Part shown: positions 1-64,000 of the stretch, piece after piece
Position numbering within the stretch: position 1 is the first letter of the stretch
How the letters are laid out: every line of letters begins with the position of its first letter
Assembly: GCA_038128845.1 (NCBI GenBank)
Contig: JAYPKL010000001.1
Span: 113,605 to 177,604 of the forward strand
From: Candidatus Woesearchaeota archaeon
GTDB taxonomy: Archaea > Nanobdellota > Nanobdellia > UBA10117 > ARS21
Direction: 5' to 3'
DNA: 64,000 nt
Program-made: the position numbers and the translations under genes
The notes under the pieces: model-generated
Database searches by the model: none
Seen by the model: only the letters and a program-made list of their open reading frames with translations
What the model was told of the DNA's origin: nothing

Positions 1-587
1 TACCATACGCCCTGTTCATTAGCACATTCTACTGCTTGTGCAGATATTTCTGCTGCAGCATGGAAAGATAGAGGGAAATGTTTGTATACATATCTTACTT
101 TGCCCGTATCGATATAGTTGGTTTTAATTTCTTTTATTGTAGTTTCATAAAATCTTTTACAGAATGGACATTGGAAATCAGACCATTCAACTAAAGTTAC
201 TGGAGCATCAATCGAACCCAATGATAGTTCATTTTCTGAGAGAGTTATTTCAGATCTAGTTGGTTTTGGTTTTGATGAAATAGATTCGGATATGTGTTGA
301 ATATCTCCTAAGATTAATGCAGTACCGTCTCTACTAACATGTATATCTGTTTGTTGATTTAGAGTTCCTTGAGTCAAGTTTAAATAAATTTGATACATTT
401 CATGATGTAATTCATATCCAATTGCTTCTATTATTACCGTATCGTCTCCAATCATTTTTGAAACTTCGTTTTCTGCTATATTCATTGCTTGGTTTGGAGA
501 AACACTAGTTCCTAATGGAAACATTAAAATTGCTATTACTGTGAATAAAAAAATAATACCATTATTTTTCTTTGTTTTTTTAGACAT
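1..587 (-). CDS. DsbA/thioredoxin-fold thiol-disulfide oxidoreductase, membrane-anchored (C-terminus beyond window start)
   Basis: Reverse-strand translation from ATG at 585-587 gives MSKKTKKNNGIIFLFTVIAILMFPLGT... with a CPFC active-site motif and ...VECANEQG. N-terminal signal anchor. No stop within the window, so it is absent from the ORF track. Confidence 0.5.
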   Translation of the reverse strand, partial: MSKKTKKNNGIIFLFTVIAILMFPLGTSVSPNQAMNIAENEVSKMIGDDTVIIEAIGYELHHEMYQIYLNLTQGTLNQQTDIHVSRDGTALILGDIQHISESISSKPKPTRSEITLSENELSLGSIDAPVTLVEWSDFQCPFCKRFYETTIKEIKTNYIDTGKVRYVYKHFPLSFHAAAEISAQAVECANEQGVW

Positions 588-607
588 TTTTAATTAATAT
601 TCTTAAT

Positions 608-1123
608 CTATATAATGTTTGCGTAGTTTTGAACTAATAAAATAAGTGCAGCAGAATAAGATAAAACAGATATTACTTTTTCTGAAAAAGATCCGCTAGA
701 AATTGGACCTCTAATAACTGAATTAGAAATTGGAAAAAATAATTTTACTCCGTGAGGAGTTAAACCATCAGTCAATAAATGAACAAAATATCCTATAAAA
801 AACCATCCTGCATTCGCCATATTTAAATTAAGAAAAGATAAAATAAATCCCAATCCCACCATAAATAAAAATCCTGAAAATAATGAGTGAACAAAACCTC
901 TATGTTTAGTAAATAAACTTGCAAAATAATGAAAGAAAGGTGAATGCCTGCTTATCTTTGAATGAGGAGAATCAATATCAGGTAGTATTAAACCAAATAA
1001 ATAAAATATTGTTGTAGTTACAGTCGGACTATTTAGAGTACCCAATGGCCAAAAAGAAATAGTTCTTGTCAATAATGCTGCAAATACAAATAGCCCTAAA
1101 CTTAAGTGAGATCTAAATAACAT
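608..1123 (-). CDS. polytopic membrane protein, possible DUF457/YdjM-like membrane-bound metal-dependent hydrolase
   Basis: 171 aa, multiple TM helices, His/Asp-containing loops (DIDSPHSKISRHSP). Family call is by resemblance only. Confidence 0.35.
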   Translation of the reverse strand: MLFRSHLSLGLFVFAALLTRTISFWPLGTLNSPTVTTTIFYLFGLILPDIDSPHSKISRHSPFFHYFASLFTKHRGFVHSLFSGFLFMVGLGFILSFLNLNMANAGWFFIGYFVHLLTDGLTPHGVKLFFPISNSVIRGPISSGSFSEKVISVLSYSAALILLVQNYANII

Positions 1124-1164
1124 AATATACGAAGTGTTTTTTAAATTTAATAATTACTATTTTT

Positions 1165-1992
1165 ATGAAGAATCAACTAAAAACTGCAGTACTTCTGGGA
1201 AGTTTAGGCGGATTTATGTTATTAGTAGGCCAATTAATCGGAGGTCAACAAGGACTATATGTTGCTTTGATATTTGCTTTATTTTCAAATTTTATGGCAT
1301 ATTTTTATTCAGATAAATTTGTTTTAAGAGTATATAGAGCAAAAGAATTATCTGTTTCAGAATATCCGAGAGTACATCAAATTGTAAATAAATTATGTAA
1401 ATCAAATAATATGAAGAAACCGAGAGTTTATTTAATACCATCAAATAATCCTAATGCTTTTGCAACGGGAAGAAATCAAAATCACTCTGTAATCGGATTA
1501 ACTCAAGGAATCCTGGATTTACTTAACGAAAAAGAATTGAAAGGAGTTATTGCACATGAATTGGGACATATAAAAAATAAAGATATTTTGATTGGAAGTA
1601 TTGCTGCCACAATGGCAACAACAATTTCATTTTTAGCAAACATGGCTCAATGGGCAGCAATTTTTGGTTCAAGAGATAGAAATAATAATATTTTTTCAAT
1701 GTTGATTATTGCATTAATTACACCAATCATTGCAGCAATAATACAAATGGCAATAAGTAGATCAAGAGAATTTCAAGCAGATAAAACTGGAGCAAAATTT
1801 GCAAAAGATACAGAAGGCTTAAGTTCTGCATTAAAAAAAATGGAAACCAGATCAAAAGCAGTTCCGATGAGGATGGGAGACACTGCATCATCTCATTTAT
1901 TTATTGTTAATCCGTTTTCTAAAGAACTTTTTTCAACACACCCATCAACTGATGCCAGAATTAAAAGATTAAAAAACATGAAAATAAACTAA
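1165..1992 (+). CDS. htpX: HtpX-family M48 zinc metalloprotease
   Basis: HEXXH zinc motif in GVIAHELGHIKNKD, N-terminal TM helices, ~275 aa typical of HtpX. Confidence 0.85.
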   Translation: MKNQLKTAVLLGSLGGFMLLVGQLIGGQQGLYVALIFALFSNFMAYFYSDKFVLRVYRAKELSVSEYPRVHQIVNKLCKSNNMKKPRVYLIPSNNPNAFATGRNQNHSVIGLTQGILDLLNEKELKGVIAHELGHIKNKDILIGSIAATMATTISFLANMAQWAAIFGSRDRNNNIFSMLIIALITPIIAAIIQMAISRSREFQADKTGAKFAKDTEGLSSALKKMETRSKAVPMRMGDTASSHLFIVNPFSKELFSTHPSTDARIKRLKNMKIN

Positions 1993-2030
1993 AACCGGCA
2001 TATTTTTAATAAAAATAATAAGGTTATTGT

Positions 2031-2702
2031 ATGTCAATAAGGTCAAGATTTTGTCCAGAGTGTGGAAAAACTGTAGAAAAGTTATATGAATCTAAATGTA
2101 TTGATTGCTATGCAGAAAATTCAAATGTTAAAATACCAAACAAAAAAAATGTTCTTTTTTGTGTAAAGTGTGAACAAATTTTTAATAATGGATTTTGGAC
2201 AAATGGAGATTCAGATAAAATATTATTAAATAGAATTAAAAAATCAGTAATTTTACCTGAAAAAGAATTAATGATATCAGTTAAATTTGATGAAAACAAT
2301 GAAGGAGTAATTGTAAAATCAAAACTTGAATCTGCAATAATTAAAAGATTAGTAAAAGGAAAATTTGAAGTTAAAAAATACTGTTGCCCAGCATGTTCTA
2401 GAGAAATGGGAGTTGATTATCTTGCTAAATTGCAATTAAGATCAAAAGATCCAAATTTCGTTGAAAATGCTTTAAATTATATTCGTTCAAGTAAACCAAA
2501 AATTTCAAAAGTTGAATATGTTGCAGCAGGTGCAGATATATACTTAGTAAATCAGCAAATAGCCAGACAAGCATCAAGAAGAATAAAAAAACACTTCAAT
2601 TGCCATATTAAAGCTAGTTACAAAGCTTATGGTTGGGATAAAGAAAAAGATAAACCAAAACAACGAATAACAATTCTTTTAAAACAAAAAGAGAGAAATT
2701 AA
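2031..2702 (+). CDS. NMD3-family protein (short form), ribosome large-subunit maturation/export factor homolog
   Basis: N-terminal FCPECG...CIDCY...CVKCEQ...CCPACSRE: four CxxC pairs arranged as in the archaeal NMD3 zinc-binding N-terminal domain. 223 aa is shorter than typical NMD3. Confidence 0.5.
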   Translation: MSIRSRFCPECGKTVEKLYESKCIDCYAENSNVKIPNKKNVLFCVKCEQIFNNGFWTNGDSDKILLNRIKKSVILPEKELMISVKFDENNEGVIVKSKLESAIIKRLVKGKFEVKKYCCPACSREMGVDYLAKLQLRSKDPNFVENALNYIRSSKPKISKVEYVAAGADIYLVNQQIARQASRRIKKHFNCHIKASYKAYGWDKEKDKPKQRITILLKQKERN

Positions 2703-2704
2703 AA

Positions 2705-3055
2705 ATGGCTGAATCAAGTAAAAAAAATAAGAAAGGGAATAGACATGCACATAACAAACCTGATGAAAAAGTTAGATTACCAAAATCAGATGAATTGTTT
2801 GGTATTGTTGATACAAGATTAGGGATGGGCAAGTCCAGAATTAGATGTTCTGATGGTAATGAGAGAATTTGCAGAGTTCCGGGAGCATTAAAAAGACGTC
2901 TATGGGTTCGACCAGATAATATCGTAATAGTTAAACCTTGGGAATATGAAGGTGACAGAAAAGGTGACATACTTTTCAATTACAATCCAATTCAAGTTAA
3001 GTGGTTAAAGAAAGAAGGACACCTTAAGGAATTACTGGAACAAGAAGAATTTTAG
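2705..3055 (+). CDS. eif1a: translation initiation factor aIF-1A
   Basis: 116 aa. An S1-like OB core (FGIVDTRLGMGKSRIRCSDGNERICRVPGALKRRLWVRPDNIVIV) matches eIF-1A. Conserved neighbourhood with a KH-protein gene downstream. Confidence 0.85.
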   Translation: MAESSKKNKKGNRHAHNKPDEKVRLPKSDELFGIVDTRLGMGKSRIRCSDGNERICRVPGALKRRLWVRPDNIVIVKPWEYEGDRKGDILFNYNPIQVKWLKKEGHLKELLEQEEF

Positions 3056-3541
3056 ATGCAAATTAATATACCTGAGAATAGAGTCTCCATTTTAATTGGG
3101 GAAAAGGGAAAAACAAAAAGATTAATCGAAAAATTAACAAAATCAAAATTAAATATTTCAAATAAAGGTAATATAACCATATTGTCCGAAAATTTAAAGA
3201 CACGAGATATAATTGAAGCAATCGGAAGAGGTTTTAATCCAAAAATTGCATTAAAATTAGTTTCAGAAGATATAATTTTTGATTTAGTTGAAATTAATGA
3301 TTTTTCAAAAAATAAATTACGTCAATCATCACTTAGATCAAGAGTTATTGGAAGAAATGGTTCTGCAAAAAAGATGATTGAAACTAGAACAAATACGGAT
3401 ATTGCAGTATTTGGGAAAACAGTTGCATTTATCGGTAAAGTTGAAGATGTGTATCTTGCAAGACGAACAATAGAACTTATTCTCCAAGGAAGTCAACACG
3501 GTTCAGTTTATCGGTGGTTAAAAGATCAAACTAATGATTAG
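3056..3541 (+). CDS. KH-domain RNA-binding protein (archaeal Dim2/Pno1-like)
   Basis: Two KH-like segments (ILIGEKGKTKRLIE; VIGRNGSAKKMIE). It sits immediately downstream of aIF-1A as in many archaea. Confidence 0.6.
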   Translation: MQINIPENRVSILIGEKGKTKRLIEKLTKSKLNISNKGNITILSENLKTRDIIEAIGRGFNPKIALKLVSEDIIFDLVEINDFSKNKLRQSSLRSRVIGRNGSAKKMIETRTNTDIAVFGKTVAFIGKVEDVYLARRTIELILQGSQHGSVYRWLKDQTND

Positions 3542-3614
3542 TATTATTCATAATTTTTAATTTTATTTTTAATAATTAGAAATATTTATAATATAATGGT
3601 TATTTATTTGGTTA

Positions 3615-5219
3615 ATGAGCGGTTCTAACCATAAACAAGTATCAGTTGCAGAGTTTTTTGAAAAAAATAGACATTTACTTGGATTTAATAATCCTGCAAA
3701 AGCACTTTTAACTTCAGTAAAAGAAGCAGTAGATAATTCTTTGGATGCATGTGAAAGTTCAAAGATTCTTCCAGATATTTTTGTTAAGATTCAAGATATG
3801 GGAAATGATAGATATAAATTAATTGTCGAAGATAATGGTCCGGGCCTAGATAAAAAAGTATTGGGTAAAGCATTTGGTTCATTGTTATATGGTTCTAAAT
3901 TCAGATCTACTGGAGGAAAACAAGGAAGAGGACAACAAGGTATTGGTATATCTGCAGTTATAATGTATGGTCAACTTACTACGGGTAAACCGGCAGTTAT
4001 TATTTCAAAAACTGCAAAAGAAAGCAAGGCAAGACATTACAAGTTACATATTGATGTTAAAAATAATGAACCAGACATTTTAGAATCTGAAGAAAAAGAT
4101 TGGAAAAAAGATCACGGAACCAGAATTGAAGTTATTATGGATGGAAAAATATTGAAAACAAAACAATCTCCATTTGAATTTATTAAGCAAACAGCAGTTG
4201 TTAATCCTCATGCAAAATTGGAATATGTAGATCAAGAGGGTCAAAAATATAAATTTCCAAGAGTAATTAATGAATTACCAAAAGAAGCTAAAGAATTAAA
4301 ACCACATCCACACGGTACCGAATTTGGTGTTTTCAAAAGAATGTCAAAAGCAACTAACGCAAGATCTATTAAGAGCTTTTTAACTACTGATTTTGACAAA
4401 GTTGGAGCAGGTACTGCCGAATTAATATTAAAAGAGGCAGAAATTGATGAAAGAATTATGCCAAAATTATTGAATGATGATCAATTACATTCAATTCATA
4501 AAGCAATTGCAAATGCAAAAATAATGAATCCTAGTACTGATTGTTTAAGCCCAATAGGTGCAGAAGCATTAAGAAAAAGTTTAGAATCAGAGTACGATTT
4601 AGAATTTACTAAAGCAGTTACAAGACGTCCAACTGTATATAGAGGATTTCCATTTCAAATTGAAGTTGCCATCGGATACGGAGGAGAATTAAATCCCGAA
4701 GGATCTGTAAATTTGAATCGTTTTGCAAATAAAGTTCCATTATTATACGAAGAAGGTGCATGTGCAATTACGAAAGAACTTAAGAAAATAACTTGGAGAA
4801 GTTACGGTTTATCAAATTCTTCGGGCAGTATGCCGAGCGGACCTGCAATTATTGTAGTTCACATGGCTTCAGTTTGGGTACCATTTACTTCCGAAAGTAA
4901 GGCATCGGTTGCAAGTTATCCGGATATAAATAAAGAATTAAGATTAGCAATTCAAGAATGTGCAAGAAGTTTGCAAGTATATGTAAAGAGAAAACAAAAA
5001 TCAGCATTAGAAGAAGAAAAAAGACAAAAGTTCAGAGGTTATTCTGACGAAGTTTCAAAAGCGGTTGCTAAACTTACATTAAAAGATTCATACAAAGCAG
5101 ATACAAAACAAATATTAAATGTTTCAGATAAAATAAGAGATTCATTACTAAAGACTGCAGAATCAATGTATTCTTCAGGAAAGAATTTGGAAGAATCGGA
5201 GGAAGAAGAAAATGAGTAA
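3615..5219 (+). CDS. top6B: DNA topoisomerase VI subunit B
   Basis: GHKL/Bergerat ATPase motifs (VKEAVDNSLDACE, DNGPGL, GxxGxG). 534 aa. Overlaps top6A by 8 nt. Confidence 0.9.
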   Translation: MSGSNHKQVSVAEFFEKNRHLLGFNNPAKALLTSVKEAVDNSLDACESSKILPDIFVKIQDMGNDRYKLIVEDNGPGLDKKVLGKAFGSLLYGSKFRSTGGKQGRGQQGIGISAVIMYGQLTTGKPAVIISKTAKESKARHYKLHIDVKNNEPDILESEEKDWKKDHGTRIEVIMDGKILKTKQSPFEFIKQTAVVNPHAKLEYVDQEGQKYKFPRVINELPKEAKELKPHPHGTEFGVFKRMSKATNARSIKSFLTTDFDKVGAGTAELILKEAEIDERIMPKLLNDDQLHSIHKAIANAKIMNPSTDCLSPIGAEALRKSLESEYDLEFTKAVTRRPTVYRGFPFQIEVAIGYGGELNPEGSVNLNRFANKVPLLYEEGACAITKELKKITWRSYGLSNSSGSMPSGPAIIVVHMASVWVPFTSESKASVASYPDINKELRLAIQECARSLQVYVKRKQKSALEEEKRQKFRGYSDEVSKAVAKLTLKDSYKADTKQILNVSDKIRDSLLKTAESMYSSGKNLEESEEEENE

Positions 5220-6324
5220 TAAAGATAAAGTAAGAGCAGAAATAATAGAAAAATTAAGAGTATTAGGTGAAAAATTACAAAAAGAAATTCTTGCAAATCA
5301 AGATCCAGAATTTAATATGCCAATAAGAACATTATCAAATTCCTTCTTTGATGAAAAATCAAAATTAATAAGACTTGGAGATAAAGTTCAAACTAGAAAC
5401 TTTTTCAATGTAGGACAAGCAAGAAAATTTATGCAGACTGCACTAATCGCTTCACAAATCAAGGAATTATTGGAACAAGATAAACCGAGCATCTCTACAA
5501 GACAACTTTATTATATTCTTAAAAGAACTATCGAAGGCTTAAAAGAAAATACTTTCGAAGAGCAAGGAGAGAGTGACCCAATTATAGAAGATATAGAAGT
5601 CACAATCGACGCACTTAGAGAAGATTTAGGATTGGAACCTACTCCGGATGGAGTTTTCTCGGGACCATTACAATATAAAGATTTGAAAACCGGAGATCTA
5701 ATTGATTGTTCTAAGATGGGAACTGCAGGTGCAGCAATTCCTGCAAATACTGAGCCAGGCGTTATGAAATTTGAAAAATGTGATGCAAAATATGTACTAG
5801 TAGTAGAAAAGTTTGCAGTTTGGTCCGTGCTTAATCAACTTAAATACTGGCAAAAAAACAATTGTATTTTATTAACAGGTAAGGGACAAGCAGGAAGGTC
5901 AACAAGAAGATTAGTTGCAAGATTAAATAAAGAATTAAAACTGCCAGTTTATGTTTTTGCAGATTTTGATCCATATGGTTATTATATTTATTCAGTTTAC
6001 AAACAAGGTTCAATAAATTTAGCTTTCTTCTCCGAAAAAGCAGGATGTCCAGAGGCTAAATATATCGGATTGAAGCACGATGATATTGAAAAATTCGATA
6101 TTGCAAAATCTAATTTTATCAAACTAACTGATCAAGATGTTAAACGTCTTAAAGAAGTTAAAAACTATGATTGGTTTAAGAAAAAAGAATGGCAAACTGA
6201 GTTGACTAAAGCAATTAAGTTTGGTTATAAAATTGAATCTGATGCGCTTGTTTCTAAAACAATTGAATTTATGGCAGAAGAATATCTTCCAAAAGTAATT
6301 AAAGAAAAAGATTGGCTAGATTAA
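5212..6324 (+). CDS. top6A: DNA topoisomerase VI subunit A (Spo11 homolog)
   Basis: 370 aa, Toprim/winged-helix Spo11-like (YVLVVEKFAVW, catalytic Tyr region). Operonic with top6B. Confidence 0.9.
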   Translation: MSNKDKVRAEIIEKLRVLGEKLQKEILANQDPEFNMPIRTLSNSFFDEKSKLIRLGDKVQTRNFFNVGQARKFMQTALIASQIKELLEQDKPSISTRQLYYILKRTIEGLKENTFEEQGESDPIIEDIEVTIDALREDLGLEPTPDGVFSGPLQYKDLKTGDLIDCSKMGTAGAAIPANTEPGVMKFEKCDAKYVLVVEKFAVWSVLNQLKYWQKNNCILLTGKGQAGRSTRRLVARLNKELKLPVYVFADFDPYGYYIYSVYKQGSINLAFFSEKAGCPEAKYIGLKHDDIEKFDIAKSNFIKLTDQDVKRLKEVKNYDWFKKKEWQTELTKAIKFGYKIESDALVSKTIEFMAEEYLPKVIKEKDWLD

Positions 6325-6361
6325 CCGGTTAACTTTTTAAAATCTGAAAAATAATATTAAT

Positions 6362-6739
6362 ATGTACACAATTACTGAGTCACTTGCTTTAATTTTTGCA
6401 ATATCTGTTATTGTTAAATTTGCATTTATTTACTCTGGTACAAATACAACAAATGTTTTTCTAAAAAATTCTAAAAAAGTTTATGAAAATTCAATGATAA
6501 GAAATCTTTATTTATTATTGTTCATTGCAACTCTTTATTTATTATTAATGGAAATGACCATTGTTCAATTTACTGCAGCATTTACGGTAGGATTATTATT
6601 GTATGGTCATATGCTTCTACACTTTCCTAAAGAGATACAAAAAATTGCACAAGCATATTTTAAAGATAGAAAAAAATATTTACCAGAATTTTTTATTTAT
6701 TTAATTTTAGCCATTTGGGTTTTGAGAGTTTTATTTTAA
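6362..6739 (+). CDS. small polytopic membrane protein, unknown function
   Basis: 125 aa, 3-4 predicted TM helices, no recognisable motif. Confidence 0.3.
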   Translation: MYTITESLALIFAISVIVKFAFIYSGTNTTNVFLKNSKKVYENSMIRNLYLLLFIATLYLLLMEMTIVQFTAAFTVGLLLYGHMLLHFPKEIQKIAQAYFKDRKKYLPEFFIYLILAIWVLRVLF

Positions 6740-6782
6740 TAACAACACATTAAGTTTTTAATAAATTAATAAGATATATTTT

Positions 6783-7940
6783 ATGAGTGAGATTGCATTG
6801 TCTGTTGCTTTTGTTGGAGTAATCTTACTTATAGGAGTATTTCTTAAATTATTATCTGAAAAAAAAGGATATCCATTAACTTTGTTTTTATTACTTCTGG
6901 GTATAATTGTAGGTCACGTTTTCAAATTTAATCCTGAAGATAGTTTAACGAGCGTAGGTTCATTCGTTACATTAGCACTAGTAATAGTTCTTTTCGATGC
7001 AGGTATGACTATTAATGTTCGTAGATTATACAAAAATATTGCAGCTCCTTTTACTTTTGGAATGATTGCTGTCGGATTAACAATTGCTACTGTGGCAGTT
7101 TTTGCTAAGATGATATTGGGATTAGATTATATATTCGGTTTAATTCTTGGAAGTATTTTGGCATCAACTGATTTGACAATTATTGCACCAATATTTAATT
7201 CTATGAAAGTTAAACCACAAGTTAAAGAATTCATAGAAATTGAATCTTCTATCAATTCAATTTTTGCTGCAGTTTTTGTAGTTGTTTTAATTAATCTTTA
7301 TGAGACGGGTGCAAAACTTGCATTTAATGCAGATATTTTATCCACTGGTTTACAAACTCTTCTTTACAATATTTTTGTTGGAGCAGGTCTTGGATTAGTT
7401 ATAGGATATTTAATATTAAGATTTATTACAAAACTATCTGCGGGACAAATGCCACATTTAGTAATGTTTGGTTCATTATTTTTCACTTATGCAATATCCG
7501 AATTATTGGGAGCATCCGGAATCGCTACTGCTTTGGCAATAGGTATAGTTTTTGGAAATTCAAAAACAACAGTTCCAAGTATAATAAAATCCTTTGGCGG
7601 AGAAATGGAATTAATTTTAGTAACATTTGTTTATTTCTTACTAGGAGCAATAATTGACTTCAATATAATTTATAATTCTTTAATTCCGGCTTTAGTTTTA
7701 ATTTCATTAGTTTATTTATCAAGATATATCTCTGTAAAATATTTTACAAAAGGAATGGAAAAGTTAAGAAAATTCACATTATTAAGTTCACCGAGAGGTA
7801 TAACTTGTGCAGTACTAACTTTAAGTTATTCTTCAATCTTTCCAAATCCTGCATTAATCATAGGTCTTGTATTTTCAGTAATTTTAATAAGTTCACTGTC
7901 AATGTTTTTGATACCAAAATCCTTGCCTAAAAGGTATTAG
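6783..7940 (+). CDS. cation:proton antiporter (Na+/H+ exchanger family)
   Basis: 385 aa, ~11 TM helices, CPA-type composition (ASTDLTIIAPIF, GLGLVIGY). Confidence 0.55.
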   Translation: MSEIALSVAFVGVILLIGVFLKLLSEKKGYPLTLFLLLLGIIVGHVFKFNPEDSLTSVGSFVTLALVIVLFDAGMTINVRRLYKNIAAPFTFGMIAVGLTIATVAVFAKMILGLDYIFGLILGSILASTDLTIIAPIFNSMKVKPQVKEFIEIESSINSIFAAVFVVVLINLYETGAKLAFNADILSTGLQTLLYNIFVGAGLGLVIGYLILRFITKLSAGQMPHLVMFGSLFFTYAISELLGASGIATALAIGIVFGNSKTTVPSIIKSFGGEMELILVTFVYFLLGAIIDFNIIYNSLIPALVLISLVYLSRYISVKYFTKGMEKLRKFTLLSSPRGITCAVLTLSYSSIFPNPALIIGLVFSVILISSLSMFLIPKSLPKRY

Positions 7941-8161
7941 TCAAACAATAAGTTTTATAAATTAAATTATTCTTTCTGTTAATTAGTCAAGTAATTGACA
8001 TTTCTGTGAAGGCATAGCCGGAGAGAAGCTCACACTGAGCAATGGTGAATGCCAATTACATGAATTGGTATTATGTAGATGATCAATATCATGAAATAAT
8101 TTATTATTTCGATATCCTAATACTTGTGAACAGTGAAATCTATTCATATTTTAAGTTAAGA

Positions 8162-9626
<1,465 letters not shown>

Positions 9627-9680
9627 TTTATGAGAGCACTTACGGGTGCTCTCATAGAACTATATATTGGTCATCATAAG

Positions 9681-9753
9681 GGCTTGTAGCTCAATCTGGT
9701 AGAGCGCCTGCTTTGCACGCAGGAGGTTAGGTGTTCAAATCACTTCAAGTCCA
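9681..9753 (+). tRNA. tRNA-Ala (anticodon UGC) in the 16S-23S spacer
   Basis: GGGCTTGTAGCTCAATCTGGTAGAGCGCCTGCTTTGCACGCAGGAGGTTAGGTGTTCAAATCACTTCAAGTCCA. 7-bp acceptor stem, anticodon loop CTTTGCACG. Confidence 0.85.
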
Positions 9754-9799
9754 TCTCAATCGAGAATCATTGCAATCACGATACATTATCGTGGTTAAG

Positions 9800-12675
<2,876 letters not shown>

Positions 12676-12774
12676 ATTTTATTTTTGATTATTCGATTTA
12701 GAATAATTTAGGGTAGTATTTACTACCTTTAAATTTTTGATTAACTTTATTAGTGATAACTATCTTAAATTTAT

Positions 12775-12963
12775 ATGTCCAAAATAAATTTCAAAAAAGA
12801 TTTACCATTAATAATTATTTCTGCACTTATTGTGTATATTATTGATTTTTCAATATTCAGTCAGCTTAATTTTTTACCTGCTGTTGAATATATACTAGAT
12901 TTAATTCTATTCTATGTATTCTTAAAAACAATTAAAACAGAAATGAAAAGATCAAAAAGATAA
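12775..12963 (+). CDS. small membrane peptide, hypothetical
   Basis: 62 aa, two hydrophobic segments, no motif. Could be spurious. Confidence 0.2.
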   Translation: MSKINFKKDLPLIIISALIVYIIDFSIFSQLNFLPAVEYILDLILFYVFLKTIKTEMKRSKR

Positions 12964-13113
12964 TTATTTTTTTCTTGATTTTTCTATAACTTTAAGTTGT
13001 TTCATTGGAATAAAATATTTCCAAACTTTATGTTTATTGTATCCAATTATTTTTTTAAAAAAATCTTGCCACATAAAACATATTGTTATATATCATATAT
13101 AATTATATCTCTC

Positions 13114-13584
13114 ATGTTAGAGATGCCGAAGTATTCTGTAATAAAAGAATATAATAAATTTGAAATTAGAGAATACGAACCATCTGTCTGGACAGAGGTA
13201 AAAAATAAATCAAACATATCTTCTTTTAGAATACTAGCAGATTATATTTTTGGAAATAATTCAAAAAATATCAAAATGAATATGACTGCACCTGTGAGAA
13301 TTGGAGAAAAATTCAGTTTTTTCATGGAATCAAAATATGGAAAAAATCTTCCCGTTCCAAATAATAAAGAAATAAAAATTAAATCTTATGGAAAAGAAAA
13401 GTATGCAGTGATTACATTTTCAGGTTTAACAAATGATGCTAGAGTTAAAAAATTCACAGAAATATTATATTCGGAATTAAAAAAAGAAAAAATTAAACAC
13501 ACAAAAAATTCAATTCTTGCAAGATATGACGGACCATACAAATTACCAATTTTAAGAAGAAATGAAATTATGGTAAAGTTATAA
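13114..13584 (+). CDS. SOUL/HBP heme-binding-family protein
   Basis: From internal Met (MLEMPKYSVIKEYNKFEIREYEPSVWTEV...ILADYIFGNNSKNIKMNMTAPV) the sequence matches the SOUL family signature. The 5' extension of the tracked ORF is hydrophobic junk. Confidence 0.55.
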   Translation: MLEMPKYSVIKEYNKFEIREYEPSVWTEVKNKSNISSFRILADYIFGNNSKNIKMNMTAPVRIGEKFSFFMESKYGKNLPVPNNKEIKIKSYGKEKYAVITFSGLTNDARVKKFTEILYSELKKEKIKHTKNSILARYDGPYKLPILRRNEIMVKL

Positions 13585-13617
13585 TAAACTTTATAAACTC
13601 AAATTTAATAGCCAAAA

Positions 13618-13882
13618 TAACGCAGGGAGGCAGACCGTCGGTATTTATGCTGTGGAAAGTCCACCCACTCGCGAAGTCCAGCGTAAGCGAACTTTAATCG
13701 GTTCATCTGGCAACAGAAATAAACTGCTTTGATCGCATAATGATGCTTGTCTGAAGTTGTTCAAAGTTAGGTGAGATATGTTAGATTGGATGAGTGCAAG
13801 ACCTTGAGTCGCTAAGTTAAATGTCTGCATTTACTGTCCGATTACGGAGTAAAACAAAAGGTGGCTTATATCTCTGCGTTAC
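13618..13882 (+). ncRNA. rnpB: RNase P RNA (compact form)
   Basis: GC-rich island in an AT-rich intergenic region. CR-I GGAAAGTCCACCC and CR-V ACAAAAGGTGGCTTA can form P4 with the universally conserved bulged U. Terminal P1 pairing AACGCAGGGAG / TCTCTGCGTT. Confidence 0.7.
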
Positions 13883-13902
13883 TTTTATAATAAATTAATA
13901 AA

Positions 13903-14640
13903 ATGTGTTATATGAAAAAATTCACATTATTATTTTTATTGCCCTTTTTACTAGTTTCAGTATTTGCAACAAATCACACAATTAACGAAACAATTAACGA
14001 AACAATTAACGAAACAATTAACGAAACAATTAACGAAACAACAGAAGATGACCCAGGAATTACTCCAGATTCATTTTTATGGGGAATCGAACTTGCACTT
14101 GAAAGAATACAACTTGCGTTTACATTTAATGAAGAAAGAAAGGCAGAATTAGCTTTAGAACATGCAACAGAAAGATTATTAGAAGTTCAACAAATGATTA
14201 ATGAAAATAATTTTGATGATGCAGAAAAAGCCCAAATAAGATATAATGATAAAGTATCATCATTAAATTTAGAATTTGAAGGTGCAAGTTCTGAATTTTT
14301 AGATTCAATTTATGAAGAATTTGAATTCAAATCCACCAATATACAAGATAAAATTAGAATTAAAATTGATTCAGAAGATCTTGATGAAGACAACAGAGTA
14401 AGAGCTAAAACAATTATAGAAACTATTGAAGGAGATAAATTAATCAAGATTAAAATTAAAGAAATAGCTGACGAAATTAACATACAAATTAAAGAAAAAT
14501 CATTAAGCGAAGATGATGATCTTCTAGATGATGACGATGACGACAAAAGAAAAGGAAAATCAGAAAAAGACGATGACGATGACAGAAAAGGAAAATCAGA
14601 AAAAGATGACGATGATGATGACGAAGCTTCTGATGACTAA
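13903..14640 (+). CDS. secreted acidic low-complexity protein with (ETIN)x5 repeat and poly-Asp C-terminal repeats
   Basis: Signal peptide MKKFTLLFLLPFLLVSVFA. INETINETINET... . C-terminal DDDDDKRKGKSEKDDDDD x2. Confidence 0.5.
   Translation: MCYMKKFTLLFLLPFLLVSVFATNHTINETINETINETINETINETTEDDPGITPDSFLWGIELALERIQLAFTFNEERKAELALEHATERLLEVQQMINENNFDDAEKAQIRYNDKVSSLNLEFEGASSEFLDSIYEEFEFKSTNIQDKIRIKIDSEDLDEDNRVRAKTIIETIEGDKLIKIKIKEIADEINIQIKEKSLSEDDDLLDDDDDDKRKGKSEKDDDDDRKGKSEKDDDDDDEASDD
13978..14037 (+). repeat. perfect tandem repeat, 12 nt x5 (ACAATTAACGAA), in frame within the CDS
   Basis: Directly visible in sequence. Encodes TINE x5. Confidence 0.9.
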
Positions 14641-14674
14641 ATAGTTTTTTAAATTATTATTAAAACATCTCAAT

Positions 14675-14830
14675 ATGGCAAAACAAAAGAAAGTAAAGCT
14701 ACCTTCTTCACAAGGAGGAATCGTTAGCTATTCAGATAGTGATTTTTCATATATTAATATTAAACCAACAACTGTTATGGCATTTGTTGTTGTAATTACA
14801 ATTTTAGCTATCGTAGTGAGACTTTTATGA
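14675..14830 (+). CDS. secG: preprotein translocase subunit Sec61-beta (archaeal SecG)
   Basis: 51-aa ORF below the ORF-track cutoff: MAKQKKVKLPSSQGGIVSYSDSDFSYINIKPTTVMAFVVVITILAIVVRLL. Matches the archaeal Sec61beta pattern (P.SS.GL.RY.D......I.P..V + C-terminal TM). Stop overlaps the xth start (ATGA). Confidence 0.6.
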   Translation: MAKQKKVKLPSSQGGIVSYSDSDFSYINIKPTTVMAFVVVITILAIVVRLL

Positions 14831-15582
14831 AAATAATTTCATGGAATGTTAACGGAATCAGAGCCGTAATGACAAAAGGTTTTCCTGATTTTGTAAAGAA
14901 ATATAATCCAGATATCTTATGTCTTCAAGAGACAAAAGCACATCCGGATCAAGTAGATGAATTATTACATGACTATGAGCATCATTTTTGGAATTCAGCC
15001 GATAAAAAAGGATATTCTGGTACTGCCATATTCTCAAAAATTAAACCTTTAAATGTTAGTTATGGCGGTGGCATTGATGTTGGAGATACCGAAGGTAGAA
15101 TTGTAACTGCAGAGTTTGATGAATTCTTTTTAGTAAATGTTTACACTCCTAATGCAAAACGAGGATTAGCAAGATTAGATTACAGACAAGAATGGGACAA
15201 ATTATTTTATGCGTATCTTAAAGAATTAGAAAAATCTAAACCGGTTATAACTTGCGGAGATTTAAATGTAGCTCATACTGAAATTGATTTAGCAAGACCA
15301 AAAAATAATACTAAAAATGCAGGATTCACACAAGAAGAAAGATCAGGTTTTCAAAGATATTTGGACGGCGGATTTTTAGACACTTTTAGAATGTTTAATC
15401 AAGATCCTGAAAACTATACTTGGTGGAGTTATATGTTTAATGCTAGAGCAAAAAATCTTGGTTGGAGAATTGATTATTTCTTAGCATCAGAAAAATTAAA
15501 GAATAATATTATTTCTGCAGAAATCTTAAACGAAGTTATGGGTTCAGATCATTGCCCGGTAACTTTAAACCTTAAATTCTAA
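14827..15582 (+). CDS. xth: exodeoxyribonuclease III / AP endonuclease
   Basis: MKIISWNVNGIRA...LCLQETK..., catalytic SDHCPV at C-terminus. 251 aa. Confidence 0.85.
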   Translation: MKIISWNVNGIRAVMTKGFPDFVKKYNPDILCLQETKAHPDQVDELLHDYEHHFWNSADKKGYSGTAIFSKIKPLNVSYGGGIDVGDTEGRIVTAEFDEFFLVNVYTPNAKRGLARLDYRQEWDKLFYAYLKELEKSKPVITCGDLNVAHTEIDLARPKNNTKNAGFTQEERSGFQRYLDGGFLDTFRMFNQDPENYTWWSYMFNARAKNLGWRIDYFLASEKLKNNIISAEILNEVMGSDHCPVTLNLKF

Positions 15583-15593
15583 ATACATATAAT

Positions 15594-15610
15594 TACATAT
15601 TTAATATGTA
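15594..15610. promoter_or_regulatory. inverted repeat TACATAT-TTA-ATATGTA upstream of RHH mini-gene (candidate operator)
   Basis: 7-bp perfect arms with a 3-nt spacer, 35 nt upstream of the RHH ORF start, in an A/T-rich promoter-like region. Confidence 0.3.
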
Positions 15611-15644
15611 GTTATATTTAAATATATGCAGTAGTTATTTCTAT

Positions 15645-15770
15645 ATGTCTAGACAACGCATATCGATAACTATCGATAAGAAGCTTTTGAATTGGGTTGA
15701 CAAGCAAGTCAAAGAAAAAAGATTTGCTAGCAGATCTCATGCATTGGAGTATTTATTAGCAAATGACTAA
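15645..15770 (+). CDS. ribbon-helix-helix (CopG/Arc-like) small DNA-binding protein, 41 aa
   Basis: MSRQRISITIDKKLLNWVDKQVKEKRFASRSHALEYLLAND: beta-strand ISITID + helix + SRSHALEYLL helix is the RHH signature. Its stop overlaps the giant-gene ATG (ATGACTAA). Not in the ORF track (<60 aa). Confidence 0.55.
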   Translation: MSRQRISITIDKKLLNWVDKQVKEKRFASRSHALEYLLAND

Positions 15771-18700
15771 GCCAAATTTTTTCCTAGGTAATTCTATTAT
15801 TGTTTTAGCTAGTTTGGTTGTTTTTATTTCTGCATTACTTTTACCATATAATCCTAATTTTGAAGGCTTCACACTAAGTGATCCTCAAGTATTAATTGAG
15901 AAATTTCCATCAAGCGTTTCACAAAGTGAAGTGCATGAGGCAGATAATAAAGTCGGTCTAACCGATTTTATTTCTGCTTTAAATTCAGGTTCTATTATTA
16001 CAGGTATGGCAGGAGGTTTACCAGGTCAATGTGCTTTAGTTAGCGAAGATCCTCAAGAAGTTGAGCAATTTTGTACTGGTTTTGTAGTACCTTTTTCAGT
16101 ATATAATGACGGTACATTCTGTTATCAAGATGCAAGGGATCCTGAAAATGCAGCTGCAAATGAATTTTATTGTAATAATGGAGAACCAAGTGCAATCGTC
16201 GGAGATTATATTGGACCGCCCTACGAACCACCACCTCCTTCTAATAATGCACCAACTTGGACACAAACAATAACTCATCCAACAGTTAATGAAGATTCAG
16301 GATCAACAATTGTTGACTCTGATTTAACTTCTAGCGGAAATGGTCAGTGTACGGATCCGGACGTCGGACAAACATTAATTTTTTCAGTTACATCAGAAAA
16401 TACTGCACAAGTTGATTGCGCAGTATCAGGTAATGCGTTAACAGTTACTCCCGCATCAAATTGGTTTGGTACAGCATCATGTACAATAACTTGTGATGAT
16501 GGAAATGGCGGAACTGCTGATGATACTCTGAGCATTACCGTAAACTCTGTGAATGATGCACCTGTTTTAACCGGAATTCCTGATCAAACACTAAGTCATA
16601 CTGCTTCATTAAATAATCTAATTGATCTTTATTCAAATCATAGCGATGTAGATGGTTCGGATGCTGCAACTACATTCACAATTAGTTCCGAAACAGATAC
16701 TTCGGTTGTAGATTGTTCTATTGATAGTGATAGATATGTTGATTGTACTTATGGAGATATGATCGGATCTTCAGATTATTCAGATATAACGATTACTGCC
16801 ACTGATGCAGGAAGCTTGACTGATACAGATACATTCAGAGTTACATTAACAAATATAGAACCAACAACAACAACTCCAACAATTTCACCAAGTTCTCCTT
16901 CTTCTGACGATGATTTAACAGGTTCAAGTTCATTAAGTGATTCGGACGGAGATTCTGTGAATTCAATTTTTGATTGGAGATTTTCCGGAACTTCATTTGC
17001 ATCATTAAATTTACCATTTGATACAAATCCTTCCAGTTCTACACTTAATGATTATACTAGTTACAATAATGATTTCACAAAAAATGGTGCCACATGGCAA
17101 AATAGCGCAACATGTGGACTAACTGGTTCAGGCGGATGTATGGAATTTGACGGTACAAACGACAGACTAACTAGAGCAGATGATTCAGATTTTGATAGCT
17201 TAACTGCATTATCTGTATGTGCATGGGTTTACCCTCACAGCTGGGGCGGAGCAACTGCTGCAGATTATATTTTTGATAAGAGACATGGTTCAAGTCCTTG
17301 GAATTCCGTGGCACTTTTTTTTCACGGAACAGGAGATAAATTAAGATTGGATTTGGGAGCAATAGACGGTACAAATTATGTTTTAGATTATGATTATCCT
17401 TCGGGAGATTTTCCAACAGGAAGTTGGCAATTTGTGTGTGGTACTTGGGATAGCACAAGTACAAATATGACAATATATTATAACGGTGCTAAAGCGAATT
17501 CAACAGGTACTACCTACGGCGGTACATTATTGGATGCAAACGATAAAGCAGTCATAGGAGTATTAGGAGATGAATTTCAGCACTGGTTTGACGGATATAT
17601 GGATAATATTCAATTTTATAACAAAGCCTTATCTTCACAACAAATTTCATCAATGTACGGTTCAGGAACTCCAAATTATGCAGTTTTAGTTTCAGAAGAA
17701 ACAAATGAGGCGGACTCAATAACTGTTACAATTACACCAAGTGATGCAATTGAAGACGGAACTTCTTCAACATCTTCTGCTTCAGTGGTTGCATCAAACT
17801 CTGCTCCAGTTGCTGCCGGTGCTTCACTTGCCGTTGATGAAGACACAACTCTTTCCGATACATTGACTGCAACAGATGCGGAGGGAGATCCATTAACTTT
17901 TTCCATAGTTTCACAAGCATCAAACGGAGTCGCTACAATTACAAACTCTGCAACTGGAGCTTTCAACTATGTTCCGGGCGCAAATTATACTGGAACAGAT
18001 TCATTTACTTTCAAAGCAAATGATGGAACAGCTGATTCGAATATTGAAACAATAAATATTTTAGTAAACCCTGTGAATGATGAACCAGTTTTAACTTCAA
18101 AATTATTATCAATTACTGGAAGTTCTCCATATTACACAACTGAATCTTTTACAGCATCTGCAACAGCATCTGATGTTGATGGAGACACATTAACATTCAT
18201 GTACGATTATAGATTTGATGGAAATTCAGACAGAGTTCTTCATTTATCTTTTGATACAAATACTTCCGAAAATTCAACCGATTATACTTCTTATTCAAAT
18301 GACGCAATAATAAATACGTCCGGAGCATATGATTCAAATGTTCATCCTGTTTGGACTTCTTCCGGAATCAAAGGAGGAGCATATGATTTTACAAATGTAG
18401 ACGATCATGATGCAGCTCATTCAAGTACAAATACTTTGAGAATTCCTTGGGATGAAAGTACATATGACTTAACTCAAGATCTATCTATTTGTTGGTGGAT
18501 GTATCCAACAAATATTGATCCTACCGGATCTACACAAGATAGACAAAACCCAATTTCAAAACATTATAGAGCAGAATTTCAATTCACGCTAGAGACCGAT
18601 GCAAGATTGAATTATTATCATGGTAATTCAAATCCAAATGGTACCACTTCAATTTATAGTTCTCACAGATTACTAAATGTTGGAGCAGTCACAGAAAATG

Positions 18701-21426
18701 ATTGGAATTTTGTTTGTATGGTCAGAGATGATTCCAACAAATGGGTATCCGGATTTTTAGACGGATCATTAAATAGAAATGAAACATATGATTTAATTGA
18801 TACTAATGACCCTTCCTTAGGTTATAGAGAACCAAATTCAGGAGCGGGAAATACATATTATGAAGATATATTAATTGGAGATGGTTATTCAAATCCGTTT
18901 ATCGGAAAAATTGATGAAGTAATGATTTGGAACAAAAAAATATCTGCAGAATATATTTTGTCAATGTATAATTCCGGAACTCCAGATTATTCAGTTTTAG
19001 TTTCACAAGAAACAAGAAAAGGAAATTATAATGTTAGCGTTACGCCTAGCGACGGAACAATTGACGGATCTTCAGGAATTACAAATACAATTGAAATTGT
19101 TAATTTGGCACCAACTTCCAGCACACCTGTTCTTCTTGCTTCAGATGATCCAGATAATAAAACAACAGCAGATTTAAGCGTAACAAACAATTTAGTAGAA
19201 CAAGATCCAGAAGATACTGAAACAAGAAGTTTCACAGAATGGTTTGTTGATTCCATTTCAACTTTAGAATTCTTTTACACTTTTTTCTTTAACTCAACTA
19301 CTGCCGAAGATTTGTCCAGTAATTCTGCAAATGGTACTTTATCCGATATAAATATGTATTACGGAACAGGCATACTTGATGGTGCAATTAATTTTGAACA
19401 AAATTCACAATATTATGTAGATTTAACTGCAAATAATTTTGATTTAACTAATGGAAAAACCCTTACTTTTTGGTATAAGTTAGCAGATAGTACAACAGTG
19501 AGTACGGGCTGTTATGCACCAAGTAGTTCTCAAGAAAGTTGTTATGGTATTTTTTCCAGCGGATCGAGTGGATCTTGGGACAATTATTTGAATTTACGTG
19601 TAGTTGGAACAAATCAAGCAGATATTCAATATGAATTACACGATGGTTCAAGCTTTGGAACACCAGGTTTTGACACAGACAGCACTTCATGGCACATGAT
19701 TGCACTTTCAATTGAATCAGGAAGTTTAAATTTATACCATGACGGACTTGTAATTGGCTCAGCACCTTTCGAAGAAGGTAAAAGAATAGACTTAAGCTAT
19801 TTAGGTATGGGATATGGAGGAGCAGATGATCCTCCTGCAAATGGTCAATTCTACGGACAATTAGACGAAGTTTCATTATTCACAAGAGCTCTACAGGGAG
19901 AACAAATTTTGGCAATTTATAATTCAGGTACTCCGTCTTATGACGAAATTGTTGCAGAAGAAACATTAAAAGGAGAAGATTGGAGCGTAGAAATAACGCC
20001 TATTGATAGAGAAGATTCAGGATCAACTGTGACCTCCAATACCGTTACTATTGAAAACACTGCACCAACAACTCCTTCAGGTTCTACATTATCGCCTTCT
20101 ACATTAAAAGTTGGAAATACATTAACAGCAACAGGAGCAGGATCAACTGACGCAGACGGAGATAGCTTAACATATTATTATGAATTTAGAAGTAATTCGG
20201 CTTCAGGAACAATACTACAAGCTTATTCAACAACCAATACTTACACAGTAGCTCAAAGTGATTCAGGAACTACAATTTATGTGAATATTAAAGCAAATGA
20301 CGCCACTGATGACTCATCTGCTGAAACTGTTTCAAAGGCAGTTTCAAATACTGCACCAACAATCGCCGGAACAGATATTACAATAAACGGTCAAGAAGAT
20401 ACAGATTTAATTTTTGGAACTGTTAATTTCACAACAAGTGCATCTTACAGTGATGCAGACGGAGATGCATTTGCAGGAATAAGAATTACGAGTGCGCCAA
20501 CAAATGGAGATTTATTTAATGGGGCAACTCAATTAACCGGTACAGGTTTACAATGTAATACGATTGTTTTGGGAGGATGTTCGGCTTATAATTTATTTGT
20601 ATCTTCATCAGATATTGCTTCAGGGAATTTTAAATTTGTACCTGACCCAAATGTTAACGGTAATACTGTTGCTGCATTCGGTTTCAATGTATATGATGGA
20701 ACAGAATATTCTTCCGGAGTTGGAACTTCAATTGTGATTAATTTAGGATCAGTTAATGATGCTCCAGTTGCTGTAGATGATGAATACTCTCTAGACTCAG
20801 GTAATACTTTAACAGTTTCAGCATCAGGCGTACTTACAAATGACTCTGATGTTGACGGAAATTCATTAACAACTGTTTTAGGAGTACCTCCTTCAGGAGC
20901 TTCAAGTTTTACACTTAACTCCGATGGAAGTTTCACATATGTTTCAGATCCAACATACTCTGGAGCCACAGATAGTTTCACGTATAGAGCAAATGACGGT
21001 TCTCTTAATTCGAATGTGGCAAATGTTACGATAAATCTTGCTAAAACAATTTCAATTGCACTTTCAAATTCACTTTCTACTGCTTTGACATTTAGTGCTT
21101 CACAAGCAAATGCCCAATTCAGCGGATCGGGTAATGACGATTATCATGTTAACTTAACTGCAAATGGAACAGCAGCAAATTTATCAATTAAAGCATCAGG
21201 TCCTTTATCTGACGGCGGATCAAACTCAATTGCATTATCAAATTTCAAATATAATTATACTGGATCATCAACTCCAGTAGCATTATCAACTTCAGAAACA
21301 AATACAACTAAATCATTTGCAGGTGTCTTAAAACAAACATTCTTTGAATTTTTTATAGACGTCCCAGCTAGCCAATCTGCAGGAACTTATACAAATACCA
21401 TTACATTTAGAGGTGAAACCTTGTAA
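15763..21426 (+). CDS. giant cell-surface protein (1887 aa): N-terminal signal anchor, three LamG/concanavalin-A-like modules, cadherin-like/VCBS-type repeats
   Basis: N-terminal TM (IIVLASLVVFISALLL). Three ~450-aa paralogous modules each ending in the Laminin_G_3 hallmark (MDNIQFYNKALSSQQISSMYGSGTPNY; IDEVMIWNKKISAEYILSMYNSGTPDY; LDEVSLFTRALQGEQILAIYNSGTPSY). Repeated VNDAPV/VNDEPV and DAPVAVDD...TNDSDVDGNSL motifs (cadherin-like/VCBS adhesin repeats). Thr/Ser/Asp-rich. Confidence 0.8.
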   Translation: MTKPNFFLGNSIIVLASLVVFISALLLPYNPNFEGFTLSDPQVLIEKFPSSVSQSEVHEADNKVGLTDFISALNSGSIITGMAGGLPGQCALVSEDPQEVEQFCTGFVVPFSVYNDGTFCYQDARDPENAAANEFYCNNGEPSAIVGDYIGPPYEPPPPSNNAPTWTQTITHPTVNEDSGSTIVDSDLTSSGNGQCTDPDVGQTLIFSVTSENTAQVDCAVSGNALTVTPASNWFGTASCTITCDDGNGGTADDTLSITVNSVNDAPVLTGIPDQTLSHTASLNNLIDLYSNHSDVDGSDAATTFTISSETDTSVVDCSIDSDRYVDCTYGDMIGSSDYSDITITATDAGSLTDTDTFRVTLTNIEPTTTTPTISPSSPSSDDDLTGSSSLSDSDGDSVNSIFDWRFSGTSFASLNLPFDTNPSSSTLNDYTSYNNDFTKNGATWQNSATCGLTGSGGCMEFDGTNDRLTRADDSDFDSLTALSVCAWVYPHSWGGATAADYIFDKRHGSSPWNSVALFFHGTGDKLRLDLGAIDGTNYVLDYDYPSGDFPTGSWQFVCGTWDSTSTNMTIYYNGAKANSTGTTYGGTLLDANDKAVIGVLGDEFQHWFDGYMDNIQFYNKALSSQQISSMYGSGTPNYAVLVSEETNEADSITVTITPSDAIEDGTSSTSSASVVASNSAPVAAGASLAVDEDTTLSDTLTATDAEGDPLTFSIVSQASNGVATITNSATGAFNYVPGANYTGTDSFTFKANDGTADSNIETINILVNPVNDEPVLTSKLLSITGSSPYYTTESFTASATASDVDGDTLTFMYDYRFDGNSDRVLHLSFDTNTSENSTDYTSYSNDAIINTSGAYDSNVHPVWTSSGIKGGAYDFTNVDDHDAAHSSTNTLRIPWDESTYDLTQDLSICWWMYPTNIDPTGSTQDRQNPISKHYRAEFQFTLETDARLNYYHGNSNPNGTTSIYSSHRLLNVGAVTENDWNFVCMVRDDSNKWVSGFLDGSLNRNETYDLIDTNDPSLGYREPNSGAGNTYYEDILIGDGYSNPFIGKIDEVMIWNKKISAEYILSMYNSGTPDYSVLVSQETRKGNYNVSVTPSDGTIDGSSGITNTIEIVNLAPTSSTPVLLASDDPDNKTTADLSVTNNLVEQDPEDTETRSFTEWFVDSISTLEFFYTFFFNSTTAEDLSSNSANGTLSDINMYYGTGILDGAINFEQNSQYYVDLTANNFDLTNGKTLTFWYKLADSTTVSTGCYAPSSSQESCYGIFSSGSSGSWDNYLNLRVVGTNQADIQYELHDGSSFGTPGFDTDSTSWHMIALSIESGSLNLYHDGLVIGSAPFEEGKRIDLSYLGMGYGGADDPPANGQFYGQLDEVSLFTRALQGEQILAIYNSGTPSYDEIVAEETLKGEDWSVEITPIDREDSGSTVTSNTVTIENTAPTTPSGSTLSPSTLKVGNTLTATGAGSTDADGDSLTYYYEFRSNSASGTILQAYSTTNTYTVAQSDSGTTIYVNIKANDATDDSSAETVSKAVSNTAPTIAGTDITINGQEDTDLIFGTVNFTTSASYSDADGDAFAGIRITSAPTNGDLFNGATQLTGTGLQCNTIVLGGCSAYNLFVSSSDIASGNFKFVPDPNVNGNTVAAFGFNVYDGTEYSSGVGTSIVINLGSVNDAPVAVDDEYSLDSGNTLTVSASGVLTNDSDVDGNSLTTVLGVPPSGASSFTLNSDGSFTYVSDPTYSGATDSFTYRANDGSLNSNVANVTINLAKTISIALSNSLSTALTFSASQANAQFSGSGNDDYHVNLTANGTAANLSIKASGPLSDGGSNSIALSNFKYNYTGSSTPVALSTSETNTTKSFAGVLKQTFFEFFIDVPASQSAGTYTNTITFRGETL

Positions 21427-21575
21427 TGAAATCCGTAATTACAATTTCTATAGACAAAGACTTACTAAAACGAATAGATGAAGGAATTAAAGATTATAAA
21501 TTCGCTAATAGATCGCATGGTTTTGAATACTTAATTTCTAGAGAAATATTGAAAAAGAAGGAGAGTAAAAATTAA
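21426..21575 (+). CDS. ribbon-helix-helix small protein, 49 aa, paralog of the upstream RHH
   Basis: MKSVITISIDKDLLKRIDEGIKDYKFANRSHGFEYLISREILKKKESKN. Same ISI.IDK.LL..(V/I)D......FA.RSH..EYL pattern as the 15645 ORF. Its ATG shares the A of the giant-gene TAA. The next gene starts 2 nt after its stop. Confidence 0.5.
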   Translation: MKSVITISIDKDLLKRIDEGIKDYKFANRSHGFEYLISREILKKKESKN

Positions 21576-21576
21576 T

Positions 21577-22212
21577 ATGAAAAAATTAAGTTTACTATTA
21601 ATTTTATTCTTAATTCCCTCAGGCTTTGCAGTATCTGGAGCAGGATTAAAATATAATTTTGAATATGTTGAACTTTTAGAAAAAGCAGAGCATTGTTTGA
21701 ATTATGGAGTTTACAATCCTTACGATTCAGATTCTTTAATTTCATTATCTGCAGAAGGAGATTTTCAAGACTATGTAATTGAAAGTGAACCAACAAATGT
21801 TCCTGCAAATACAAATGCAAATAATGAATTAAGAAAAGATATTTGTTTTAAAATTCCAAAAATAGTTGAGTCTTGTGAAGAAGGTAAAGTTCTTGAAGGT
21901 CAAATTATCGCTTCAACTTCACCAAGTACTGAAGGAATCGGAACTGCACTTGCTGTTTCTGCACCGCTAGAGATGAAAGTTAATTGTAATGATTCGTCTC
22001 AAGTAAATTTAATTTATTTTGTAATTCCTTTTATAATTATTTCAACACTTGTTGGATTATTCCAATTTAGAAAAAATTCACGAACTAAAAAATATAATTC
22101 TCTTTATTCCGAACTTATGTTTCTTCATAAAAAAATAAGTTCAGGAAACTTTGATCAATCTCATGTTGATAGATTTAACAAATTACGTTCTATTTTGATT
22201 AATTTCAAATAA
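21577..22212 (+). CDS. secreted protein with C-terminal TM anchor and short cytoplasmic tail
   Basis: Signal peptide MKKLSLLLILFLIPSGFAVSGA. C-terminal helix LIYFVIPFIIISTLVGLFQF followed by basic residues. Confidence 0.45.
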   Translation: MKKLSLLLILFLIPSGFAVSGAGLKYNFEYVELLEKAEHCLNYGVYNPYDSDSLISLSAEGDFQDYVIESEPTNVPANTNANNELRKDICFKIPKIVESCEEGKVLEGQIIASTSPSTEGIGTALAVSAPLEMKVNCNDSSQVNLIYFVIPFIIISTLVGLFQFRKNSRTKKYNSLYSELMFLHKKISSGNFDQSHVDRFNKLRSILINFK

Positions 22213-22288
22213 TTTTTTTATGTATTTGTTAAGTATATTAACAATAAATTATATATACTAATTATTTGTTAATATTATTAACAATTGG

Positions 22289-22774
22289 GTGGATAGTTTG
22301 AAGAATAACTTGTCAGATAGACATATTTACGTATTTAGCACTAGAAACCTCTCTGCAACTGAACGTGTAAAATTTCATTATGCTCTCAGGGGAAGAAATA
22401 ATCCCGGTATTCTTGAACAAACAAACTCAAAATATTTATCCAAAACAATTATTGAAACATCTGAAAAAAATACAAAAACTATAGCTGAATTTCTAGAAAA
22501 TTGGAATTGTTCTTATAATCTTCTAAAATTATCCAAAGGTAAATCACATCTTCTTGTGAAGTATTCTACCACCCAATTGAATTCTACACAATTAGTACAA
22601 TTTACTTACGGACTTTATGGAAGAAGCAAACCAGGTTTGATAAAAAAAGATTCTAAAGAGAAACTTTCCAAAGGTTATTTTTTACTAAAAAAAGATAACA
22701 GCAAAGAAATTTTAGAATTTTTGAACCACTGGAATTGTGAATTATTAATTGAGGAGGTGGATTTAAATGAATAA
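22289..22774 (+). CDS. cytoplasmic protein built from two tandem copies of an uncharacterised ~70-aa domain
   Basis: Copy 1 HIYVFSTRNLSATERVKFHYALRGRNNPGIL...EFLENWNCSYNLLKL. Copy 2 HLLVKYSTTQLNSTQLVQFTYGLYGRSKPGLI...EFLNHWNCELLIEEV. No TM. Confidence 0.45.
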   Translation: MDSLKNNLSDRHIYVFSTRNLSATERVKFHYALRGRNNPGILEQTNSKYLSKTIIETSEKNTKTIAEFLENWNCSYNLLKLSKGKSHLLVKYSTTQLNSTQLVQFTYGLYGRSKPGLIKKDSKEKLSKGYFLLKKDNSKEILEFLNHWNCELLIEEVDLNE

Positions 22775-23537
22775 TAACCAACTCAATTACAAAAGAAACG
22801 AATTAATTGGTAAACATAATCGAAGACTTAAGAGAATAACTTTACTAAACCAACAACTTAAAGCAGGTTTAATTACTTACGAAGAATATTCAAGAAGATA
22901 TGATGAGTTAACAAACAATAAACCAATTTCACATCATGAAAATCTTCTGAATAGAAGACTGGATCAAATTAGTAATCTAGGTTATAGAGAAAAGAGTAAG
23001 ATAAAGTTACTTCCATTAATCTTTGGACTAATTATGTTACCGGCATTAATTGGAATTGGAATAACCGGATTTGCAACTACTGGCGATCAAGATGTTACTG
23101 CAACATTAACAATTAGCAATAACATTGCAGGAAGTTTAAGTTATTCGGGAGTAACATTTACAGATACTAATTTACTTGGCGATAATAATGCTACTTTGAA
23201 TAATCTTGGAAGTTCAGCACCAGGATATACAATTGAGCTAGATGACAGTACGACTGTGAATAATCTCAATGTATGTATTAATGGTACAGATTTAACTTCT
23301 GGATCAAATACAATTGATGTAAGCAGGATAGAAGTATCTTCAAGCTTAACTGGAAGTTCAACAATACCGGCAAAGAGTTCAAGTATTGATTTATCCACCT
23401 CAAGACAAGAAATAGAAGGAGACTTGGATGCGGGAGAAACTCTTTACCAAAGATATTGGTTAGATTTAAGCGGAGGTACACAAACTGGAACATATACTGG
23501 TACATCCGAAATATTAATTACAGAAAATGCATGTTAA
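22767..23537 (+). CDS. bitopic membrane protein: cytoplasmic coiled N-domain, one TM, Thr/Ser-rich extracellular domain
   Basis: TM LLPLIFGLIMLPALIGIGITGF then ATTGDQDVTATLTISNN... . Overlaps the upstream gene by 8 nt. Confidence 0.45.
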   Translation: MNNNQLNYKRNELIGKHNRRLKRITLLNQQLKAGLITYEEYSRRYDELTNNKPISHHENLLNRRLDQISNLGYREKSKIKLLPLIFGLIMLPALIGIGITGFATTGDQDVTATLTISNNIAGSLSYSGVTFTDTNLLGDNNATLNNLGSSAPGYTIELDDSTTVNNLNVCINGTDLTSGSNTIDVSRIEVSSSLTGSSTIPAKSSSIDLSTSRQEIEGDLDAGETLYQRYWLDLSGGTQTGTYTGTSEILITENAC

Positions 23538-23598
23538 AGAAAAATTTGATAAAATATTCAATTTTTTATCAATAATCTTTTATATAAAAAATAAATAT

Positions 23599-23808
23599 AT
23601 GATTATGAATAACAAAAATATGTACGCGTATATATTGTTAGGAGCTGTTTTATTAGCAGGTGTTGCCGGATATATGATGGCAGACCAAGCAGATTCTGAC
23701 ACAGTTATTTTGCCAGACACCAATGAAGTGTTAATTACTGTTACAATAGCAGGTAATTCACTTGATGCAGATGTCACTACGGAGGATAATTATGGCTCGA
23801 GCACGTAG
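23599..23808 (+). CDS. small signal-anchored secreted peptide
   Basis: MIMNNKNMYAYILLGAVLLAGVAGYMMADQADSDTVILPDT... . Likely start at internal Met of the tracked 93-aa ORF. Overlaps the next gene. Confidence 0.3.
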   Translation: MIMNNKNMYAYILLGAVLLAGVAGYMMADQADSDTVILPDTNEVLITVTIAGNSLDADVTTEDNYGSST

Positions 23809-24346
23809 AAATGATGATATGATGAAACTTGCAGCAATTTCTGCAGCAGTTTCATTAGTAGTTGTTTTAGTTTTTTTTGGAGGTACATTGACAGGAAATT
23901 CTTCTACTGATGTAACTCTAACTACAACTATTGCTGCCACTACAACATGTACATTTAATGAAACAGCCGTAACTTTCGGAGCTTTAAATCTTGAAACAAA
24001 TTCTCAATCTCCTGATGCAGGTGATATTATTGAAGTTGTCAACGACGGTTCTACAATCGTAAATATGACTGCTGCTTTAAATCAAACTGCAACAAGTTTA
24101 TTGGGTACTACTACTGGAACTTCTGCATTGGATATAGCCGTTACAGCTGAATCAGGTACTGCAAGCAGTTTAACTGCCTTAGGAACATCAGCAACAGATG
24201 CTGTTACTTTGTTATTACCTGACGATGCAACAGATGCAGTAACACTTACGACCACTATTGACGTAGGTGGAGGAGCATCTAATGTAGGTATAGCAAATGA
24301 AGCACTAATTTCATTTGTTTGTACCGCAGATGTTGACGGAAGTTAA
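23792..24346 (+). CDS. secreted Thr-rich protein with N-terminal signal anchor
   Basis: GGAGGA SD-like then MARARRNDDMMKLAAISAAVSLVVVLVFFGGTLTGNSSTDVTLTTTIAATTT... . Low-complexity T/A/S-rich ectodomain. Confidence 0.45.
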   Translation: MARARRNDDMMKLAAISAAVSLVVVLVFFGGTLTGNSSTDVTLTTTIAATTTCTFNETAVTFGALNLETNSQSPDAGDIIEVVNDGSTIVNMTAALNQTATSLLGTTTGTSALDIAVTAESGTASSLTALGTSATDAVTLLLPDDATDAVTLTTTIDVGGGASNVGIANEALISFVCTADVDGS

Positions 24347-24874
24347 TTGGTAAAATTAAAATTTAGGAGTATCTTTTGGATACTTCTTATTTTTTTTTCA
24401 ATAAATCATGTTTTTTCTTATTCTTTACTCGGACCTCATGAAACATTCACAGTAATTCCTGAAAAAAAATATTCTGGAGAAATATGTATTGGCGCATTCG
24501 GCGATCAAGATTTATTTAATAGAACTTTTCTATATTCATTTGAAAGTAATGATACTGTATTTGTTAATTTCACAATGGACAAAGAAGTAACATCAGATAA
24601 ACGAGATAAATTTTGTAATTCTTATTATTTTTTTGGCGGAGAGTATACTTCTTCAGTAAGTAAAAGTCCTGCTGCTGCAATATTGGTTTCCGAAAAAGTA
24701 GATAGCGGTATTGTTATGGGATACAAAAGAATCATATATGCGGATACTTCTTCTGTGACTTATCGACACGCACTTATCAATCTTTCAAAAAATTTTATTT
24801 TTGTTTTTGTATCTATATTTTCAGTTTTTGGATTAATATTATATATTTTAAAAAAGAATAAATTTAATGAATAA
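24347..24874 (+). CDS. secreted protein with C-terminal TM anchor
   Basis: N-terminal hydrophobic FWILLIFFSINHVFS. C-terminal helix FIFVFVSIFSVFGLILYIL + KKNK. Confidence 0.4.
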   Translation: MVKLKFRSIFWILLIFFSINHVFSYSLLGPHETFTVIPEKKYSGEICIGAFGDQDLFNRTFLYSFESNDTVFVNFTMDKEVTSDKRDKFCNSYYFFGGEYTSSVSKSPAAAILVSEKVDSGIVMGYKRIIYADTSSVTYRHALINLSKNFIFVFVSIFSVFGLILYILKKNKFNE

Positions 24875-26204
24875 AAATATATTATTAGTATTTTCTTTAA
24901 CAATTGTTTTTTCAATTTTTTTCACATCATCAATTATAACGGGCTTATCAACTTATCAAATCAATTTATCTACAAATATAAATCCAATTTATTGGGAAGA
25001 AGAGATCCCCAATATTATAATTTTTCAAAATTCAAGTAGTTTTATTGTTGATTCAGATTTAAGTAATTCAGGTAACGGGTTTTGTAATTCATATAGCGAT
25101 CAAGACAATACAACATTTACAATATCGGATGAGTCTTCTTCAAAAGTTGATTGTAATATAGATGATGTTAAGTTATCGATTATTCCAAATAGCTCTTTTG
25201 CAGGTAGTACTGTTTGTGAAGTTACTTGTAATGAATTTAATTTTTCTGAATCAATTAATTTCACAATAAATGTTTTAGAAGATTTAGAACCAGAATCTGA
25301 AGTTGTTGTAGTAAGTTCTGGCGGAGGCGGAGGCGGAGGAATATCCCGAGCTCAATTAGCGAATATTCTTGGTCAAAATAATATTTTTAATATTGCCATA
25401 AATCCAGAGTCAATTAAACTTAAGTTACGTCCAGGGGAGACTATAAGTGAAATAATTAGTATTGAAAATAAATTAGATAAAATTTATGATATAAACATTC
25501 AAGAAAACACCTTAGTTTCTTATGTAAACATTAAAAATGAACATAGTTTAGAACCAAAATCTACAATAAAAATTCCAATTGAAATTGGAGTACCATTAAA
25601 TGAGTATAGATCAATTATTACAGGTACAATTGATTTTGATGAATATACGGATCTTGCAGTTGTTATAGAAGTTATAAATCCTTTATTAAATCCCGATTCA
25701 CAGCAAGAAGTTGAATTATTAGTTACTTTAGGAACAGACTATATATCTCCAACTCTAATATTCACAGGAGAAATTGATAAGAAAAATATACTTCCAGGTA
25801 CATTACTTAAGCCTAGGATAAAACTTACTGAGTTTTATCAATCAGGATATCCCGAAATAAGTCTCACTTATTATTTATTTGATATGAATAATAATGAATT
25901 GCTCTCATTTACTGACTATTATAAGACTTATGATGACAGAACTCTGAGCATTTTGTTACCTGAAGATATTCCTTTAGGTGAATATGCTCTCACTTTTGAA
26001 GCAAAATATGGTAATTTTGTTTCTAGGAATACTCAAACACTCCAAATAGTATCAAGTAAAGGTTTACTAACTGATGAATTAATAATCCTCACTTTGATGG
26101 TGGGTGTTATGGCTTATTCCATATATGCAGTATCAACTAGACGAAAACGGGGCGGAAATAAACGAAATAAACAAAAAACTAATGCTAAATTAATTTATCA
26201 TTAA
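24867..26204 (+). CDS. surface protein sharing an N-terminal domain with the giant protein; Gly7 linker; C-terminal TM + basic tail
   Basis: DSDLSNSGNGFCNSYSDQDNTTFTISDESSSKVDCNIDD...STVCEVTCNEF aligns with the giant protein segment DSDLTSSGNGQCTDPDVGQTLIFSVTSENTAQVDCAVSG...ASCTITCDDGNG. SSGGGGGGG linker. TM LIILTLMVGVMAYSIYAV then RRKRGGNKRNKQ. Confidence 0.55.
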   Translation: MNKNILLVFSLTIVFSIFFTSSIITGLSTYQINLSTNINPIYWEEEIPNIIIFQNSSSFIVDSDLSNSGNGFCNSYSDQDNTTFTISDESSSKVDCNIDDVKLSIIPNSSFAGSTVCEVTCNEFNFSESINFTINVLEDLEPESEVVVVSSGGGGGGGISRAQLANILGQNNIFNIAINPESIKLKLRPGETISEIISIENKLDKIYDINIQENTLVSYVNIKNEHSLEPKSTIKIPIEIGVPLNEYRSIITGTIDFDEYTDLAVVIEVINPLLNPDSQQEVELLVTLGTDYISPTLIFTGEIDKKNILPGTLLKPRIKLTEFYQSGYPEISLTYYLFDMNNNELLSFTDYYKTYDDRTLSILLPEDIPLGEYALTFEAKYGNFVSRNTQTLQIVSSKGLLTDELIILTLMVGVMAYSIYAVSTRRKRGGNKRNKQKTNAKLIYH

Positions 26205-26222
26205 ATAAAATTTTTTTTTGTT

Positions 26223-26474
26223 AACTCTCACTTTAGATTTATTATAAAATAATCTAGGCTAATAGTATAATAAGAGTAATTATCTCATTTTTATTCAATA
26301 GATATACTAACTCTTGACAATTTTAATTAATTATATTACTACTAAATATAACTCTCACTTTATTATTACAATCTATACTTGCATAGTTTGATCCAAATAA
26401 GAAGAGATATTTGAATATATTTTACGGTTTTTTTCAAAGATATTTTAACTTTATATTATCTAACTCTCACTTTA
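26223..26474. repeat. three dispersed copies of AACTCTCACTTTA in a 520-bp noncoding region
   Basis: Copies at 26223-26235, 26350-26362 and 26462-26474, each followed by A/T-rich sequence. Confidence 0.7.
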
Positions 26475-26627
26475 AACTTGTTATTTTGTGACTAATTTAG
26501 AGGCACTTTATCTATTATTTACTATTAATTTATATTAAATTTGGATCTATTTTTCTTACTCATTGTTCACTTTTTACGTATTTTTTAAAATTTGGAAATT
26601 TTTAGTAAATATTTTAATAAACTATTG

Positions 26628-26721
26628 TTAAACATATGATAAACACGTGATAAACACTTGATAAACATGTGTTAAACACATTAAACACGTGATAAACACA
26701 TTAAACACGTGATAAACACAT
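26628..26721 (+). promoter_or_regulatory. iteron-like tandem array, ~9 units of TAAACAC(G/A)TG with embedded CACGTG palindromes, ending 4 nt before the ATG at 26726
   Basis: TTAAACATATGA TAAACACGTGA TAAACACTTGA TAAACATGTGT TAAACACAT TAAACACGTGA TAAACACAT TAAACACGTGA TAAACACAT. A 20-mer TAAACACATTAAACACGTGA is repeated. Confidence 0.6.
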
Positions 26722-26725
26722 AAAA

Positions 26726-27241
26726 ATGGTGATAAAAACCGTATTACGGAAAGTATTTAGGAAAAAAACTAAAAAGAACTCTAAAAAAGAAGTAAAAGAT
26801 CACAAAGTTCTAAGTTCTTGGGAAGATATGTATGAAGAATTACAAGAACATCCATTAACTCAAGCCAAAATAATTAATGAAACTTTATTTAAGAACACAA
26901 ATAACGCAATTGAAAAAATAAACATTAGATTAGATGGCATTGATGATAGATTAACAAGACTTGAAAAAAGAAAAGTTAAATCAGGTTCTGAAGAAGTTAT
27001 TGTAGTTAAAGAAGAATCAGATGTTTTAATCAAGCCAATTTTAGATAAAGGAAGATTATCTGATCAAGAAGAATTAATTCTAGAAATGATTAAAGAACAA
27101 GGAGAGGTTGATGCTAAATCAGTTTCCAATAAATTTGATATATCCAGAGGTAATGCAAGCCTTAAATTAAACAAGCTTCATGATTTTGGTTTATTAAGTA
27201 AAAGAATGGATGATAAGACTGTATTTTATTTATTAAAATAA
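26726..27241 (+). CDS. putative DNA-binding protein with C-terminal winged helix-turn-helix
   Basis: Basic N-terminus (KVFRKKTKKNSKK), central coiled coil, C-terminal ELILEMIKEQGEVDAKSVSNKFDISRGNASLKLNKLHDFGLLSKR (wHTH-like). Confidence 0.4.
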   Translation: MVIKTVLRKVFRKKTKKNSKKEVKDHKVLSSWEDMYEELQEHPLTQAKIINETLFKNTNNAIEKINIRLDGIDDRLTRLEKRKVKSGSEEVIVVKEESDVLIKPILDKGRLSDQEELILEMIKEQGEVDAKSVSNKFDISRGNASLKLNKLHDFGLLSKRMDDKTVFYLLK

Positions 27242-27259
27242 CTAATTTTTTATTAAAAC

Positions 27260-28060
27260 TTATAATAAATCTAAAGGTGACTTTATTTTCTTTAATTCTT
27301 GGTTTGAAAGATGAGTATATACTTGCGTTGTATTAAGATTAGAATGCCCGAGAAGTGCCTGTATTTTTCTTATATCTGTGCCGTTTTCAAGTAGATGTGT
27401 TGCAAAGCTATGTCTTAAGGTATGTACATGTACATCTTTTTTTATTCCTGCTGCATTTGCACATTCTTTTACTACTTTTTGTATGTATCTTTTTGAAACA
27501 GGTTTATTTTCAAATCTTCCAGGAAAAAGATATCCTTCATGTGCAGCTAATATGGGTTTTAAGTCTTTGATCAAGTCATCTGATAAAATTATCATTCGAT
27601 CTTTCTGCCCTTTACCTTTTCTAACCCATCCAATTTTTTCTTTTATTTCAAAATCATTTGTTGTTATTTTTTGTATCTCCGATAGTCTTAAACCGGATGA
27701 ATACAATAGTTTAATTAATAATTTATGCTTCTTGTCTTTTGCAGAATTAATAAGTGCTCTAACTTCATCTATTTGAAGCACAGAGGGTAGGGTAAAAGGT
27801 ATTTTAGGGGCCTTGATTTTGATGTTTTTACCTAAAACATCTCTGTAATAAAATATTAGTGCAGATCTAACTAATGAAACAGATCTTGCAGAATATTTTT
27901 TTGTAATGAGAGATCCTAGATATTCTTTAAGATCATTTTCTGTTATATTCTTTGGATCTTTATTAATTTCATCAAGAAATTTTTTATTATGACTTAAGTA
28001 TGATTTAATTGTTTCCGGACTAAATCCTCTCATTTTTAGTTCAGATTCTAATCGATACAT
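27260..28060 (-). CDS. XerA/XerCD-family tyrosine recombinase (integrase)
   Basis: C-terminal catalytic signature HTLRHSFATHLLENGTDIRKIQALLGHSNLNTTQVYTHL with upstream R...K residues. N-terminal SAM-like core-binding domain. 266 aa. Confidence 0.8.
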   Translation of the reverse strand: MYRLESELKMRGFSPETIKSYLSHNKKFLDEINKDPKNITENDLKEYLGSLITKKYSARSVSLVRSALIFYYRDVLGKNIKIKAPKIPFTLPSVLQIDEVRALINSAKDKKHKLLIKLLYSSGLRLSEIQKITTNDFEIKEKIGWVRKGKGQKDRMIILSDDLIKDLKPILAAHEGYLFPGRFENKPVSKRYIQKVVKECANAAGIKKDVHVHTLRHSFATHLLENGTDIRKIQALLGHSNLNTTQVYTHLSNQELKKIKSPLDLL

Positions 28061-28154
28061 ATAGTATATTATATTAAATTATTATAAAATTAACGAGTTC
28101 GTATAATATACATTAGACGAACAAACTATATTTTAGCTTTATTTTACATTTTTA

Positions 28155-28331
28155 TTAATTAATTACAATATTGTAAATAAATATATTAAATTTTAATAAT
28201 TTATTATAACTTTTAATACGATATAACTGAATTAAAATTAATCAAAAATTTACAATTATTAATTACAATATTGAAAATAAATAAAGAAAATATTAATTAA
28301 TTACAATATTGAAAATAAATACAAATAAATA
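28155..28331. repeat. three copies of TTAATTACAATATTG(T/A)AAATAAATA; first copy contains the perfect 14-bp palindrome TTACAATATTGTAA
   Basis: Copies start near 28159, 28258 and 28298, in the divergent intergenic region between the recombinase gene and the 28352 ORF. Confidence 0.6.
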
Positions 28332-28351
28332 ATTTGTAATTATTATTATAT

Positions 28352-28789
28352 ATGAAAAAACTACAGTCAAAAGATATTCCGTTACAGGAAATAATTTTAC
28401 GTAGGTTTGAATCACCATACGGAATGGATGATAGAGAATTGGCACGTAAATTTTTGCTATCTTTAGGCTTACTTCAGACTGGCGAAAGCAGAGATATTAT
28501 AGTAGACTTATTCTTAATTTTACTAAAATCTAAAAAAAACACATCACCCAAAGACATTAATTTTTTTGTAAATGAATTAAAAGATCTTCCGGGCGGATCT
28601 AAACCAAATTTATTAAGACAAATAAAAAGATTAAGAGATATTAAGTTAGTAGAAAAAGTTCAACAAGGATATAGAATTACAGAGTTTGGAAGATTAGACA
28701 ACATTGTATCAAATTATATAACTCCCTTTATTGTAAACCAAACTATCGAACGAGTTAGAGAATATGCAAAGGAGATTGACAGAAGATGA
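28352..28789 (+). CDS. hypothetical protein (possible helical DNA-binding protein)
   Basis: 145 aa, no TM, no recognisable catalytic motif. 4-nt overlap with the next ORF. Confidence 0.35.
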   Translation: MKKLQSKDIPLQEIILRRFESPYGMDDRELARKFLLSLGLLQTGESRDIIVDLFLILLKSKKNTSPKDINFFVNELKDLPGGSKPNLLRQIKRLRDIKLVEKVQQGYRITEFGRLDNIVSNYITPFIVNQTIERVREYAKEIDRR

Positions 28790-29007
28790 AAAAATTATTC
28801 GGAATTATAGAAATAAGCTATAGCTCAGAAGGAAATAAATTTTGTTTTAAAAAATTATTACAAAAAGGAATTTTTTTTAATAAATATGGAGAACCTCAGT
28901 TCACTAGATCTAAAAATTTACAAGAATTACATAAAAAAATTAAATTAGGTTATAGATCAACAAAATTAGAAATTAAAAAATTAAAAGTATATGAAATAAT
29001 TAAGTAA
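28786..29007 (+). CDS. hypothetical small basic protein
   Basis: 73 aa, Lys-rich, coupled to the upstream ORF. Confidence 0.25.
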   Translation: MKKLFGIIEISYSSEGNKFCFKKLLQKGIFFNKYGEPQFTRSKNLQELHKKIKLGYRSTKLEIKKLKVYEIIK

Positions 29008-29019
29008 GAACCGAAGTTC

Positions 29020-29307
29020 TTACATTAATATTTTACCCAAGTCTTCAAAACTATTTGCGACTTGTTCGCCTTTTCCAGTCAATTGAACAATTTTCAATCT
29101 TCCGTTTTTTTCGAATCTAACTAATCCTTCTTGTTCCATTTTTTGTAATAAATGAACCGTATGGGAATAAGTACATCTTGCTTCTTTTGCAAGTAGCGAT
29201 GGGTACTTTGCCGTGTTTTGACGAGTCAAACAAAGCAACAATTCAACGGGCTTATCCCTTAAAAATATATCAAAACTTTTTCCTTTTTTCCACCAAAGAA
29301 GTGCCAT
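29020..29307 (-). CDS. winged-helix transcriptional regulator (ArsR/SmtB-like)
   Basis: LLLCLTRQNTAKYPSLLAKEARCTYSHTVHLLQKMEQEGLVRF: HTH with recognition helix + wing (GRLKIVQLTGKG). Confidence 0.5.
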   Translation of the reverse strand: MALLWWKKGKSFDIFLRDKPVELLLCLTRQNTAKYPSLLAKEARCTYSHTVHLLQKMEQEGLVRFEKNGRLKIVQLTGKGEQVANSFEDLGKILM

Positions 29308-29385
29308 TTAAATTTGTACTGAGTAAAATATATATAGCTTTCTCAAGGCTTTACGTAATGTGTTTTTTTATTAAAATAACAGTAG

Positions 29386-29790
29386 TTACTCTTTTGGTAC
29401 AACTTTTGGTAAATGAATCGGAGCAGGTAAGCCCAATGTTTTAGAGATTAAAACTGAATTTGTCATACCTAATTCAAATATTTTTCTTAAAACTGCAACT
29501 GCAACATTATCATCTAATTTTTTATTTTTCTTGTAATTTTTTTCTACTGTTTTTAATGCATCTCCATTACCTGTTATAAATAATGATCCTTCAACATTAA
29601 TGCTAGTATCTTTAGAATATGAAGTTGTATATGTATATTCAACAGATAAACCTAATTTTTTTTCACCTGCAGCAAATAAATCTTTAGTTTTAACAGACTT
29701 AATTTCAGGTTTACTTTCTATTGTACCGATTTTTGACTTGTCACCTCTTTGAGCAACAATTTTTGTAATTTTATCTCCTACGATTATCAT
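29386..29790 (-). CDS. hypothetical protein
   Basis: 134 aa, soluble, no recognised motif. Confidence 0.3.
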   Translation of the reverse strand: MIIVGDKITKIVAQRGDKSKIGTIESKPEIKSVKTKDLFAAGEKKLGLSVEYTYTTSYSKDTSINVEGSLFITGNGDALKTVEKNYKKNKKLDDNVAVAVLRKIFELGMTNSVLISKTLGLPAPIHLPKVVPKE

Positions 29791-29814
29791 TTTTGTAAGT
29801 GTTTTACTTCTTTT

Positions 29815-30990
29815 TTAAATATTATTGTTTTTCATTTTATTTAAATAAAAATAGTAAATTATTACAAAAATAGAAAATATGCCAAAAATAAAAATAAGAT
29901 TTTTATTATTCTCTTTTAGACTTATATCTTTTTCAGAAATACAAACGCCATCATTACAACTATTTAATCGACATTCGTAATCATAATTACATTCAGATCC
30001 TCCAACCTTCTTCGGATAATATTTAAATCCATCACAATAGAATGAAAGATTGTTTTCAAATTTTTCTTCACCTTTTTCACAAAAGGATGAATCAATTTTT
30101 TGTGGAGCTTCACAATCATTATCGTTCATATAGTTACAATTATAACTACAATATCCGTCATTATCTTTACAAATATCATTGTTTGTAAATTGGCATGTTT
30201 TTGGAATCAAGACGCCATCTCCGAAACAAATATCATCAGTAGATATATTAAGATCATTACAATCAATATCCGATATACATTCATTTAGTATATTACAATC
30301 TGAATCCTTGAATTCAAATAATTTTGAATTTTTTGAGCAACCTTCTGGACAACATTCATCCGAACCATCGCATTCAGTAATTTCATTATACTCACATCGC
30401 CCCGAATTTAGATTATCTCCATTACAAGTATCAATCGTACAACTATTTCCATCATCACAATCATTATCAGAATTACAGAAGTTTTTGCAATCATTATCCG
30501 CTCTATCAGAACATTTATTTGGACAATATCCATCATTATCTATACAAGACGTTATTTCTTCATATTTGCAAATATTTTTATCAAGATTACAGGTATCAAG
30601 AGTACTAATATCGCCATCATCACAATCAGAATTTGTTGTACATTGAAATTTATTTAAAATAATTATGTTAAGACTAACATATCTTTCATCAGGAGTATAA
30701 ACTATATCTTCTATTGTTAAATTAACTTCTTGCAACTTCAAAGTTTCATTTATTCTTAATATTTTATTATCTGAATAATCAACTGATACTAAAATTGCTT
30801 CTTCGAATATATTTTTTACCGATATATTTCTTCCATCTAATAAGACACTATCATTTTCATTTAATAGTTCAACTTCTTCAGTTAAAGAAAAAACAATAGG
30901 AAAAATAAATAAAAGAAATAATATTTTTTTCATATTATTATTTTTAATATTCATTAATAATAGCTCCGGCCGGATTTGAACCGGCGTCAT
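29815..30990 (-). CDS. cysteine-rich repeat surface protein (signal peptide, ~50 Cys in repeated CxxDxDCDDGNxCTxDxC modules, C-terminal TM)
   Basis: Signal MKKILFLLFIFPIVFS. Repeated TNSDCDDGDISTLDTCN / SDNDCDDGNSCTIDTCN / SDIDCNDLNISTDDICF modules. C-terminal helix IFIFGIFSIFVIIYYFYL. Confidence 0.5.
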   Translation of the reverse strand: MTPVQIRPELLLMNIKNNNMKKILFLLFIFPIVFSLTEEVELLNENDSVLLDGRNISVKNIFEEAILVSVDYSDNKILRINETLKLQEVNLTIEDIVYTPDERYVSLNIIILNKFQCTTNSDCDDGDISTLDTCNLDKNICKYEEITSCIDNDGYCPNKCSDRADNDCKNFCNSDNDCDDGNSCTIDTCNGDNLNSGRCEYNEITECDGSDECCPEGCSKNSKLFEFKDSDCNILNECISDIDCNDLNISTDDICFGDGVLIPKTCQFTNNDICKDNDGYCSYNCNYMNDNDCEAPQKIDSSFCEKGEEKFENNLSFYCDGFKYYPKKVGGSECNYDYECRLNSCNDGVCISEKDISLKENNKNLIFIFGIFSIFVIIYYFYLNKMKNNNI

Positions 30991-31033
30991 CCGGCCCAGA
31001 ACCGGATATGATTGACCGCTACACTACGGAGCT
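30962..31033 (-). tRNA. tRNA-Gln (anticodon CUG)
   Basis: Reverse complement AGCTCCGTAGTGTAGCGGTCAATCATATCCGGTTCTGGGCCGGATGACGCCGGTTCAAATCCGGCCGGAGCTA. Anticodon loop TTCTGGG. 7-bp acceptor stem. Confidence 0.8.
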
Positions 31034-31072
31034 GTTAAATAAATTTTATAAGTAACGTTAATATATCTTATT

Positions 31073-31543
31073 ATGCAATCAATAATTTATTCCATAATAC
31101 TAAATCCAATTTTTGTAATTAGCGTATTATCCTCAATAATTTCTCAATTTTTTAAGATGGTATTATATTCGATTAAGAAAAAAAAATTAATACTTGACGT
31201 CATATGGAAAGGTTACGGAAATAAAGCGGGGATGCCAAGTTCACACACTGCATTTGTTTCGGGAGCATGTGCAACTATTTTTTTAATGGAAGGAGGTCCA
31301 TCAAATCTTTTTATGTTATCTTTAATTACAGCTATTGTTACAGTTCAAACTGTTGTGGACCTTAAATTCCATTTTGATTCCGCATCAGATTATATTAATG
31401 ATATGTTTGATTTAATCGTTGATACTAAAGAAAATGCATGGAAAAAATTTGAACATTTAACAGGACATACTTACAATCAAGTAATTATCGGAGCAATTAT
31501 CGGAGTATATACCGCATTAACTCTTTATCCTAATTTAATATAG
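31073..31543 (+). CDS. DUF212-family membrane protein (divergent PAP2-like)
   Basis: GMPSSHTAFVSGACATIF motif characteristic of the DUF212/acid-phosphatase-like family. 4 TM helices. Confidence 0.5.
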   Translation: MQSIIYSIILNPIFVISVLSSIISQFFKMVLYSIKKKKLILDVIWKGYGNKAGMPSSHTAFVSGACATIFLMEGGPSNLFMLSLITAIVTVQTVVDLKFHFDSASDYINDMFDLIVDTKENAWKKFEHLTGHTYNQVIIGAIIGVYTALTLYPNLI

Positions 31544-31826
31544 AAAATTGAGCATGTTTTTGATTTCCAATTTTGACAACAGATTTCTTATCAATTATTT
31601 CTAATTTTAAAAATAAATTTACAATATTATTACCTATAATATTTCCATCATTACAAGTATCTAAAAAATTTATTACAGATTCATCAGTTATTTCAGAACC
31701 ATAAAAACGTTCACTCACTGTAAAATCCAAATCTTTATTTTTAATTGTTTTACCTAATAATTCTTTATCAGAAATTGCAATTAAATTCCCGTACTGCGTT
31801 TTAGGTATTTTATAATAGAATTTCAT
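31530..31826 (-). CDS. small conserved archaeal protein (DUF424-like), hypothetical
   Basis: 98 aa. LIAISDKELLGKTI motif resembles DUF424. Coupled to aIF-2beta upstream. Confidence 0.3.
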   Translation of the reverse strand: MKFYYKIPKTQYGNLIAISDKELLGKTIKNKDLDFTVSERFYGSEITDESVINFLDTCNDGNIIGNNIVNLFLKLEIIDKKSVVKIGNQKHAQFSILN

Positions 31827-32242
31827 TTTATCTGTTTTACTGAGTTTCTAGCACCACAAGCTTCACACTGTTTAAAATAGATACTTTTTGATTTTACTAA
31901 TTTTGTATCAGGTTTATTACATTGACCACAAATTACATATTCTTTAGTGTATTTTTCAATTTTTTCATTAATTCTTTTAGAATTAAATTTACCAATAAAT
32001 ATATAGTTTGTACCTTTTTTCTCACCAGTTGTTGCAAGAGATTTTACCAGGAATTTAACTATATGATTTGGCTCCCTAGATAATTGATTGGAGATTTTAG
32101 TTATATTTGAAATTATTGTTCGATTTCCCTCAAATCTTCCTTCTATGCTAGGTACTTCAAAACGACTGGTAGCTTTTGATAGTTTTGGTAAATTTTTATA
32201 TGCTTTTTTTAATAATTCCTCATAAGTATATTTCCAAGCCAT
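31823..32242 (-). CDS. eif2b: translation initiation factor aIF-2 beta subunit
   Basis: C-terminal C4 zinc ribbon VICGQCNKPDT...CEACGA and N-terminal helical domain. 139 aa. Confidence 0.75.
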   Translation of the reverse strand: MAWKYTYEELLKKAYKNLPKLSKATSRFEVPSIEGRFEGNRTIISNITKISNQLSREPNHIVKFLVKSLATTGEKKGTNYIFIGKFNSKRINEKIEKYTKEYVICGQCNKPDTKLVKSKSIYFKQCEACGARNSVKQIK

Positions 32243-32277
32243 ATCATGACTTATTTATATTATTTATATTAGTTTCG

Positions 32278-32973
32278 TTAATCTAAAATTTTTAAAATTC
32301 CCTTTTTAGGTTCATATATTTCTCCAACTTTTAAGAGTTCAAATAAAGCATCCTTTATTTTGTCATTTTCTTCTTTGATTGTAGAAGTAACTATATCCAT
32401 CATGACTCCCGAACCTGAGTCATTATTCTTAATGTAATTAAGAATTTCTTGTTTAATATTTATTGAAGAGTTTTCTTCAGAAGATGAGATTGATATTATT
32501 TCTTCTTCGTCAGTATTTTCTTCAACTTTAATAGAATTAATTTCATTAGAACTTTCATTTATTTTTGAATTATTATTTTCTGAATTTGATGTTAATTGTA
32601 ATTCGTTTACAATTAACCAATTTGGATTTATTTTTTTAACTAATTCACCTACAATATATTTTTCATCATTATATTCTTTTATTTTTCCAATAACTCTTAC
32701 TATATCCCCGATATCAACATTTTTAATAATATTAACTTCTGCTCCAAAATTCTTAATTCTTATTGTTTCACTACCGTCATCAAGAGTTATTGCACAATAA
32801 TTTTGATCATCAGTTAAATATTTTCCAACAACAGATGCAATTATATTAACTCTCGAAATTTCCAGATTATTATATTTTATAACGCTAGGATTAAATCCTT
32901 CCCTTTTTTCATAGTCTGAATTAATTATGTTTTTTAATTTAATTCTGTATGCAGTTGATCTTTTTATGGCCAT
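32278..32973 (-). CDS. OB-fold + C-terminal winged-helix protein (RPA32/Stn1-like ssDNA-binding subunit candidate)
   Basis: OB-like core (NIIASVVGKY...GDIVRVIGKIKEYNDEKYIVGELV), acidic Ser-rich linker, C-terminal wH (ILNYIKNNDSGSGVMMDIV...LFELLKVGEIYEP). Adjacent to mcm. Confidence 0.4.
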   Translation of the reverse strand: MAIKRSTAYRIKLKNIINSDYEKREGFNPSVIKYNNLEISRVNIIASVVGKYLTDDQNYCAITLDDGSETIRIKNFGAEVNIIKNVDIGDIVRVIGKIKEYNDEKYIVGELVKKINPNWLIVNELQLTSNSENNNSKINESSNEINSIKVEENTDEEEIISISSSEENSSINIKQEILNYIKNNDSGSGVMMDIVTSTIKEENDKIKDALFELLKVGEIYEPKKGILKILD

Positions 32974-33011
32974 ATTATGATTGAATAATTTTTATTTATA
33001 AGGTATTATAT

Positions 33012-35030
33012 TTATGAGCGTTGAATAAATCCATTTTTTGGTTCAAATAAATCTCCAGATCGAAGTAATTGTGTAATTAGTTCGTCTGTTTTATTTTTAT
33101 CAATACCTTGATTTTCAGCATTAGTTATAATTTCAGATTTCGGAACAGATTTACCAAATTGAGATTCAAGGCTTTCTATTATTTGTCTTACTACTGACAT
33201 TTTATTTCTGGTACTTGCAGTTATTCCCGTGGTTATTCTATCTATGTCTAGTTCTCCTGTTTCTGGATCAGTTCCTAATTGTTTTAATGTTTCTTCAACT
33301 AGTTTAATTGCTCTTTGAGCATCAGAATCTTCAACTGTTTTTGATAATCTAACTCTCGCAGAAGCCTCTGCCAATCTAACGATTGCTTGTAATTGTCTTG
33401 CAGATATTGGAATCGATTTTATACCTCCGTCACCCGATGCCGTTCCTCTAATTCTTACATAGTAATCTTGTATTAATTTTTGGGCCGAATTTGAAAGTTT
33501 AGGAAAACAATTTTGTCTAGCATATGCTATATATTTTCTTAGTAAATTATGTTCAATATCACTTGAAGTTGATTCAATATCTCCTTGTAATGCAAGTACA
33601 TGCTTTGCGACTCTTTCATCATTGTCTTGATTTGGTATATCTCTTATTACAAACATTAAGTCAAATCTATTTATTAGAGAAGGAGGTAAGTCGATTTGAG
33701 TTGGAGCAGGTCTAAATGGATCAAATCTTCCAAATTTAGGATTTGCTGCAGCCAAAACAGATGCTTGAGACATAAGAGTGGCTTGTATATTCGCTTTAGA
33801 TATTGAAACAGTTTGCTGTTCCATTGCTTCATGCATTGCACTTCGGTCATCTGCAGATATCTTATCTAGTTCGTCAATACAAGCCATACCTTTATTTGCC
33901 AATACTAAAGTACCTGCTTCAAGCGCCCAACCACCAAGAAATTCATCTTTAACTACTGCTGCAGTAAGACCTGCTCCGGAAGCACCTCTACCTGCAACAT
34001 ACCTTGCTTTAGGTGCAAGATTTCCAATGTATCTTAATAAAATAGATTTACCTGCTCCTGGATCACCCATTAAAAGTATATGAACATCACCTCGCCATTC
34101 TGTTCCATCATCTTTTACTTTACGTACTCCTCCAAATAATTGAAGTGCAATTGATTCTTTAATTTCTTCATATCCATAAATTACTGGAGCAATAGATCTT
34201 ATTAATTTAGAATAAATTTCTGGATCTTTTGATAATTTTAAAATTTCTTCTTCCTCTTCTTTATTTATTTCTAATTCTTCAAAATCTTCATCAGAAGTTG
34301 ATACTGAATTACATTCTATGATTATGTCAAATTGAGTTGACTGTGCACCAGTTTTAGAAGACATTACAACTTCTTTTACAATTCCAACAATTTTTACTTT
34401 ATTACCGGGATATCTTCTTCTTTCTTGATCAGGTTCCAATAAATCGTCGTCTAATATGCATCTTATTCGTTTAGGTTGTTCTCCACCATCTAATGATTCA
34501 GGAGGTTCCTCAATTACTAATTGTTGAATATCTGTTAATTTTTTATCAATTAAAGTAAATTTACCTTTATGTCTACACTGATTACAAGAACGAGGCTCCT
34601 GTATTTTGCTTTCAGTTTGATCAACTCTTAATTGAGCAGCACATTTTGGACATTCAAATGTTCCAACAACAACTCTAGGTCTTACATCAGATGCCTGTCT
34701 TATTAATCCATCACAAGTTATCATTAAGCCCAGATGTTCACTTCTCAAATCTCTAATTTTAAATTTTTGAGAATCTGGAAGATTAATTACTCTTGCTCTA
34801 ATTTTAAAATTAATTTCACCTAATTCAATTTCTTGTATTGCTGCATCTAGAAATTCAATACTTTCTTTAGGATTTGAAAGCAATTTTTCAGACAAAGATA
34901 TATCAAACTTTGTTAAATCTTGAAAATCAATAAATAAGGATCTTGAGCCTTTTTGAACATTTTTTGTTAATTGAGTTAAATAGAATCTTTCAATAAATGT
35001 TCTATATTTGCCTAAAGTCTCAGATTCCAT
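33012..35030 (-). CDS. mcm: MCM replicative helicase
   Basis: Zn finger CPKC...CNQC, Walker A GDPGAGKS, arginine finger SRFDL. 672 aa. Confidence 0.9.
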   Translation of the reverse strand: MESETLGKYRTFIERFYLTQLTKNVQKGSRSLFIDFQDLTKFDISLSEKLLSNPKESIEFLDAAIQEIELGEINFKIRARVINLPDSQKFKIRDLRSEHLGLMITCDGLIRQASDVRPRVVVGTFECPKCAAQLRVDQTESKIQEPRSCNQCRHKGKFTLIDKKLTDIQQLVIEEPPESLDGGEQPKRIRCILDDDLLEPDQERRRYPGNKVKIVGIVKEVVMSSKTGAQSTQFDIIIECNSVSTSDEDFEELEINKEEEEEILKLSKDPEIYSKLIRSIAPVIYGYEEIKESIALQLFGGVRKVKDDGTEWRGDVHILLMGDPGAGKSILLRYIGNLAPKARYVAGRGASGAGLTAAVVKDEFLGGWALEAGTLVLANKGMACIDELDKISADDRSAMHEAMEQQTVSISKANIQATLMSQASVLAAANPKFGRFDPFRPAPTQIDLPPSLINRFDLMFVIRDIPNQDNDERVAKHVLALQGDIESTSSDIEHNLLRKYIAYARQNCFPKLSNSAQKLIQDYYVRIRGTASGDGGIKSIPISARQLQAIVRLAEASARVRLSKTVEDSDAQRAIKLVEETLKQLGTDPETGELDIDRITTGITASTRNKMSVVRQIIESLESQFGKSVPKSEIITNAENQGIDKNKTDELITQLLRSGDLFEPKNGFIQRS

Positions 35031-35070
35031 TAAAAAAATTCATGAAATCTAATTAAAAGATTTTATATTA

Positions 35071-35670
35071 TTATTCTTCTAATTCGCCAACATCAATAAG
35101 TTGTTCTCTTAAAAAAACAACAGAATCTTTAATTTCTTTTTCAGATTTAGCTCCAGCAATTACGATTTTTCCAGTTCCAAATAATAAAAAAGTTATATTT
35201 TGAAGAACATCTTCTCCCTTCAGTTTGTAAACAAGACCCGGAAATTGCTCAGGTTCGTATTCAGTGTTCTCAAATAAGAATACAATTTCATTTAAATTTA
35301 ATTTTCCACCTACTGATCCAGATGCAACCATATTTTGTACAGTAATTTGTGGTTTTTTGGTTATTTCAATACCTACTTCTTTTAAGTCTTCTACTACGTG
35401 TTGAACTGCAGCTTTTGAATCCTTAATTGATTTTGTACCGGCACAGATAACTCTTCCGGAACTAAATAATAAAAATGAAGCTTTTTTGAAAGATAAATTT
35501 TCATCTTCAACTTTGTAAATTAAACCTGGAAATGTTTCAGGAGTATAATCTGAATTGTCTAAAACAACTGCTAATTTTTCTAAAGGCAAGGTTGCAAAAA
35601 TATTAGCAGAAACTACGACATTTTGAATTTTTGACCAAACTTTTGTATCAACTTCAGGTGCCATAAGCAT
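35071..35670 (-). CDS. tbp: TATA-box binding protein
   Basis: Two direct repeats (IQNVVVSANI... / VQNMVASGSV...) with ...FPGLIYK...SFLLFSSGRVICAGTKS and ...FPGLVYKL...TFLLFGTGKIVIAGAKS. Confidence 0.9.
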   Translation of the reverse strand: MLMAPEVDTKVWSKIQNVVVSANIFATLPLEKLAVVLDNSDYTPETFPGLIYKVEDENLSFKKASFLLFSSGRVICAGTKSIKDSKAAVQHVVEDLKEVGIEITKKPQITVQNMVASGSVGGKLNLNEIVFLFENTEYEPEQFPGLVYKLKGEDVLQNITFLLFGTGKIVIAGAKSEKEIKDSVVFLREQLIDVGELEE

Positions 35671-35700
35671 ATATATATTGGAAAACTATATAAAACCTAC

Positions 35701-38700
35701 TTATAAAGAGACGCTAAACTTTTTACCTCGTATTAGAAATGTATTTTTTGAAATTGGTTTTGATATTTGCTCAATTGTTTTTGCATTAACTTTATTTTGA
35801 ATTTCATTCAAATCAATTTCTATTTCAGAATAAATTTTTAGATCTATTTTTTTAGTTTTAGTAAGATTTTTTATTTTTCTTTCATCTTGTATTTTTCTTA
35901 TTATCTCTCTTGTGAAACCAGATTTTATCATATCTTCCGTTTCTTCCTGGTTTATTGTAAAAATATAATTTTTATTTGAAGAACCAATGTATCCGACAGG
36001 TAATTTTTTTAATTCTTCAAACATATCCGTACTTATTTTAATTTTTTTATTATTCAAATTCATAGTTAAATTTAGTTTACTTGGATTCAAATTTCTAATA
36101 AAATCAACAACTTTTTTTGTATCTTTTCCATATTTTGATCCAATTAATTTATAGTTTGGTTCATAAACCGTTTCCGAATTTTCAATATTTTTAACAAATT
36201 TAATATCATCAATATTTGTTTGAGACTTAAATAAATCAAGATTTTCTTTCAAAAATTTAGATTCTTTAATTGAGATTGTAATATCTTTTATTGGCCATCT
36301 CAAATTTCTTTTAATTCTTTCTCTATTTGCAAGAACATCAGAAATAAGTGAATTAAAAATTTCAAATTTATTCTCTAATTTTTTATCTATTCTATAATTA
36401 TCATACTTTGGAATTCTCTCAAGATGTATTGATTTTTCAGATATTTGAGGATAATCAGACAACATTAAATAAATTTTATCAGATACAAAAGGTGCTATTG
36501 GTGCAAGTAATTTCAATGAAGTTAATAATGATTCAAGCAAAACATACCCAATTTTTTGATCATCTCTGTTTCTAACATATTGAATATATGTTCTTGACAA
36601 ATCATTAATTATAAAATTAGAAATTGCTCTTCCCATATTTTGATATTCAAAATTTTCATACGCCTTTTCATATTCTTTAATCATAGTATTTGCTCTAGAA
36701 ATAATCCATTTATCTTCTGGTTTTGTCAATCTTTGAGAAGTAATGAAAGGATACTCAGTTTTCAAATAATTTGCCAAATTCCATAAAGTATTAACAACGG
36801 AAAAAGTTTCTTTTTTAACATCCGAAGGACTAAATCTTGCAAGCTCATAAGGCGCAGTATTAGTACAATAGTACAATCTTATCAAATCTGCACCAAGTTC
36901 ATTAATACCTTCTTTTGCCCAAACACCATTACCCTCAGATTTTGATATTTTTTCACCTTTTTCATCAACTCCAAATGCAGGCATTGTAACAGTTTTATAT
37001 GGTGATTTACCAAATACTGCAACTGAAGTATAAAGTAATGAAAAAAACCATCCTCTTATTTGATCTGTAGCTTCACTTACTTTATCAACAGGAAAATGTT
37101 TCTCAAATATTTTTTTATTCTTGTGAGGATATCCTAACCAAGCCCAAGGAGCCATACCAGAATCATACCATACATCAAAAATATCACCAATTGATTTTAA
37201 TTTACTTCCACACGAACAATCAACTTCTAAAGTATTTAATTCGTGTAAATCAAAATCAGGATCCAATTTTTTCTTTAAATATTTTTCAAGATCCTTTTTA
37301 GATTCTACTACAAAATTATTATTACAGGAGTTACATTCAAATATCGGAACAGGTATACCCCAAAATCTCTGACGAGTAAAATTCCAATCATCATAATTAC
37401 TTAACCAATCATGCATACGATCTTTCGCAAAATCAGGCATCCAGTTTATTTTTTGATTTTCCGATAATAATTTTTTAAGTATTTTATTTGTATTGAAGAA
37501 CCATTGATTACTTAACATGTATACCAAAGGAGTTTTACATCTCCAACAAACGGCTACAGAGTGATTTATTTTTTCATTATATAGCAAAGAATTAGTTCTT
37601 TTCAAATATTCAATAATTTTAATATCTGCATCTTTGTAAAACATTCCTTTATATGTTTCTACATCAGAAGTATAATTCCCTGATTCATCTATAGGACTCA
37701 ACTCAGGAAGCTTGTTTAATTTACCAAAAATATTATCCGTTTTACCATGACCAGGAGCAGTATGTAGAATTCCTGTTCCACTTTCAACAGAAACAAAATC
37801 TTCGTAAACTTCACCAGATTTCAAACCCAACTTTTCTGCTGCTTTAGGAGAAAGTCTTTCTTTTAACATAGGTCGAGATAAATACACCTTTCTTGCTTGA
37901 GGAATATTATCCAAACTTTTCTGAGTTTTTGTGTCAAATAGAGGTAAATACTTAGCTCCCTCCAATTTATTACCTTTAAATTTAGAAATTATTTCATATT
38001 TTAATTTAAATTTTTCAAATAATTCTAATCGGTTTTCTGCCAAAATAATTTTTTCATTATTTACTTTTATAGTCACATAATTTTCATCACCTTTAACTGC
38101 TAATGCAACATTTGAAGGTAAGGTCCAAGGAGTTGTTGTATATACTAATAAACTTTCATCTGAATCCTTAAGCTTAAATTTAACATAAACTGCAGGATCT
38201 GTCAAATTTTGATAAGAATCAGTAACTTCGTAACCAGCACAAGCAGTACTACATCTTGGACACCAGTGAACGGGTTTTCTACCTTTGTAAACCATGCCTT
38301 TATTCCATATTTGTTTAAATGCCCACCAGGAACTTTCTAAATAATTGTTTGAATAAGTTAAATAAGGGTCTTTATCTGTTGCAAACCAAGTACCATATTT
38401 ATCATAAATTTCCATATTTTCAGATATATTTTTGGTAGCTAATTTTTTACATTCATTTGAAAATTTTTTAATTCCGTATTTGAAAATATCTTTTTTATTT
38501 TTTATTTTTAGATTCTTTTCGACTTGATGTTCAATTGGCAGTCCATGTGTATCAAAACCTGCAGTGAATAAAACATCCTTACCTTTCATAAATTCATATC
38601 TTATCGATAAGTCTTTGAAGAAAATATTTCTTAAGTGACCCACATGAAGTTCATTATTAGCATACGGAGGACCCTCGAGTAGTATGTACGGTTTTCCGCC

Positions 38701-38790
38701 TTTGTTTTTTGTTTGTAGTTTTTTCAGTAAATTAATATTTTGCCAATGTTTGTTAATTTCTTTTTCTACTTTTTTATGATTATAATTCAT
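35701..38790 (-). CDS. ileS: isoleucyl-tRNA synthetase
   Basis: HIGH (PPYANNELHVGHLRN), KMSKS (KISKSEGN), CP1 editing domain. 1029 aa. Confidence 0.9.
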   Translation of the reverse strand: MNYNHKKVEKEINKHWQNINLLKKLQTKNKGGKPYILLEGPPYANNELHVGHLRNIFFKDLSIRYEFMKGKDVLFTAGFDTHGLPIEHQVEKNLKIKNKKDIFKYGIKKFSNECKKLATKNISENMEIYDKYGTWFATDKDPYLTYSNNYLESSWWAFKQIWNKGMVYKGRKPVHWCPRCSTACAGYEVTDSYQNLTDPAVYVKFKLKDSDESLLVYTTTPWTLPSNVALAVKGDENYVTIKVNNEKIILAENRLELFEKFKLKYEIISKFKGNKLEGAKYLPLFDTKTQKSLDNIPQARKVYLSRPMLKERLSPKAAEKLGLKSGEVYEDFVSVESGTGILHTAPGHGKTDNIFGKLNKLPELSPIDESGNYTSDVETYKGMFYKDADIKIIEYLKRTNSLLYNEKINHSVAVCWRCKTPLVYMLSNQWFFNTNKILKKLLSENQKINWMPDFAKDRMHDWLSNYDDWNFTRQRFWGIPVPIFECNSCNNNFVVESKKDLEKYLKKKLDPDFDLHELNTLEVDCSCGSKLKSIGDIFDVWYDSGMAPWAWLGYPHKNKKIFEKHFPVDKVSEATDQIRGWFFSLLYTSVAVFGKSPYKTVTMPAFGVDEKGEKISKSEGNGVWAKEGINELGADLIRLYYCTNTAPYELARFSPSDVKKETFSVVNTLWNLANYLKTEYPFITSQRLTKPEDKWIISRANTMIKEYEKAYENFEYQNMGRAISNFIINDLSRTYIQYVRNRDDQKIGYVLLESLLTSLKLLAPIAPFVSDKIYLMLSDYPQISEKSIHLERIPKYDNYRIDKKLENKFEIFNSLISDVLANRERIKRNLRWPIKDITISIKESKFLKENLDLFKSQTNIDDIKFVKNIENSETVYEPNYKLIGSKYGKDTKKVVDFIRNLNPSKLNLTMNLNNKKIKISTDMFEELKKLPVGYIGSSNKNYIFTINQEETEDMIKSGFTREIIRKIQDERKIKNLTKTKKIDLKIYSEIEIDLNEIQNKVNAKTIEQISKPISKNTFLIRGKKFSVSL

Positions 38791-38885
38791 TTATAAGTAA
38801 CCTGTGTAAAATTTATATAGTTAATGAATTGTTATAATGACTTTACTTACTAAATATTTATAATTAAATTACAATAAAATTTCGT

Positions 38886-39878
38886 ATGTTTGAAGTCTGG
38901 ACAGAAAAATATAGACCTAAGACTTTGTCCGAAGTTAAAGGTCAAGAAGATATTACCAATAGACTTTCAGCATTTATAAATTCAAAATCTATGCCACACC
39001 TATTATTTGCGGGAATGCAAGGAACAGGAAAAACTACATCATTTTTAGCATTAGCTAGAGATCTTTTTGGAGAAGATTATAAAGAAAATGTTCTTGAACT
39101 AAATGCTTCCGATGACAGAGGAATAAACATAGTTAGAACCGCAATCAAAGATTTTGCAAGAACAAGATCCGTTTCTGAAAAAGCACCATTTAAACTAATT
39201 TTTTTAGATGAAGCAGATGCTTTAACAAAAGATGCACAAAATGCTTTAAGAAGAACAATGGAAGATTATTCTTCAAATGTAAGATTTTGTTTAAGTTGTA
39301 ACTATTCATCAAGAATAATTCCGCCGATACAATCAAGATGTGCAATATTTAGGTTTCAACCTCTTCCTAAGAAAGTAGTAACAGAGGTATTAATGGATAT
39401 TTCAAAAAAAGAAAAATTAGATTTAGATCATACTGCAGCAGATTATATTTATGATGCATCCGAAGGAGATTTAAGAAAGGCAGAAAACATTTTACAAGCA
39501 ACAACAGCAATAGCAACAAAACCTTCTGAGTCTATACCTGGTTTAACAAGAGTAACAGTTAATGAAGTAAAAGAAGTTGTTTCTTTTGCCGAACCTTTAG
39601 AATTATATTCAATTGTCAAATTAGCATTGTCTGGTCAATTTAAACAATCCAAAGATAAATTATCTGATGTTATTGTTAAATACGGTCTTTCCGGAGTGGA
39701 CGCAATTTCTCAAATTCAAAAACAAATCTGGAATTCGGATGAGTTTTCTGATAAAATTAAAGTAAGACTTATGAAATCTTGTGGCGAATATGAATTTAGA
39801 ATTTCAGAAGGTTCTAATGAATTTGTTCAACTTAATGCTTTTCTTGCAGATCTAGTTTTATTAGGTAATGAAAACTAG
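38886..39878 (+). CDS. rfcS: replication factor C small subunit
   Basis: WTEKYRPKTL, Walker A GMQGTGKTT, DEAD-like FLDEAD, SRC motif QSRCAIFRF. Confidence 0.9.
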   Translation: MFEVWTEKYRPKTLSEVKGQEDITNRLSAFINSKSMPHLLFAGMQGTGKTTSFLALARDLFGEDYKENVLELNASDDRGINIVRTAIKDFARTRSVSEKAPFKLIFLDEADALTKDAQNALRRTMEDYSSNVRFCLSCNYSSRIIPPIQSRCAIFRFQPLPKKVVTEVLMDISKKEKLDLDHTAADYIYDASEGDLRKAENILQATTAIATKPSESIPGLTRVTVNEVKEVVSFAEPLELYSIVKLALSGQFKQSKDKLSDVIVKYGLSGVDAISQIQKQIWNSDEFSDKIKVRLMKSCGEYEFRISEGSNEFVQLNAFLADLVLLGNEN

Positions 39879-39939
39879 ATATTCTAAAATAGAATATTAA
39901 ATGAAATAATGTTTATAAGTAAAATAAATATATTAGTAT

Positions 39940-40362
39940 ATGAAAGCCAAAACCGGAGATCTTGTTGAAGTTCATTTTACAGGATTTTTGGAAGATGGAA
40001 CTGTTTTTGATACTTCTAAAGGTAAAGAACCGATTCAATTTGTCATGGGATCTGATGAAGTTATACCAGGATTTAGTCAAGGAATTTCTGGTATGAGACT
40101 TGGAGAAATTAGAAGAATTGAATTACCTCCTGAACATGCTTACGGAGAATATCATGATGAATTAATTAGAGATTTTCCAATAAGTAATTTTGAAGGGGGA
40201 GTTGAAGAAGGTGTCACGGTACACGGAATGGTTTCCGGAGAAGTGACAACAGGTATGATATTAAAAATAATTGATAATACCGTTTTAGTTGATTTTAATC
40301 ATCCTTTAGCTGGAAAAAGATTAATTTTTGAAGTTGAATTAATAAATAATACTAGACATTAG
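39940..40362 (+). CDS. FKBP-type peptidyl-prolyl cis-trans isomerase (short form)
   Basis: GDLVEVHFTGFLEDGTVFDTS... FKBP fold signature. 140 aa. Confidence 0.8.
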   Translation: MKAKTGDLVEVHFTGFLEDGTVFDTSKGKEPIQFVMGSDEVIPGFSQGISGMRLGEIRRIELPPEHAYGEYHDELIRDFPISNFEGGVEEGVTVHGMVSGEVTTGMILKIIDNTVLVDFNHPLAGKRLIFEVELINNTRH

Positions 40363-40406
40363 ACAAATGCTTACGAAGTTTATATATTAAATTTTAGATA
40401 TATTTT

Positions 40407-40592
40407 ATGAAAACTTTGAATTTATTCGGAAAAACTTTTTTTAGAAAAGGTTACATTGAATTGTCAAAAGTAAATCTTTTGCCAAGGACTTTAAATGAAG
40501 TATATAACATTGATCCAAACTCAATGGATAAAAAACAAGTTGAATATATTTTCAGCAAAGTTATCGGAGGATTAGATTATGTCAACAACTAA
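40407..40592 (+). CDS. hypothetical small protein
   Basis: 61 aa, no motif. Overlaps the next small ORF by 14 nt. Confidence 0.2.
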   Translation: MKTLNLFGKTFFRKGYIELSKVNLLPRTLNEVYNIDPNSMDKKQVEYIFSKVIGGLDYVNN

Positions 40593-40761
40593 TTCTCTAA
40601 TTGAATTTGCTTCACGCAATCGTGAACTTTTTTTTGAAGTAGTAGATATATTCAAAAATGATGAACCTTTGCTTGACATTATTAATCAGCAAAGTAAAAA
40701 AATTAATTTATTAAATAATCAACTTCTCAATCTAAAGAGACAACTAAACACAAGTATATAA
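40579..40761 (+). CDS. hypothetical small coiled-coil protein
   Basis: 60 aa. C-terminal heptad-like LLNNQLLNLKRQL. Confidence 0.2.
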   Translation: MSTTNSLIEFASRNRELFFEVVDIFKNDEPLLDIINQQSKKINLLNNQLLNLKRQLNTSI

Positions 40762-40783
40762 ATTAATTTTTTATTTTTATTTT

Positions 40784-41947
40784 ATGCTTATCAAAAAATA
40801 TATTCCAAAGAAATTAAACGATATTGTTGGACAATATTCCGGAATAGTAAAATTAAGTAGATTCATAAAGTCTAAATCAAAAAAAGCTTCAATTATATAT
40901 GGTGAAACGGGTATTGGTAAAAGTTTAGCTGTTCGTGTTTTTGCAACAGAAAATAATTTTGAACTATTTGAATTACCACCTTCTTCAACAAGAAAAGGAG
41001 AAAAAATTTTAGAAAAATTAAGACCAATTACTACTCAGCCATCTTTATTTGGAGGAGATAAAATTATCCTAATTGATGAATTAGAATCATTTAGTTCCTC
41101 AGATAGAGGTGGAATCAAAGCACTAATTGAAATTATAAAAAATACAAAATATCCTATAATAATTACAGCAAATGATCCTTGGAATTCTAAATATAAAACT
41201 TTAAGAAATTACTGTGAACTTATTCAATTCAATCCAGTAGATTATAAAGAAATTGAAAAGTATCTTTCTAAAATTTGTACAAAGGAAGAAGTAAAAGTTG
41301 AACCAGTTGTACTAAAAAGAATTGCTGCAAGAGCTCAAGGAGATGTACGTTCCGCATTAATGGATCTTGAAGTAATTATAAATGATAAAACGGAAATTGA
41401 AAATAAAGATATTTATGACTTATTTAGAGAAAGAGATGAATCAATATTTTATTCAGTAAAAATAACTCTAAAATCATTTGATTCAAAATTAGCATTATCA
41501 ATCTTTAATGATATTAAAGTCGATAATTCAGAATATATTCTTTGGATTGACCAAAATATTCACCAAGAATATTTTGATAAATATTCTTTGAGAGAAGCTT
41601 ATGTCTCAATTTCAGATTCAGATATTTTTAATTCAAGAATATCTAAAAATCAAAATTATAATTTAGCAAAATATCGAGATATATTTTCAACATCAGGAGT
41701 TCAACAAGCTAAAAAAGAAGTTTCTCAAACAATTTCTAGTTACAAGCGACCAGAGCTTTTAATGAAAATATATAGTTATGCTTCAAAACGAAAAAAAGCA
41801 AAAGGAATATCTGATCAAATTTCAAAAAAATTACATACATCCGCAAATGCATTAATGAAAGATTTCTATCCTTATTTCGACTTCATCAAACAAAATAATA
41901 AACAAATGGGTAAAGAATTAACAAAATATTTAGAATCTGAAAATTAA
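40784..41947 (+). CDS. rfcL: replication factor C large subunit
   Basis: KYIPKKLNDIVGQ, Walker A GETGIGKS, DEL box ILIDELES. 387 aa. Confidence 0.7.
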   Translation: MLIKKYIPKKLNDIVGQYSGIVKLSRFIKSKSKKASIIYGETGIGKSLAVRVFATENNFELFELPPSSTRKGEKILEKLRPITTQPSLFGGDKIILIDELESFSSSDRGGIKALIEIIKNTKYPIIITANDPWNSKYKTLRNYCELIQFNPVDYKEIEKYLSKICTKEEVKVEPVVLKRIAARAQGDVRSALMDLEVIINDKTEIENKDIYDLFRERDESIFYSVKITLKSFDSKLALSIFNDIKVDNSEYILWIDQNIHQEYFDKYSLREAYVSISDSDIFNSRISKNQNYNLAKYRDIFSTSGVQQAKKEVSQTISSYKRPELLMKIYSYASKRKKAKGISDQISKKLHTSANALMKDFYPYFDFIKQNNKQMGKELTKYLESEN

Positions 41948-41981
41948 TAATATTTTTAAATTAAAATTTAAGAGAAGATAT

Positions 41982-42252
41982 GGGCTAGACAGGCGGGTTA
42001 GGCGCCGTTGTAACTCCATATACCGGAGTGTCGAAGTTCATTGGGAGGCATTGACGGTATGCTATATCCCCAAACAATAATGTCGAAGCGTTGCCTTCCT
42101 TGGCGGTTAATTTTGAGAACCTGGTCAGGCGGGGAACCGAGCAGCCATAATCATGTTTATTCGTGCTTTGAAGTAGTGGCGTGGAGTTATTATTTGGTAA
42201 GATATTTTATTCAAGAAATGTCCACTTTTGAACGTGCCCACTTATTCTAAGT
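41982..42252 (+). ncRNA. ffs: signal recognition particle RNA (7S RNA)
   Basis: GC-rich island. 5' GGGCTAGACAGGCGGG. Helix-8 motif CTGGTCAGGCGGGGAACCGAGCAGCC (consensus GUCAGG-CC-GAAGG-AGCAGCC). 3' end complementary to the 5' end. Confidence 0.7.
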
Positions 42253-42292
42253 AGATTAAGAAAATATATAAAATAAAAACCATATTTTATTT

Positions 42293-42628
42293 ATGTCTTT
42301 AGAGATTATTTCAGATACGGTTTTTCCTTATCTTAAAATTGGAGATTTTAATATCAAAGTTAAATATGACATAGATAGAGATGCATATACTCAACATTCT
42401 TTATTGGATTTCAATATTACAACTGATTGTTATATTTGCATAATCAATGAAAGAGATATATCCAGAAATGATCTAATAGACAAAATTAATTCTAATTTTT
42501 ATTCAGAAATAATTTCAAATAAAACTCTTGTAAAAGATTTAGAAAATAATTCTCAAAGCTTAATTGATTTTATAGAAAATTTAGATACATATGCTTTAAC
42601 TTATAATCCGAGGAAAAAAAATGACTAA
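42293..42628 (+). CDS. hypothetical protein
   Basis: 111 aa, soluble, no motif. Confidence 0.3.
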   Translation: MSLEIISDTVFPYLKIGDFNIKVKYDIDRDAYTQHSLLDFNITTDCYICIINERDISRNDLIDKINSNFYSEIISNKTLVKDLENNSQSLIDFIENLDTYALTYNPRKKND

Positions 42629-42714
42629 AAACGATTTAATTAATTTTGGAAATTCTAAATACTTAATATATGCTTCAATTTTAGTTTCATTAATTTGGGT
42701 CATATTTTTATAAA

Positions 42715-43059
42715 TTAAATTAAATTTTGAGATTTTCCAATAACAATTAATCCAACAATTCTAATAATAAATAAAATAAGTGCATAATAAATTAGGTTTT
42801 TATTTGTAATTTGAATTTTATATCTTGAATTAATTAAATTTTGTAAAGAAGGTATTGCAATAATTAATGCTAAAATAAATATTATCAAATGAAACAAGAA
42901 TAATGTTAAGTTATAATATTCAGTAAATAATGGACCCATCAAACCAAAGTATTGATTGAACTCATATGGAACTAAACTGGATAATGGACCTCTAAAGGCA
43001 AAATATAATATAATTGCCAGATTTAATAATCCAAAATTATTGTTAATTTTCTTTTTCAT
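42715..43059 (-). CDS. hypothetical membrane protein
   Basis: 114 aa, 3 TM helices. Confidence 0.3.
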   Translation of the reverse strand: MKKKINNNFGLLNLAIILYFAFRGPLSSLVPYEFNQYFGLMGPLFTEYYNLTLFLFHLIIFILALIIAIPSLQNLINSRYKIQITNKNLIYYALILFIIRIVGLIVIGKSQNLI

Positions 43060-43093
43060 ATAAGCTTATTTTATATTAATATAAAAATTAAAC

Positions 43094-43174
43094 GCCAAGG
43101 ACGGGATTTGAACCCGCGATCCCAAAGGGACAGGATTAGCAATCCTGCGCAATACCAGGCTATGCGACCTTGGC
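43094..43174 (-). tRNA. tRNA-Ser (anticodon GCU), class II with long variable arm
   Basis: Reverse complement GCCAAGGTCGCATAGCCTGGTATTGCGCAGGATTGCTAATCCTGTCCCTTTGGGATCGCGGGTTCAAATCCCGTCCTTGGCG. Confidence 0.8.
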
Positions 43175-43265
43175 CTAATTAATTTGGTTCAATATATGTT
43201 TAAAAAGTTAATTATGTCTCTCCACTCGGGGTTAAGGAGGGTCTAAAAAGACGAAGAGAGACAAA

Positions 43266-43339
43266 TGGGACTGGCAGGATTTGAACCAGCGACACCTCGA
43301 TCTTCAGTCGAGCGCTCTTCCAGGCTGAGCTACAGTCCC
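43266..43339 (-). tRNA. tRNA-Phe (anticodon GAA)
   Basis: Reverse complement GGGACTGTAGCTCAGCCTGGAAGAGCGCTCGACTGAAGATCGAGGTGTCGCTGGTTCAAATCCTGCCAGTCCCA. Confidence 0.85.
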
Positions 43340-43409
43340 ATTATTGCTTGATTTAAGAAATTTATAAAGTTTATCATAATGATTAAATAGCTTTATTTAC
43401 AAAAAATAT

Positions 43410-46079
43410 ATGGAATTTTATAATGAGGATTTAAAAAATATTTATTCAAATTTAAATTCATCAGATTCCGGATTATCAGACAGTCAATCAAAAAATAGAT
43501 TAAAAAAATACGGTTATAATAAATTAATAAAGAAAAAAGATTACAAAACATTAAAATTATTAATCGGGGAATTTAAATCACCTTTAGTTTTACTACTAGT
43601 TGCAGCCGGTGCAATTTCATATTATCTTAATGAATTAGTTGATGCATATGTAATTTTTTTAGTTGTCATTGTTAATGCATTACTTGGATTTTTTCAAGAA
43701 TACCGTGCCGAAAAAGCAATTGAATCTCTTAAAAAATTGTCTTCAACAAAAGCAAAAGTTTTACGAAATTCAAAAGAATTTCAAATTGATGCTTCCGAAC
43801 TGGTTCCAGGTGATATAATAATTATTGAAGAGGGAGATAGAATTCCCGCAGATGCCAGAATTATTCAATCTGCCAATTTATCTTGTGACGAATCTGCTCT
43901 TACTGGGGAATCTAGTTCTGTAGATAAAGTTTCAAATAAAATTTTATCAAAAAATGTTGCAGTTGCAGATCAAAAAAATATGGTTTTTATGAATACTATT
44001 GTTTCTAGAGGAAGAGCAACAGCAATTGTAGTAAATACCGGAATGGATACAGAAATTGGTAAAATTGCAAAAAGTATTCAAGATCAAGATGCACCAATAA
44101 CTCCTTTACAAAAAAAATTAAATATAGTTGCAAAAAATTTAGGAATCGCAGCAATAGCAATATCTGGTGCAGTATTTTTTATAGGTTTATTTAAAGGTGA
44201 AACTTTAATTGAAATGTTTACCACTTCAGTATCTCTTGCAGTTGCAGCAGTACCAGAAGGTCTACCTGCAGTCGTAACCATAACTCTTGCAATTGGATTG
44301 ACTAAATTAGTTAAAGTAAAGTCTATTGTTAGAAGATTGCCAGTTGTTGAAACATTAGGAAGTGCAAATATTATCTGCTCAGATAAAACTGGAACATTAA
44401 CAAAAAATGAAATGACTGTAAAAAAGATTTATACAAACCATTCTCATATTGAAGTTTCAGGATCCGGTTATAATCCCGAAGGAAATTTTAATTACAAAGA
44501 TACAACTTCAACAAAAATTAAGAAAAATTTAGACATGATATTAAAAATTGGTTTATTTTGTAATACTGCAAGATTAGTAAAAAATAAATCTTGGCAAATT
44601 TTTGGAGATCCAACAGAAGGTGCATTAATTGTTTCTGCAAATAAGAACGGACTAATAAAATCAAAATTAAAGGAGTATTCCTTTGTTAACGAGTTACCAT
44701 TTGACTCAAATAGAAAAATGATGTCATCAATTTATAAGTCAGGAAAAAATAATATTGCATTCATAAAAGGTGCGCCTGAAATACTTTTAGAAAAATCAAA
44801 TTTTATTTTTATTGACGGAGTTGTTAAACCCATAAAAAAGGCAGATAAAAACAAGATTAAAGAGGTTATTGAATCTTATTCTAATGATGCTTTAAGAGTA
44901 CTTGCTTTTGGGTATAAATATGTTGGAAGTAAAAAATTAACAACTAATTATGTTGAAAATGATATTGTGTTTGTAGGTTTACAAGCAATGATGGATCCAC
45001 CAAGACCGGAAGTAAAACCTGCATTAGTAAAATGTGAAAATGCAGGAATAAGAACTATTATGATCACAGGAGATCATGAAAATACTGCTCGAGCAATTGC
45101 AAAGGAATTGGGATTCAAAAATTCAGATTTATCCATTACTGGAGCGGAATTAGATAAATTATCGGATTCAGAATTAAATAAAAAATTAATAGATTGCAAT
45201 ATATTTGCAAGAGTTAGTCCAGAACACAAGTTAAGAATAGTTACTTCACTTAATAAAAAAGATAATGTTGTTGCTATGACTGGAGACGGAGTTAATGATG
45301 CTCCTGCACTTAAGGCTGCAGATATAGGTATTGCAATGGGCATAAAAGGTACCGATGTAGCAAAAGATTCCTCAGATATGATTCTTATGGACGATAATTT
45401 TTCATCAATTGTAAATGCAGTTGAAGAAGGAAGAGGAATTTTTGATAATATTCGAAATTTTATAAGATATTTAATCTCTTCAAACATTGGAGAAATTTTT
45501 ACAATATTTGCTGCTTTAATAGTAGGATTACCTTTACCTTTAATTGCAGTTCAAATTTTATGGATGAATCTTCTAACAGACGGACTACCTGCATTAGCGC
45601 TAGGTACAGATCCACCTCAAAAAGATATAATGACAAGAAAACCAATTAAATCAAATGTCGGAGCAATATCTAAATCTACTTGGACATTTTCTGTTTTTAT
45701 CGGAATAATTATGATGATTGGTACTCTGAGTTTATTCCTAGTATACTTAGGAGAAGGTTTAGATTATGCAAGATCTATTGCATTTTCAACAATAGTTTTC
45801 TATCAATTATTTAATATATTTAATTCAAGAACAGATAAATCTGTATTTCATGAACCTGAATTATTTTTTAATAATAAATATCTAGTTTCAGCAATAATCG
45901 CATCTGCATCATTACAATATTTTGTAGTATCAATGCCATTCTTTCAAACATATTTTTCAACAGTTAATATTGCTCCACTTGACTGGTTTATTGTTATTTT
46001 AACTGCATCTTCAGTATTAATAATAACTGAAATTGTTAAGAACAACTTCAAAAACATTATAAACCTTAGTCAAAATTAA
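43410..46079 (+). CDS. P-type cation-transporting ATPase (type IIA, Ca2+-ATPase-like)
   Basis: DKTGTLT phosphorylation motif, TGES actuator, TGDGVNDAPALK hinge, 10 TM. 889 aa. Confidence 0.9.
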   Translation: MEFYNEDLKNIYSNLNSSDSGLSDSQSKNRLKKYGYNKLIKKKDYKTLKLLIGEFKSPLVLLLVAAGAISYYLNELVDAYVIFLVVIVNALLGFFQEYRAEKAIESLKKLSSTKAKVLRNSKEFQIDASELVPGDIIIIEEGDRIPADARIIQSANLSCDESALTGESSSVDKVSNKILSKNVAVADQKNMVFMNTIVSRGRATAIVVNTGMDTEIGKIAKSIQDQDAPITPLQKKLNIVAKNLGIAAIAISGAVFFIGLFKGETLIEMFTTSVSLAVAAVPEGLPAVVTITLAIGLTKLVKVKSIVRRLPVVETLGSANIICSDKTGTLTKNEMTVKKIYTNHSHIEVSGSGYNPEGNFNYKDTTSTKIKKNLDMILKIGLFCNTARLVKNKSWQIFGDPTEGALIVSANKNGLIKSKLKEYSFVNELPFDSNRKMMSSIYKSGKNNIAFIKGAPEILLEKSNFIFIDGVVKPIKKADKNKIKEVIESYSNDALRVLAFGYKYVGSKKLTTNYVENDIVFVGLQAMMDPPRPEVKPALVKCENAGIRTIMITGDHENTARAIAKELGFKNSDLSITGAELDKLSDSELNKKLIDCNIFARVSPEHKLRIVTSLNKKDNVVAMTGDGVNDAPALKAADIGIAMGIKGTDVAKDSSDMILMDDNFSSIVNAVEEGRGIFDNIRNFIRYLISSNIGEIFTIFAALIVGLPLPLIAVQILWMNLLTDGLPALALGTDPPQKDIMTRKPIKSNVGAISKSTWTFSVFIGIIMMIGTLSLFLVYLGEGLDYARSIAFSTIVFYQLFNIFNSRTDKSVFHEPELFFNNKYLVSAIIASASLQYFVVSMPFFQTYFSTVNIAPLDWFIVILTASSVLIITEIVKNNFKNIINLSQN

Positions 46080-46083
46080 TTTT

Positions 46084-46734
46084 ATGGTTAAAATTAAAAA
46101 AGGAGATTTAATTGAGCTAGATTTTGTAGCTTCATTCAAAGAATCCGGAGAAATTTTTGACTTAACTTTAGAAGAAGAAGCTAAAAAAAATAATATTTAT
46201 CAAAAAGATTTTCCATACAAACCGATGAAGGCTTTTGTTGGAAGCGGACAATTATTGAAAGGTATTGAATCTAATATCATAGGTATGTCAGTAAATGATT
46301 CTAAAGAAGTAGATTTGAAGCCAGAAGACGCATTTGGTAAAAGATCACCTAAATTAATACAGTTAATATCAATAAATAAATTAAGAGAAAAAAAGCTAAA
46401 TCCAGTTACTGGAATGCAATTAGATATTGACGGACGAAGAGCTACAATAAGATCAGTTAATGGTGGAAGAGTTATTTTAGATTTTAATCATCCGTTTGCA
46501 GGAAAAGAAGTTCATTATTTCTTAAAAGTTTCAAGTGTTATAAATGATTTAAAAGAAAAAGTTAATTATGCCACAGAAATTATAGGTTTCAAAGCCGAAA
46601 ATTTAACTATAAATGAAAAAAATGTTAAATTTAAGATCGCAAATAAAGAAAAACTAGGGGAACAATTTATTGATTTATTAAAAACAACTATAAAGAAATA
46701 CGTGCCCGAAGTTAAAGAAATTACTATTGACTAG
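46084..46734 (+). CDS. FKBP-type peptidyl-prolyl isomerase, long form with insert/C-terminal domain
   Basis: N-terminal GDLIELDFVASFKESGEIFD and later LDFNHPFAGKEVHYFLKV (FKBP core split by an IF-like insert). 216 aa. Confidence 0.7.
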   Translation: MVKIKKGDLIELDFVASFKESGEIFDLTLEEEAKKNNIYQKDFPYKPMKAFVGSGQLLKGIESNIIGMSVNDSKEVDLKPEDAFGKRSPKLIQLISINKLREKKLNPVTGMQLDIDGRRATIRSVNGGRVILDFNHPFAGKEVHYFLKVSSVINDLKEKVNYATEIIGFKAENLTINEKNVKFKIANKEKLGEQFIDLLKTTIKKYVPEVKEITID

Positions 46735-46773
46735 TGTAATAATGTTTATAAAAAACATTCAATTCAGTAATTA

Positions 46774-48054
46774 ATGGATCCTTATGACGAATATTCAAAC
46801 GAAATAGATTATAATACAGGTGCAGAAAAATCATCAAGTGAAGATTCTTATTCTTCCGATTATGATTCAAACGATAATTATGATTCAGGAAATTCTTATT
46901 CTTCCGATTATGATTCAAATGATTCTTACAGTTCAAATAATGATTCTTACAGTTCAAATAATTCACAATCTTATTCATCCTACCAAGACCAAAGTGTTTC
47001 TAAATTGAGCAATGAGGACGAAGAATTAGAAAAAATTTTGTCAAATAGAAAAGCAAGAATAAAAGTAGTAGGTTGTGGAGGAGCAGGAAACAATACAATT
47101 GCAAGGATTTCTGAAATAGGAGTAACAGGTGCAGAAATTGTTGGTATTAATACTGATGCTCAAGATTTACTTAATACAACTGCAGATAAAAAAATACTTA
47201 TTGGAAAAGATCTGACTCAAGGATTGGGTGCAGGATCAGATCCTCAAATAGGTAAAGATTCTGCAAAAGAATCTCAAAAAGAAATTAAAGATGCGCTTCA
47301 AGGTGCACATTTAGTATTTATTACAGGTGGACTTGGCGGAGGAACAGGTACAGGAAGTATGCCCGTTGTAGCAAGTATTGCTAAAAAAATGGGAATTTTA
47401 ACTGTTGCAGTAGTAACGCTTCCTTTTGAGATGGAAGGAGTATTACGACATGAAAATGCCATGGTAGGTCTTGAAGAATTAGAAGGATTGGTTGATACTT
47501 TGATTTTGATTCCAAATGATAAATTAATTGAATTAGCACCAGATTTACCACTTCATACTGCTTTCAAAGTTGCTGATGAAATTTTAACTAATGCTGTAAA
47601 AGGCATTGCTGAGCTAATAACTAAGCCTGGTTTAATTAACTTAGATTTTGCAGATATCAAGGCAGTTATGTCTTCCGGCGGTATAGCTATGATCGGATTA
47701 GGAGAGAGTGATACCGAAAATAGAGCTGTAGAATCAGTTGAGAAAGCACTAAATAATCCATTATTGGACGTAGAAGTCCAAGGAGCAACTGGAGCATTAA
47801 TAAATGTTATCGGAGGACCAAATATGACGTTAGATGAAGCAAAAAGAGTTGTTGAGGCAGTTACAGAAAGATTAGACAATTCTGCTAAAGTAATATGGGG
47901 AGCACAATTATCTCCAGAATTACAAAATTCTTTAAGAACAATGTTAGTCGTAGTCGGAGTAAAATCTCCTCAAATATTCGGACCAAAAAGAACATTATCT
48001 AAAAAACGACAAGAAGATATGGAAGATAATTTTGGTATCAGATTCATCGATTAG
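46774..48054 (+). CDS. ftsZ: cell division GTPase FtsZ with ~90-aa low-complexity N-terminal extension
   Basis: KVVGCGGAGNN, tubulin signature GGLGGGTGTGS, T7 loop NVIGGPNMTLDE. N-terminus SEDSYSSDYDSNDNYDSGNSYSSDYDSNDSYSSNNDSYSSNN. Confidence 0.9.
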   Translation: MDPYDEYSNEIDYNTGAEKSSSEDSYSSDYDSNDNYDSGNSYSSDYDSNDSYSSNNDSYSSNNSQSYSSYQDQSVSKLSNEDEELEKILSNRKARIKVVGCGGAGNNTIARISEIGVTGAEIVGINTDAQDLLNTTADKKILIGKDLTQGLGAGSDPQIGKDSAKESQKEIKDALQGAHLVFITGGLGGGTGTGSMPVVASIAKKMGILTVAVVTLPFEMEGVLRHENAMVGLEELEGLVDTLILIPNDKLIELAPDLPLHTAFKVADEILTNAVKGIAELITKPGLINLDFADIKAVMSSGGIAMIGLGESDTENRAVESVEKALNNPLLDVEVQGATGALINVIGGPNMTLDEAKRVVEAVTERLDNSAKVIWGAQLSPELQNSLRTMLVVVGVKSPQIFGPKRTLSKKRQEDMEDNFGIRFID

Positions 48055-48091
48055 TTCAAAAGTTTTATAAATAGAGTTAAAATCTCATAAT

Positions 48092-48331
48092 ATGGTTACA
48101 CCTATCGAGTTTAATCCTGATGACATTAAAATTCCTAAGTTAAAGGAAATACCAGGAATACTTCGAAAAAAAGCAAGAGAATATAAAAGAGTACTTGCTA
48201 TCACAAAGAAACCAAAAATGAACGAATTTCAAGCAGTTGTAAAAGTGACTGGGCTTGGAATGATCGTAATAGGATTAATTGGATTTTCAATTTTTGTATT
48301 GGTTCAATTAATTACAAAATTAGCAGCTTAA
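48092..48331 (+). CDS. secE: preprotein translocase subunit SecE (Sec61-gamma)
   Basis: EFQAVVKVTGLGMIVIGLIGFSIFVLVQLI C-terminal TM. Conserved position between ftsZ and spt5. Confidence 0.65.
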   Translation: MVTPIEFNPDDIKIPKLKEIPGILRKKAREYKRVLAITKKPKMNEFQAVVKVTGLGMIVIGLIGFSIFVLVQLITKLAA

Positions 48332-48332
48332 A

Positions 48333-48782
48333 ATGGGAATATTTACAGTAAGAACAGCAATTGGAAGAGAACAACAAGTAATGGATGCATTATCAACTAA
48401 TGCAAAAAGAGCAGAAGGAATTCATGCTTTATTATCTCCTTATGGAGTAGTTGGTTATATCTTCATAGAAGCAGATTCTTTATCCGATGTTCAACAAATT
48501 TCATATAGAGTTCCTTATGTAAGAGGAGTACTTTCAAGAGAAGTAGAATTATCTTCAATAGAACACCTAATCGAATTTAAACCAGAAAATGTAGATATTC
48601 AACTTGGAGATATTGTAGAAATTATTGGAGGACCTTTCAAAGGAGAAAGAGGTAAGGTAACTCGATTAAATACTCAAAAATCAGAAGTAATTGTGGAATT
48701 ACTAGAAGCAGCAGTTCCAATTCCAATTACATTAAACCTGGACTCAGTCAGAGTTGTAGGAATTGAGGGGAGATCAGAATGA
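48333..48782 (+). CDS. spt5: transcription elongation factor Spt5 (NusG homolog)
   Basis: NGN domain (IFTVRTAIGREQQV...GYIFIEA) + KOW (GDIVEIIGGPFKGERGKV). 149 aa. Confidence 0.8.
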   Translation: MGIFTVRTAIGREQQVMDALSTNAKRAEGIHALLSPYGVVGYIFIEADSLSDVQQISYRVPYVRGVLSREVELSSIEHLIEFKPENVDIQLGDIVEIIGGPFKGERGKVTRLNTQKSEVIVELLEAAVPIPITLNLDSVRVVGIEGRSE

Positions 48783-49048
48783 GAACACCAGAATTAATTA
48801 GAAAAGAAATAAATTTAAGTAAAGGCTCAGGTGCACCTGGAACAGATTTAATTGCAGATATTTCTGTTGATCAATTAAAAAATGTATCAGAACAATTGGG
48901 CGATAAAATTATTGGTAAAACTACTAAATCAAGAGTTAAAGAATTAGTAGGTATTTGTCAATCTATGGGTATAAAAGTAAATGGTACTCCTGCAGATAAA
49001 GCATCAAAAATGATTGCAGCAGGAAAATGGGACAATTTATTTAATTAA
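48779..49048 (+). CDS. rpl11: ribosomal protein L11, C-terminal (rRNA-binding) domain only
   Basis: 89 aa: RTPELIRKEINLSKGSGAPGTD...QLKNVSEQ...GICQSMGIKV aligns with the L11 CTD (TP..LLKKAAGI.KGSG.P...VG.I...Q...IA......SMG..V). ATG overlaps the spt5 stop, so there is no room for the N-terminal domain upstream. Confidence 0.6.
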   Translation: MRTPELIRKEINLSKGSGAPGTDLIADISVDQLKNVSEQLGDKIIGKTTKSRVKELVGICQSMGIKVNGTPADKASKMIAAGKWDNLFN

Positions 49049-49059
49049 TTGTTCCTTTT

Positions 49060-51582
49060 TTATTTTCTAAGTTTTTTATATTGTTTTTTTGTCTTTTTCC
49101 ATAAAATAAATAGTTCTTCTACGGATTTTACAATATTGTTTTTATCAAATTTTAATTTAGATTGAATTTCGCTATCCGAGTAATCCAATTTATTCATTAT
49201 ATCTTTTGTTTCATTCATGAATTTTGTAATATTTTTTGCTAAATGATTTTTTTGAGTTTTTAATATCTCTGCAGCAGATTCAATTGAATCAATATCCGTC
49301 GTTGTATTAAATCCAAATGCTTTCATAACTTCTTTTCCCAGTTCTTTTTCTTCTATTTCTAATTTTTCTGCTACATCTCCTGCCACATATGTTAACCTAA
49401 TTAATCCGTCTTGTACTTTTTTTGAGTTAATTATTTTAATTTTCTTAAGTTCAGAAGTGTTATCTAAATGAGTACCTCCGCATGCTTGAGCATCAAATCC
49501 TTTGACATGAAGAACTCTTATTTCGCTTCCCGGTACAAAACCACCTTGGTAAAGAGTAAATCCAAATATTTTTTCAGCTTGATCTTTAGGATATATTTCC
49601 TTAGTTACTTGAATTTTTTGAGAAATTGCTTTATTTGCCACTTCTTCTATTTTTTTAATTTCCTTTTTTGACAAGTTATCGTAGTGAGTTATATCTAATC
49701 TTCCTCTATCTTGATTAACATCAGATCCGCCTTGCCAAAGATGATCTCCAAGTACTATTCTTGCAGCACCACCAACTACATGAGTCGCAGTATGATGTCT
49801 CATTGTATTTGTTCTTCTAATATCATTAATATTTCCAATAACTAAATCTCCTTCTTTGAAATTTATATTTTCAAGTTCATGAATTATATGAGGACCTTTA
49901 TTATAAACGTCTATTACTTTACAACCATTTATGTAACCAGTATCATTTAGCTGACCGCCAGAAGTTGCATAAAATAAAGTTTTATCCAATATTACCTTAT
50001 TATCAAAAATTTTAATGACTCTTGCTTCAAATTCTCTTAATTTTTCATCAGCCCAAAATAATTTAATTGTTGGTTCAAGATTTAATTCAGTTTCTTCAGT
50101 TTCTTCAAACTTCTGAACTATATTTTTTTCATGTCTCTCTGAAATTTTAGTATAAAAATCTGCAGGAATTTTTAATTTCTTATTTTGTGAAATTGCAACT
50201 TTTTCTAACTGCTCAGGAGATATACCTTTAGAATCATAAAGTTCTATCATTTTTTCAGAAGTTAATTTTTCAATTACGATTTTTTTAAGTAATTTATTTG
50301 AATTTTCTATATTGTTTTTATATTTTTTTTCTTCAGACTCAAGTATTTTGTTAACCGTATTAATACTCTTTTTTAGTTCAGGATATTGAGGTTTCAAATA
50401 ATTTGCTTGTAATTCGATTAATTTTTTGTAATCAAAATTAATATTATATTTATTTGATAGATCCATAGATCTTCTAAAAATTGATCTTAAATTATATCCA
50501 CCTCCCGAATTGGAAGGTAATGCACCGTCTGATGAGGAAAATAATAAGGTTCTAAAGTGATCTGCAATAGCATAAAGAGAAGAAACAGGATAAATTTCTT
50601 TCTTTAATTCTTCTTTTGTATAACCTATTTTTTTAGAGACATTCGACCAAGTTTTTTCAATATCATCAACTTCATCAATATTTAATTTTCCGGACAAAGG
50701 CACAAATTTTTCCCATAATTTTTTGTCAGGCTTTATTCCTGATTGTTTATACAAATATTTAATTGAATCCGGCATAGTTAGCTCATAACTAATCGGGTTA
50801 CCGCTAGTTAGCCAGGGATATCTTTCCTGTCCAGATCCCATATCTAGAATGTTAAGTGGTAAATCCTTATATCCGCCCGGTGTAATTTTATATTTCATAT
50901 AAACTTGATTACCTAGCTCAAGTCCATTAGAAAAATATTCTAAAGATGTTCCGAGATTTCCTCCGCCACCCCATTGATCTTCATGAAATTGTATTTCTTC
51001 AAGAGGTATTTTAGCTCCATCTTTTATCCAAGAAATAATATCAGATAAATATTTTTCTTGATCATATTCTTCTTTAGGAACAAAAGCATGTTGACCTAAA
51101 TGAAAATGAGTAGAATAGTGTCTTCCCGTTATACCAACATTATCTATATCATTAAATCTAAGACTGGGTTGAGACATAACTAATGGATTTGCAGGAGGTT
51201 TAACTTGACCAGTTACTACATATGGTTGAAAACAATAAATTGAAGCCTGAGTAAACCAAGTATCATCTCTCCATCTTGCAACAACAGGATAACGCTTTAT
51301 TGGAGTGTAACCTAATTTTTTGAAATGTTTTGAATATTCTTTCCAAGTGTCAATATATCCTATTTTCTTTTTTGTTGGTGAATTATTAATAAAACTATAA
51401 CCATCATTACAATCAGGTTCACCACAAGTACTTCTTTTAGTAATAGACCAATATTTAGTTGAACATTTTTTACAAGTTGATCTATTAAAACCTAGATTTT
51501 GTAAAACTGATATGGGATAATATTTTTCAGGATTTTTATCTGTTTTTGATTTTAATTCCTGTTTTAGCAATTTAATATCCAT
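49060..51582 (-). CDS. alaS: alanyl-tRNA synthetase (archaeal type)
   Basis: Editing-domain HxxxH (HHTATHVVGG) and CGGTHL zinc motif, class II catalytic core. 840 aa. Confidence 0.9.
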   Translation of the reverse strand: MDIKLLKQELKSKTDKNPEKYYPISVLQNLGFNRSTCKKCSTKYWSITKRSTCGEPDCNDGYSFINNSPTKKKIGYIDTWKEYSKHFKKLGYTPIKRYPVVARWRDDTWFTQASIYCFQPYVVTGQVKPPANPLVMSQPSLRFNDIDNVGITGRHYSTHFHLGQHAFVPKEEYDQEKYLSDIISWIKDGAKIPLEEIQFHEDQWGGGGNLGTSLEYFSNGLELGNQVYMKYKITPGGYKDLPLNILDMGSGQERYPWLTSGNPISYELTMPDSIKYLYKQSGIKPDKKLWEKFVPLSGKLNIDEVDDIEKTWSNVSKKIGYTKEELKKEIYPVSSLYAIADHFRTLLFSSSDGALPSNSGGGYNLRSIFRRSMDLSNKYNINFDYKKLIELQANYLKPQYPELKKSINTVNKILESEEKKYKNNIENSNKLLKKIVIEKLTSEKMIELYDSKGISPEQLEKVAISQNKKLKIPADFYTKISERHEKNIVQKFEETEETELNLEPTIKLFWADEKLREFEARVIKIFDNKVILDKTLFYATSGGQLNDTGYINGCKVIDVYNKGPHIIHELENINFKEGDLVIGNINDIRRTNTMRHHTATHVVGGAARIVLGDHLWQGGSDVNQDRGRLDITHYDNLSKKEIKKIEEVANKAISQKIQVTKEIYPKDQAEKIFGFTLYQGGFVPGSEIRVLHVKGFDAQACGGTHLDNTSELKKIKIINSKKVQDGLIRLTYVAGDVAEKLEIEEKELGKEVMKAFGFNTTTDIDSIESAAEILKTQKNHLAKNITKFMNETKDIMNKLDYSDSEIQSKLKFDKNNIVKSVEELFILWKKTKKQYKKLRK

Positions 51583-51610
51583 ATTTATTAATAAAGAAAT
51601 AAGATTAAAA

Positions 51611-52417
51611 CTATTTCCTCATTAACTTTTTTTGCAATTTTAATATTGCATCTTTGTCCAACTTATTTCCTAAAGTTAGTTTTATTTTTTCATCTTTAGG
51701 TTTAGTAAAAGTTAATGCAGATTTAGCTGCACCAGGTATTTTGGACATTTCGTTTAAAACACTAGATAATTTAGAGTTTAAAGTATTTATTTGATCTTTT
51801 AATCCATTAAGTATAACTTTTGTTAAGTTTTTTTCCTTCTTAATTGAAGATATTTCCTTAGATATTTGAGTTAATCTGTCAAATATTTCCGAGGATTCTT
51901 TTGCTTTTATTTGCAATTCTTTGTGATAATTATCCGATTTTTTCTTTATTTTTTTAAGTTCTTTTCTTAATCTATTATACTTATTTTTTGTATCTTTATC
52001 TTTGTCTTCTAATTCTTTTTTAATATCTTTAATTTGCTTCATCAATTCCTTTTCCTTTTTACCAGAAAGAGATTCAGTTTCAACTCTAAAATTTAAAGCG
52101 TCTAAATCTTTTTTCAATTTATCAGAATTATTATTTTTCTTTCGATTTCTTAAATAAGAATCTCTTATTTTTTTAAGTTCTTTTAAACCAGTTTGAACTT
52201 CTAAGTTATACTGATTTCTATTTTTTTTAGCTTCTGCTATTTCCTTAATAATTTTGGATTTTTTAGATTTTAGTTCATTGGCTTCTTTTATAAGCTTGTT
52301 AAGATTATTTTCAAGTTTATTTTTTTCCTTGAATTTTTTCTCTTTTTTTGTTCCTAGCTCTCTAAGATCATTACTGATCTTTTTTGCCTTACTATTTAGA
52401 TCTTCTATATCCATCAT
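51611..52417 (-). CDS. Lys/Glu-rich coiled-coil protein (archaeal COG1340-like), function unknown
   Basis: 268 aa, continuous heptad-like K/E/L pattern, no TM. Confidence 0.4.
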   Translation of the reverse strand: MMDIEDLNSKAKKISNDLRELGTKKEKKFKEKNKLENNLNKLIKEANELKSKKSKIIKEIAEAKKNRNQYNLEVQTGLKELKKIRDSYLRNRKKNNNSDKLKKDLDALNFRVETESLSGKKEKELMKQIKDIKKELEDKDKDTKNKYNRLRKELKKIKKKSDNYHKELQIKAKESSEIFDRLTQISKEISSIKKEKNLTKVILNGLKDQINTLNSKLSSVLNEMSKIPGAAKSALTFTKPKDEKIKLTLGNKLDKDAILKLQKKLMRK

Positions 52418-52444
52418 TTATACCCTCTCAAAGAGGAAGGTGCA

Positions 52445-52756
52445 TTATCCAAATAATGCACCAAGACCTTGGGAAACTTCCTCATCACTTGCTGAAGCTT
52501 TTTCTTCTGCTGCCGGTGCTGCTGCTGGAGCTTCACTAGCTGCTGCTGCCGGTGCTGCTGCTGCCGGTGCTGAGCTTGCAATTTGTGTTTCAGCAATTAC
52601 TTTTTCAATATCAACGTCTTTAAGAGCTGAAGCTGTAGCTTTTACTCTTGCTTCGTCAACATCAATTCCTGCTGCTTTCAAAGTTGCAGTTAATGCTTCT
52701 GAAGTAATTTCTTTCCCTGCTTTGTGCAATAACATTGCGCCATATATATATTCCAT
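52445..52756 (-). CDS. rpl12: ribosomal stalk protein P1/L12
   Basis: MEYIYGAMLLHKAGKEI..., Ala/Pro hinge, C-terminal EEKASASDEE...GLGALFG. Confidence 0.8.
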   Translation of the reverse strand: MEYIYGAMLLHKAGKEITSEALTATLKAAGIDVDEARVKATASALKDVDIEKVIAETQIASSAPAAAAPAAAASEAPAAAPAAEEKASASDEEVSQGLGALFG

Positions 52757-52765
52757 TTTTTACTC

Positions 52766-53623
52766 CTAATTTACCACCTTTTTATTTAATGCTGAAGCTT
52801 CTGCTTCTGCCTTAGATAAAAGTAGTGATTTTGTTTTTTCAACAAGTATATCTTGTGAATATGCTAATTTAATTGAATCCATTTCTGCATTTTGTATTGT
52901 ATGTTTAATTGTTTCACTATTTACTATATTTGCACCAATACCTAATTTAAATGCGTCTGAATAAGCGCTCTTAATTTTTTCTATGTATTCATCTGGATCC
53001 ACATCTAGTGTTGATTTTAAGTAAATTGTTCCATCTTCAAGTGATGCTATTAAGTTTAAACCAAGTTTCATTGGTCTAACATCCAATCTTGAAAGTATTG
53101 CAGCTAATTTTGCACTTATTTCTTCACCTTCAGAAACAACTTTTGAATCTTGCTTTACTTCAATTTTACCTGCATTTATTCCTGCCTTAATACCTACGTC
53201 ACCTAATTCTCCTAAAATAGGTCCAGGTGCAAAACCTGTAGGTCCTGCTGGAATAATTATATCAAATGGAGCAAGTTGACCTGCCTTTGCTAAGGAATCG
53301 GACATATTTTCTTTTAGTAATGTCCATAAATTAAAGGAATCGTCATCAAATAAAACTAATGCAGGCATTCCGTCAAAATATTCAATTAATTTTTCTGAAT
53401 TTTTTATTTTAGAATTTTTTAATGCCAAAGATAATAATGTTTTTTTTGCCATTCTAATTTTTAATTTAGAATCAACATTATTTCTTATTCCTTGTAATTG
53501 TTTTGATGGTAAATTATTAAGATCAATTACTGCTACAACTTTTGAATTATCAATTTCTTTTGTTAAGTTAGTTACATATTCTTTTTTATTCCCTGATGCT
53601 CTTGTAACGTATTCTGTTGTCAT
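52766..53623 (-). CDS. rpl10: ribosomal protein P0/L10
   Basis: 285 aa. Position between L1 and L12. N-terminal rRNA-binding domain. C-terminal A/E-rich tail. Confidence 0.8.
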   Translation of the reverse strand: MTTEYVTRASGNKKEYVTNLTKEIDNSKVVAVIDLNNLPSKQLQGIRNNVDSKLKIRMAKKTLLSLALKNSKIKNSEKLIEYFDGMPALVLFDDDSFNLWTLLKENMSDSLAKAGQLAPFDIIIPAGPTGFAPGPILGELGDVGIKAGINAGKIEVKQDSKVVSEGEEISAKLAAILSRLDVRPMKLGLNLIASLEDGTIYLKSTLDVDPDEYIEKIKSAYSDAFKLGIGANIVNSETIKHTIQNAEMDSIKLAYSQDILVEKTKSLLLSKAEAEASALNKKVVN

Positions 53624-54264
53624 TATATTTTCACCGCCTTAGACATTGTAGATTTTAAGTATATTTTACCAATATTATTTTTTCCGTTTGGAAGAATATT
53701 TTCTGCAGAAGATAGTATAGATAAAATATTTTTTGTTAAATCTTCATCTTTTTGGCTTTCATCACCAACTCCGCACATAAAAAATGGGTTTTTATTTGCC
53801 ACAATTTGTACTGTGTTTCTTAATCTTTCTACAATTGGAGCAATATTTGTTCGTGCAGGAACTACACAACCTGCCTTAGGACTAGGCATCTTATTTACTG
53901 GACCAAAATATCTACCAAAAGTTTGAGCAATCAAAGGCATCATATCTGCTTGAGCAATAAAATAGTCATATTGTCTTGCCAATTTCTTTATTTTACTTTT
54001 TTCTTTATATTTACCAAAATCAGAACTTAGTATAACATGATCTGCAGAAGTTACAGAATCAGCAGATTCATTACCTACTAATGCGCAAATTTTTGATTGT
54101 TTTATTTTACCTGAAGGAAGATTAATATATTGCTCCAATTTAGGAACTTTTGCCATATCAATATCTTTGAAAGATATAATTAATTCAATTGATTGTTTAA
54201 AATTTCTTTTAGAAATTACTTTTCTTAATTCTTTTAATGCATTTTGTACGCTATTTTCGTCCAT
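53623..54264 (-). CDS. rpl1: ribosomal protein L1
   Basis: 213 aa. FDVAIA-like central motif (YDYFIAQADMMPLI) and L1 fold pattern. Stop overlaps the L10 start. Confidence 0.85.
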   Translation of the reverse strand: MDENSVQNALKELRKVISKRNFKQSIELIISFKDIDMAKVPKLEQYINLPSGKIKQSKICALVGNESADSVTSADHVILSSDFGKYKEKSKIKKLARQYDYFIAQADMMPLIAQTFGRYFGPVNKMPSPKAGCVVPARTNIAPIVERLRNTVQIVANKNPFFMCGVGDESQKDEDLTKNILSILSSAENILPNGKNNIGKIYLKSTMSKAVKI

Positions 54265-54325
54265 TTTATTTAGCTACTGACTAGTCAGTTTAATATTTGC
54301 TTTGATTATATATTTATAAAACTAT

Positions 54326-56401
54326 CTATATTTCTAAATTGTAAGAAAGAGAATCAATAATTTTATTTTTATTTCCTGTTTTTACTTTAAAGAAAGGAAT
54401 ATATGCATTCCGATGTGCTAAAACTTTAAATCCATTATTTTGTAAATAATCTTGAACATCCGAAAAGTTAATTTTTGATTTTCTAATTTTTCCATTTAAA
54501 TTATTGTATTTGGGTCTTATTGGAAAATTATATATTCCTAAGTTAAAACTAGAATCTAATTTATTTATTATTTTGTTTTTAACAGAAATAATTTTTTGAT
54601 TTGAAAGTGTGTTCAATGTGTCATTAAATTCACTAAACGAGAGACCAGATTTTACAAATATTTCTGAAAGAGGATTGTTTTTAGTTATTAAGTTATATAT
54701 TTTATTTTGAATCGGAGATAAATTTGTTGAAGAAGATAACCTAGTTTTTGTTAATTTTCCGTCAAATTTGTATATACTAAGATTTTGTAGATCAAATACT
54801 AAATGAAAATTTCTGTTATTTTTTGAAACTATAGTAGATATAACAGGATTAAGTTCATAAGATACAGAATCAACATTATTTTCAAGAGTTTCTAATTCCT
54901 TTCTATTGATTTTAGGTTCAAAAATAAATAATTCAGTGGAATTATTATTTTCTTCTTTTTCAATTTTCTTAGGCTTATCGGAAACATAATTAGATTTTAC
55001 TACTGCCTTTTTTGCTTCACCTAATGAAAATGATTTTGCCGCACCACCATGTTGAGATTTTCTAACACGAATATCAACAAATATTGGAAAATCAGTTGCA
55101 CCAATTATCATAGCCTTTCCTATAGGCAAATTCTTTATTTCACTTTCAGCTTCAGAAGTTATACCTTCAAAACTTTTTGATATAGCGCTAAGGTCACTAG
55201 GATTAGATACTTGTAAAGCTATTTGACTACTACATTGAGAAAGAACAGATTTATCAACTCGAGCAGGTCTCTGAGAGATAACACACAATCCTACTCCAAA
55301 TTTTCTACCTTCTGCTGCAATTGTTCTAATTATTTTGGATGATTTTGTTTCACCAAAACCTCTTTCAGGACAATAATTATGTGCCTCATCAACAACAATA
55401 AACGTAGGAGGTATATTTTCTTTTTTTCTTTCATCAAAAATTTTATTTAATATTCCTCTTGCAACAATTTCTTGTAGTTCAGAAGATGCACCTTTGAAAT
55501 TTATTATTGAAAGTTGACCCGGTTTTACAATATCGGATATATTTGTTGAACCATGAGAAAATAATTGACTTTGTTCAAGTTGCTGTATTCCACCTATTAA
55601 TCTCCATTTTGCAGTTGATTCTGCTATTTCTAATTCTTTTATTAATTCATCAAATTCAAAAACTCCTTTTCTTTCAACTAAGTCATTTACAACATTATAT
55701 AATAAACCTCTTTGAGCATCAGTTGGCTTGAAAGGTAGAGATTCCATTAAACTAAATGAATCGTTCGGTATCGGCAAACGAATAGGATGAGCATCAATAT
55801 TTACTGAAGTATTAACTGCAAATTCCATAACTTTATTTGAAAATCCTTTTCCACTTATTCCAAAAGTTTTGAAATATTTTGTTTCTTCAGAGTTCTTATT
55901 TTCATATTTAATTGAAGAATATTCTCCATGCGGATCTAGAATTACTATTGGTAGACCCATTTCAAGTAATTCTTCCAGTATAACTCCGACAGCATAAGAT
56001 TTTCCTGCACCGGATTTAGCTAATACTGCTAAATGTTTTGTTACTAATTTTTTTGGATCTAAATATGCTTGTATATCTTTTCCTTGTAATTTACCTAAAT
56101 ATATACCATTCATTCTCAAATCAAGAATTGATTTTATTAAATCGTCTTTTGCTATATAAACTTCTGAACCAGGTTCTAGAGGAGTTCTAGGTTGTCTCAA
56201 AAAATTTCTTTCAGTTCGGTAACCAATAATTTGACATTTTGCAATAGTTTTATCATATTCTTTTTCAATTTCAGAAACTTGATTAAGTATAGGACCCAAT
56301 TCTGGATGATTAACTGCAACGTAGTCCCACTTATTTACACTACCTTCAACTATAAAATTAAATTTAGTTGTTGAAGTTTTTCCATAAACTGTTCCCAGCA
56401 T
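54326..56401 (-). CDS. HerA-like (DUF87/FtsK-HerA superfamily) ATPase with ~230-aa C-terminal extension
   Basis: N-terminal HAS-barrel-like segment. Walker A LAKSGAGKSY. Walker B IVVDEAHNY. Asn/Lys-rich uncharacterised C-terminal third. No nurA/mre11/rad50 neighbour. Confidence 0.55.
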   Translation of the reverse strand: MLGTVYGKTSTTKFNFIVEGSVNKWDYVAVNHPELGPILNQVSEIEKEYDKTIAKCQIIGYRTERNFLRQPRTPLEPGSEVYIAKDDLIKSILDLRMNGIYLGKLQGKDIQAYLDPKKLVTKHLAVLAKSGAGKSYAVGVILEELLEMGLPIVILDPHGEYSSIKYENKNSEETKYFKTFGISGKGFSNKVMEFAVNTSVNIDAHPIRLPIPNDSFSLMESLPFKPTDAQRGLLYNVVNDLVERKGVFEFDELIKELEIAESTAKWRLIGGIQQLEQSQLFSHGSTNISDIVKPGQLSIINFKGASSELQEIVARGILNKIFDERKKENIPPTFIVVDEAHNYCPERGFGETKSSKIIRTIAAEGRKFGVGLCVISQRPARVDKSVLSQCSSQIALQVSNPSDLSAISKSFEGITSEAESEIKNLPIGKAMIIGATDFPIFVDIRVRKSQHGGAAKSFSLGEAKKAVVKSNYVSDKPKKIEKEENNNSTELFIFEPKINRKELETLENNVDSVSYELNPVISTIVSKNNRNFHLVFDLQNLSIYKFDGKLTKTRLSSSTNLSPIQNKIYNLITKNNPLSEIFVKSGLSFSEFNDTLNTLSNQKIISVKNKIINKLDSSFNLGIYNFPIRPKYNNLNGKIRKSKINFSDVQDYLQNNGFKVLAHRNAYIPFFKVKTGNKNKIIDSLSYNLEI

Positions 56402-56445
56402 TATAAATTTTTTCTACAGTTATATAAAAGTCTATATATTGAAAA

Positions 56446-57426
56446 TTAGTTATTCCAAATTACTTCGACATCATCTGTTCTCCAAGATCCGTCTATCTGA
56501 GTTGAACTAATATCTTGTCTTTTTCCAGAAGAATACTCTAGTATTCCTTGCCATGCAATCATTACACCATTATCGCCAGAAACGCTTCTTGGACAAATTC
56601 CAACTTTTATTCCTCTTTGTTTACACATATCTGTAACCATTTTAGCCAGTCTCTTATTTGCAGCTACTCCTCCAGTAACTAGAACTTCTTTTGAATCAAG
56701 ATGTGCAACTGCTCTTTCTGTTGCTTCAACTAAAATTGCAAAAACAGTCTCTTGAATAGAATAGCATAAATCCTCTACCTTATTTTTTTCTAAAAGCTGC
56801 CTTACTTTATTTTGAATTCCAGAAAAATTGAAATCCATGCCTTTGATTGTGTATGGTAGTTCAATATAATTTTTGCTTTTTTCTGCTAGTTTCTCAATTT
56901 TTGGTCCACCAGGAAATCCTAAGTTCATATATCTACCAACATTATCCAGAAAATTTCCAACACCAATATCCATTGTTTCACCAAAAATTCTATATTTTCC
57001 ATTAGATTTTGCGATAATTTGAGTATTTGCTCCGGAAGTATAAAGCGTAACTGGATCTTTTAAATCACATAATTTTTTACCAATTTCTACATGTGCAACG
57101 CAGTGATTTACTCCAATTATTGGTATTTTATATAACAAAGATAAAGATCTTGCTATAACTGCTCCTCTTCTAAGACACTGACCCAATCCTGGTCCCTGAG
57201 AGAAGGATATAAGATCAATTTTATCCATAGATAAATTTGCTTCATCTAATGCTCCTCTGATTAGAGTATCATAAAATAATTCATGAGCTTGAGCAGCTTT
57301 AATTGGATGAATTCCACCAGTTTCTGTTTCTAAAGTATGCCTCTTATTCGCAAGAATTGTTCCATTAGAATCAATAATACCTATTCCTAATGTGTGTGCT
57401 GTAGATTCTATACCTAAACAAATCAT
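56446..57426 (-). CDS. kae1: tRNA N6-adenosine threonylcarbamoyltransferase Kae1
   Basis: MICLGIESTAHTLGIGI, His-His metal site (HCVAHV), ASKH fold. 326 aa, not fused to Bud32. Confidence 0.9.
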   Translation of the reverse strand: MICLGIESTAHTLGIGIIDSNGTILANKRHTLETETGGIHPIKAAQAHELFYDTLIRGALDEANLSMDKIDLISFSQGPGLGQCLRRGAVIARSLSLLYKIPIIGVNHCVAHVEIGKKLCDLKDPVTLYTSGANTQIIAKSNGKYRIFGETMDIGVGNFLDNVGRYMNLGFPGGPKIEKLAEKSKNYIELPYTIKGMDFNFSGIQNKVRQLLEKNKVEDLCYSIQETVFAILVEATERAVAHLDSKEVLVTGGVAANKRLAKMVTDMCKQRGIKVGICPRSVSGDNGVMIAWQGILEYSSGKRQDISSTQIDGSWRTDDVEVIWNN

Positions 57427-57518
57427 ATTATATGTTAAAAAGCAACTTTATAATCTTTATTTTTAGCTTTAAAAAAACAAAAAGCTTATAAACTCAACAT
57501 ATAATCTTAATTCTTAAA

Positions 57519-58454
57519 ATGTTAACTCAAAAAAGATCCGAATTATTAAAAGAAAAAACTAGAACTGAAATTTCTCCATCTAAATTGGATATTATTGTAA
57601 AACATATTGGATCTCCTTCAGAAGAATCAGGTAAAAAAAGGCAATATCTAAGTCCAAATAGTGCATTTCTTGCAAAAGGTGCTAAAATAAATTTTGTTGA
57701 ACCCGAGTTTGCTTTAAATTATTTAATAAATTCAGATAATACAATAAAGAATTTAATTCGAGCAGATTCTTATTTTGCTCACTCAATTGATAAATTTTTA
57801 TGGGATTCAGCTGTTGAGAATAAATTTGGTGAAGGAGATGTAGTAGGTTTAACTGCATTATCACCAGAAATTACCAAGTTATGTAGAATCGATTACCATA
57901 ATAAGATAAATGATAAACTTGGAGTTTCAAGAACTGAAATTCCGAATGAAGATCAAGAATTTGATTTTATTGTAGATAATATAATCGCACAACCATATAG
58001 TTTGGGTCCAGTTTTAGAAAGAGGTCATAATGATACAAAATTAGGAACTCATATCTTGAAGCCAGAAATAAGTAGCGTATATATGGATATGTTTACAGAT
58101 ATAAAAGAAATTTCAAGAGAAAGAGGATCAAGAAAATTTGATAAAAATCAATCAGATTTAGAAAGCGCCATTAAAAAGATTATACGTGGCGGATTTATTG
58201 ATTCAAAATCTGTTTCAAGACCTGTTAACGGTTTATTAAAAGATTTAAGACATGGTAGAATTATTACCCGTCCAATAAATTATTCAAGAAGATTGGATAG
58301 CTTGTCAGACTTAGATTATCCTTATCTTAATTCAGAATTAGATTTAAAAATTCCTCTTAAAGGTTCTCGACCAATTATAACTAACGCCGGTAATAATCAC
58401 GGCGTCATAAGTACTTATAATAGTATTAGTAGACAAACAACTAATCCAATATAA
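57519..58454 (+). CDS. hypothetical protein, no recognisable family
   Basis: 311 aa, soluble, no motif identified by inspection. Confidence 0.3.
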   Translation: MLTQKRSELLKEKTRTEISPSKLDIIVKHIGSPSEESGKKRQYLSPNSAFLAKGAKINFVEPEFALNYLINSDNTIKNLIRADSYFAHSIDKFLWDSAVENKFGEGDVVGLTALSPEITKLCRIDYHNKINDKLGVSRTEIPNEDQEFDFIVDNIIAQPYSLGPVLERGHNDTKLGTHILKPEISSVYMDMFTDIKEISRERGSRKFDKNQSDLESAIKKIIRGGFIDSKSVSRPVNGLLKDLRHGRIITRPINYSRRLDSLSDLDYPYLNSELDLKIPLKGSRPIITNAGNNHGVISTYNSISRQTTNPI

Positions 58455-59375
58455 TTAATCAGCAATTATTAAAGGTAATATTAAAGTTACATCACCTTCT
58501 ACAGTTATATGAGTTGCTTCTTCACTTATTTTACCCCAAGAAATTGCTTCTCTTGTTTGTGCACCACTTAATGATCCATCATATTCTACTGCAGTACTGA
58601 TTTGTATTGCATAATCCATACCGTTTCTAAATTGATTAAACCAAATTACGTGATGTTTAGATATTCCACCACCTAACATAATTGCACCAACTTTTTTAGC
58701 ATCAGTAACTCTTATGAAAAAATCTTGATCATCTTCAAATAAATTTAAATTAAAATCTCTATGCATTTGCCAAAAATTCCAAAGTTGAGCTCCCCAGGCG
58801 CCGTCTAATGGACCAGGTAAGTAAATTGGTATTTTATTTTTCCAAGACCAATAAATAATTGTATCTTCTGCATTTTCTTCATCTTTAATTGCTTCTCCAA
58901 ATGCCCAGATTAATTCATGCACATTCCAGACCTTTTTTTCAGAATATAATTTTTTAATTATTGGTTGAAGTCTTTCTTCAAGCACATCACCATAACATTC
59001 ATTAGGAACTAAAACATTACCTAATCTATTTATTCCTTGTTGATGTAATTCTTTATCATCCATATTAAATGAACCTTGGTAATAATCTTTCCAAAGTCTT
59101 GCTAAATCATGATCTAAAGTTCCACAAGTAGTCATAACTGCGTCAACTTTTTTATTTTTAATCATATCTTTGATTAATCCTCGTGTTCCAGTAGAAACAA
59201 TACATGCAGGATGACTTAATATTTTAAAACAATCTTTATCATTTTGCATATTTTTGTAAATATTCTTAGCAGTGTTAATTTTTTTAACTGAGAAACCTCC
59301 GGCATTTCCAAAATTATCCATTAGTTCTTTTATTGTTGTATTTTCATTAACACTATAATCTTTAACGGATTTCAT
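58455..59375 (-). CDS. dys: deoxyhypusine synthase
   Basis: NAD-binding and catalytic Lys region GGGISKHHV. 306 aa. Confidence 0.85.
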   Translation of the reverse strand: MKSVKDYSVNENTTIKELMDNFGNAGGFSVKKINTAKNIYKNMQNDKDCFKILSHPACIVSTGTRGLIKDMIKNKKVDAVMTTCGTLDHDLARLWKDYYQGSFNMDDKELHQQGINRLGNVLVPNECYGDVLEERLQPIIKKLYSEKKVWNVHELIWAFGEAIKDEENAEDTIIYWSWKNKIPIYLPGPLDGAWGAQLWNFWQMHRDFNLNLFEDDQDFFIRVTDAKKVGAIMLGGGISKHHVIWFNQFRNGMDYAIQISTAVEYDGSLSGAQTREAISWGKISEEATHITVEGDVTLILPLIIAD

Positions 59376-59516
59376 AAGTTCACTTCAGAAAGTGGTTTAA
59401 AAATGTTGTCTTTTTGATAATATTATTCTTCTTCAGAAAGACGATGTTTGTTATTTATATATGCATGATTTAATGCCATAATTTGGACTTAAATAATTGG
59501 TTTATAAATTTATTTA

Positions 59517-60119
59517 TTAGACCTTTTTTAGAATAGATATTAATTGTTGTCTATTTTTTGTTTCAAATTCATCAACTAATAAAAAAATATTTTGTTTTTT
59601 AATAGCCATATGAGAAGAGTTCAATTCAATCATTTTTTGATTAAATATTTTTTCATCAAAATTTTCTGAGTTTCTATTTAATATATCACTTCCCCAATTT
59701 GAGTTTTTAGTTGGTTCAAAAATAAAAAAATAACCTCCTTTTTTAAGAAACTTATATACATTTTTTAATGCAAGGTCTTTGTTTTTTGAGAAATGAAAAG
59801 AGTTATTTGCAATAACAATATCAAATTTTTTATTTAAGGGTATGTTTTCAAAACTTCCGACTTTAAATGTCAAGTTTTTATTAAAATTAATTTTATTTTT
59901 ATTAGCAATTTTTATAGAATTTTCATTTGGATCAATTCCCGTAAATGTTTTTACTAAAGATCCGATATGAAATCCAATATTTCCTGTTCCACAACCAATA
60001 TCTAGAATTTCTTTATCAGTTAGTGAGATATGTTTTTCAATTATTGTTTTAATAAACTTCTTAAATTTAGGTAATATTTCAACATACTTACCATACGTAT
60101 TTAGGTATGTTTTTTTCAT
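59517..60119 (-). CDS. class I SAM-dependent methyltransferase
   Basis: Motif I ILDIGCGTGN, motif post-I D, motif II-like FDIVIAN. Confidence 0.6.
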   Translation of the reverse strand: MKKTYLNTYGKYVEILPKFKKFIKTIIEKHISLTDKEILDIGCGTGNIGFHIGSLVKTFTGIDPNENSIKIANKNKINFNKNLTFKVGSFENIPLNKKFDIVIANNSFHFSKNKDLALKNVYKFLKKGGYFFIFEPTKNSNWGSDILNRNSENFDEKIFNQKMIELNSSHMAIKKQNIFLLVDEFETKNRQQLISILKKV

Positions 60120-60128
60120 AAAAATAAA

Positions 60129-60500
60129 TTATTCTTCTGCAGGTTTTTCTTCTTCAGCTGGAGCTTCTTCTGCAGTTTGTTCTTCTTCAGCTGGTGCATT
60201 TTCTTCATTAATTTTTTCTAAAAGTTTACTTTGTTTTTCAATTTGTTTTTTATCTTCAATTTCTTTTAATTTTGCTTCTGAATCGTAAGCGTAAATTAAT
60301 CCATTTGAATTTGAATAACCAAATTTACTTGATATTTTTTTGATAATAATATTTTGAACAGGTGATTTTAATTTTACTGCAAAATAATTCATAATGTCTT
60401 TTCTTGAAGGAGTAGATTCATTATTATGTTTAATTTCAAATGATACTTCTTTTCTTGAAAATAATTTATTTTCAGTTTGGTTTGTAATTTTTATATCCAT
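60129..60500 (-). CDS. rps24e: ribosomal protein S24e with acidic C-terminal tail
   Basis: MDIKITNQTENKLFSRKEVSFEIKH...PSRKDI matches the S24e N-terminus. Downstream of rpoE'/spt4 as in other archaea. Confidence 0.7.
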   Translation of the reverse strand: MDIKITNQTENKLFSRKEVSFEIKHNNESTPSRKDIMNYFAVKLKSPVQNIIIKKISSKFGYSNSNGLIYAYDSEAKLKEIEDKKQIEKQSKLLEKINEENAPAEEEQTAEEAPAEEEKPAEE

Positions 60501-60501
60501 T

Positions 60502-60648
60502 TTATCTTAATCCGTATTCTCCAGATTCACTTAGTTTAACTTTTTTTGCAATTTCAGATTTTGCAGGATTAACTAAGATTAATCTTCCTTTCCAATTATC
60601 TGACTTTTTTAAGCCTTTTGCTATTACAGGTAATTCTTTTTTTGCCAT
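60502..60648 (-). CDS. Spt4/RpoE''-like micro-protein lacking the zinc ribbon (48 aa)
   Basis: MAKKELPVIAKGLKKSDNWKGRLILVNPAKSEIAKKVKLSESGEYGLR. C-terminal W.G..I...P..SEIAKK.....G.Y motif matches Spt4. Position directly after rpoE' (TAATG overlap) matches Spt4. No Cys residues. Confidence 0.45.
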   Translation of the reverse strand: MAKKELPVIAKGLKKSDNWKGRLILVNPAKSEIAKKVKLSESGEYGLR

Positions 60649-61193
60649 TATTTTTCTAATTTCCTCATTTCTTCAATATAATCTATTTTACCTAAGTAAG
60701 GTTGTCTCATTGTCATACCAATTTTTGGATCTAATGGATTTTTAAGACTGATAGCAATAATTCTGGATCTTACTTTATCTCCAACTTTAAGTACTCTTTT
60801 TGATTCTTTACCTAAAAGTGTTCCATCTTTTGAAAAGGACACAAAATCATCCATAGTTTGAGATATATGAATCATACCTTCGAATGCACCAAAGTCAATA
60901 AATGCACCGAAATTTGCAATATCTTTTACTTCACCTTCAACTAATTCATTTAATTCAGGTAAATAATGAACTGCTTCAAATTCAACATTATAGAAAGCTG
61001 CTCCATCTCCTGGAACAATCATACCATCTCCTACTTTTTTTATGCTATTTACAATAAGTACTCTTCCTAAATCTTCAATTACTTTATTTTGATAATTTTC
61101 TTTTAATTCTTCTAAAAGTACTTTTTTCAGATTTTCAGAAAATCTTGATGGATCAACTCTGATTGTACCTTCAATAATAGATCTGTAATACAT
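60648..61193 (-). CDS. rpoE: DNA-directed RNA polymerase subunit E' (Rpo7)
   Basis: N-terminal RNP-like domain + S1 domain (GEVKDIANFGAFIDFGAFEGMIHISQ). 181 aa. Confidence 0.85.
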   Translation of the reverse strand: MYYRSIIEGTIRVDPSRFSENLKKVLLEELKENYQNKVIEDLGRVLIVNSIKKVGDGMIVPGDGAAFYNVEFEAVHYLPELNELVEGEVKDIANFGAFIDFGAFEGMIHISQTMDDFVSFSKDGTLLGKESKRVLKVGDKVRSRIIAISLKNPLDPKIGMTMRQPYLGKIDYIEEMRKLEK

Positions 61194-61231
61194 ATCTATT
61201 TCTTAATTATTAGCTTTTTAAAGGTTATGAT

Positions 61232-61579
61232 TTATATTTTCTTTATTGTTTTATTTGACACAGTGAAAGTCTCTATATTTAATAAATTAAGATTTTTCTT
61301 TAATATTTTATCATTTGTTAGTATTGCACAATTATTTTTTTTGGCATAGTTAGTTAAGATTTCATCCGGATGACCATCTTGAGATTTTATAATTTTTATA
61401 TTTTTATTATTAATAATATCTAAGAATAGTTTATGTTTTTTTGAATCTACTTTTTTTAATTCATTAAGAATAATGTCAAATAATAATATGTCATAATTTC
61501 TTTCTTCAAAATAATTTATTAAATCAACTTTTTTTTCTAAGCAATATATTATAGAATTTGTATCAAATAATATTTTCAT
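61232..61579 (-). CDS. PIN-domain protein
   Basis: N-terminal ILFDTNSII and C-terminal ILTNDK acidic residues typical of the PIN fold. 115 aa. Confidence 0.55.
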   Translation of the reverse strand: MKILFDTNSIIYCLEKKVDLINYFEERNYDILLFDIILNELKKVDSKKHKLFLDIINNKNIKIIKSQDGHPDEILTNYAKKNNCAILTNDKILKKNLNLLNIETFTVSNKTIKKI

Positions 61580-61616
61580 ATAATTATAATTAAATATAAT
61601 TATTAAATATAGTTAT

Positions 61617-62111
61617 ATGACAAATAAATTAAAGGAAATAAAAAACGCGTATGATGGTTCTTCCGAGTTTTATAATTTAAGATATAAGGAAATTCAATTT
61701 AAAAAATATAATTTTGCTTTGAATAATATTCAGCTTGAAGGAAAAATTCTTGATTTAGGTGCAGGAACTGGACTTCTTTCAAAATTTATACATAATGACT
61801 TAATTTCATTAGATATATCATTTAATATGCTAAATAAATTCAAAGGAAAAAGAATTCAGGCAGATATGTCAAATATACCAATAAAAAAAGAAACATTTGA
61901 CTATATATTATCTTTTTCAGCATTAATGAATTCAGATAATGTAGAAAGAACTTTGAATGAAATTAAACGAATTTTAAAAAAAGATGGTAAAATTATAATT
62001 TCTTATCTTAAAAAATTTGATTATATAGAATTAATAAAAAATAATTTTAAAATTTTAAAACAAAATATAATTGATGAAGACGTTATGTTTATCCTCGAAC
62101 AAAAAGTTTAA
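61617..62111 (+). CDS. class I SAM-dependent methyltransferase
   Basis: Motif I ILDLGAGTGLL. 164 aa. Confidence 0.6.
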   Translation: MTNKLKEIKNAYDGSSEFYNLRYKEIQFKKYNFALNNIQLEGKILDLGAGTGLLSKFIHNDLISLDISFNMLNKFKGKRIQADMSNIPIKKETFDYILSFSALMNSDNVERTLNEIKRILKKDGKIIISYLKKFDYIELIKNNFKILKQNIIDEDVMFILEQKV

Positions 62112-62661
62112 ATCGATCTTGACCTTCTAGTTCAATCATTATTCTTTCAATTACTGCTTTTTTAGGACTAGGTACTGAACTAACTCTGCTTTTTATATCT
62201 TCAAAAGATTTGAAAGGTTCTAATTCTCTTTCATTTAGTAATTCTTTTGCATGTTTTTTTCCAATTCCCGGAAGAATTTCAAGTTGATGAGATCTTAATG
62301 AAATTGGACCAGAATTGTTGAAAAAATTAATGAACTTTTCTTCGTTATTTTCAATTATTTTTTCAATTACAAATCTTAATTCATTTTTCGAAGTTTGAGT
62401 TAATTTATCCATTTGTAAACTTCCTTTAATATATGCAACTTTATCTCTTTCACCGTCTCCAATATAGATTTCTTCGTGAGGGTTTATTGAAACATTTGGT
62501 TTTGCAACAAGTTCAAGTAAATAAAAATATTCTTTACCAATACATTGAATAATTGGTTCCTTCATATGAAATGGTCGGCTATCGTTTGAATAACCATTTT
62601 TTAAAAAATCTAAGACTACGACGTATTCTTCTTTTGCTTTTGTTCTTTTATCTCGTTCCAT
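62089..62661 (-). CDS. DUF655/COG1491-family predicted nucleic-acid-binding protein (OB fold + HhH)
   Basis: EEYVVVLDFLKNGY N-terminus and HhH LPGIGKKHAKELL. Conserved neighbourhood with rpoF and L21e. Confidence 0.55.
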   Translation of the reverse strand: MERDKRTKAKEEYVVVLDFLKNGYSNDSRPFHMKEPIIQCIGKEYFYLLELVAKPNVSINPHEEIYIGDGERDKVAYIKGSLQMDKLTQTSKNELRFVIEKIIENNEEKFINFFNNSGPISLRSHQLEILPGIGKKHAKELLNERELEPFKSFEDIKSRVSSVPSPKKAVIERIMIELEGQDRFKLFVRG

Positions 62662-62677
62662 GTCTTTATTTTAACTT

Positions 62678-63013
62678 TCATTTGGATTTTAATATTGATA
62701 ATATTTTATCTGAATTTTCTTTTGAAATTGTAAGTCTATTTCTTACAAGTACTGTTTTTAGTTCAGTTTCATTTTGAGGCATCATATTTATTATTTCAAT
62801 TATTGTGTCTAAAGTTAATCTAGGTATATCTGACGCTTCAAGTTCCTTAATTAAATTAAGTGTTTTTTCTTTATTAAGATTATTAAATTTTGATGTAAAG
62901 TCTCTAATTTTTTGTTGGTTTGGACTTAGTTCACCTGATTTTTCAAGTTCAACTAATAATTCTGAAACTTCGTTTAAACTTAATGGATCTTTCTTTAAAA
63001 TAACTGGTCTCAT
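62678..63013 (-). CDS. rpoF: DNA-directed RNA polymerase subunit F (Rpo4)
   Basis: 111 aa helical protein in the conserved L21e-rpoF-DUF655 arrangement. Weak sequence pattern match (I.EV.ELL...MP....E). Confidence 0.5.
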   Translation of the reverse strand: MRPVILKKDPLSLNEVSELLVELEKSGELSPNQQKIRDFTSKFNNLNKEKTLNLIKELEASDIPRLTLDTIIEIINMMPQNETELKTVLVRNRLTISKENSDKILSILKSK

Positions 63014-63318
63014 TTTGATTTTACTAAATGCACTGCTCTTGAAACTACTGTTTTAAGTTTATTTCCGTCTTTTATTTGCAGAGTATATGCATTTTTACCC
63101 TCTTTTGTTAATACTTTTCCAACAAGATTTCTAAATCTTGGATGTGGCATTCCTTTTTGTACTGCCGGTTCTTGTATGATTCTAACTCTATCGCCGATAT
63201 TAAATTTTTGTAATAATCTAGTTATAGTAACTTTACCTTTTGTTCCAGCTCTTTTTCTTAACTTATATCTGGTATTAGCTCTAAATCCGCCTTTTCTACC
63301 AGTTCCGCTTCCTGCCAT
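63010..63318 (-). CDS. rpl21e: ribosomal protein L21e
   Basis: GSGTGRKGGFRANTRYKLRKRAGTKGKV...FNIGDRVRI... characteristic of L21e. 102 aa. Confidence 0.85.
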   Translation of the reverse strand: MAGSGTGRKGGFRANTRYKLRKRAGTKGKVTITRLLQKFNIGDRVRIIQEPAVQKGMPHPRFRNLVGKVLTKEGKNAYTLQIKDGNKLKTVVSRAVHLVKSK

Positions 63319-63376
63319 TCTAAATTCTAGGTAATTTACTTTTTAAATGTTTCGAGAACATATTTTTATTAATATT

Positions 63377-64000
63377 TTAAAATAATCCGGGAATCTTTGG
63401 CATTCCGCCTTTACCAAGTCTTTTTTGCATTCTTGATAATTTTTTTGATTGACCAGTTAAAGTTTTCATCATTTTTTTCATTTGTTTTTGTTGTTTTATT
63501 AATTCCCTTAAATCTTCAATTTTTTTACCGGAACCAGAAACAATACGATTGATTCTTGATTCGTTCATCAAAGAAGGATTATTTTTTTCTTCTTTTGTCA
63601 TTGAATCCATCATCGTTTTCCAATTTTTCATTTTTTCTTGTTGTTGATTAAACATCTCATTAGAAATATTTAATTTACTCATTCCCGGAATTAAATTTGC
63701 TATTTGACTTAGAGATCCCATTTTATTCATTGAATCCATTTGGTTATATAGATCGTTGAATGAAAATTCACCCTTCATCATATTTTTCATATTTTTTTCT
63801 GCATCTTCTGAATTGATTGCATCTTTTGCTTTCTCAAGTAAGGTTTCAAGATCCCCCATACCCAAAAGTCTAGAAACAAAATTTTTTGGTTTAAATTCTT
63901 CAAGATTATCTAATTTTTCTCCGGTACCTATAAATTTTATATTTGAATTTGTTGCTGCAGAAGCAGATAGAGCACCACCTCCTTTGGCAGTACCATCTAA
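63377..64000 (-). CDS. srp54: signal recognition particle protein SRP54 (C-terminal part; gene continues past window end)
   Basis: Met-rich M domain (MKNMMKGEF...KKLSRMQKRLGKGGMPKIPG). The frame stays open upstream through the G-domain motif LDGTAKGGGALSASAATNSNIKFIGTGEKLDNLE up to position 64000. Confidence 0.85.
   Translation of the reverse strand, partial: LDGTAKGGGALSASAATNSNIKFIGTGEKLDNLEEFKPKNFVSRLLGMGDLETLLEKAKDAINSEDAEKNMKNMMKGEFSFNDLYNQMDSMNKMGSLSQIANLIPGMSKLNISNEMFNQQQEKMKNWKTMMDSMTKEEKNNPSLMNESRINRIVSGSGKKIEDLRELIKQQKQMKKMMKTLTGQSKKLSRMQKRLGKGGMPKIPGLF

Follow-up and report, generated by a model that had tools for sequence, protein, structure and literature searches.

Layout of the locus

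The window analyzed here, a stretch of 64,000 nt of archaeal DNA, carries a 5.7-kb gene for a giant surface protein between two small genes for ribbon-helix-helix (RHH) proteins, followed by a series of predicted membrane, secreted and other proteins. The features that bear on our analysis are as follows.

15584-15610, unstranded: distal predicted operator, with heptads TACATAT (15584-15590), TACATAT (15594-15600) and ATATGTA (15604-15610) in exact 10-bp phasing
15617-15624, plus strand: TATA-box-like element TTTAAATA, 21-28 nt ahead of the RHH1 ATG; putative promoter element
15624-15630, plus strand: proximal box, degenerate (ATATGCA); overlaps the TATA element at its 3' edge
15645-15770, plus strand: RHH1, 41 aa, beta strand RISITID, helices at residues 12-23 and 30-40; first cistron of unit 1
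15763-21426, plus strand: giant surface protein, 1887 aa, LamG/cadherin
21426-21575, plus strand: RHH2, 49-aa paralog of RHH1, beta strand VITISID without Arg, Lys-rich tail; leader cistron of p211
21577-22212, plus strand: p211, 211 aa, signal peptide and C-terminal transmembrane (TM) segment, secreted or membrane protein; last gene of unit 1
22213-22219, plus strand: T7 run directly after the p211 stop, an archaeal terminator-like signal ending unit 1
22226-22284, unstranded: second promoter, P2, with perfect TTGTTAA-N5-TTAACAA palindromes at 22226-22244 and 22266-22284
22289-26204, plus strand: unit 2, six genes from p161 to p445
22289-22774, plus strand: p161, internal duplication, without predicted signal peptide or TM segment
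22767-23537, plus strand: p256, predicted membrane or secreted protein
23527-23808, plus strand: p93, member of unit 2
23762-24346, plus strand: p194, predicted membrane or secreted protein
24347-24874, plus strand: p175, predicted membrane or secreted protein
24867-26204, plus strand: p445, predicted membrane or secreted protein

The coordinates and overlaps of RHH1, the giant gene, RHH2 and the next ORF are all as originally predicted. The giant ATG lies within ATGACTAA, 8 nt ahead of the end of RHH1; the RHH2 ATG and the giant TAA share the last A of the TAA; and p211 starts one base past the RHH2 stop, a direct coupling of RHH2 to p211 that is found without exception in the clade. The overlapping codons had been regarded as a special feature of the locus, but such stop/start overlaps are common in this genome, at 9 of 47 same-strand neighbor pairs. 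The giant protein begins with an N-terminal TM anchor and then an xGF motif, continues with three Laminin_G_3 domains and cadherin-like/Big_9 domains, and ends in a conserved beta domain. Its orthologs in four related loci (L001, L012, L056 and L060) are 1075-1761 aa long. No family in Pfam or NCBIfam matched p211.

Beyond p211, T-runs like that of the window stand at the equivalent place in L012, L049, L056, L057, L059 and L060 and are absent in L001. The two palindromes of P2 are the only perfect copies of TTGTTAA-N5-TTAACAA in the window, and a TATA-like stretch, AAATTATATATA (22246-22257), lies between them; in L001, L012, L056, L057, L059 and L060, conserved GTTAACA-N2/3-(G)TTAACA pairs likewise surround a TATA box. 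Since p211 is followed by a T7 run and by a second promoter with a different palindrome, we take unit 1 to be RHH1-giant-RHH2-p211. Synteny of unit 2 is kept in L001, L012, L056, L060 and L062-L064, and none of its six proteins matches a known family.

RHH1 and RHH2 are real genes. They are the only two copies of the RHH gene in the window and are 47% identical along 36 aa, with a tblastn E of 3e-9 in a search of the window. RHH1 has orthologs in the same four related loci, and for both genes dN/dS is far below 1 (∼0.08-0.27 in unsaturated pairs). These micro-ORFs are conserved at homologous loci. They fall into two orthologous groups, with 69% identity inside each and 47% between them, that differ in the beta strand and in the start of helix 2. 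RHH2 is an old paralog of RHH1, kept as a separate group leading p211. Its sequence is identical to that of a JGI/NCBI protein annotated as [quoted passage not shown] The 41-aa RHH1 gene is missed by some annotation pipelines, being annotated in one JGI contig and overlooked in another.

Fold and relatives of the RHH proteins

Structure prediction and profile searches both point to the fold that had been proposed for these paralogous peptides. The AF2 model (pLDDT 88) is extended over residues 1-11 and helical over residues 12-23 and 30-40, and its best Foldseek matches are to ParD2, an RHH antitoxin, and to RHH domains of NikR (TMq 0.79, rmsd 0.9; TMq range 0.67-0.85). A profile built from 42 family members finds the RHH domain of E. 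coli NikR (E = 1.4e-4), then P. horikoshii NikR, CopG and CcdA, and 40 of the 42 members match NikR N-terminal models. Matches to generic RHH profiles are weaker: the window peptides score 16.9 and 17.8 bits against Pfam RHH_1, below its gathering threshold of 20.5, and an RHH profile is matched at E ≤ 0.01 by 15 of the 42. RHH1 and RHH2 are predicted to have beta strand-helix-helix topology in ∼45 residues, as stand-alone DNA-binding proteins of a family found in DPANN and Thaumarchaeota whose domain is nearest to the N-terminal domain of NikR. A family scan returned 86 ORF hits (71 distinct sequences) in 61 sequences, and cluster representatives gave 886 matches at E ≤ 1e-3.

The likeness to NikR extends beyond this best sequence match to the beta strand, whose R-x-T-x-T pattern is identical (QRVTITL in E. 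coli NikR), and to the type of half-site, GTATGAT for NikR (PMC545781, PMC7055735) and GTATGTA here. Nevertheless, RHH1 and RHH2 are not NikR proteins. They end after helix 2, at 41-49 aa, and lack the C-terminal ACT-like domain for nickel binding and tetramerization, with NikR models of 129-148 positions matched over the first 35-47 positions only. NikR half-sites are ∼13-16 bp apart (PMC545781), whereas the spacer here is 3 bp and the phasing 10 bp, and no nickel transporter lies in the RHH neighborhood.

In size and organization, the proteins resemble CopG of pMV158, Arc/Mnt and omega of pSM19035, which are stand-alone RHH autorepressors; the RHH is minimal, at ∼45 aa (CopG chains in the PDB have 45 residues). 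As in those systems, the RHH gene comes first in the operon that it is proposed to repress, and the operators consist of short direct or inverted repeats; omega reads 7-bp heptads. The differences are that the present genes are chromosomal and archaeal, with a TATA/BRE promoter and 10-bp phasing of the boxes, and that their proposed targets are giant envelope genes rather than replication or partition genes. Small RHH transcription factors are also known in archaea, namely aCcr1 in Sulfolobales and CdrS in Halobacteria. The cdrS gene is co-transcribed with its target ftsZ2, the same leader-gene logic as proposed here, although CdrS is reported from all major archaeal groups but DPANN (PMC7439475). 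Of the 42 members, one matched the aCcr1_fam model, scoring 15.9 bits (cut-off 60) over the beta strand only, and we rejected membership in that family. The proposed targets differ as well, being envelope genes; no ftsZ gene lies next to RHH in the window or any related locus, and no cdv genes are adjacent either.

Conserved promoter boxes and gene order

A 7-3-7 palindrome had been predicted ∼35 nt upstream of the first RHH gene. We find it, TACATATTTAATATGTA, at 15594-15610, 34 nt upstream of the RHH1 ATG, where it forms the last two heptads of the distal operator. Perfect 7-3-7 palindromes are not rare (27 in the window versus ∼12 in local shuffles), and this particular pattern, allowing up to three mismatches, occurs 7 times against 3.2 expected. 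Only its conservation in other genomes makes the palindrome convincing: L001, L012, L056 and L060 share the distal architecture, with TACATAC-tta-GTATGTA, and related loci have a similar TATA-like stretch at the equivalent place. At the position of the proximal ATATGCA box, L001, L012 and L056 carry ATATGTA at -26/-24; the window's boxes, ATATGTA and ATATGCA, are degenerate relative to GTATGTA, and ATATGCA is one mismatch further from consensus than its counterparts. A TATA-like element only 21-28 nt from the RHH1 ATG implies a leaderless or very short-leader mRNA.

The boxes are concentrated in front of RHH genes. The 4.1 kb upstream of first RHH genes contain 32 copies of GTATGTA/TACATAC, versus 3 in 43.6 kb of intergenic DNA elsewhere. 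Pairs with 10-bp phasing occur in 17 of 30 RHH promoters versus 3 of 150 other intergenic regions (Fisher 4e-13, for loci that are kin); the other 13 promoters have no phased pair at the threshold used. Neighboring boxes are exactly 10 bp apart in 21 of 47 pairs, and in many DPANN loci GTATGTA boxes lie at -11 to -28. Where the RHH gene is second in its operon (L017), the boxes are found at the operon's promoter instead, and thaumarchaeal members have the same 7-3-7 geometry with another heptad, ATCCTAC-N3-GTAGGAT. The sequence conservation thus suggests that the palindrome is the local copy of a candidate operator made of GTATGTA-type heptads 10 bp apart around a TATA box.

Gene order gives the RHH genes a consistent position. 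The order Exo-RHH-giant-RHH-p211-p161-p256 is retained in L001, L012, L056 and L060. Across 30 DPANN loci, 21 of the 34 genes right after an RHH encode a giant (at least 800 aa, or a giant truncated where the contig ends), compared with 19 of 341 other genes (Fisher 5e-15), although this test and the one above overstate independence because the loci share descent. The giants led by RHH belong to at least five unrelated domain classes (LamG/cadherin, CarboxypepD_reg with a HerA-type ATPase, LVIVD, TSP3/Big_13 and Big_9), and at some loci RHH leads an ABC transporter instead. In DPANN, genes of this family stand first in operons that encode very large envelope proteins or envelope transporters. 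Both tandem RHH-RHH-giant and giant-RHH-giant arrays are common, and a giant-RHH junction results wherever units led by RHH form an array. The original prediction saw the RHH pair as a special sandwich around the adhesin gene. Given that an RHH gene or tandem pair is the 5' leader of the next gene in DPANN genomes, the arrangement is better read as two successive RHH-led cistron pairs in one transcription unit.

Proposed regulation and its meaning

Our results favor a model, which we consider probable, in which RHH dimers repress their own promoter, P1, and RHH2 serves as the leader of p211. P1 (∼15584-15644) would drive the four-gene unit RHH1-giant-RHH2-p211, ending at the T7 run. RHH dimers would bind the 10-bp-phased GTATGTA-type heptads that flank and overlap the TATA box and thereby limit access of TBP/TFB, resulting in negative autoregulation of a costly 5.7-kb surface-protein gene. 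For the binding mode of the superfamily, in which a dimer places a two-stranded sheet in the major groove of repeated boxes, the conserved heptads at the family's own promoters give indirect support. Heptad binding, co-transcription and repression rather than activation are what we infer here; activation would also fit the placement of boxes upstream of the TATA box seen in this clade. The beta strand of the window's RHH2 (KSVITISID) has no Arg, and this protein may therefore bind weakly or recognize something else. A dedicated regulatory role in surface-protein expression, as first proposed, is the best reading of these sequences, with both the operator boxes and the RHH leader position conserved.

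One alternative gives the two proteins separate targets, with RHH1 autoregulating P1 through its GTATGTA-type boxes and RHH2 binding the P2 palindromes, thus coupling p161-p445 to adhesin expression; RHH2, encoded behind the 5.7-kb adhesin gene, would be made only after full transcription of that gene. The P2 palindromes flank a TATA box in the same architecture as the RHH operators and are conserved in the clade, the two proteins have stayed in separate orthologous groups that differ in beta strand and helix-2 start, and NikR-type RHH domains of other lineages read GTGTTAC-type half-sites (PMC545781). However, the P2 boxes are inherited along with RHH2 and the p161 operon, p161 or a wHTH protein (26726-27241) could equally be the regulator of P2, and the P2 boxes are unchanged even though the window's RHH2 lacks the Arg found in other members. 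We regard such a relay as unlikely, and hold the same view of its extension, in which RHH1 senses and limits P1 activity and the family is a dedicated master regulator of DPANN giant host-contact proteins. It is quite unlikely that RHH1 and RHH2 act as a hetero-oligomer at P1, derived from an ancestral tandem pair between which the giant was later placed. This idea draws on the 12 loci with tandem RHH-RHH directly upstream of a giant (L014, L018, L019, L020, L022, L024, L025, L027, L031, L032, L036 and L037) and on the three or four boxes at P1, which leave room for more than one dimer. Yet tandem partners elsewhere resemble each other more than they resemble RHH1 or RHH2, and one ancient split pair is therefore not demonstrated; moreover, RHH2 is always coupled to p211 in leader-like fashion, and loci with a single RHH gene occur (L017, L029 and L044).

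Separate transcription of RHH2-p211 from a promoter in the 3' end of the giant gene, leaving RHH2 functionally unconnected with the giant, is very unlikely. In L014, L020, L022 and L037, a giant-RHH spacer of 72-140 nt does contain its own TATA box and boxes, but in this clade the junction measures -20 to +1 nt, no conserved TATA element or heptad pair lies in the final 110 nt of the giant genes, and the AT-rich stretches there encode conserved FF(I/L)xVP and GTYT motifs. Finally, the suggestion that the locus is an addiction-like module, with the RHH peptides as antitoxins, is extremely improbable and already close to refuted. The RHH fold is common to the ParD, CcdA and MazE antitoxins, ParD2 tops the Foldseek matches, there are weak NCBIfam MazE/ParD hits, and a leader gene with overlapping stop and start codons resembles toxin-antitoxin operons. 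Against this, the next genes encode an anchored surface protein of 1887 aa and a secreted protein of 211 aa rather than small cytoplasmic toxins, and searches of Pfam, NCBIfam and PADLOC found no toxin family of the ParE/RelE/PIN/MazF/CcdB type in the cluster. RHH1 ends one residue after helix 2 and so has no toxin-binding C-terminal extension, RHH2 has only a Lys-rich tail of ∼9 residues, and the family is almost absent from viral contigs (one hit).

The most likely reading of the RHH pair is thus a self-regulating switch of an ordinary, known type; its context, ahead of giant envelope genes, is new and useful. Giant surface proteins are thought to mediate the attachment of DPANN archaea to their hosts, and to our knowledge nothing is known about how they are regulated. 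Our analysis yields a conserved small candidate transcription factor, a defined predicted operator of GTATGTA-type heptads 10 bp apart, and a rule for target prediction (giant envelope genes from at least five domain classes, or ABC transporters). With these three, the regulation can be put directly to the test using a 41-aa protein and a 60-bp probe, and envelope and host-interaction genes can be sought in uncultured genomes.

Two small ribbon-helix-helix genes beside a giant surface-protein gene

Rechecking of the coordinates found the RHH1-giant-RHH2 region, with its overlapping genes and upstream palindrome, to be laid out as the original prediction described.

Features of the RHH locus
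15594-15610, palindrome TACATATTTAATATGTA
15645-15770, + strand, RHH1, the first small ribbon-helix-helix (RHH) gene, MSRQRISITIDKKLLNWVDKQVKEKRFASRSHALEYLLAND
15763-21426, + strand, giant ORF, 1887 aa
21426-21575, + strand, RHH2, the second small RHH gene, MKSVITISIDKDLLKRIDEGIKDYKFANRSHGFEYLISREILKKKESKN
21577-22212, + strand, p211 ORF, 211 aa, with a signal peptide and C-terminal TM

RHH1 and the giant overlap in ATGACTAA, the giant and RHH2 overlap in TAATG, and one base separates RHH2 from p211. RHH1 and RHH2 share 47% identity across 36 residues, and there are no other copies in the window. The giant carries a TM anchor at its N-terminus, along with three Laminin_G_3 domains and cadherin-like/Big_9 domains, and its amino-acid composition explains the GC content of the region. 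The organism itself, an archaeon, is AT-rich, carries MCM, Topo VI and HerA, and has Woesearchaeota/Nanoarchaeota MAGs as its nearest GTDB relatives. Close relatives derive from marine samples of TARA and JGI. The palindrome and the stop/start overlaps are less special than they seem, because the window contains 27 perfect 7-3-7 palindromes, compared with ~12 in local shuffles, and because 9 of its 47 same-strand neighbour pairs overlap.

Upstream, an archaeal RNase P RNA at 13619-13880 was the sole find in a structured RNA scan of 13000-29000. Just 5' of an ExoIII-like gene lies a 51-aa ORF (14675-14830), conserved in the related loci L001, L011, L012, L056 and L060, that by our own reading has a Sec61-beta look, with a basic N-terminus and then a C-terminal TM. 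The stretch at 8000-12000 is GC-rich (0.45-0.47, vs 0.28 elsewhere), contains a tRNA-Ala (9680-9753) and looks like a ribosomal RNA operon.

Both micro-ORFs are genuine RHH genes. RHH2 has an exact counterpart in the NCBI and JGI protein records, named a CopG/Arc/MetJ regulator by JGI, and the 41-aa gene is annotated in one JGI contig and overlooked in another. A family HMM matched 86 ORFs (71 distinct sequences) in 60 loci and the window, all sharing the signature KERITITIDKxLLxWLDxxIxxKxFANRSHGFEYLI. When 1.84 billion cluster representatives were searched with a profile, 886 proteins reached E <= 1e-3, and sizes are mostly 41-90 aa among the matches listed. Orthologue comparisons give dN values well under dS (0.057/0.75 for RHH1 of L001 vs L012; 0.069/0.86 for RHH2 of L012 vs L049). 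RHH1 and RHH2 both score under the threshold of Pfam RHH_1. Against the PDB, the family profile matches the RHH domain of E. coli NikR (E = 1.4e-4), then other NikRs, CopG and CcdA, and 40 of 42 family members match NikR N-terminal models. The AlphaFold2 model has an extended N-terminus and two helices (pLDDT 88), and its closest structural matches are the RHH domains of ParD2 and NikR, which bears out the RHH fold proposed for these peptides. The sole bacterial match (L055, a Berkelbacteria contig, 10001-10609) is a 202-aa protein in which an RHH module is fused to a ~160-aa C-terminal domain.

Genomic context of the family

The order ExoIII-RHH-giant-RHH-p211-p161-p256 and onward, in which downstream genes are named by their length in amino acids, is kept in the divergent relative L001 and in four GTDB genomes (L012, L056, L060 and fragments). 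The junctions overlap, and the length of the giant varies between 1075 and 1761 aa. RHH1 and RHH2 fall into two separate orthologous groups, with 69% identity within each and 47% between them, indicating that the duplication is old and that both copies have been kept.

Micro-ORFs beside giant genes were also found in other DPANN genomes. The family is present in 25 further DPANN loci outside the window's clade, most of which have one RHH gene, or a tandem pair, directly 5' of a very large ORF that starts with a TM anchor; here too the RHH stop and the start of the large ORF usually overlap. Across 30 DPANN loci, including the window, 21 of 34 direct RHH followers are at least 800 aa long or are giants cut by a contig end, compared with 19 of 341 other genes of the same loci, although p-values for this association and for the operator enrichment overstate independence because the loci share ancestry. 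The giants themselves fall into several classes.

Classes of RHH-led giants
Window's clade: LamG/cadherin
Most loci: CarboxypepD_reg repeats with HerA/FtsK-type ATPase fusion
L017: LVIVD repeats
L044: TSP3/Big_13/fn3
L027: Big_9

In four loci, the RHH gene instead leads an ABC ATPase and large permease-like proteins, the first of which carries a CARDB domain in L015. Thaumarchaeal family members are solitary genes.

The original prediction treated the two RHH genes as a special bracket around the giant. The comparison did not support this interpretation: giant-RHH(RHH)-giant arrays are frequent (L014, L016, L020, L022, L024 and L037), so that an RHH gene behind a giant normally serves as leader to whichever gene comes after it. 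In the window's clade that gene is p211, to which RHH2 is coupled in every member.

Elsewhere in DPANN, RHH-led giants are most often fusions of surface domains to a translocase-type ATPase: they have a TM anchor at the N-terminus, CarboxypepD_reg/PEGA repeats, and a HerA/FtsK/VirD4-like P-loop ATPase at the C-terminus.

ATPase-fusion giants
L016: 3397-7647 and 8318-12583
L018: 10358-13576
L022: 10260-14123
L025: 1850-5689
L029: 10138-14544
L036: 10279-14442

In L016, an RHH-small ORF-RHH arrangement precedes each giant, and the small ORFs (69 and 99 aa; sites 3009-3218 and 7799-8098) have the common motif CESxHYKCATHWLRLNN. In many RHH-led giants and in p256, an x(I/V/T)G(F/Y) motif comes immediately after a TM segment, as in GITGFATT (p256), FEGFT (giant) and YIGFA (L016). 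This element lies at 15763-15900 and 22767-23100 in the window and at giant N-termini in L001, L016, L022, L027, L029, L036 and L056, suggesting a common sorting or processing signal; we take it to resemble SipW/TasA-type signal ends.

Phased heptads at the P1 promoter

Copies of GTATGTA/TACATAC occur 5' of the first RHH gene in almost every locus. This heptad is enriched ~60-fold relative to the locus background, with 32 copies in 4.1 kb of RHH promoters vs 3 in 43.6 kb of intergenic DNA elsewhere. Of 47 adjacent box pairs, inverted or direct, 21 have a spacing of exactly 10 bp. Phased pairs are found in 17 of 30 RHH promoters vs 3 of 150 other intergenic regions, and the latter three include the promoter of an operon whose second gene is the L017 RHH.

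Elements of P1, the proposed promoter ahead of RHH1
15584, box TACATAT
15594, box TACATAT
15604, box ATATGTA
15617-15624, TATA-like element TTTAAATA
15624-15630, degenerate box ATATGCA

The palindrome singled out by the original prediction comprises the boxes at 15594 and 15604, the last two of the three TACATAT/ATATGTA boxes, and proved to be part of this conserved pattern. The RHH1 ATG at 15645 is close behind the TATA-like element, suggesting an mRNA with no leader or almost none. Elsewhere in the window, no convincing further copy of the P1 operator was found. In Thaumarchaeal genes the 7-3-7 geometry is retained, but the heptad is a different one (ATCCTAC-N3-GTAGGAT). Despite the common ancestry of the loci, the predicted operator signal persists in two phyla and with giants of different classes.

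The beta-strand pattern R-x-T-x-T is the same as in E. coli NikR, and the NikR half-site is GTATGAT (PMC545781, PMC7055735). RHH1 and RHH2 are members of the RHH superfamily, and the DNA-binding domain of NikR is closest to them. Lacking a metal-binding domain and differing in box spacing, they are not themselves NikR. Nor do they belong to aCcr1 or CdrS (PMC7439475). An addiction-like module had also been suggested, but neither a toxin nor a toxin-binding tail is present and PADLOC gave no match; RHH1 and RHH2 are not antitoxins, and a toxin-antitoxin or defence module is rejected. A mobile or viral origin is rejected as well, with only one relative in 2.9 million viral contigs and the GC content explained as above.

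Transcription units and a model for regulation

Elements after the p211 stop codon
22213-22219, T7 run
22226-22244 and 22266-22284, perfect palindromes TTGTTAA-N5-TTAACAA, flanking a TATA-like element

These are the only perfect copies of this palindrome in the window, and the clade keeps the layout of a T-run followed by GTTAACA pairs around a TATA box. Given this conserved succession of T7 run and palindrome-flanked TATA element, we read the region as two putative transcription units: RHH1-giant-RHH2-p211, and p161-p256-p93-p194-p175-p445, the latter with a separate operator of another kind. An internal RHH2 promoter in the 3' end of the giant is improbable, as no conserved promoter element was found in the final 110 nt of giant genes.

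Among the downstream genes, p161 (22289-22774) contains an internal duplication of a ~75-aa module (YxLxGRxxxGIL...FLxxWNC) and has no relatives in Pfam, NCBIfam or PDB. L021 (6614-7165) has a single p161-type module ahead of a 793-aa gene, joined to an N-terminal segment resembling, by eye, a nucleotidyltransferase domain. p211 and p175 show no similarity and are not taken as paralogues. When p256 and the C-terminal domain of the giant were compared with TasA/archaeal bundling pilins, AF2 produced only a poor model (pLDDT 58) and Foldseek gave generic beta-sandwich matches only, with 7ueg at rank 46. The giant C-terminus matches p256 at E = 0.01 only, although an iterated p256 profile does match loci that have a giant but no p256. 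The intergenic region after p445 (26204-26726) contains a T10 run (26211-26220), three copies of AACTCTCACTTTA (near 26222, 26352 and 26462) and tandem GATAAACAC / ATTAAACACGTG units (~26636-26722) directly 5' of a 171-aa winged-helix (ArsR/Csa3-like) gene (26726-27241); these repeats might form an operator or iteron array.

RHH autorepression at P1 is the best-supported model. RHH dimers would bind the phased heptads on one DNA face around the P1 TATA box and repress their own operon, placing a costly giant membrane protein under negative feedback, by the same logic as in CopG-type operons. Activation rather than repression is conceivable in the window's clade, whose main boxes sit 5' of the TATA box. 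RHH2, which in the window lacks the beta-strand Arg, could act with RHH1 on P1, could act on P2, the second promoter, which lies after p211, or could simply lead p211.

Searches of the literature for RHH/CopG proteins in connection with giant surface proteins, DPANN or Woesearchaeota yielded no account of this arrangement, of the family or of its link to giant envelope genes. The mechanism itself is conventional; what is new is a consistent genomic context, that of giant envelope genes, for a proposed RHH autoregulator. The family provides a concrete handle on how DPANN surface giants are regulated.

Follow-up and report, generated by a model that had tools for sequence, protein, structure and literature searches.

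Large secreted proteins with LamG and PKD domains have been proposed as host-attachment factors in DPANN archaea (PMC7443923, PMC5498576). Another archaeal system, the Tafi fimbria, has been proposed or shown to assemble through strand donation, and its LamG tip adhesin TafC gives a precedent for such an adhesin on an archaeal strand-donation fimbria (PMC11821415, PMC12337348). We analysed a giant LamG gene in a 64-kb stretch of DNA (the window). Because the giant protein ends in a pilin-like C-terminal domain (CTD) that is also carried by a small membrane protein encoded in the same operon, which is conserved, it is probably the sticky, rapidly evolving component of a surface structure of archaea; no description of such a structure was found in the literature searched.

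An rRNA operon of archaeal type is present in the window, as is RNase P RNA, and topoisomerase VI B (Top6B) is 71–74% identical to that of Ca. Woesearchaeota MAGs. Judged by this protein sequence, the source organism is a member of the Woesearchaeota, in agreement with the DPANN source given in a preliminary description of this DNA. The reading frame, reported there with a length of 1887 aa (15763-21426), is intact in this contig and in four other assemblies; the ortholog P0001 (1,881 aa, 90% identical) is uninterrupted on two independent metagenome contigs, each from a different sample, as is P0002 on another two.

We considered whether the gene could be an artefact of misassembled repeats or a pseudogene, or whether a virus or integrated element could have brought it in, as its overall GC exceeds that of the flanks and a gene for a tyrosine recombinase is located 6 kb downstream. 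However, the GC excess is located at codon position 2, GC3 (0.168) equals that of housekeeping genes, and the recombinase scores as the housekeeping XerA (243 bits vs cut-off 220). Self-comparison of the protein gave significant repeats (E down to 1e-20), yet with only 27–45% protein identity, and at the DNA level a single 75-nt stretch of 83% identity was found; repeat collapse during assembly is therefore discounted. In addition, several genomes carry the locus in synteny, flanked by the rRNA operon and XerA, no viral fold match was obtained at E ≤ 1e-3, and no DGR-type template repeat was found in the 64-kb window. With the frame intact in five assemblies, this explanation is largely refuted and we regard it as very improbable. 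The parts of the giant gene are as follows.

15763..21426, + strand: giant gene, 1,887 aa, ATG start, no internal stops
15763..15852, + strand: aa 1-30, N-terminal motif M[TN]KP.F.LGNS and hydrophobic helix, 100% identical to P0001
15853..16242, + strand: aa 31-160, N-terminal 4-Cys 'head', the most variable part, 60% identical to P0001, with indels
16243..16863, + strand: aa 161-367, cad1 and cad2, two cadherin-like/Big_9 Ig domains (Pfam, internal similarity)
16864..17805, + strand: aa 368-681, module A, split Ig-like domain with a LamG jelly-roll insert (Laminin_G_3)
17806..18087, + strand: aa 682-775, tandem-95/Big_9 domain (Big_9 62 bits; NF012211 best at aa 692-779)
18088..19110, + strand: aa 776-1116, module B, split Ig with a longer LamG (Laminin_G_3, 42.5 bits)
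19111..20064, + strand: aa 1117-1434, module C, split Ig with LamG (Laminin_G_3, 49.3 bits)
20065..21042, + strand: aa 1435-1760, unbroken PKD-like Ig, cadherin-like domain and second tandem-95 domain (Pfam)
21043..21423, + strand: aa 1761-1887, constant CTD, predicted pilin-like beta-sandwich, 100% identical to P0001
Hypervariable loops: aa 545-554 and 577-592 (module A), aa 966-980 (module B), aa 1278-1309 (module C)

The modules were scanned singly against Pfam, and Laminin_G_3 scored 77.5, 42.5 and 49.3 bits in A, B and C, all above the cut-off of 27.6 bits, so the three LamG-like modules of the preliminary description were recovered. They measure 314, 341 and 318 aa, spaced 408 and 341 aa, rather than about 450 aa. 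The motif (D)EV..(I/F)..(A)LS...I...YNSGTP.Y, noted earlier for each module, occurs at about aa 615-640, 1050-1077 and 1367-1394; the linkers that follow LamG, said to be near-identical, are merely related, and the string quoted for them is found once. In module A the LamG spans aa ~410-638 (with a weak Pentaxin match), and the two halves around it, when joined, align full-length to the unbroken domain at aa 1435-1531 (z=7.0; 0/500 shuffles). On this alignment, LamG insertion inside an Ig-like domain is shown for module A.

The stalk as a whole comprises about ten Ig-like domains (cadherin-like, tandem-95 and PKD-like), three of them carrying LamG, and has the cadherin-like content that had been claimed. 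Cadherin_5, Big_9 and Cadherin_4 exceeded their Pfam cut-offs at aa 161-267 (cad1: Cadherin_5 40 bits, Big_9 38 bits), 682-775 and 1668-1760 (second tandem-95 domain: Big_9 57.6 bits, Cadherin_4 48 bits), with a weak Cadherin_5 match at 1532-1667, and the NCBIfam tandem-95 repeat matched with 129 bits (cut-off 90). The domain cad2 has no Pfam match; its assignment follows from internal similarity together with the xNxAP linker pattern. The earlier overall reading thus stands for domain content and DPANN source and fails for the 'VCBS' label, as no Pfam VCBS match was obtained at E ≤ 0.1; the string DAPVAVDD...TNDSDVDGNSL, reported as repeats, occurs once, in one of two clear tandem-95 domains, and PKD, listed for the Pfam check, reached only a sub-threshold PKD_4 score of 16.4 bits within aa 1435-1760. 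No Pfam family matched the head (aa 31-160), and no catalytic domain was found in the protein with Pfam or NCBIfam. On domains alone, the giant protein would so far be an ordinary DPANN LamG "adhesin".

Comparison of the orthologs, which range from 1,136 to 1,887 aa with one to three LamG copies, showed constant ends (30 N-terminal and ~127 C-terminal residues) and a reshuffled middle. The first 30 aa are near-invariant among P0001-P0003, P0022, P0026, P0037 and P0038, whereas the next 130-400 aa are unrelated between two groups of orthologs that share the N-terminal motif, the head being replaced wholesale. The giant protein and P0001 share 100% identity in both the TM segment and the CTD but only 60% in the head, whose DNA identity falls to 54% around nt 16050; the genes flanking the P0001 gene are 95–100% identical to this locus. 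Seven patches covering 13.5% of the columns hold 119 of the 186 amino acid differences (64%), and they include the head and, in all three LamG, the same loop, which immediately precedes the conserved Trp strand. Such strain-level hypervariability of the head and one loop per LamG fits an exposed ligand-binding protein.

The N-terminal hydrophobic segment of the preliminary description was found at aa 11-29 (Kyte-Doolittle 2.43), the sole one in the protein, and may be a signal peptide or a signal anchor. The N-terminus could also be read as a class III signal (K-P-x5-G|N-S plus helix), cut by prepilin peptidase after Gly9, after which the helix would place the adhesin in a type IV pilus as a giant minor pilin. 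A Gly or Ser directly precedes the helix in every ortholog as well as in wider marine relatives, conservation of the n-region far exceeds that of ordinary Sec signals, and LamG proteins are tied to type IV pilus loci in ARMAN Mia14 (PMC5498576). Nevertheless, archaeal pilin/archaellin N-terminal models were unmatched at E ≤ 0.1, and PilB/FlaI ATPase, PilC/FlaJ and PibD were unmatched in the operon genes and 10 other window ORFs scanned. Archaeal class III signals have Lys/Arg at position -2, where the giant protein carries a hydrophobic residue. A minor pilin would also leave the CTD and the conserved cassette without a role, and we consider it quite improbable.

The CTD (aa 1761-1887) gave zero matches to Pfam and NCBIfam; likewise, neither DUF1102 nor another Pfam family matched the CTD proteins, and the sequence matched no solved structure. 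It was found to define a family of 454 representative clusters at E ≤ 1e-3 (195 at E ≤ 1e-10), in which it almost always closes the protein, with a median of 6 aa between the end of the domain and the C-terminus. The proteins that bear it range from 122 to 3,462 aa, about a quarter being stand-alone proteins of 150-250 aa with a signal peptide, and all members with a named source are archaeal (Woesearchaeota, Aenigmatarchaeota, Methanomethylicota). An AF2 model of the CTD (pLDDT 93.4, pTM 0.83) was compared with the PDB by Foldseek. The matches were almost all strand-donation pilins with TM 0.5–0.6, the best being CsuA/B (E 3.8e-4, TM 0.60); CS17, CfaB, the PapG pilin domain, FimF/G/A, Caf1, SafA, AbpA and TasA were also matched; the chief non-pilin match was the GH123 N-terminal domain, also a beta-sandwich. 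The modelled CTD thus appears pilin-like and most resembles strand-donation pilins.

The giant gene is the first of a syntenic, tightly packed 10-gene operon between the rRNA operon/xth and wHTH/XerA, the order of which is kept in several genomes.

15645..15770, + strand: 41-aa ribbon-helix-helix (RHH, CopG-like) ORF, translation MSRQRISITIDKKLLNWVDKQVKEKRFASRSHALEYLLAND
21426..21575, + strand: 49-aa RHH ORF, weak matches to RHH_1 and the NikR N-terminal region
21577..22212, + strand: g211, signal peptide, ~110-aa ectodomain with 4 invariant Cys, C-terminal TM, basic tail
22289..22774, + strand: g161, clade-specific cytoplasmic two-repeat protein without TM, homologs only in L003/L013/L014
22767..23537, + strand: g256, ~80-aa cytoplasmic N-terminus, TM aa 81-99, second CTD copy
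23605..24874, + strand: g67, g184 and g175, small clade-specific membrane/secreted proteins (TM predictions), homologs only in L003/L013/L014
24867..26204, + strand: g445, signal peptide, cadherin-like domain, poly-Gly linker, two Ig-like domains, C-terminal TM, basic tail

The upstream RHH ORF, which corresponds to a called gene of 41-44 aa in L002/L003/L014, shares its last 8 nt with the beginning of the giant gene, and the 49-aa ORF is a paralog of this RHH ORF (50% identical). The CTD of g256, the only carrier besides the giant gene among the ORFs of the window, begins ~10 residues past the TM and was recognised by hmmsearch with a broad CTD profile (E 2.6e-18) and by hhalign (probability 91%, E 9e-7). 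The protein g184 is unrelated to the CTD. Neither Pfam nor PDB matched g211 (TM-like segments at aa 6-24 and 143-161), and g161 gave no family match. The cadherin-like domain of g445 is paralogous to cad1 of the giant protein (31% identity to aa 162-265, E 7e-14), and its architecture recurs in a 642-aa protein of L017. Homologs of g211 adjoin CTD genes in L003, L013, L014, L016, L017 and L005; the triad formed by a large and a small CTD protein together with a 4-Cys membrane protein like g211 is found again at these loci, which span four divergent lineages of archaea.

The reading we prefer, with about an even chance of being right, is that the giant protein would be an exposed, diversifying lectin-type adhesin of a marine woesearchaeon, docked through its pilin-like CTD. 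It would be exported via Sec, and the CTD would then dock non-covalently on g256 by beta-strand complementation, with g256 acting as a membrane-anchored base or, if cleaved past the TM, forming a short polymer made up of pilin-like subunits. In topology the adhesin would correspond to two-domain tip adhesins of the FimH/PapG type, with the binding part N-terminal and the pilin domain C-terminal; g211 and g445 may be membrane-bound accessories for assembly or anchoring, and the two RHH proteins local regulators. CTD–CTD docking and strand exchange are suggested by fold resemblance of the model only. As modelled by AF2, the monomer forms a sandwich that is complete in itself, and no dedicated signal peptidase (TafD/SipW type), chaperone or usher was found among the operon genes, both of which count against this reading.

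The N-terminal segment also speaks against the preferred reading, as its signal-peptidase site is not obvious and its conservation is unusually high. The lack of a clear AxA-type site after the helix and the 100% conservation of the first 30 aa would suit an uncleaved signal anchor in the woesearchaeal membrane, from which the Ig/LamG stalk extends outward with the CTD at the distal end, as a cap, a ligand-binding module or a partner for CTDs of other proteins or cells. The GH123 match counts in favour of this view as well, and at least 17 other giant CTD proteins begin with the conserved cytoplasmic motif YKRY..GK.FGPYYY.SYRD, followed in the seven inspected by a single TM, far from the CTD; these relatives are anchored N-terminally, so a purely anchoring role of the CTD is unnecessary in them. 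However, in an anchored fibril the variability should not peak right after the helix (aa 31-160, 60%) while the CTD stays invariant, the CTD of g256 would lie at the membrane, only ~10 residues past its TM, and small CTD proteins with cleavable signal peptides need a partner to remain on the cell. We regard a distal CTD as clearly less likely than a docked one.

As to the target of the docked adhesin, we infer that the variable head and LamG loops bind glycans or glycoproteins of another cell, most plausibly a host, under diversifying selection, and that the invariant CTD is the end plugging into the cell's own conserved machinery; host-cell attachment, already put forward in the preliminary description, can only be inferred. 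LamG domains also bind polysaccharide outside symbiosis, which weakens the case for a host. Self-aggregation or biofilm formation, particle attachment or capture of polysaccharide, with LamG as carbohydrate-binding modules, would be in line with the generic sugar binding of LamG/ConA-like domains (PMC11821415, PMC7443923) and with the bundling and biofilm functions of the archaeal strand-donation filaments so far studied, ABP and Tafi (PMC12337348). Moreover, the L017 relative bears a Peptidase_S8 domain, and the cassette is also found in Methanomethylicota, which are not known as episymbionts. The giant protein itself, however, has no catalytic domain, and patchy hypervariability between near-identical strains, with head replacement between orthologs, is more typical of recognition of a co-evolving partner or of virus evasion than of adhesion to an unchanging polymer, which makes a target other than the host rather unlikely.

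Compared with known systems, the gene organisation recalls the WxL/Csc loci of Firmicutes, in which a large and a small secreted protein reportedly share a C-terminal domain for non-covalent surface attachment; a protein with two Ig-like domains and a C-terminal TM, to which g445 is comparable, and small anchored proteins are said to be encoded there as well. Pfam WxL did not match the CTD proteins, WxLIP_PGBD was weak and sub-threshold on g445 (E 0.025, 2/6 homologs), and archaea, to our knowledge, have no peptidoglycan. A relationship of the cassette to WxL/Csc may thus be taken, by analogy, as a lead.

After the orthologs, the best database scores of the giant protein belong to bacterial tandem-95/cadherin-like giant adhesins (e.g. 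retention-module RTX adhesins), which have the same Big_9/Cadherin_4/Cadherin_5 stalk. Only stalk domains are common (3–18% of the query covered); LamG-in-Ig modules, N-terminal motif and CTD are all missing from these adhesins, which are also anchored differently (T1SS retention module, T9SS, others).

Chaperone-usher tip adhesins such as FimH and PapG likewise have an N-terminal binding part and a C-terminal pilin-like beta-sandwich, small stand-alone subunits with the CTD are encoded adjacent here, and chaperone-usher pilins (CsuA/B, CS17, CfaB, PapG pilin domain) are the best structural matches of the CTD model. The present case differs in that there is no sequence similarity, the operon has no chaperone or usher, the organism is an archaeon with no outer membrane, the adhesin part takes up some 1,700 aa instead of one lectin domain, and donor-strand exchange is here a prediction.

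TafC of Haloarcula/Natrinema is, like the giant protein, archaeal and combines a pilin-like beta-sandwich with LamG, and its gene adjoins those of small pilin-like subunits and membrane proteins (PMC11821415, PMC12337348). Its order is reversed, with the pilin domain N-terminal and LamG C-terminal, and the TafC NCBIfam model reached only 44.8 bits (cut-off 410) on the giant protein, on the LamG part. A Tat motif is absent here, the operon has no TafD signal peptidase or TafG/DUF5305, and the CTD proteins are unmatched by DUF1102.

Also close in kind are the LamG/PKD proteins of Nanohaloarchaeota and ARMAN Mia14, also large, strain-specific secreted proteins of small-genome DPANN, with ConA-like/LamG and Ig-like domains, predicted surface interaction and expected fast evolution (PMC7443923, PMC5498576). 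Those reports are domain-level predictions in which a conserved pilin-like CTD, a partner and a cassette are not described, and it is by description that the present locus is set apart: it is distinctive in three features that the preliminary description had overlooked, its constant pilin-like CTD, the second CTD in a membrane protein of the operon and the conserved cassette.

The 1,887-aa ORF of the preliminary description, 15763-21426 (+), is uninterrupted, and its product contains only one hydrophobic segment, aa 11-29. The whole giant protein scored 133 bits against Laminin_G_3 (PF13385) in Pfam, and the three LamG-like modules predicted earlier (A, B and C) were all recovered, with 77.5, 42.5 and 49.3 bits per module against a gathering score of 27.6. 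The cadherin-like repeats were found as well: Big_9 (PF17963), Cadherin_5 (PF17892) and Cadherin_4 (PF17803) passed their curated cut-offs with 115, 109 and 95 bits for the whole protein, in three stretches each; domains of these families lie at aa 161-267, 682-775 and 1668-1760, with a weak match at aa 1532-1667, and the NCBIfam tandem-95 repeat (NF012211) reached 129 bits over four stretches, the cut-off being 90. The VCBS label was not borne out, since PF13517 was unmatched at E<=0.1 with the whole protein and at E<=1 with its segments. When PKD families were tested (PF18911 and PF00801), PKD_4 gave 16.4 bits against a cut-off of 27, and this at aa 1435-1531 only. With domain borders set by linker motifs of the type xNxAP[TV], the following layout was obtained:

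aa 1-30, hydrophobic N-terminus
aa 31-160, head with four Cys
aa 161-267 and 268-367, two cadherin-like domains
aa 368-681, module A
aa 682-775, tandem-95
aa 776-1116, module B
aa 1117-1434, module C
aa 1435-1531, PKD-like domain
aa 1532-1667, cadherin-like domain
aa 1668-1760, second tandem-95
aa 1761-1887, C-terminal domain (CTD), no family match

The modules are 314-341 aa long instead of the approximately 450 aa estimated previously, and the linkers after the LamG domains are related, not near-identical. The internal repetition is real, but it is old, with only 27-45% identity between the protein repeats and a single 75-nt stretch at 83% in the DNA. Judged from alignments, a LamG jelly-roll interrupts an Ig-like domain in every module. 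In module A, the ~42 aa before and the ~43 aa after LamG, when joined, can be aligned over the full length of the uninterrupted domain at aa 1435-1531 (z = 7.0; none of 500 shuffles reached the score). The halves of module B aligned with the same domain partially (z = 4.6) and those of module C not significantly on their own; module C is homologous to A and B. We infer a stalk of about ten Ig-like domains, from whose side the LamG domains would project. The best PDB sequence relatives of module A, all of them weak, were pentraxin-type and pappalysin LamG domains and a sialidase lectin domain, which would fit a jelly-roll that binds carbohydrates or glycoproteins.

The guess that the DNA comes from a DPANN archaeon holds, because topoisomerase VI subunit B (3615-5216) shares 71-74% identity with proteins from MAGs of Candidatus Woesearchaeota, several of these MAGs being marine, and both the 16S-tRNA(Ala)-23S operon (8162-12665) and the RNase P RNA (13619-13880) of the window are archaeal. 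The GC content of the window is ~28%. The raised overall GC of the giant gene arises from codon position 2, that is from a composition rich in Ser, Thr, Gly and Asp; its GC3 is 0.168, and that of the topoisomerase VI and exonuclease III genes 0.15-0.19. Several related genomes share the locus order Na+/H+ antiporter, rRNA operon, exonuclease III, the operon with the giant gene, wHTH protein and XerA, and the tyrosine recombinase 6 kb downstream scores as housekeeping XerA (243 bits, cut-off 220). Together with the native GC3 and the absence of any match of the CTD to viral folds at E<=1e-3, the synteny and the housekeeping XerA rule out cargo of a mobile element or virus.

Several other features of the window were recorded. 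An archaeal SRP RNA of 266 nt at 41978-42243 (+) scored 91.9 bits and so narrowly missed the Rfam gathering score (96.5 bits); gathering mode reported its S domain alone, mislabelled 'Bacteria_small_SRP' (42090-42186). The RNase P RNA is flanked by two ORFs of 195 and 245 aa (12997-13584 and 13903-14640, +), which have no NCBIfam match and lie between the rRNA operon and exonuclease III; at the related loci L001 and L002 a gene of 280-286 aa occupies this place upstream of exonuclease III. A 391-aa protein at 29815-30990 (-) has a hydrophobic segment at its N-terminus, a TM at its C-terminus and many Cys-rich repeats resembling 'CxDxDxxC'; it is without an NCBIfam match and is another candidate surface protein, outside the operon.

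When the giant protein was used as a query against the genome contigs, no related locus was found. Among homologous protein clusters, P0001 (1,881 aa, 90% identity, full coverage) was found on two contigs from two JGI samples and P0002 (1,387 aa) in two ENA assemblies. The ORF was not seen broken as a repeat artefact would have it, and an assembly artefact or collapsed repeats are ruled out by negligible DNA repeats and by intact orthologs on other, independent contigs. The eight orthologs (P0001-P0003, P0007, P0022, P0026, P0037 and P0038) are 1,136-1,887 aa long, carry one to three LamG modules and differ in their Ig domain sets; one group has an unrelated stretch of ~400 aa as its N-terminal region. 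The start, M[TN]KP.F.LGNS.I[IV].ASL..FIS, is nearly invariant in seven of the eight (the N-terminus of P0007 was called truncated and hence stands outside this count), and the last ~125-145 aa are common to all eight.

The near-identical strain at locus L001 has neighbouring genes 95-100% identical to those of the window (xth 99.6%, g211 100%, g256 98.8%; operon proteins are named by their length), whereas its giant protein is just 90% identical. Within that protein the TM segment and the CTD are 100% and the head (aa 31-160) 60% identical. The DNA of the gene is a mosaic in which stretches of 94-99% identity are broken by short patches of 54-83%, and 119 of the 186 differing alignment columns of the protein fall in seven patches that make up 13.5% of the alignment. 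One patch lies in the head (aa 83-157, with indels), others in one strand of the first cadherin-like domain and at the entry of module A; each of the three LamG domains has one in the loop just before the conserved Trp-strand (W-x-F-V-C / W-H-M-I-A), and LamG A has a second variable loop in addition. This pattern points to diversifying selection or recombination on exposed binding surfaces, and the patches may be generated by recombination with divergent alleles or by something targeted. In window coordinates, low-identity patches lie at 16009-16233, 17395-17538, 18658-18702 and 19594-19689, the equivalent loop of each LamG being hit once. At the more distant locus L003, where housekeeping neighbours are 88-94% identical, the giant protein shows 56% identity and is alignable over its first 810 aa only, and the other extracytoplasmic proteins of the operon are 33-72% identical.

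Hypervariation driven by a diversity-generating retroelement (DGR) would involve a template repeat that shares about 80-90% identity with the variable region, and a reverse transcriptase close by. Blastn of the giant gene against the whole window at word size 9 returned only two short intragenic repeats and no template repeat, which rules against this mechanism. No reverse transcriptase was matched among the operon proteins and ten other window ORFs scanned.

The constant CTD had no match in Pfam or NCBIfam. An exhaustive search of 1.84 billion representatives with a profile made from nine CTDs gave 454 clusters at E<=1e-3, 195 of them at E<=1e-10. The host proteins range from 122 to 3,462 aa and carry the domain at their very end: in 156 proteins examined, a median of 6 residues followed it, and just three had more than 30. 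About a quarter of CTD proteins are 150-250 aa long and consist of a signal peptide or TM and the CTD; a Pfam scan of ten such stand-alone proteins gave nothing. All source-named members are archaeal (Woesearchaeota, Aenigmatarchaeota, Methanomethylicota) and are annotated "hypothetical" or after another domain. At least seventeen other giant CTD proteins (881-3,140 aa, most >1,500 aa) start with a motif, [VA]YKRY.x.R.GK.FGPYYY.SYRD, that is highly conserved and apparently cytoplasmic, and a single TM helix followed it in all seven that were checked (the clusters are P0134, P0141, P0167, P0174, P0180, P0182, P0183, P0187, P0188, P0198, P0202, P0205, P0231, P0236, P0240, P0249 and P0258).

A first model of the CTD from 9 sequences was poor (pLDDT 71) and was superseded by an AlphaFold2 model from a 54-sequence alignment, a beta-sandwich with pLDDT 93.4 and pTM 0.83, all five models reaching at least 90. 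Its best Foldseek match in the PDB was CsuA/B (E 3.8e-4, TM 0.60, probability 1.0). Strand-donation filament subunits stand at the top of the list and make up most of its first 50 entries; besides CsuA/B they comprise CS17, CfaB, the PapG pilin domain, FimF/G/A, Caf1, SafA, TasA, a TasA-like protein and AbpA, the archaeal bundling pilin. The chief non-pilin match was the N-terminal sandwich of GH123 enzymes. The CTD is thus modelled as a pilin-type Ig-like beta-sandwich. The resemblance is at the level of fold only, because there is no sequence match to any solved structure; the CTD profile found nothing meaningful among PDB sequences.

The giant gene belongs to a block of closely spaced genes in the same orientation, 15645-26204 (+), made up as follows:

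15645-15770, +, ribbon-helix-helix (RHH) ORF of 41 aa, overlapping the start of the giant gene by 8 nt
15763-21426, +, giant gene
21426-21575, +, RHH ORF of 49 aa, overlapping the stop of the giant gene by 1 nt, 50% identical to the 41-aa ORF
21577-22212, +, g211: ectodomain of ~110 aa with four invariant Cys between a signal peptide and a C-terminal TM, then a basic tail
g161: cytoplasmic protein
22767-23537, +, g256: ~80-aa cytoplasmic region, then TM, then CTD
g67, g184 and g175: small membrane or secreted proteins
24867-26204, +, g445: signal peptide, cadherin-like domain, poly-Gly linker, two Ig-like domains, C-terminal TM, basic tail

Both RHH mini-ORFs are kept as genes of 41-50 aa in related loci and may be local regulators or translationally coupled partners of the gene they bracket. 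Beyond sub-threshold RHH matches, the operon proteins gave nothing in Pfam and NCBIfam; g211 had no Pfam relative and none in a PDB profile search, and the alignments of g211 and of the CTD are too divergent for pattern scans. The broad CTD profile matched only two of the window's ORFs of at least 50 codons, the giant protein (E 1.4e-28) and g256 (E 2.6e-18), the latter also by hhalign (probability 91%); g184 was ruled out as a third CTD protein (hhalign probability 0.3%). The cadherin-like domain of g445 is 31% identical to the first one of the giant protein (E 7e-14).

The entire block is kept within the clade (loci L001-L004 and L013-L015). In unrelated lineages a core triad recurs, in which a large, variable, CTD-ended protein and a small CTD protein (188-280 aa) are followed by a g211 homolog:

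L016, another Woesearchaeota genome: 527, 188 and 195 aa
L017, unassigned contig: 3,140 aa (Peptidase_S8 + LamG), then 203 and 228 aa
L005, Methanomethylicota: 297, 189 and 219 aa

On the unrelated contig L017, the triad is followed by a 642-aa protein (20907-22832) with the architecture of g445.

It seems likely that the giant protein is exported and exposed, with the head and LamG loops as its ligand-binding, diversifying parts, and that its invariant ends interact with conserved cellular machinery. Its target may be a polymer, a host cell or cells of its own kind. Given this much, it is close to an even question, which we answer only tentatively from the modelled fold, whether the CTD acts as a proximal dock, where it would pair with the CTD of g256 by beta-strand complementation. 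In such an arrangement g256 would be either membrane-anchored or cleaved after "...GITGFA", released and polymerised; the topology would be that of a FimH/PapG-type tip adhesin, with g211 and g445 as accessories bound to the membrane and the two RHH proteins as local regulators.

The main rival turns the protein around, with the N-terminal helix as an uncleaved anchor and the CTD distal. Relatives with a conserved cytoplasmic N-terminal motif (YKRY..GK.FGPYYY.SYRD) and a TM argue for this orientation, but the distribution of variability along the giant protein runs counter to it and the CTD of g256 is membrane-adjacent, so that we regard it as rather unlikely. The conserved "LG|NS" at the N-terminus could also be read as a class III signal peptide of a type IV pilin-like protein. 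Gly9 directly precedes the helix, the residue at position -2 is Leu where the class III motif has [KR][GA] before the hydrophobic helix, no pilin or archaellin N-terminal model matched at E<=0.1, and no ATPase or platform protein was matched in the operon genes and ten other window ORFs scanned; this reading is improbable.

The usual answer to how DPANN archaea attach to their hosts, "large LamG/Ig proteins", is silent on how these are mounted on the cell and how specificity evolves. The locus offers three handles: a constant, unannotated pilin-like C-terminal domain that hundreds of archaeal protein clusters share, a few conserved partner genes open to co-expression and modelling, and a map of loops and a head segment that differ between near-identical strains and are candidate specificity determinants. 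If the CTD of the giant protein does dock on that of g256, another class would be added to the growing list of archaeal strand-donation filaments, and it would be explained how one conserved base displays rapidly exchanged adhesin heads; if it does not, the gene encodes an ordinary DPANN LamG/cadherin-like surface protein. More speculatively, and on balance doubtfully, the CTD family and g211-like proteins would form an undescribed Sec-dependent archaeal surface-appendage or anchoring system, common in DPANN (Woesearchaeota, Aenigmatarchaeota) and present also in Methanomethylicota. This system would be built by beta-strand complementation from small CTD subunits and a membrane base, and interchangeable hypervariable giant adhesins sharing the pilin-like end would be the tip subunits with which episymbionts recognise hosts.

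Among known systems, the WxL/Csc complex has a C-terminal WxL domain (PF13731) on large and small proteins and a DUF916/DUF3324 (WxLIP) partner. Neither the giant CTD nor the stand-alone CTD proteins matched WxL; a weak, below-cut-off similarity of g445 to WxLIP_PGBD (E 0.025) hints at an analogy with the Firmicutes WxL/Csc loci. No family match to strand-donation assembly factors (periplasmic chaperone and usher; SipW/TapA) was found in the operon, and g211 and g445 are unannotated candidates for this role. The archaeal Tafi system is marked by a Tat signal, by TafD (S26 signal peptidase) and TafG (DUF5305) in the cluster and by DUF1102-type subunits (PMC11821415). The N-terminus of the giant protein has no twin-arginine motif, and no peptidase, DUF5305 or DUF1102 was matched on any operon protein or the ten stand-alone CTD proteins. 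Membership in the TafC family (NF052521) takes a full-length match including the N-terminal TafA-like pilin domain; the giant protein gave 44.8 bits against a cut-off of 410, with aa 425-634 on model positions 159-362, the LamG part only. It therefore belongs to none of the TafC, DUF1102/Tafi, TasA and WxL families, and, by the search of the window, it is no DGR target. The searched libraries and papers contained no annotation or description of the CTD family, its pilin-like fold or the CTD/CTD/g211 cassette, and nothing on donor-strand or bundling pili of DPANN or Woesearchaeota, which is no proof of novelty. Large LamG surface proteins of DPANN archaea have already been described at the level of domains (PMC7443923, PMC5498576), and the giant protein is a further LamG/cadherin-like surface protein of this known kind. 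For the docking model, Tafi is an archaeal precedent: the membrane protein TafF is its proposed filament anchor, TafC, the proposed tip subunit, unites LamG and a pilin-like domain, and strand donation was shown by cryo-EM for the Natrinema filament (PMC11821415, PMC12337348).

Follow-up and report, generated by a model that had tools for sequence, protein, structure and literature searches.

A gene cluster in the chromosome of a marine Woesearchaeota archaeon (DPANN) can be read as specifying a membrane-tethered adhesion platform, a reading to which we give a probability of about 0.45. The cluster occupies positions 15645 to 26204, possibly extending to 27241, of the 64,000-nt stretch of DNA analysed (the window), and its role is probably attachment to a host. 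It contains the gene for a giant secreted adhesin and genes for small partner proteins anchored in the membrane, and strains exchange the outward-facing parts of the encoded proteins as matched sets.

The chromosomal, archaeal setting is apparent from the presence of an rRNA operon, RNase P RNA and genes for TopoVI, MCM, IleRS, AlaRS and FtsZ, and from the sequence of TopoVI-B, which is 71-74% identical to that of Woesearchaeota/Nanoarchaeota MAGs.

Organization of the gene cluster

The order exoIII-RHH-giant-RHH-A-B-C-D-E-F-G-171aa-XerA-like recombinase is kept on about 20 marine-metagenome contigs, representing five or more haplotypes. The first-pass annotation had proposed a cell-surface or attachment locus tied to the giant protein; the fixed gene order, reading frames that overlap or are preceded by Shine-Dalgarno-like boxes, two shared domains and co-varying extracellular segments all agree with this proposal. 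Its seven small ORFs (lettered A to G by start position, from 21577 to 24867) were recovered on the + strand with the same coordinates. The limits of the operon had been drawn too narrowly, leaving out two ribbon-helix-helix (RHH) genes (15645-15770 and 21426-21575); a winged-helix (wHTH) gene further downstream (26726-27241) had also escaped notice. The reported spacing of 0 to 8 nt holds in part: some frames overlap, but A and B are separated by 76 nt, and C and D by 61-67 nt.

The giant adhesin (15763..21426, + strand; 1887 aa) has an N-terminal signal anchor, three LamG domains and cadherin-like/Big_9 repeats, its length ranging from 1311 to 1887 aa depending on the strain. The LamG region, and this region only, matches the NCBIfam TafC model (E 8.5e-12; 44.8 bits against a cutoff of 410). 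GC content rises slightly within the gene. The start of the giant gene overlaps by 8 nt with RHH1 (15645..15770, +), which encodes a 41-aa protein conserved in strains L004 and L009, and its stop codon shares one base with RHH2 (21426..21575, +). The 49-aa product of the latter is a paralogue of RHH1 and is 84% conserved; its match to RHH_1 lies below threshold (E 0.003).

Searches of Pfam, NCBIfam and PDB yielded no family for any of A to G. Hydrophobicity-based topology places an N-terminal or internal hydrophobic segment in A, C, D, E, F and G and an additional C-terminal transmembrane (TM) helix in A, F and G, in keeping with six secreted or membrane proteins; the seventh protein, B, lacks such a segment and is thus cytoplasmic. 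Richness in Thr and Ser, which had been described for the ectodomains of five ORFs, is notable only in C (fraction 0.21), E (0.27) and the giant (0.25), the other ORFs having 0.14-0.18.

A (21577..22212) comprises a signal peptide, an ectodomain of about 120 aa with four Cys residues, a TM helix and a conserved 50-aa cytoplasmic tail. B (22289..22774), 81-99% conserved between strains, consists of two copies of an uncharacterised domain of about 75 aa (consensus YS..L....V.F.YALKGR...G). C (22767..23537) starts with a conserved helical cytoplasmic domain of 80 aa bearing a SHOCT-like motif, followed by a TM helix (aa 81-99) and an ectodomain of about 155 aa; two Cys residues, C170 and C256, are conserved. 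D (23599..23808) has a conserved signal peptide and a hypervariable mature peptide of about 40 aa, long enough for one or two beta-strands. Orthologues and a GGAGGA box support the starts of D (23605 or 23599, probably 23605) and E (23792), and a TTTATATA box lies 19-26 nt 5' of 23605. In E (23792..24346), a conserved signal/anchor segment (…FFGGxLTGN) precedes a Thr-rich, hypervariable ectodomain of about 150 aa with one N-terminal and one C-terminal Cys; its RR is not conserved in orthologues. F (24347..24874) carries a signal peptide, a hypervariable ectodomain of about 115 aa, a conserved C-terminal TM helix and a KKFNE tail. G (24867..26204) runs from a signal peptide through a variable cadherin-like domain and a Gly linker to a pair of conserved beta domains, and ends with a TM helix and basic tail; as first noted, it has a Gly7 run, and RRKRGG forms the tail after the TM helix.

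Three transcription units are probable: RHH1-giant-RHH2-A, B-C and D-E-F-G. A palindrome, TACATAT-N3-ATATGTA, lies 5' of RHH1 (around 15594), and conserved palindromes and a TATA-like box are found in the two intergenic gaps of 61-76 nt. Between A and B, a pair of 19-bp palindromes (TTGTTAA-N5-TTAACAA) surrounds a TATA-like TTATATATA and forms a putative B-C operator/promoter (22226..22284); all haplotypes that span the region retain one or more copies. Four nt 3' of the G stop codon, an oligo-T run (26209..26217, +) likely marks the end of a transcription unit. The gene for the 171-aa protein (26726..27241, +) is preceded by seven to nine TAAACAC-like units, mostly 11 bp apart (26618-26722). 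The protein has a C-terminal winged-helix segment with weak MarR/TrmB matches, is 86-99% conserved and always found downstream of G; its membership in the system is uncertain.

Two domains shared with the giant adhesin

As the first-pass annotation had noticed, the N-terminal domain of G is related to a domain of the giant protein. The alignment, between G residues 39-139 (24981-25283) and giant residues 162-265 (16246..16557, +), extends over 104 aa rather than the approximately 75 aa reported, with 31% identity and an E value of 4e-14. In the giant, this domain scores 40.1 bits with Pfam Cadherin_5/Big_9, above the cutoff of 26.5 (Cadherin_5 E 3.3e-10).

A second pair is new. The C-terminal 125 or so residues of the giant (aa ~1762-1887; 21046..21423, +) form a predicted beta-sandwich domain resembling the ectodomain of C (BLASTP E 0.004 over 136 aa; hhalign E 2.6e-5 and 6.2e-5, probability 65-75%). 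From these scores, the two appear to be paralogues, with moderate support for homology. The AF2 model of C has a mean pLDDT of 58, with values of about 70 in the ectodomain core and 27-39 in the region just past the anchor, which is left unmodelled. Fold searches returned generic jelly-roll or helical matches only, none significant. The model of E (pLDDT 34) is useless; taken together, the models are too weak to separate a filament from a membrane-tethered complex.

Matched exchange of outward-facing segments between strains

Strain comparison delineated a hypervariable island (23655..25365, +) that takes in mature D, the whole of E and F and the N-terminal G domain. Every pair of strains shows 31-76% nucleotide identity within the island, against 91-99% in the flanks (window versus L009). 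Where D, E and F share only 36-49% identity, the cytoplasmic parts reach 96-99%.

The C-terminal domain of the giant likewise exists as distinct allelic types, which co-vary with a strand of C located directly after the membrane anchor (aa 101-125; 23067..23141, +). This strand is an allelic patch that follows the giant domain and not the core of its own protein: strand and core are, respectively, 92% and 51% identical between the window and L020, and 45% and 89% identical between the window and L009. Among five haplotypes, which amount to essentially two or three allele classes, the last 50 aa of the giant and the C strand correlate with a Mantel r of 0.94 (exact p 0.017). The cytoplasmic segments lying between them have a different genealogy, B correlating with the cytoplasmic domain of C (r 0.90) and not with the giant C-terminus (r -0.33). 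The window, L009, L005 and L020 make up a full 2x2 design of background by allele type. L009, for instance, combines a window-like background (98-99% nucleotide identity, 22158-22907) with L005-like patches at 21033-22007 and 23058-23204.

Since the co-varying segments are separated by DNA of different genealogy, these data argue for a physical contact between the giant C-terminal domain and C that requires matched alleles. Shared selection on exposed epitopes could also generate co-variation, with no contact involved. The A ectodomain belongs to the same recombination block as the giant C-terminal domain; because the two adjoin on the chromosome, its co-variation may be hitch-hiking.

It could be argued, from the lack of family assignments for A to G and from the inferred nature of their interaction, that the cluster merely brings together independent secreted and membrane proteins with no common assembly. 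The co-variation of non-contiguous segments, the strict gene order with overlapping frames and the two paralogous domain pairs linking the giant to C and G make this improbable.

Recombination is evident in the mosaic pattern; a tyrosine recombinase gene lies 1 kb downstream of the cluster, and a tRNA-Gln at 30961. We envisaged, instead of a cellular apparatus, a mobile or virus-derived cassette, such as receptor-binding or tail-fibre-like proteins of an integrated element adjoining this recombinase. The slightly raised GC of the giant gene and the weak Foldseek matches of the C model to phage tail-fibre or C1q-like heads would fit such an origin; the TM-scores of these matches, however, are 0.1-0.3 and the underlying model is of low confidence, and no relative was found among 2.9 M viral contigs. 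Moreover, the same genes flank the cluster in all haplotypes (exoIII upstream; the 171-aa protein, recombinase and MCM downstream), hence there is no presence/absence polymorphism, and the recombinase (266 aa) has the size and domains of chromosomal Xer-type enzymes and is 72-99% conserved with the backbone. A mobile origin is accordingly very unlikely.

Fibre-type alternatives

In this strain, similar sequences follow the anchor of C, D and E (GFATTGDQDVTATLTIS; GGTLTGNSSTDVTLTTT), and the first-pass annotation had likened them to the N-termini of SipW-dependent TasA/camelysin-type fibre proteins. The motif is present here but strain-specific, orthologues having unrelated sequence at this place (e.g., GFGSVTLGTTLSVELEKS in C and GGSLTGNAVYQVDVEVV in E). 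Searches with TIGR04088, other NCBIfam, Pfam Peptidase_M73 and TasA/CalY models gave no match for any of A to G at E<=1; a PDB profile search that included TasA, AbpA, TafE, the thread subunit and CU pilins gave nothing significant, and no S26 signal peptidase gene occurs within the cluster. We give this resemblance almost no credence.

A chaperone/usher-free fimbria assembled by donor-strand exchange (Tafi/thread/ABP/TasA class) is an alternative that we consider unlikely on balance. In this model the major pilin, which polymerises, would be E, with D as a strand-only cap or adaptor, C as a membrane-anchored terminator (the TafF analogue) and the giant as a tip adhesin attached by the pilin-like domain at its C-terminus. 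Mature E is indeed small (about 150 aa), Thr-rich and hypervariable, and its gene is preceded by a strong SD box; past the signal, its orthologues show a pilin-like pattern (alternating strand, C-x-F, L-x-FG, v-V-x-N-x-G). The N-terminal half of one E allele has a sub-threshold SCPU match (17.7 bits against 22.4, E 0.005), and the top PDB match for E is PapE, at a non-significant E of 0.39. The size of mature D would suit a strand-only subunit, and the C strand, in the manner of a donor strand, tracks a domain of another protein instead of the core of C. A similar combination is found in Taf clusters, which unite a LamG tip adhesin with small pilins, a regulator and a subunit anchored by a TM helix (PMC11821415). 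Against this, HMM and PDB profile searches detected no similarity to DUF1102, TafA/E, TasA, AbpA or threads, AbpA ranks only 46th in Foldseek (E 0.2), and the cluster contains neither an S26 peptidase (TafD) nor a DUF5305 protein (TafG). The giant C-terminal domain retains its own counterpart of the C strand, with no missing strand evident; every small protein keeps a TM or anchor-like segment, and conserved cytoplasmic parts (B, the N-terminal domain of C, the A tail) are not expected for such pili.

Proposed mechanism

According to the membrane-tethered platform that we favor, the giant LamG/cadherin protein would be exported through Sec and serve as the distal binding module. Its C-terminal beta-sandwich would pair with the homologous ectodomain of C, itself fixed in the membrane by its TM helix and 80-aa cytoplasmic domain. 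Contact would be made through the membrane-proximal strand of C, possibly with participation of the A ectodomain, and we infer that beta-strand augmentation or complementation holds the adhesin on the cell. G, predicted to be a type-I membrane protein with a giant-like cadherin head followed by two Ig-like domains, would form a membrane-anchored scaffold with A and F, likewise type-I. D and E may be small, abundant and hypervariable exposed subunits, serving either as a variable coat or as adaptor or stalk. Control of the three probable transcription units would fall to RHH1 and RHH2, perhaps together with the wHTH protein. Exchange of exposed parts as matched sets by recombination would alter binding or antigenic specificity, presumably in the service of host recognition or virus evasion.

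Comparison with known systems

The best analogy, one of architecture without homology, is with the WxL/WxLIP (Csc) clusters of Gram-positive bacteria, found in Lactobacillales and Bacillales, where one domain is common to a small and a large protein, and a TM protein with tandem Ig domains is predicted to complete the assembly by inserting a strand into that domain (PMC10599100). In both cases there is a small protein consisting essentially of a single beta-sandwich, a large adhesin that ends in this domain after a series of host-binding ones, and a third protein with tandem Ig-like domains and a C-terminal TM helix. DPANN archaea are not known to make peptidoglycan, and the anchor must therefore be the membrane, through the TM helix and cytoplasmic domain of C. 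The first beta domain of G gives weak, sub-threshold WxLIP_PGBD (DUF916) matches in 9 of 11 G-family members (15-17 bits against 27.3); neither a WxL domain nor a dual W-x-L motif was found in the cluster. The present cluster further differs by the additional A, B, D, E, F and two RHH genes, by the cadherin-like head of G and by the absence of an LPXTG protein.

Tafi/taf-like clusters of Haloarcula, Natrinema, Thermococcus and Archaeoglobus (PMC11821415, PMC12337348) are archaeal and likewise bring together a LamG-bearing adhesin, a subunit held by a TM helix, small beta-sandwich subunits that are secreted and a small regulator of transcription; their assembly is proposed to proceed by strand donation, without need for an ATPase. 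The cluster described here has no TafA/TafE/DUF1102 pilin, TafD S26 peptidase or TafG DUF5305 protein; its signals are Sec-type, not Tat, and its adhesin is about five times larger, with the pilin-like domain at the C-terminus instead of the N-terminus. Like the platform proposed here, Bacillus TasA/TapA/SipW fibres and the archaeal bundling pili (AbpA) involve Sec-secreted beta-sandwich proteins whose N-terminal strand directly follows the signal peptide, with a role in surface adhesion or biofilms that needs no ATPase; they differ in that the present proteins show no sequence or significant structural similarity to them, no SipW and no conserved N-terminal motif. The Sulfolobus threads (Saci_0406/0405; PMC9715654) also derive from a small operon of orphan Sec-dependent beta-sandwich proteins, a minor paralogue being proposed to cap or nucleate the filament through strand complementation. 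They are not homologous, have no giant adhesin, membrane-anchored partners or cytoplasmic components, and possess an isopeptide Asp/YYY motif absent here.

Finally, hypothetical surface proteins of Nanoarchaeota/DPANN diversify rapidly, which has been interpreted in terms of host recognition or host evasion; like proteins of this cluster, they combine a single N-terminal TM segment with unusually high amino-acid diversity (PMC6142677). What sets the present locus apart is that variation is organised, as a multi-gene cassette and as matched, non-contiguous recombining patches within an otherwise conserved operon.

Organization of the gene cluster

All seven ORFs that the first-pass annotation had placed downstream of the giant adhesin gene (15763-21426) are present on the + strand, starting at positions 21577, 22289, 22767, 23599, 23792, 24347 and 24867 (hereafter A to G). 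They are not uniformly packed with gaps or overlaps of 0-8 nt, as had been described, since 76 nt separate A from B and 61-67 nt separate C from D. A Kyte-Doolittle scan showed that A, F and G combine a hydrophobic signal at the N-terminus with a C-terminal transmembrane (TM) segment. In the same scan, D and E have a signal or anchor at the N-terminus, C carries an internal TM segment (aa 81-99) after an 80-aa N-terminal region, and B gave no hydrophobic segment. The Ser/Thr richness attributed to the ectodomains holds for C, E and the giant protein; the remaining ORFs are not notably rich. Both the Gly7 run of G and its TM segment with the RRKRGG tail were found. The conserved (D/N)GS at the C-terminus of D results from a 17-nt overlap (23792-23808) with the conserved start of E (ATGGCTCGA…) and does not represent a functional motif of D.

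Two ribbon-helix-helix genes bracketing the giant gene (RHH1, 15645-15770; RHH2, 21426-21575) had been overlooked, as had a gene at 26726-27241 whose 171-aa product contains a winged-helix segment (wHTH). Both RHH genes are kept in relatives, and the wHTH gene invariably follows G. Elsewhere in the window, a gene at 13903-14640 (+) encodes a secreted 245-aa protein in which a signal peptide is followed by an (NETI)x5 repeat, a DUF5667 domain (E 5.5e-20) and an acidic poly-Asp/Lys tail; it lies directly upstream of a Sec61-beta-like ORF and exoIII. Another orphan surface protein close to the cluster is encoded at 29815-30990 (-). It is Cys-rich, 391 aa long and full of CxxC/DxD-type repeats, with a signal peptide and, at the C-terminus, a TM segment; it has no Pfam match and is kept in L003, one of the marine-metagenome contigs carrying a related cluster.

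The giant protein shares a different domain with each of two partners

Residues 161-266 of the giant protein match the Pfam families Cadherin_5 (40.1 bits, cutoff 26.5) and Big_9 (37.8 bits, cutoff 23.6). The proposal that G shares a domain with the giant protein was borne out: aa 39-139 of G align with aa 162-265 of the giant at 31% identity (E 4e-14), and it is only through this alignment that the copy in G is detected. A second relationship had been missed, namely paralogy between the C ectodomain and the final ~125 residues of the giant protein. The C ectodomain and giant aa 1762-1879 align by BLASTP with E 0.004 over 136 aa, and by hhalign over 115-117 columns with E 2.6e-5 and 6.2e-5 and a probability of 65-75%. 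The giant protein thus has two different shared domains, one per partner. When the operon families were compared all against all by hhalign, the giant C-terminus and the C ectodomain formed the sole supported pair; comparing G's own domains on alignment columns gave no similarity among them.

The length of the giant gene differs among strains, with products of 1887 aa in the window (15763-21426), 1789 aa in L009 (L009:1198-6567) and 1311 aa in L004 (L004:1804-5739). All three strain pairs share 86-96% identity in one internal stretch (about 20283-20732), and the regions adjoining it are 49-79% identical in pairs with L005. This pattern points to repeats being gained and lost as modules.

Exposed parts of the cluster vary in matched sets

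Comparison of the window with contig L009 separates near-identical from divergent parts. The former comprise B (98-99% identity), the cytoplasmic domain of C (96%), the 171-aa protein (99%) and the body of the giant protein (92%); the latter are the exposed D (49%), E (38%), F (36%) and the N-terminal cadherin-like head of G (49%). At the nucleotide level, identity is 91-99% in the flanks and falls to 42-73% between 23655 and 25365.

On its window-like backbone, L009 carries two separate patches resembling L005. One (21033-22007) covers the giant C-terminal domain, RHH2 and the A ectodomain and is 93-99% identical to L005 versus 50-81% to the window. The other (23058-23204) covers the post-anchor, membrane-proximal strand of C (aa 101-125) and is 88% identical to L005 versus 65% to the window. 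Some 900 bp separate the two patches; this stretch encodes the A tail, B and the C cytoplasmic domain and is 98-99% window-like. Such non-contiguous co-segregation is expected if the extracellular pieces must fit each other.

Co-variation was assessed from identity matrices of five independent haplotypes (window, L009, L005, L017 and L020). The last 50 residues of the giant protein co-vary with the C strand with a Mantel r of 0.94 (exact p 0.017, the minimum attainable p being 0.008), and the giant C-terminus co-varies with the A ectodomain with r 0.77. The corresponding values are -0.33 for the giant C-terminus with B and -0.11 with the C cytoplasmic domain; B and the C cytoplasmic domain give r 0.90. 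Together, the window, L009, L005 and L020 provide a complete 2x2 design of backbone and allele type. The C strand is uncoupled from the C core, identity being 92% in the strand versus 51% in the core between the window and L020, and 45% versus 89% between the window and L009. The loop ahead of the last strand of C tracks strand type too. DPANN surface proteins were already known to diversify rapidly (PMC6142677). Exchange in organised, matched sets, as in this cluster, appears to be new.

Proteins A to G belong to currently unclassified families

Scanning all ORFs, sub-domains and orthologue sets against Pfam and NCBIfam gave nothing over threshold for A to G. The only matches to pass threshold were LamG, cadherin and Big_9, all in the giant protein; RHH2 scored 17.8 bits against a cutoff of 20.5. 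Sequence-profile searches of the PDB with A, C, E (two alignments), F, G and the B domain produced nothing significant, and an AF2 model of E built from 4 sequences was unusable (pLDDT 34). None of the six membrane or secreted proteins falls into a currently classified family, and the same holds for the B domain.

B (22289-22774) is built from a duplicated ~75-aa domain with the pattern YS..L....V.F.YALKGR...G…FL..W.C, which has no match in Pfam, NCBIfam or the PDB. The domain is widespread: an exhaustive search yielded 106 representatives (P0031-P0136), including 45 single-domain proteins, 22 tandem proteins and 22 C-terminal fusions. Both MNT-type nucleotidyltransferases and proteins with DUF6932 can carry it as their C-terminal domain; among 56 representatives scanned, a fusion to Polbeta/NTP_transf_2 nucleotidyltransferases was seen in 18 and DUF6932 in 12. 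The exhaustive search revealed no connection to any surface system.

A post-signal motif in C, D and E had been taken as reminiscent of SipW-cognate/TasA-type fibre proteins. No ORF matches Peptidase_M73 (Pfam) or TIGR04088 (NCBIfam) at E<=1, and no S24/S26 signal peptidase was found among all cluster ORFs scanned. In C and E, no part varies more than the motif region, which is replaced by unrelated sequence in orthologues. With the models, the S26 peptidase and a conserved motif all missing at the cluster, the TasA/SipW identity is unsupported, and we consider it wrong.

The main rival to the adhesion platform proposed below is a genuine fimbria assembled by donor-strand exchange, like Tafi, threads or ABP (PMC11821415, PMC12337348, PMC9715654), a less likely but plausible reading given the pilin-like features of E and D. 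However, the proteins that define Tafi/taf-like fimbriae, DUF1102-type pilins, TafD and TafG, are all missing from the cluster: searches of Pfam, NCBIfam and PDB profiles found no TafA/TafE-type (DUF1102-like) pilins, and no cluster ORF matches the TafD signal peptidase or TafG (DUF5305). Neither does the giant C-terminal domain have an obvious missing strand. TafC combines LamG with a pilin-like domain at the N-terminus; the giant protein reaches 44.8 bits with the TafC model NF052521, whose cutoff is 410, and its best stretch (aa 425-634) lies in the LamG region. No RRxFLK-like motif, the twin-arginine signal of the haloarchaeal Tafi form, was found; E reads RARR in the window strain and RK or KK in its orthologues.

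Searches for archaeal type IV pili families identified no ATPase, platform or peptidase of a PilB/PilC/PibD-type machinery in the cluster. Type IV pili need a class III signal peptide, cleaved before the hydrophobic stretch, whereas the conserved small-residue sites of the cluster proteins come after their hydrophobic segments. As for chaperone-usher systems, there were no PapD or usher matches; one of about 9 E alleles matches SCPU at 17.7 bits (cutoff 22.4) and the others not at all.

Putative transcription signals

Internal genes overlap or carry GGAGG-like boxes (C, E and A). Upstream of B, two 19-bp palindromes, TTGTTAA-N5-TTAACAA, surround a TATA-like box (22226-22284), with at least one copy in all seven haplotype contigs covering the site; they are likely an RHH or wHTH operator. 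Another palindrome lies upstream of RHH1, TTTATATA is found 19-26 nt upstream of D, and an oligo-T run follows G. These signals suggest three transcription units: RHH1-giant-RHH2-A, B-C and D-E-F-G. A sigma-70 promoter scan was uninformative (67 sites versus 65 expected), this being the wrong promoter type for archaea.

The 521-nt intergenic region between G and the wHTH gene contains three direct copies of TAACTCTCACTTTA (26223-26474), spaced 127 and 112 nt. The first directly follows the oligo-T run, and one or two copies are kept in other haplotypes. Further downstream, 7-9 tandem units of (G/T)(A/T)TAAACA(C/T), mostly 11 bp or about one helical turn apart, span 26618-26722 and abut the ATG of the wHTH gene. 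This array, kept in L009, L005, L001, L016 and L003, may function either as an operator array or as an iteron-like element. Palindromes and downstream repeat arrays alike are kept in other haplotypes.

Host organism and distribution

The window is chromosomal archaeal DNA with a GC content of about 29%. It encodes a 16S-tRNA(Ala)-23S operon and RNase P RNA, along with TopoVI A/B, IleRS, AlaRS, RFC, FtsZ and HerA; MCM is present in syntenic contigs. TopoVI-B is 71-74% identical to sequences from marine Woesearchaeota/Nanoarchaeota MAGs, which identifies the organism as a DPANN archaeon. A 97-nt match to the Rfam family Bacteria_small_SRP lies at 42090-42186 (+) in this archaeal genome (43.2 bits, gathering score 40). 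Archaeal SRP RNA is normally ~300 nt long, and the match may mark the core, still conserved, of a DPANN SRP RNA that is otherwise divergent or reduced.

All relatives of the cluster originate in marine metagenomes (TARA, JGI, NCBI and Logan). A word-indexed homologue search recovered only a narrow lineage, with 12 matches each for G and C, and 3 for E. No relatives of C were found among GTDB species representatives, nor any of G among viral contigs.

A model for the cluster and its relation to WxL systems

The first-pass observation was largely right overall, and its idea of a dedicated attachment apparatus is plausible. The best-supported reading is that the cluster encodes a membrane-tethered adhesion platform, for which we infer the following mechanism. 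The giant LamG/cadherin adhesin would be exported by Sec and dock, through its C-terminal domain, on the homologous ectodomain of TM-anchored C, and probably on the A ectodomain as well. The docking interface would include the membrane-proximal strand of C. G, with its cadherin-like head, two Ig-like domains and TM segment, would complete the membrane-anchored scaffold together with F, leaving D and E as exposed, highly variable subunits.

A more far-reaching version, which we regard as unlikely, envisages an undescribed DPANN attachment organelle made of orphan beta-sandwich proteins locked by inter-subunit strand complementation, allele-matched, wired to the cytoplasm and equipped with a host-specificity cassette. 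Its lock-and-key interfaces would be the giant C-terminal domain, the A ectodomain and the C strand, and an exchangeable cassette of D, E, F and the G head would determine host specificity. The N-terminal domain of C, the A tail and B would provide the link to the cytoplasm. An organelle of this sort would have no relationship to type IV pili, Tafi, threads, ABP or hami.

Little is known about host recognition and attachment in DPANN archaea, and marine Woesearchaeota have yet to be cultured. As a putative adhesion platform, the cluster offers a concrete conserved candidate for host attachment, with a ~1900-aa adhesin, a likely membrane anchor and a hypervariable cassette. Population data alone lead to the prediction that the giant C-terminal domain and the C post-anchor strand bind in a type-matched manner. 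If true, these genes would be markers for strain-level host-range variation in metagenomes.

In its logic, the proposed platform comes closest to the WxL/WxLIP cluster of Firmicutes. As in WxL systems, a beta-sandwich domain stands at the C-terminus of both a small (C) and a large (giant) protein. This domain is unclassified and different from the WxL domain, PF13731 giving no match in C, the giant C-terminus or orthologues at E<=10. G shows the architecture of a DUF916-DUF3324-TM protein, but without a DUF3324 match; WxLIP_PGBD (DUF916) matches occur in 9 of 11 members of the G family, all sub-threshold (best E 0.0085). Peptidoglycan binding belongs to WxL systems, and no DPANN archaeon is known to make this polymer. 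Since the defining WxL domain is missing, the likeness is one of analogy, not membership. In WxL clusters, the small and large proteins have a docking domain in common, and a strand inserted into that domain is predicted to come from a tandem-Ig protein that has a TM helix (PMC10599100). Should type-matched binding prove true, this Gram-positive organising principle, in which a large and a small protein share a docking domain alongside a tandem-Ig partner anchored by a TM segment, would have arisen independently in archaea.
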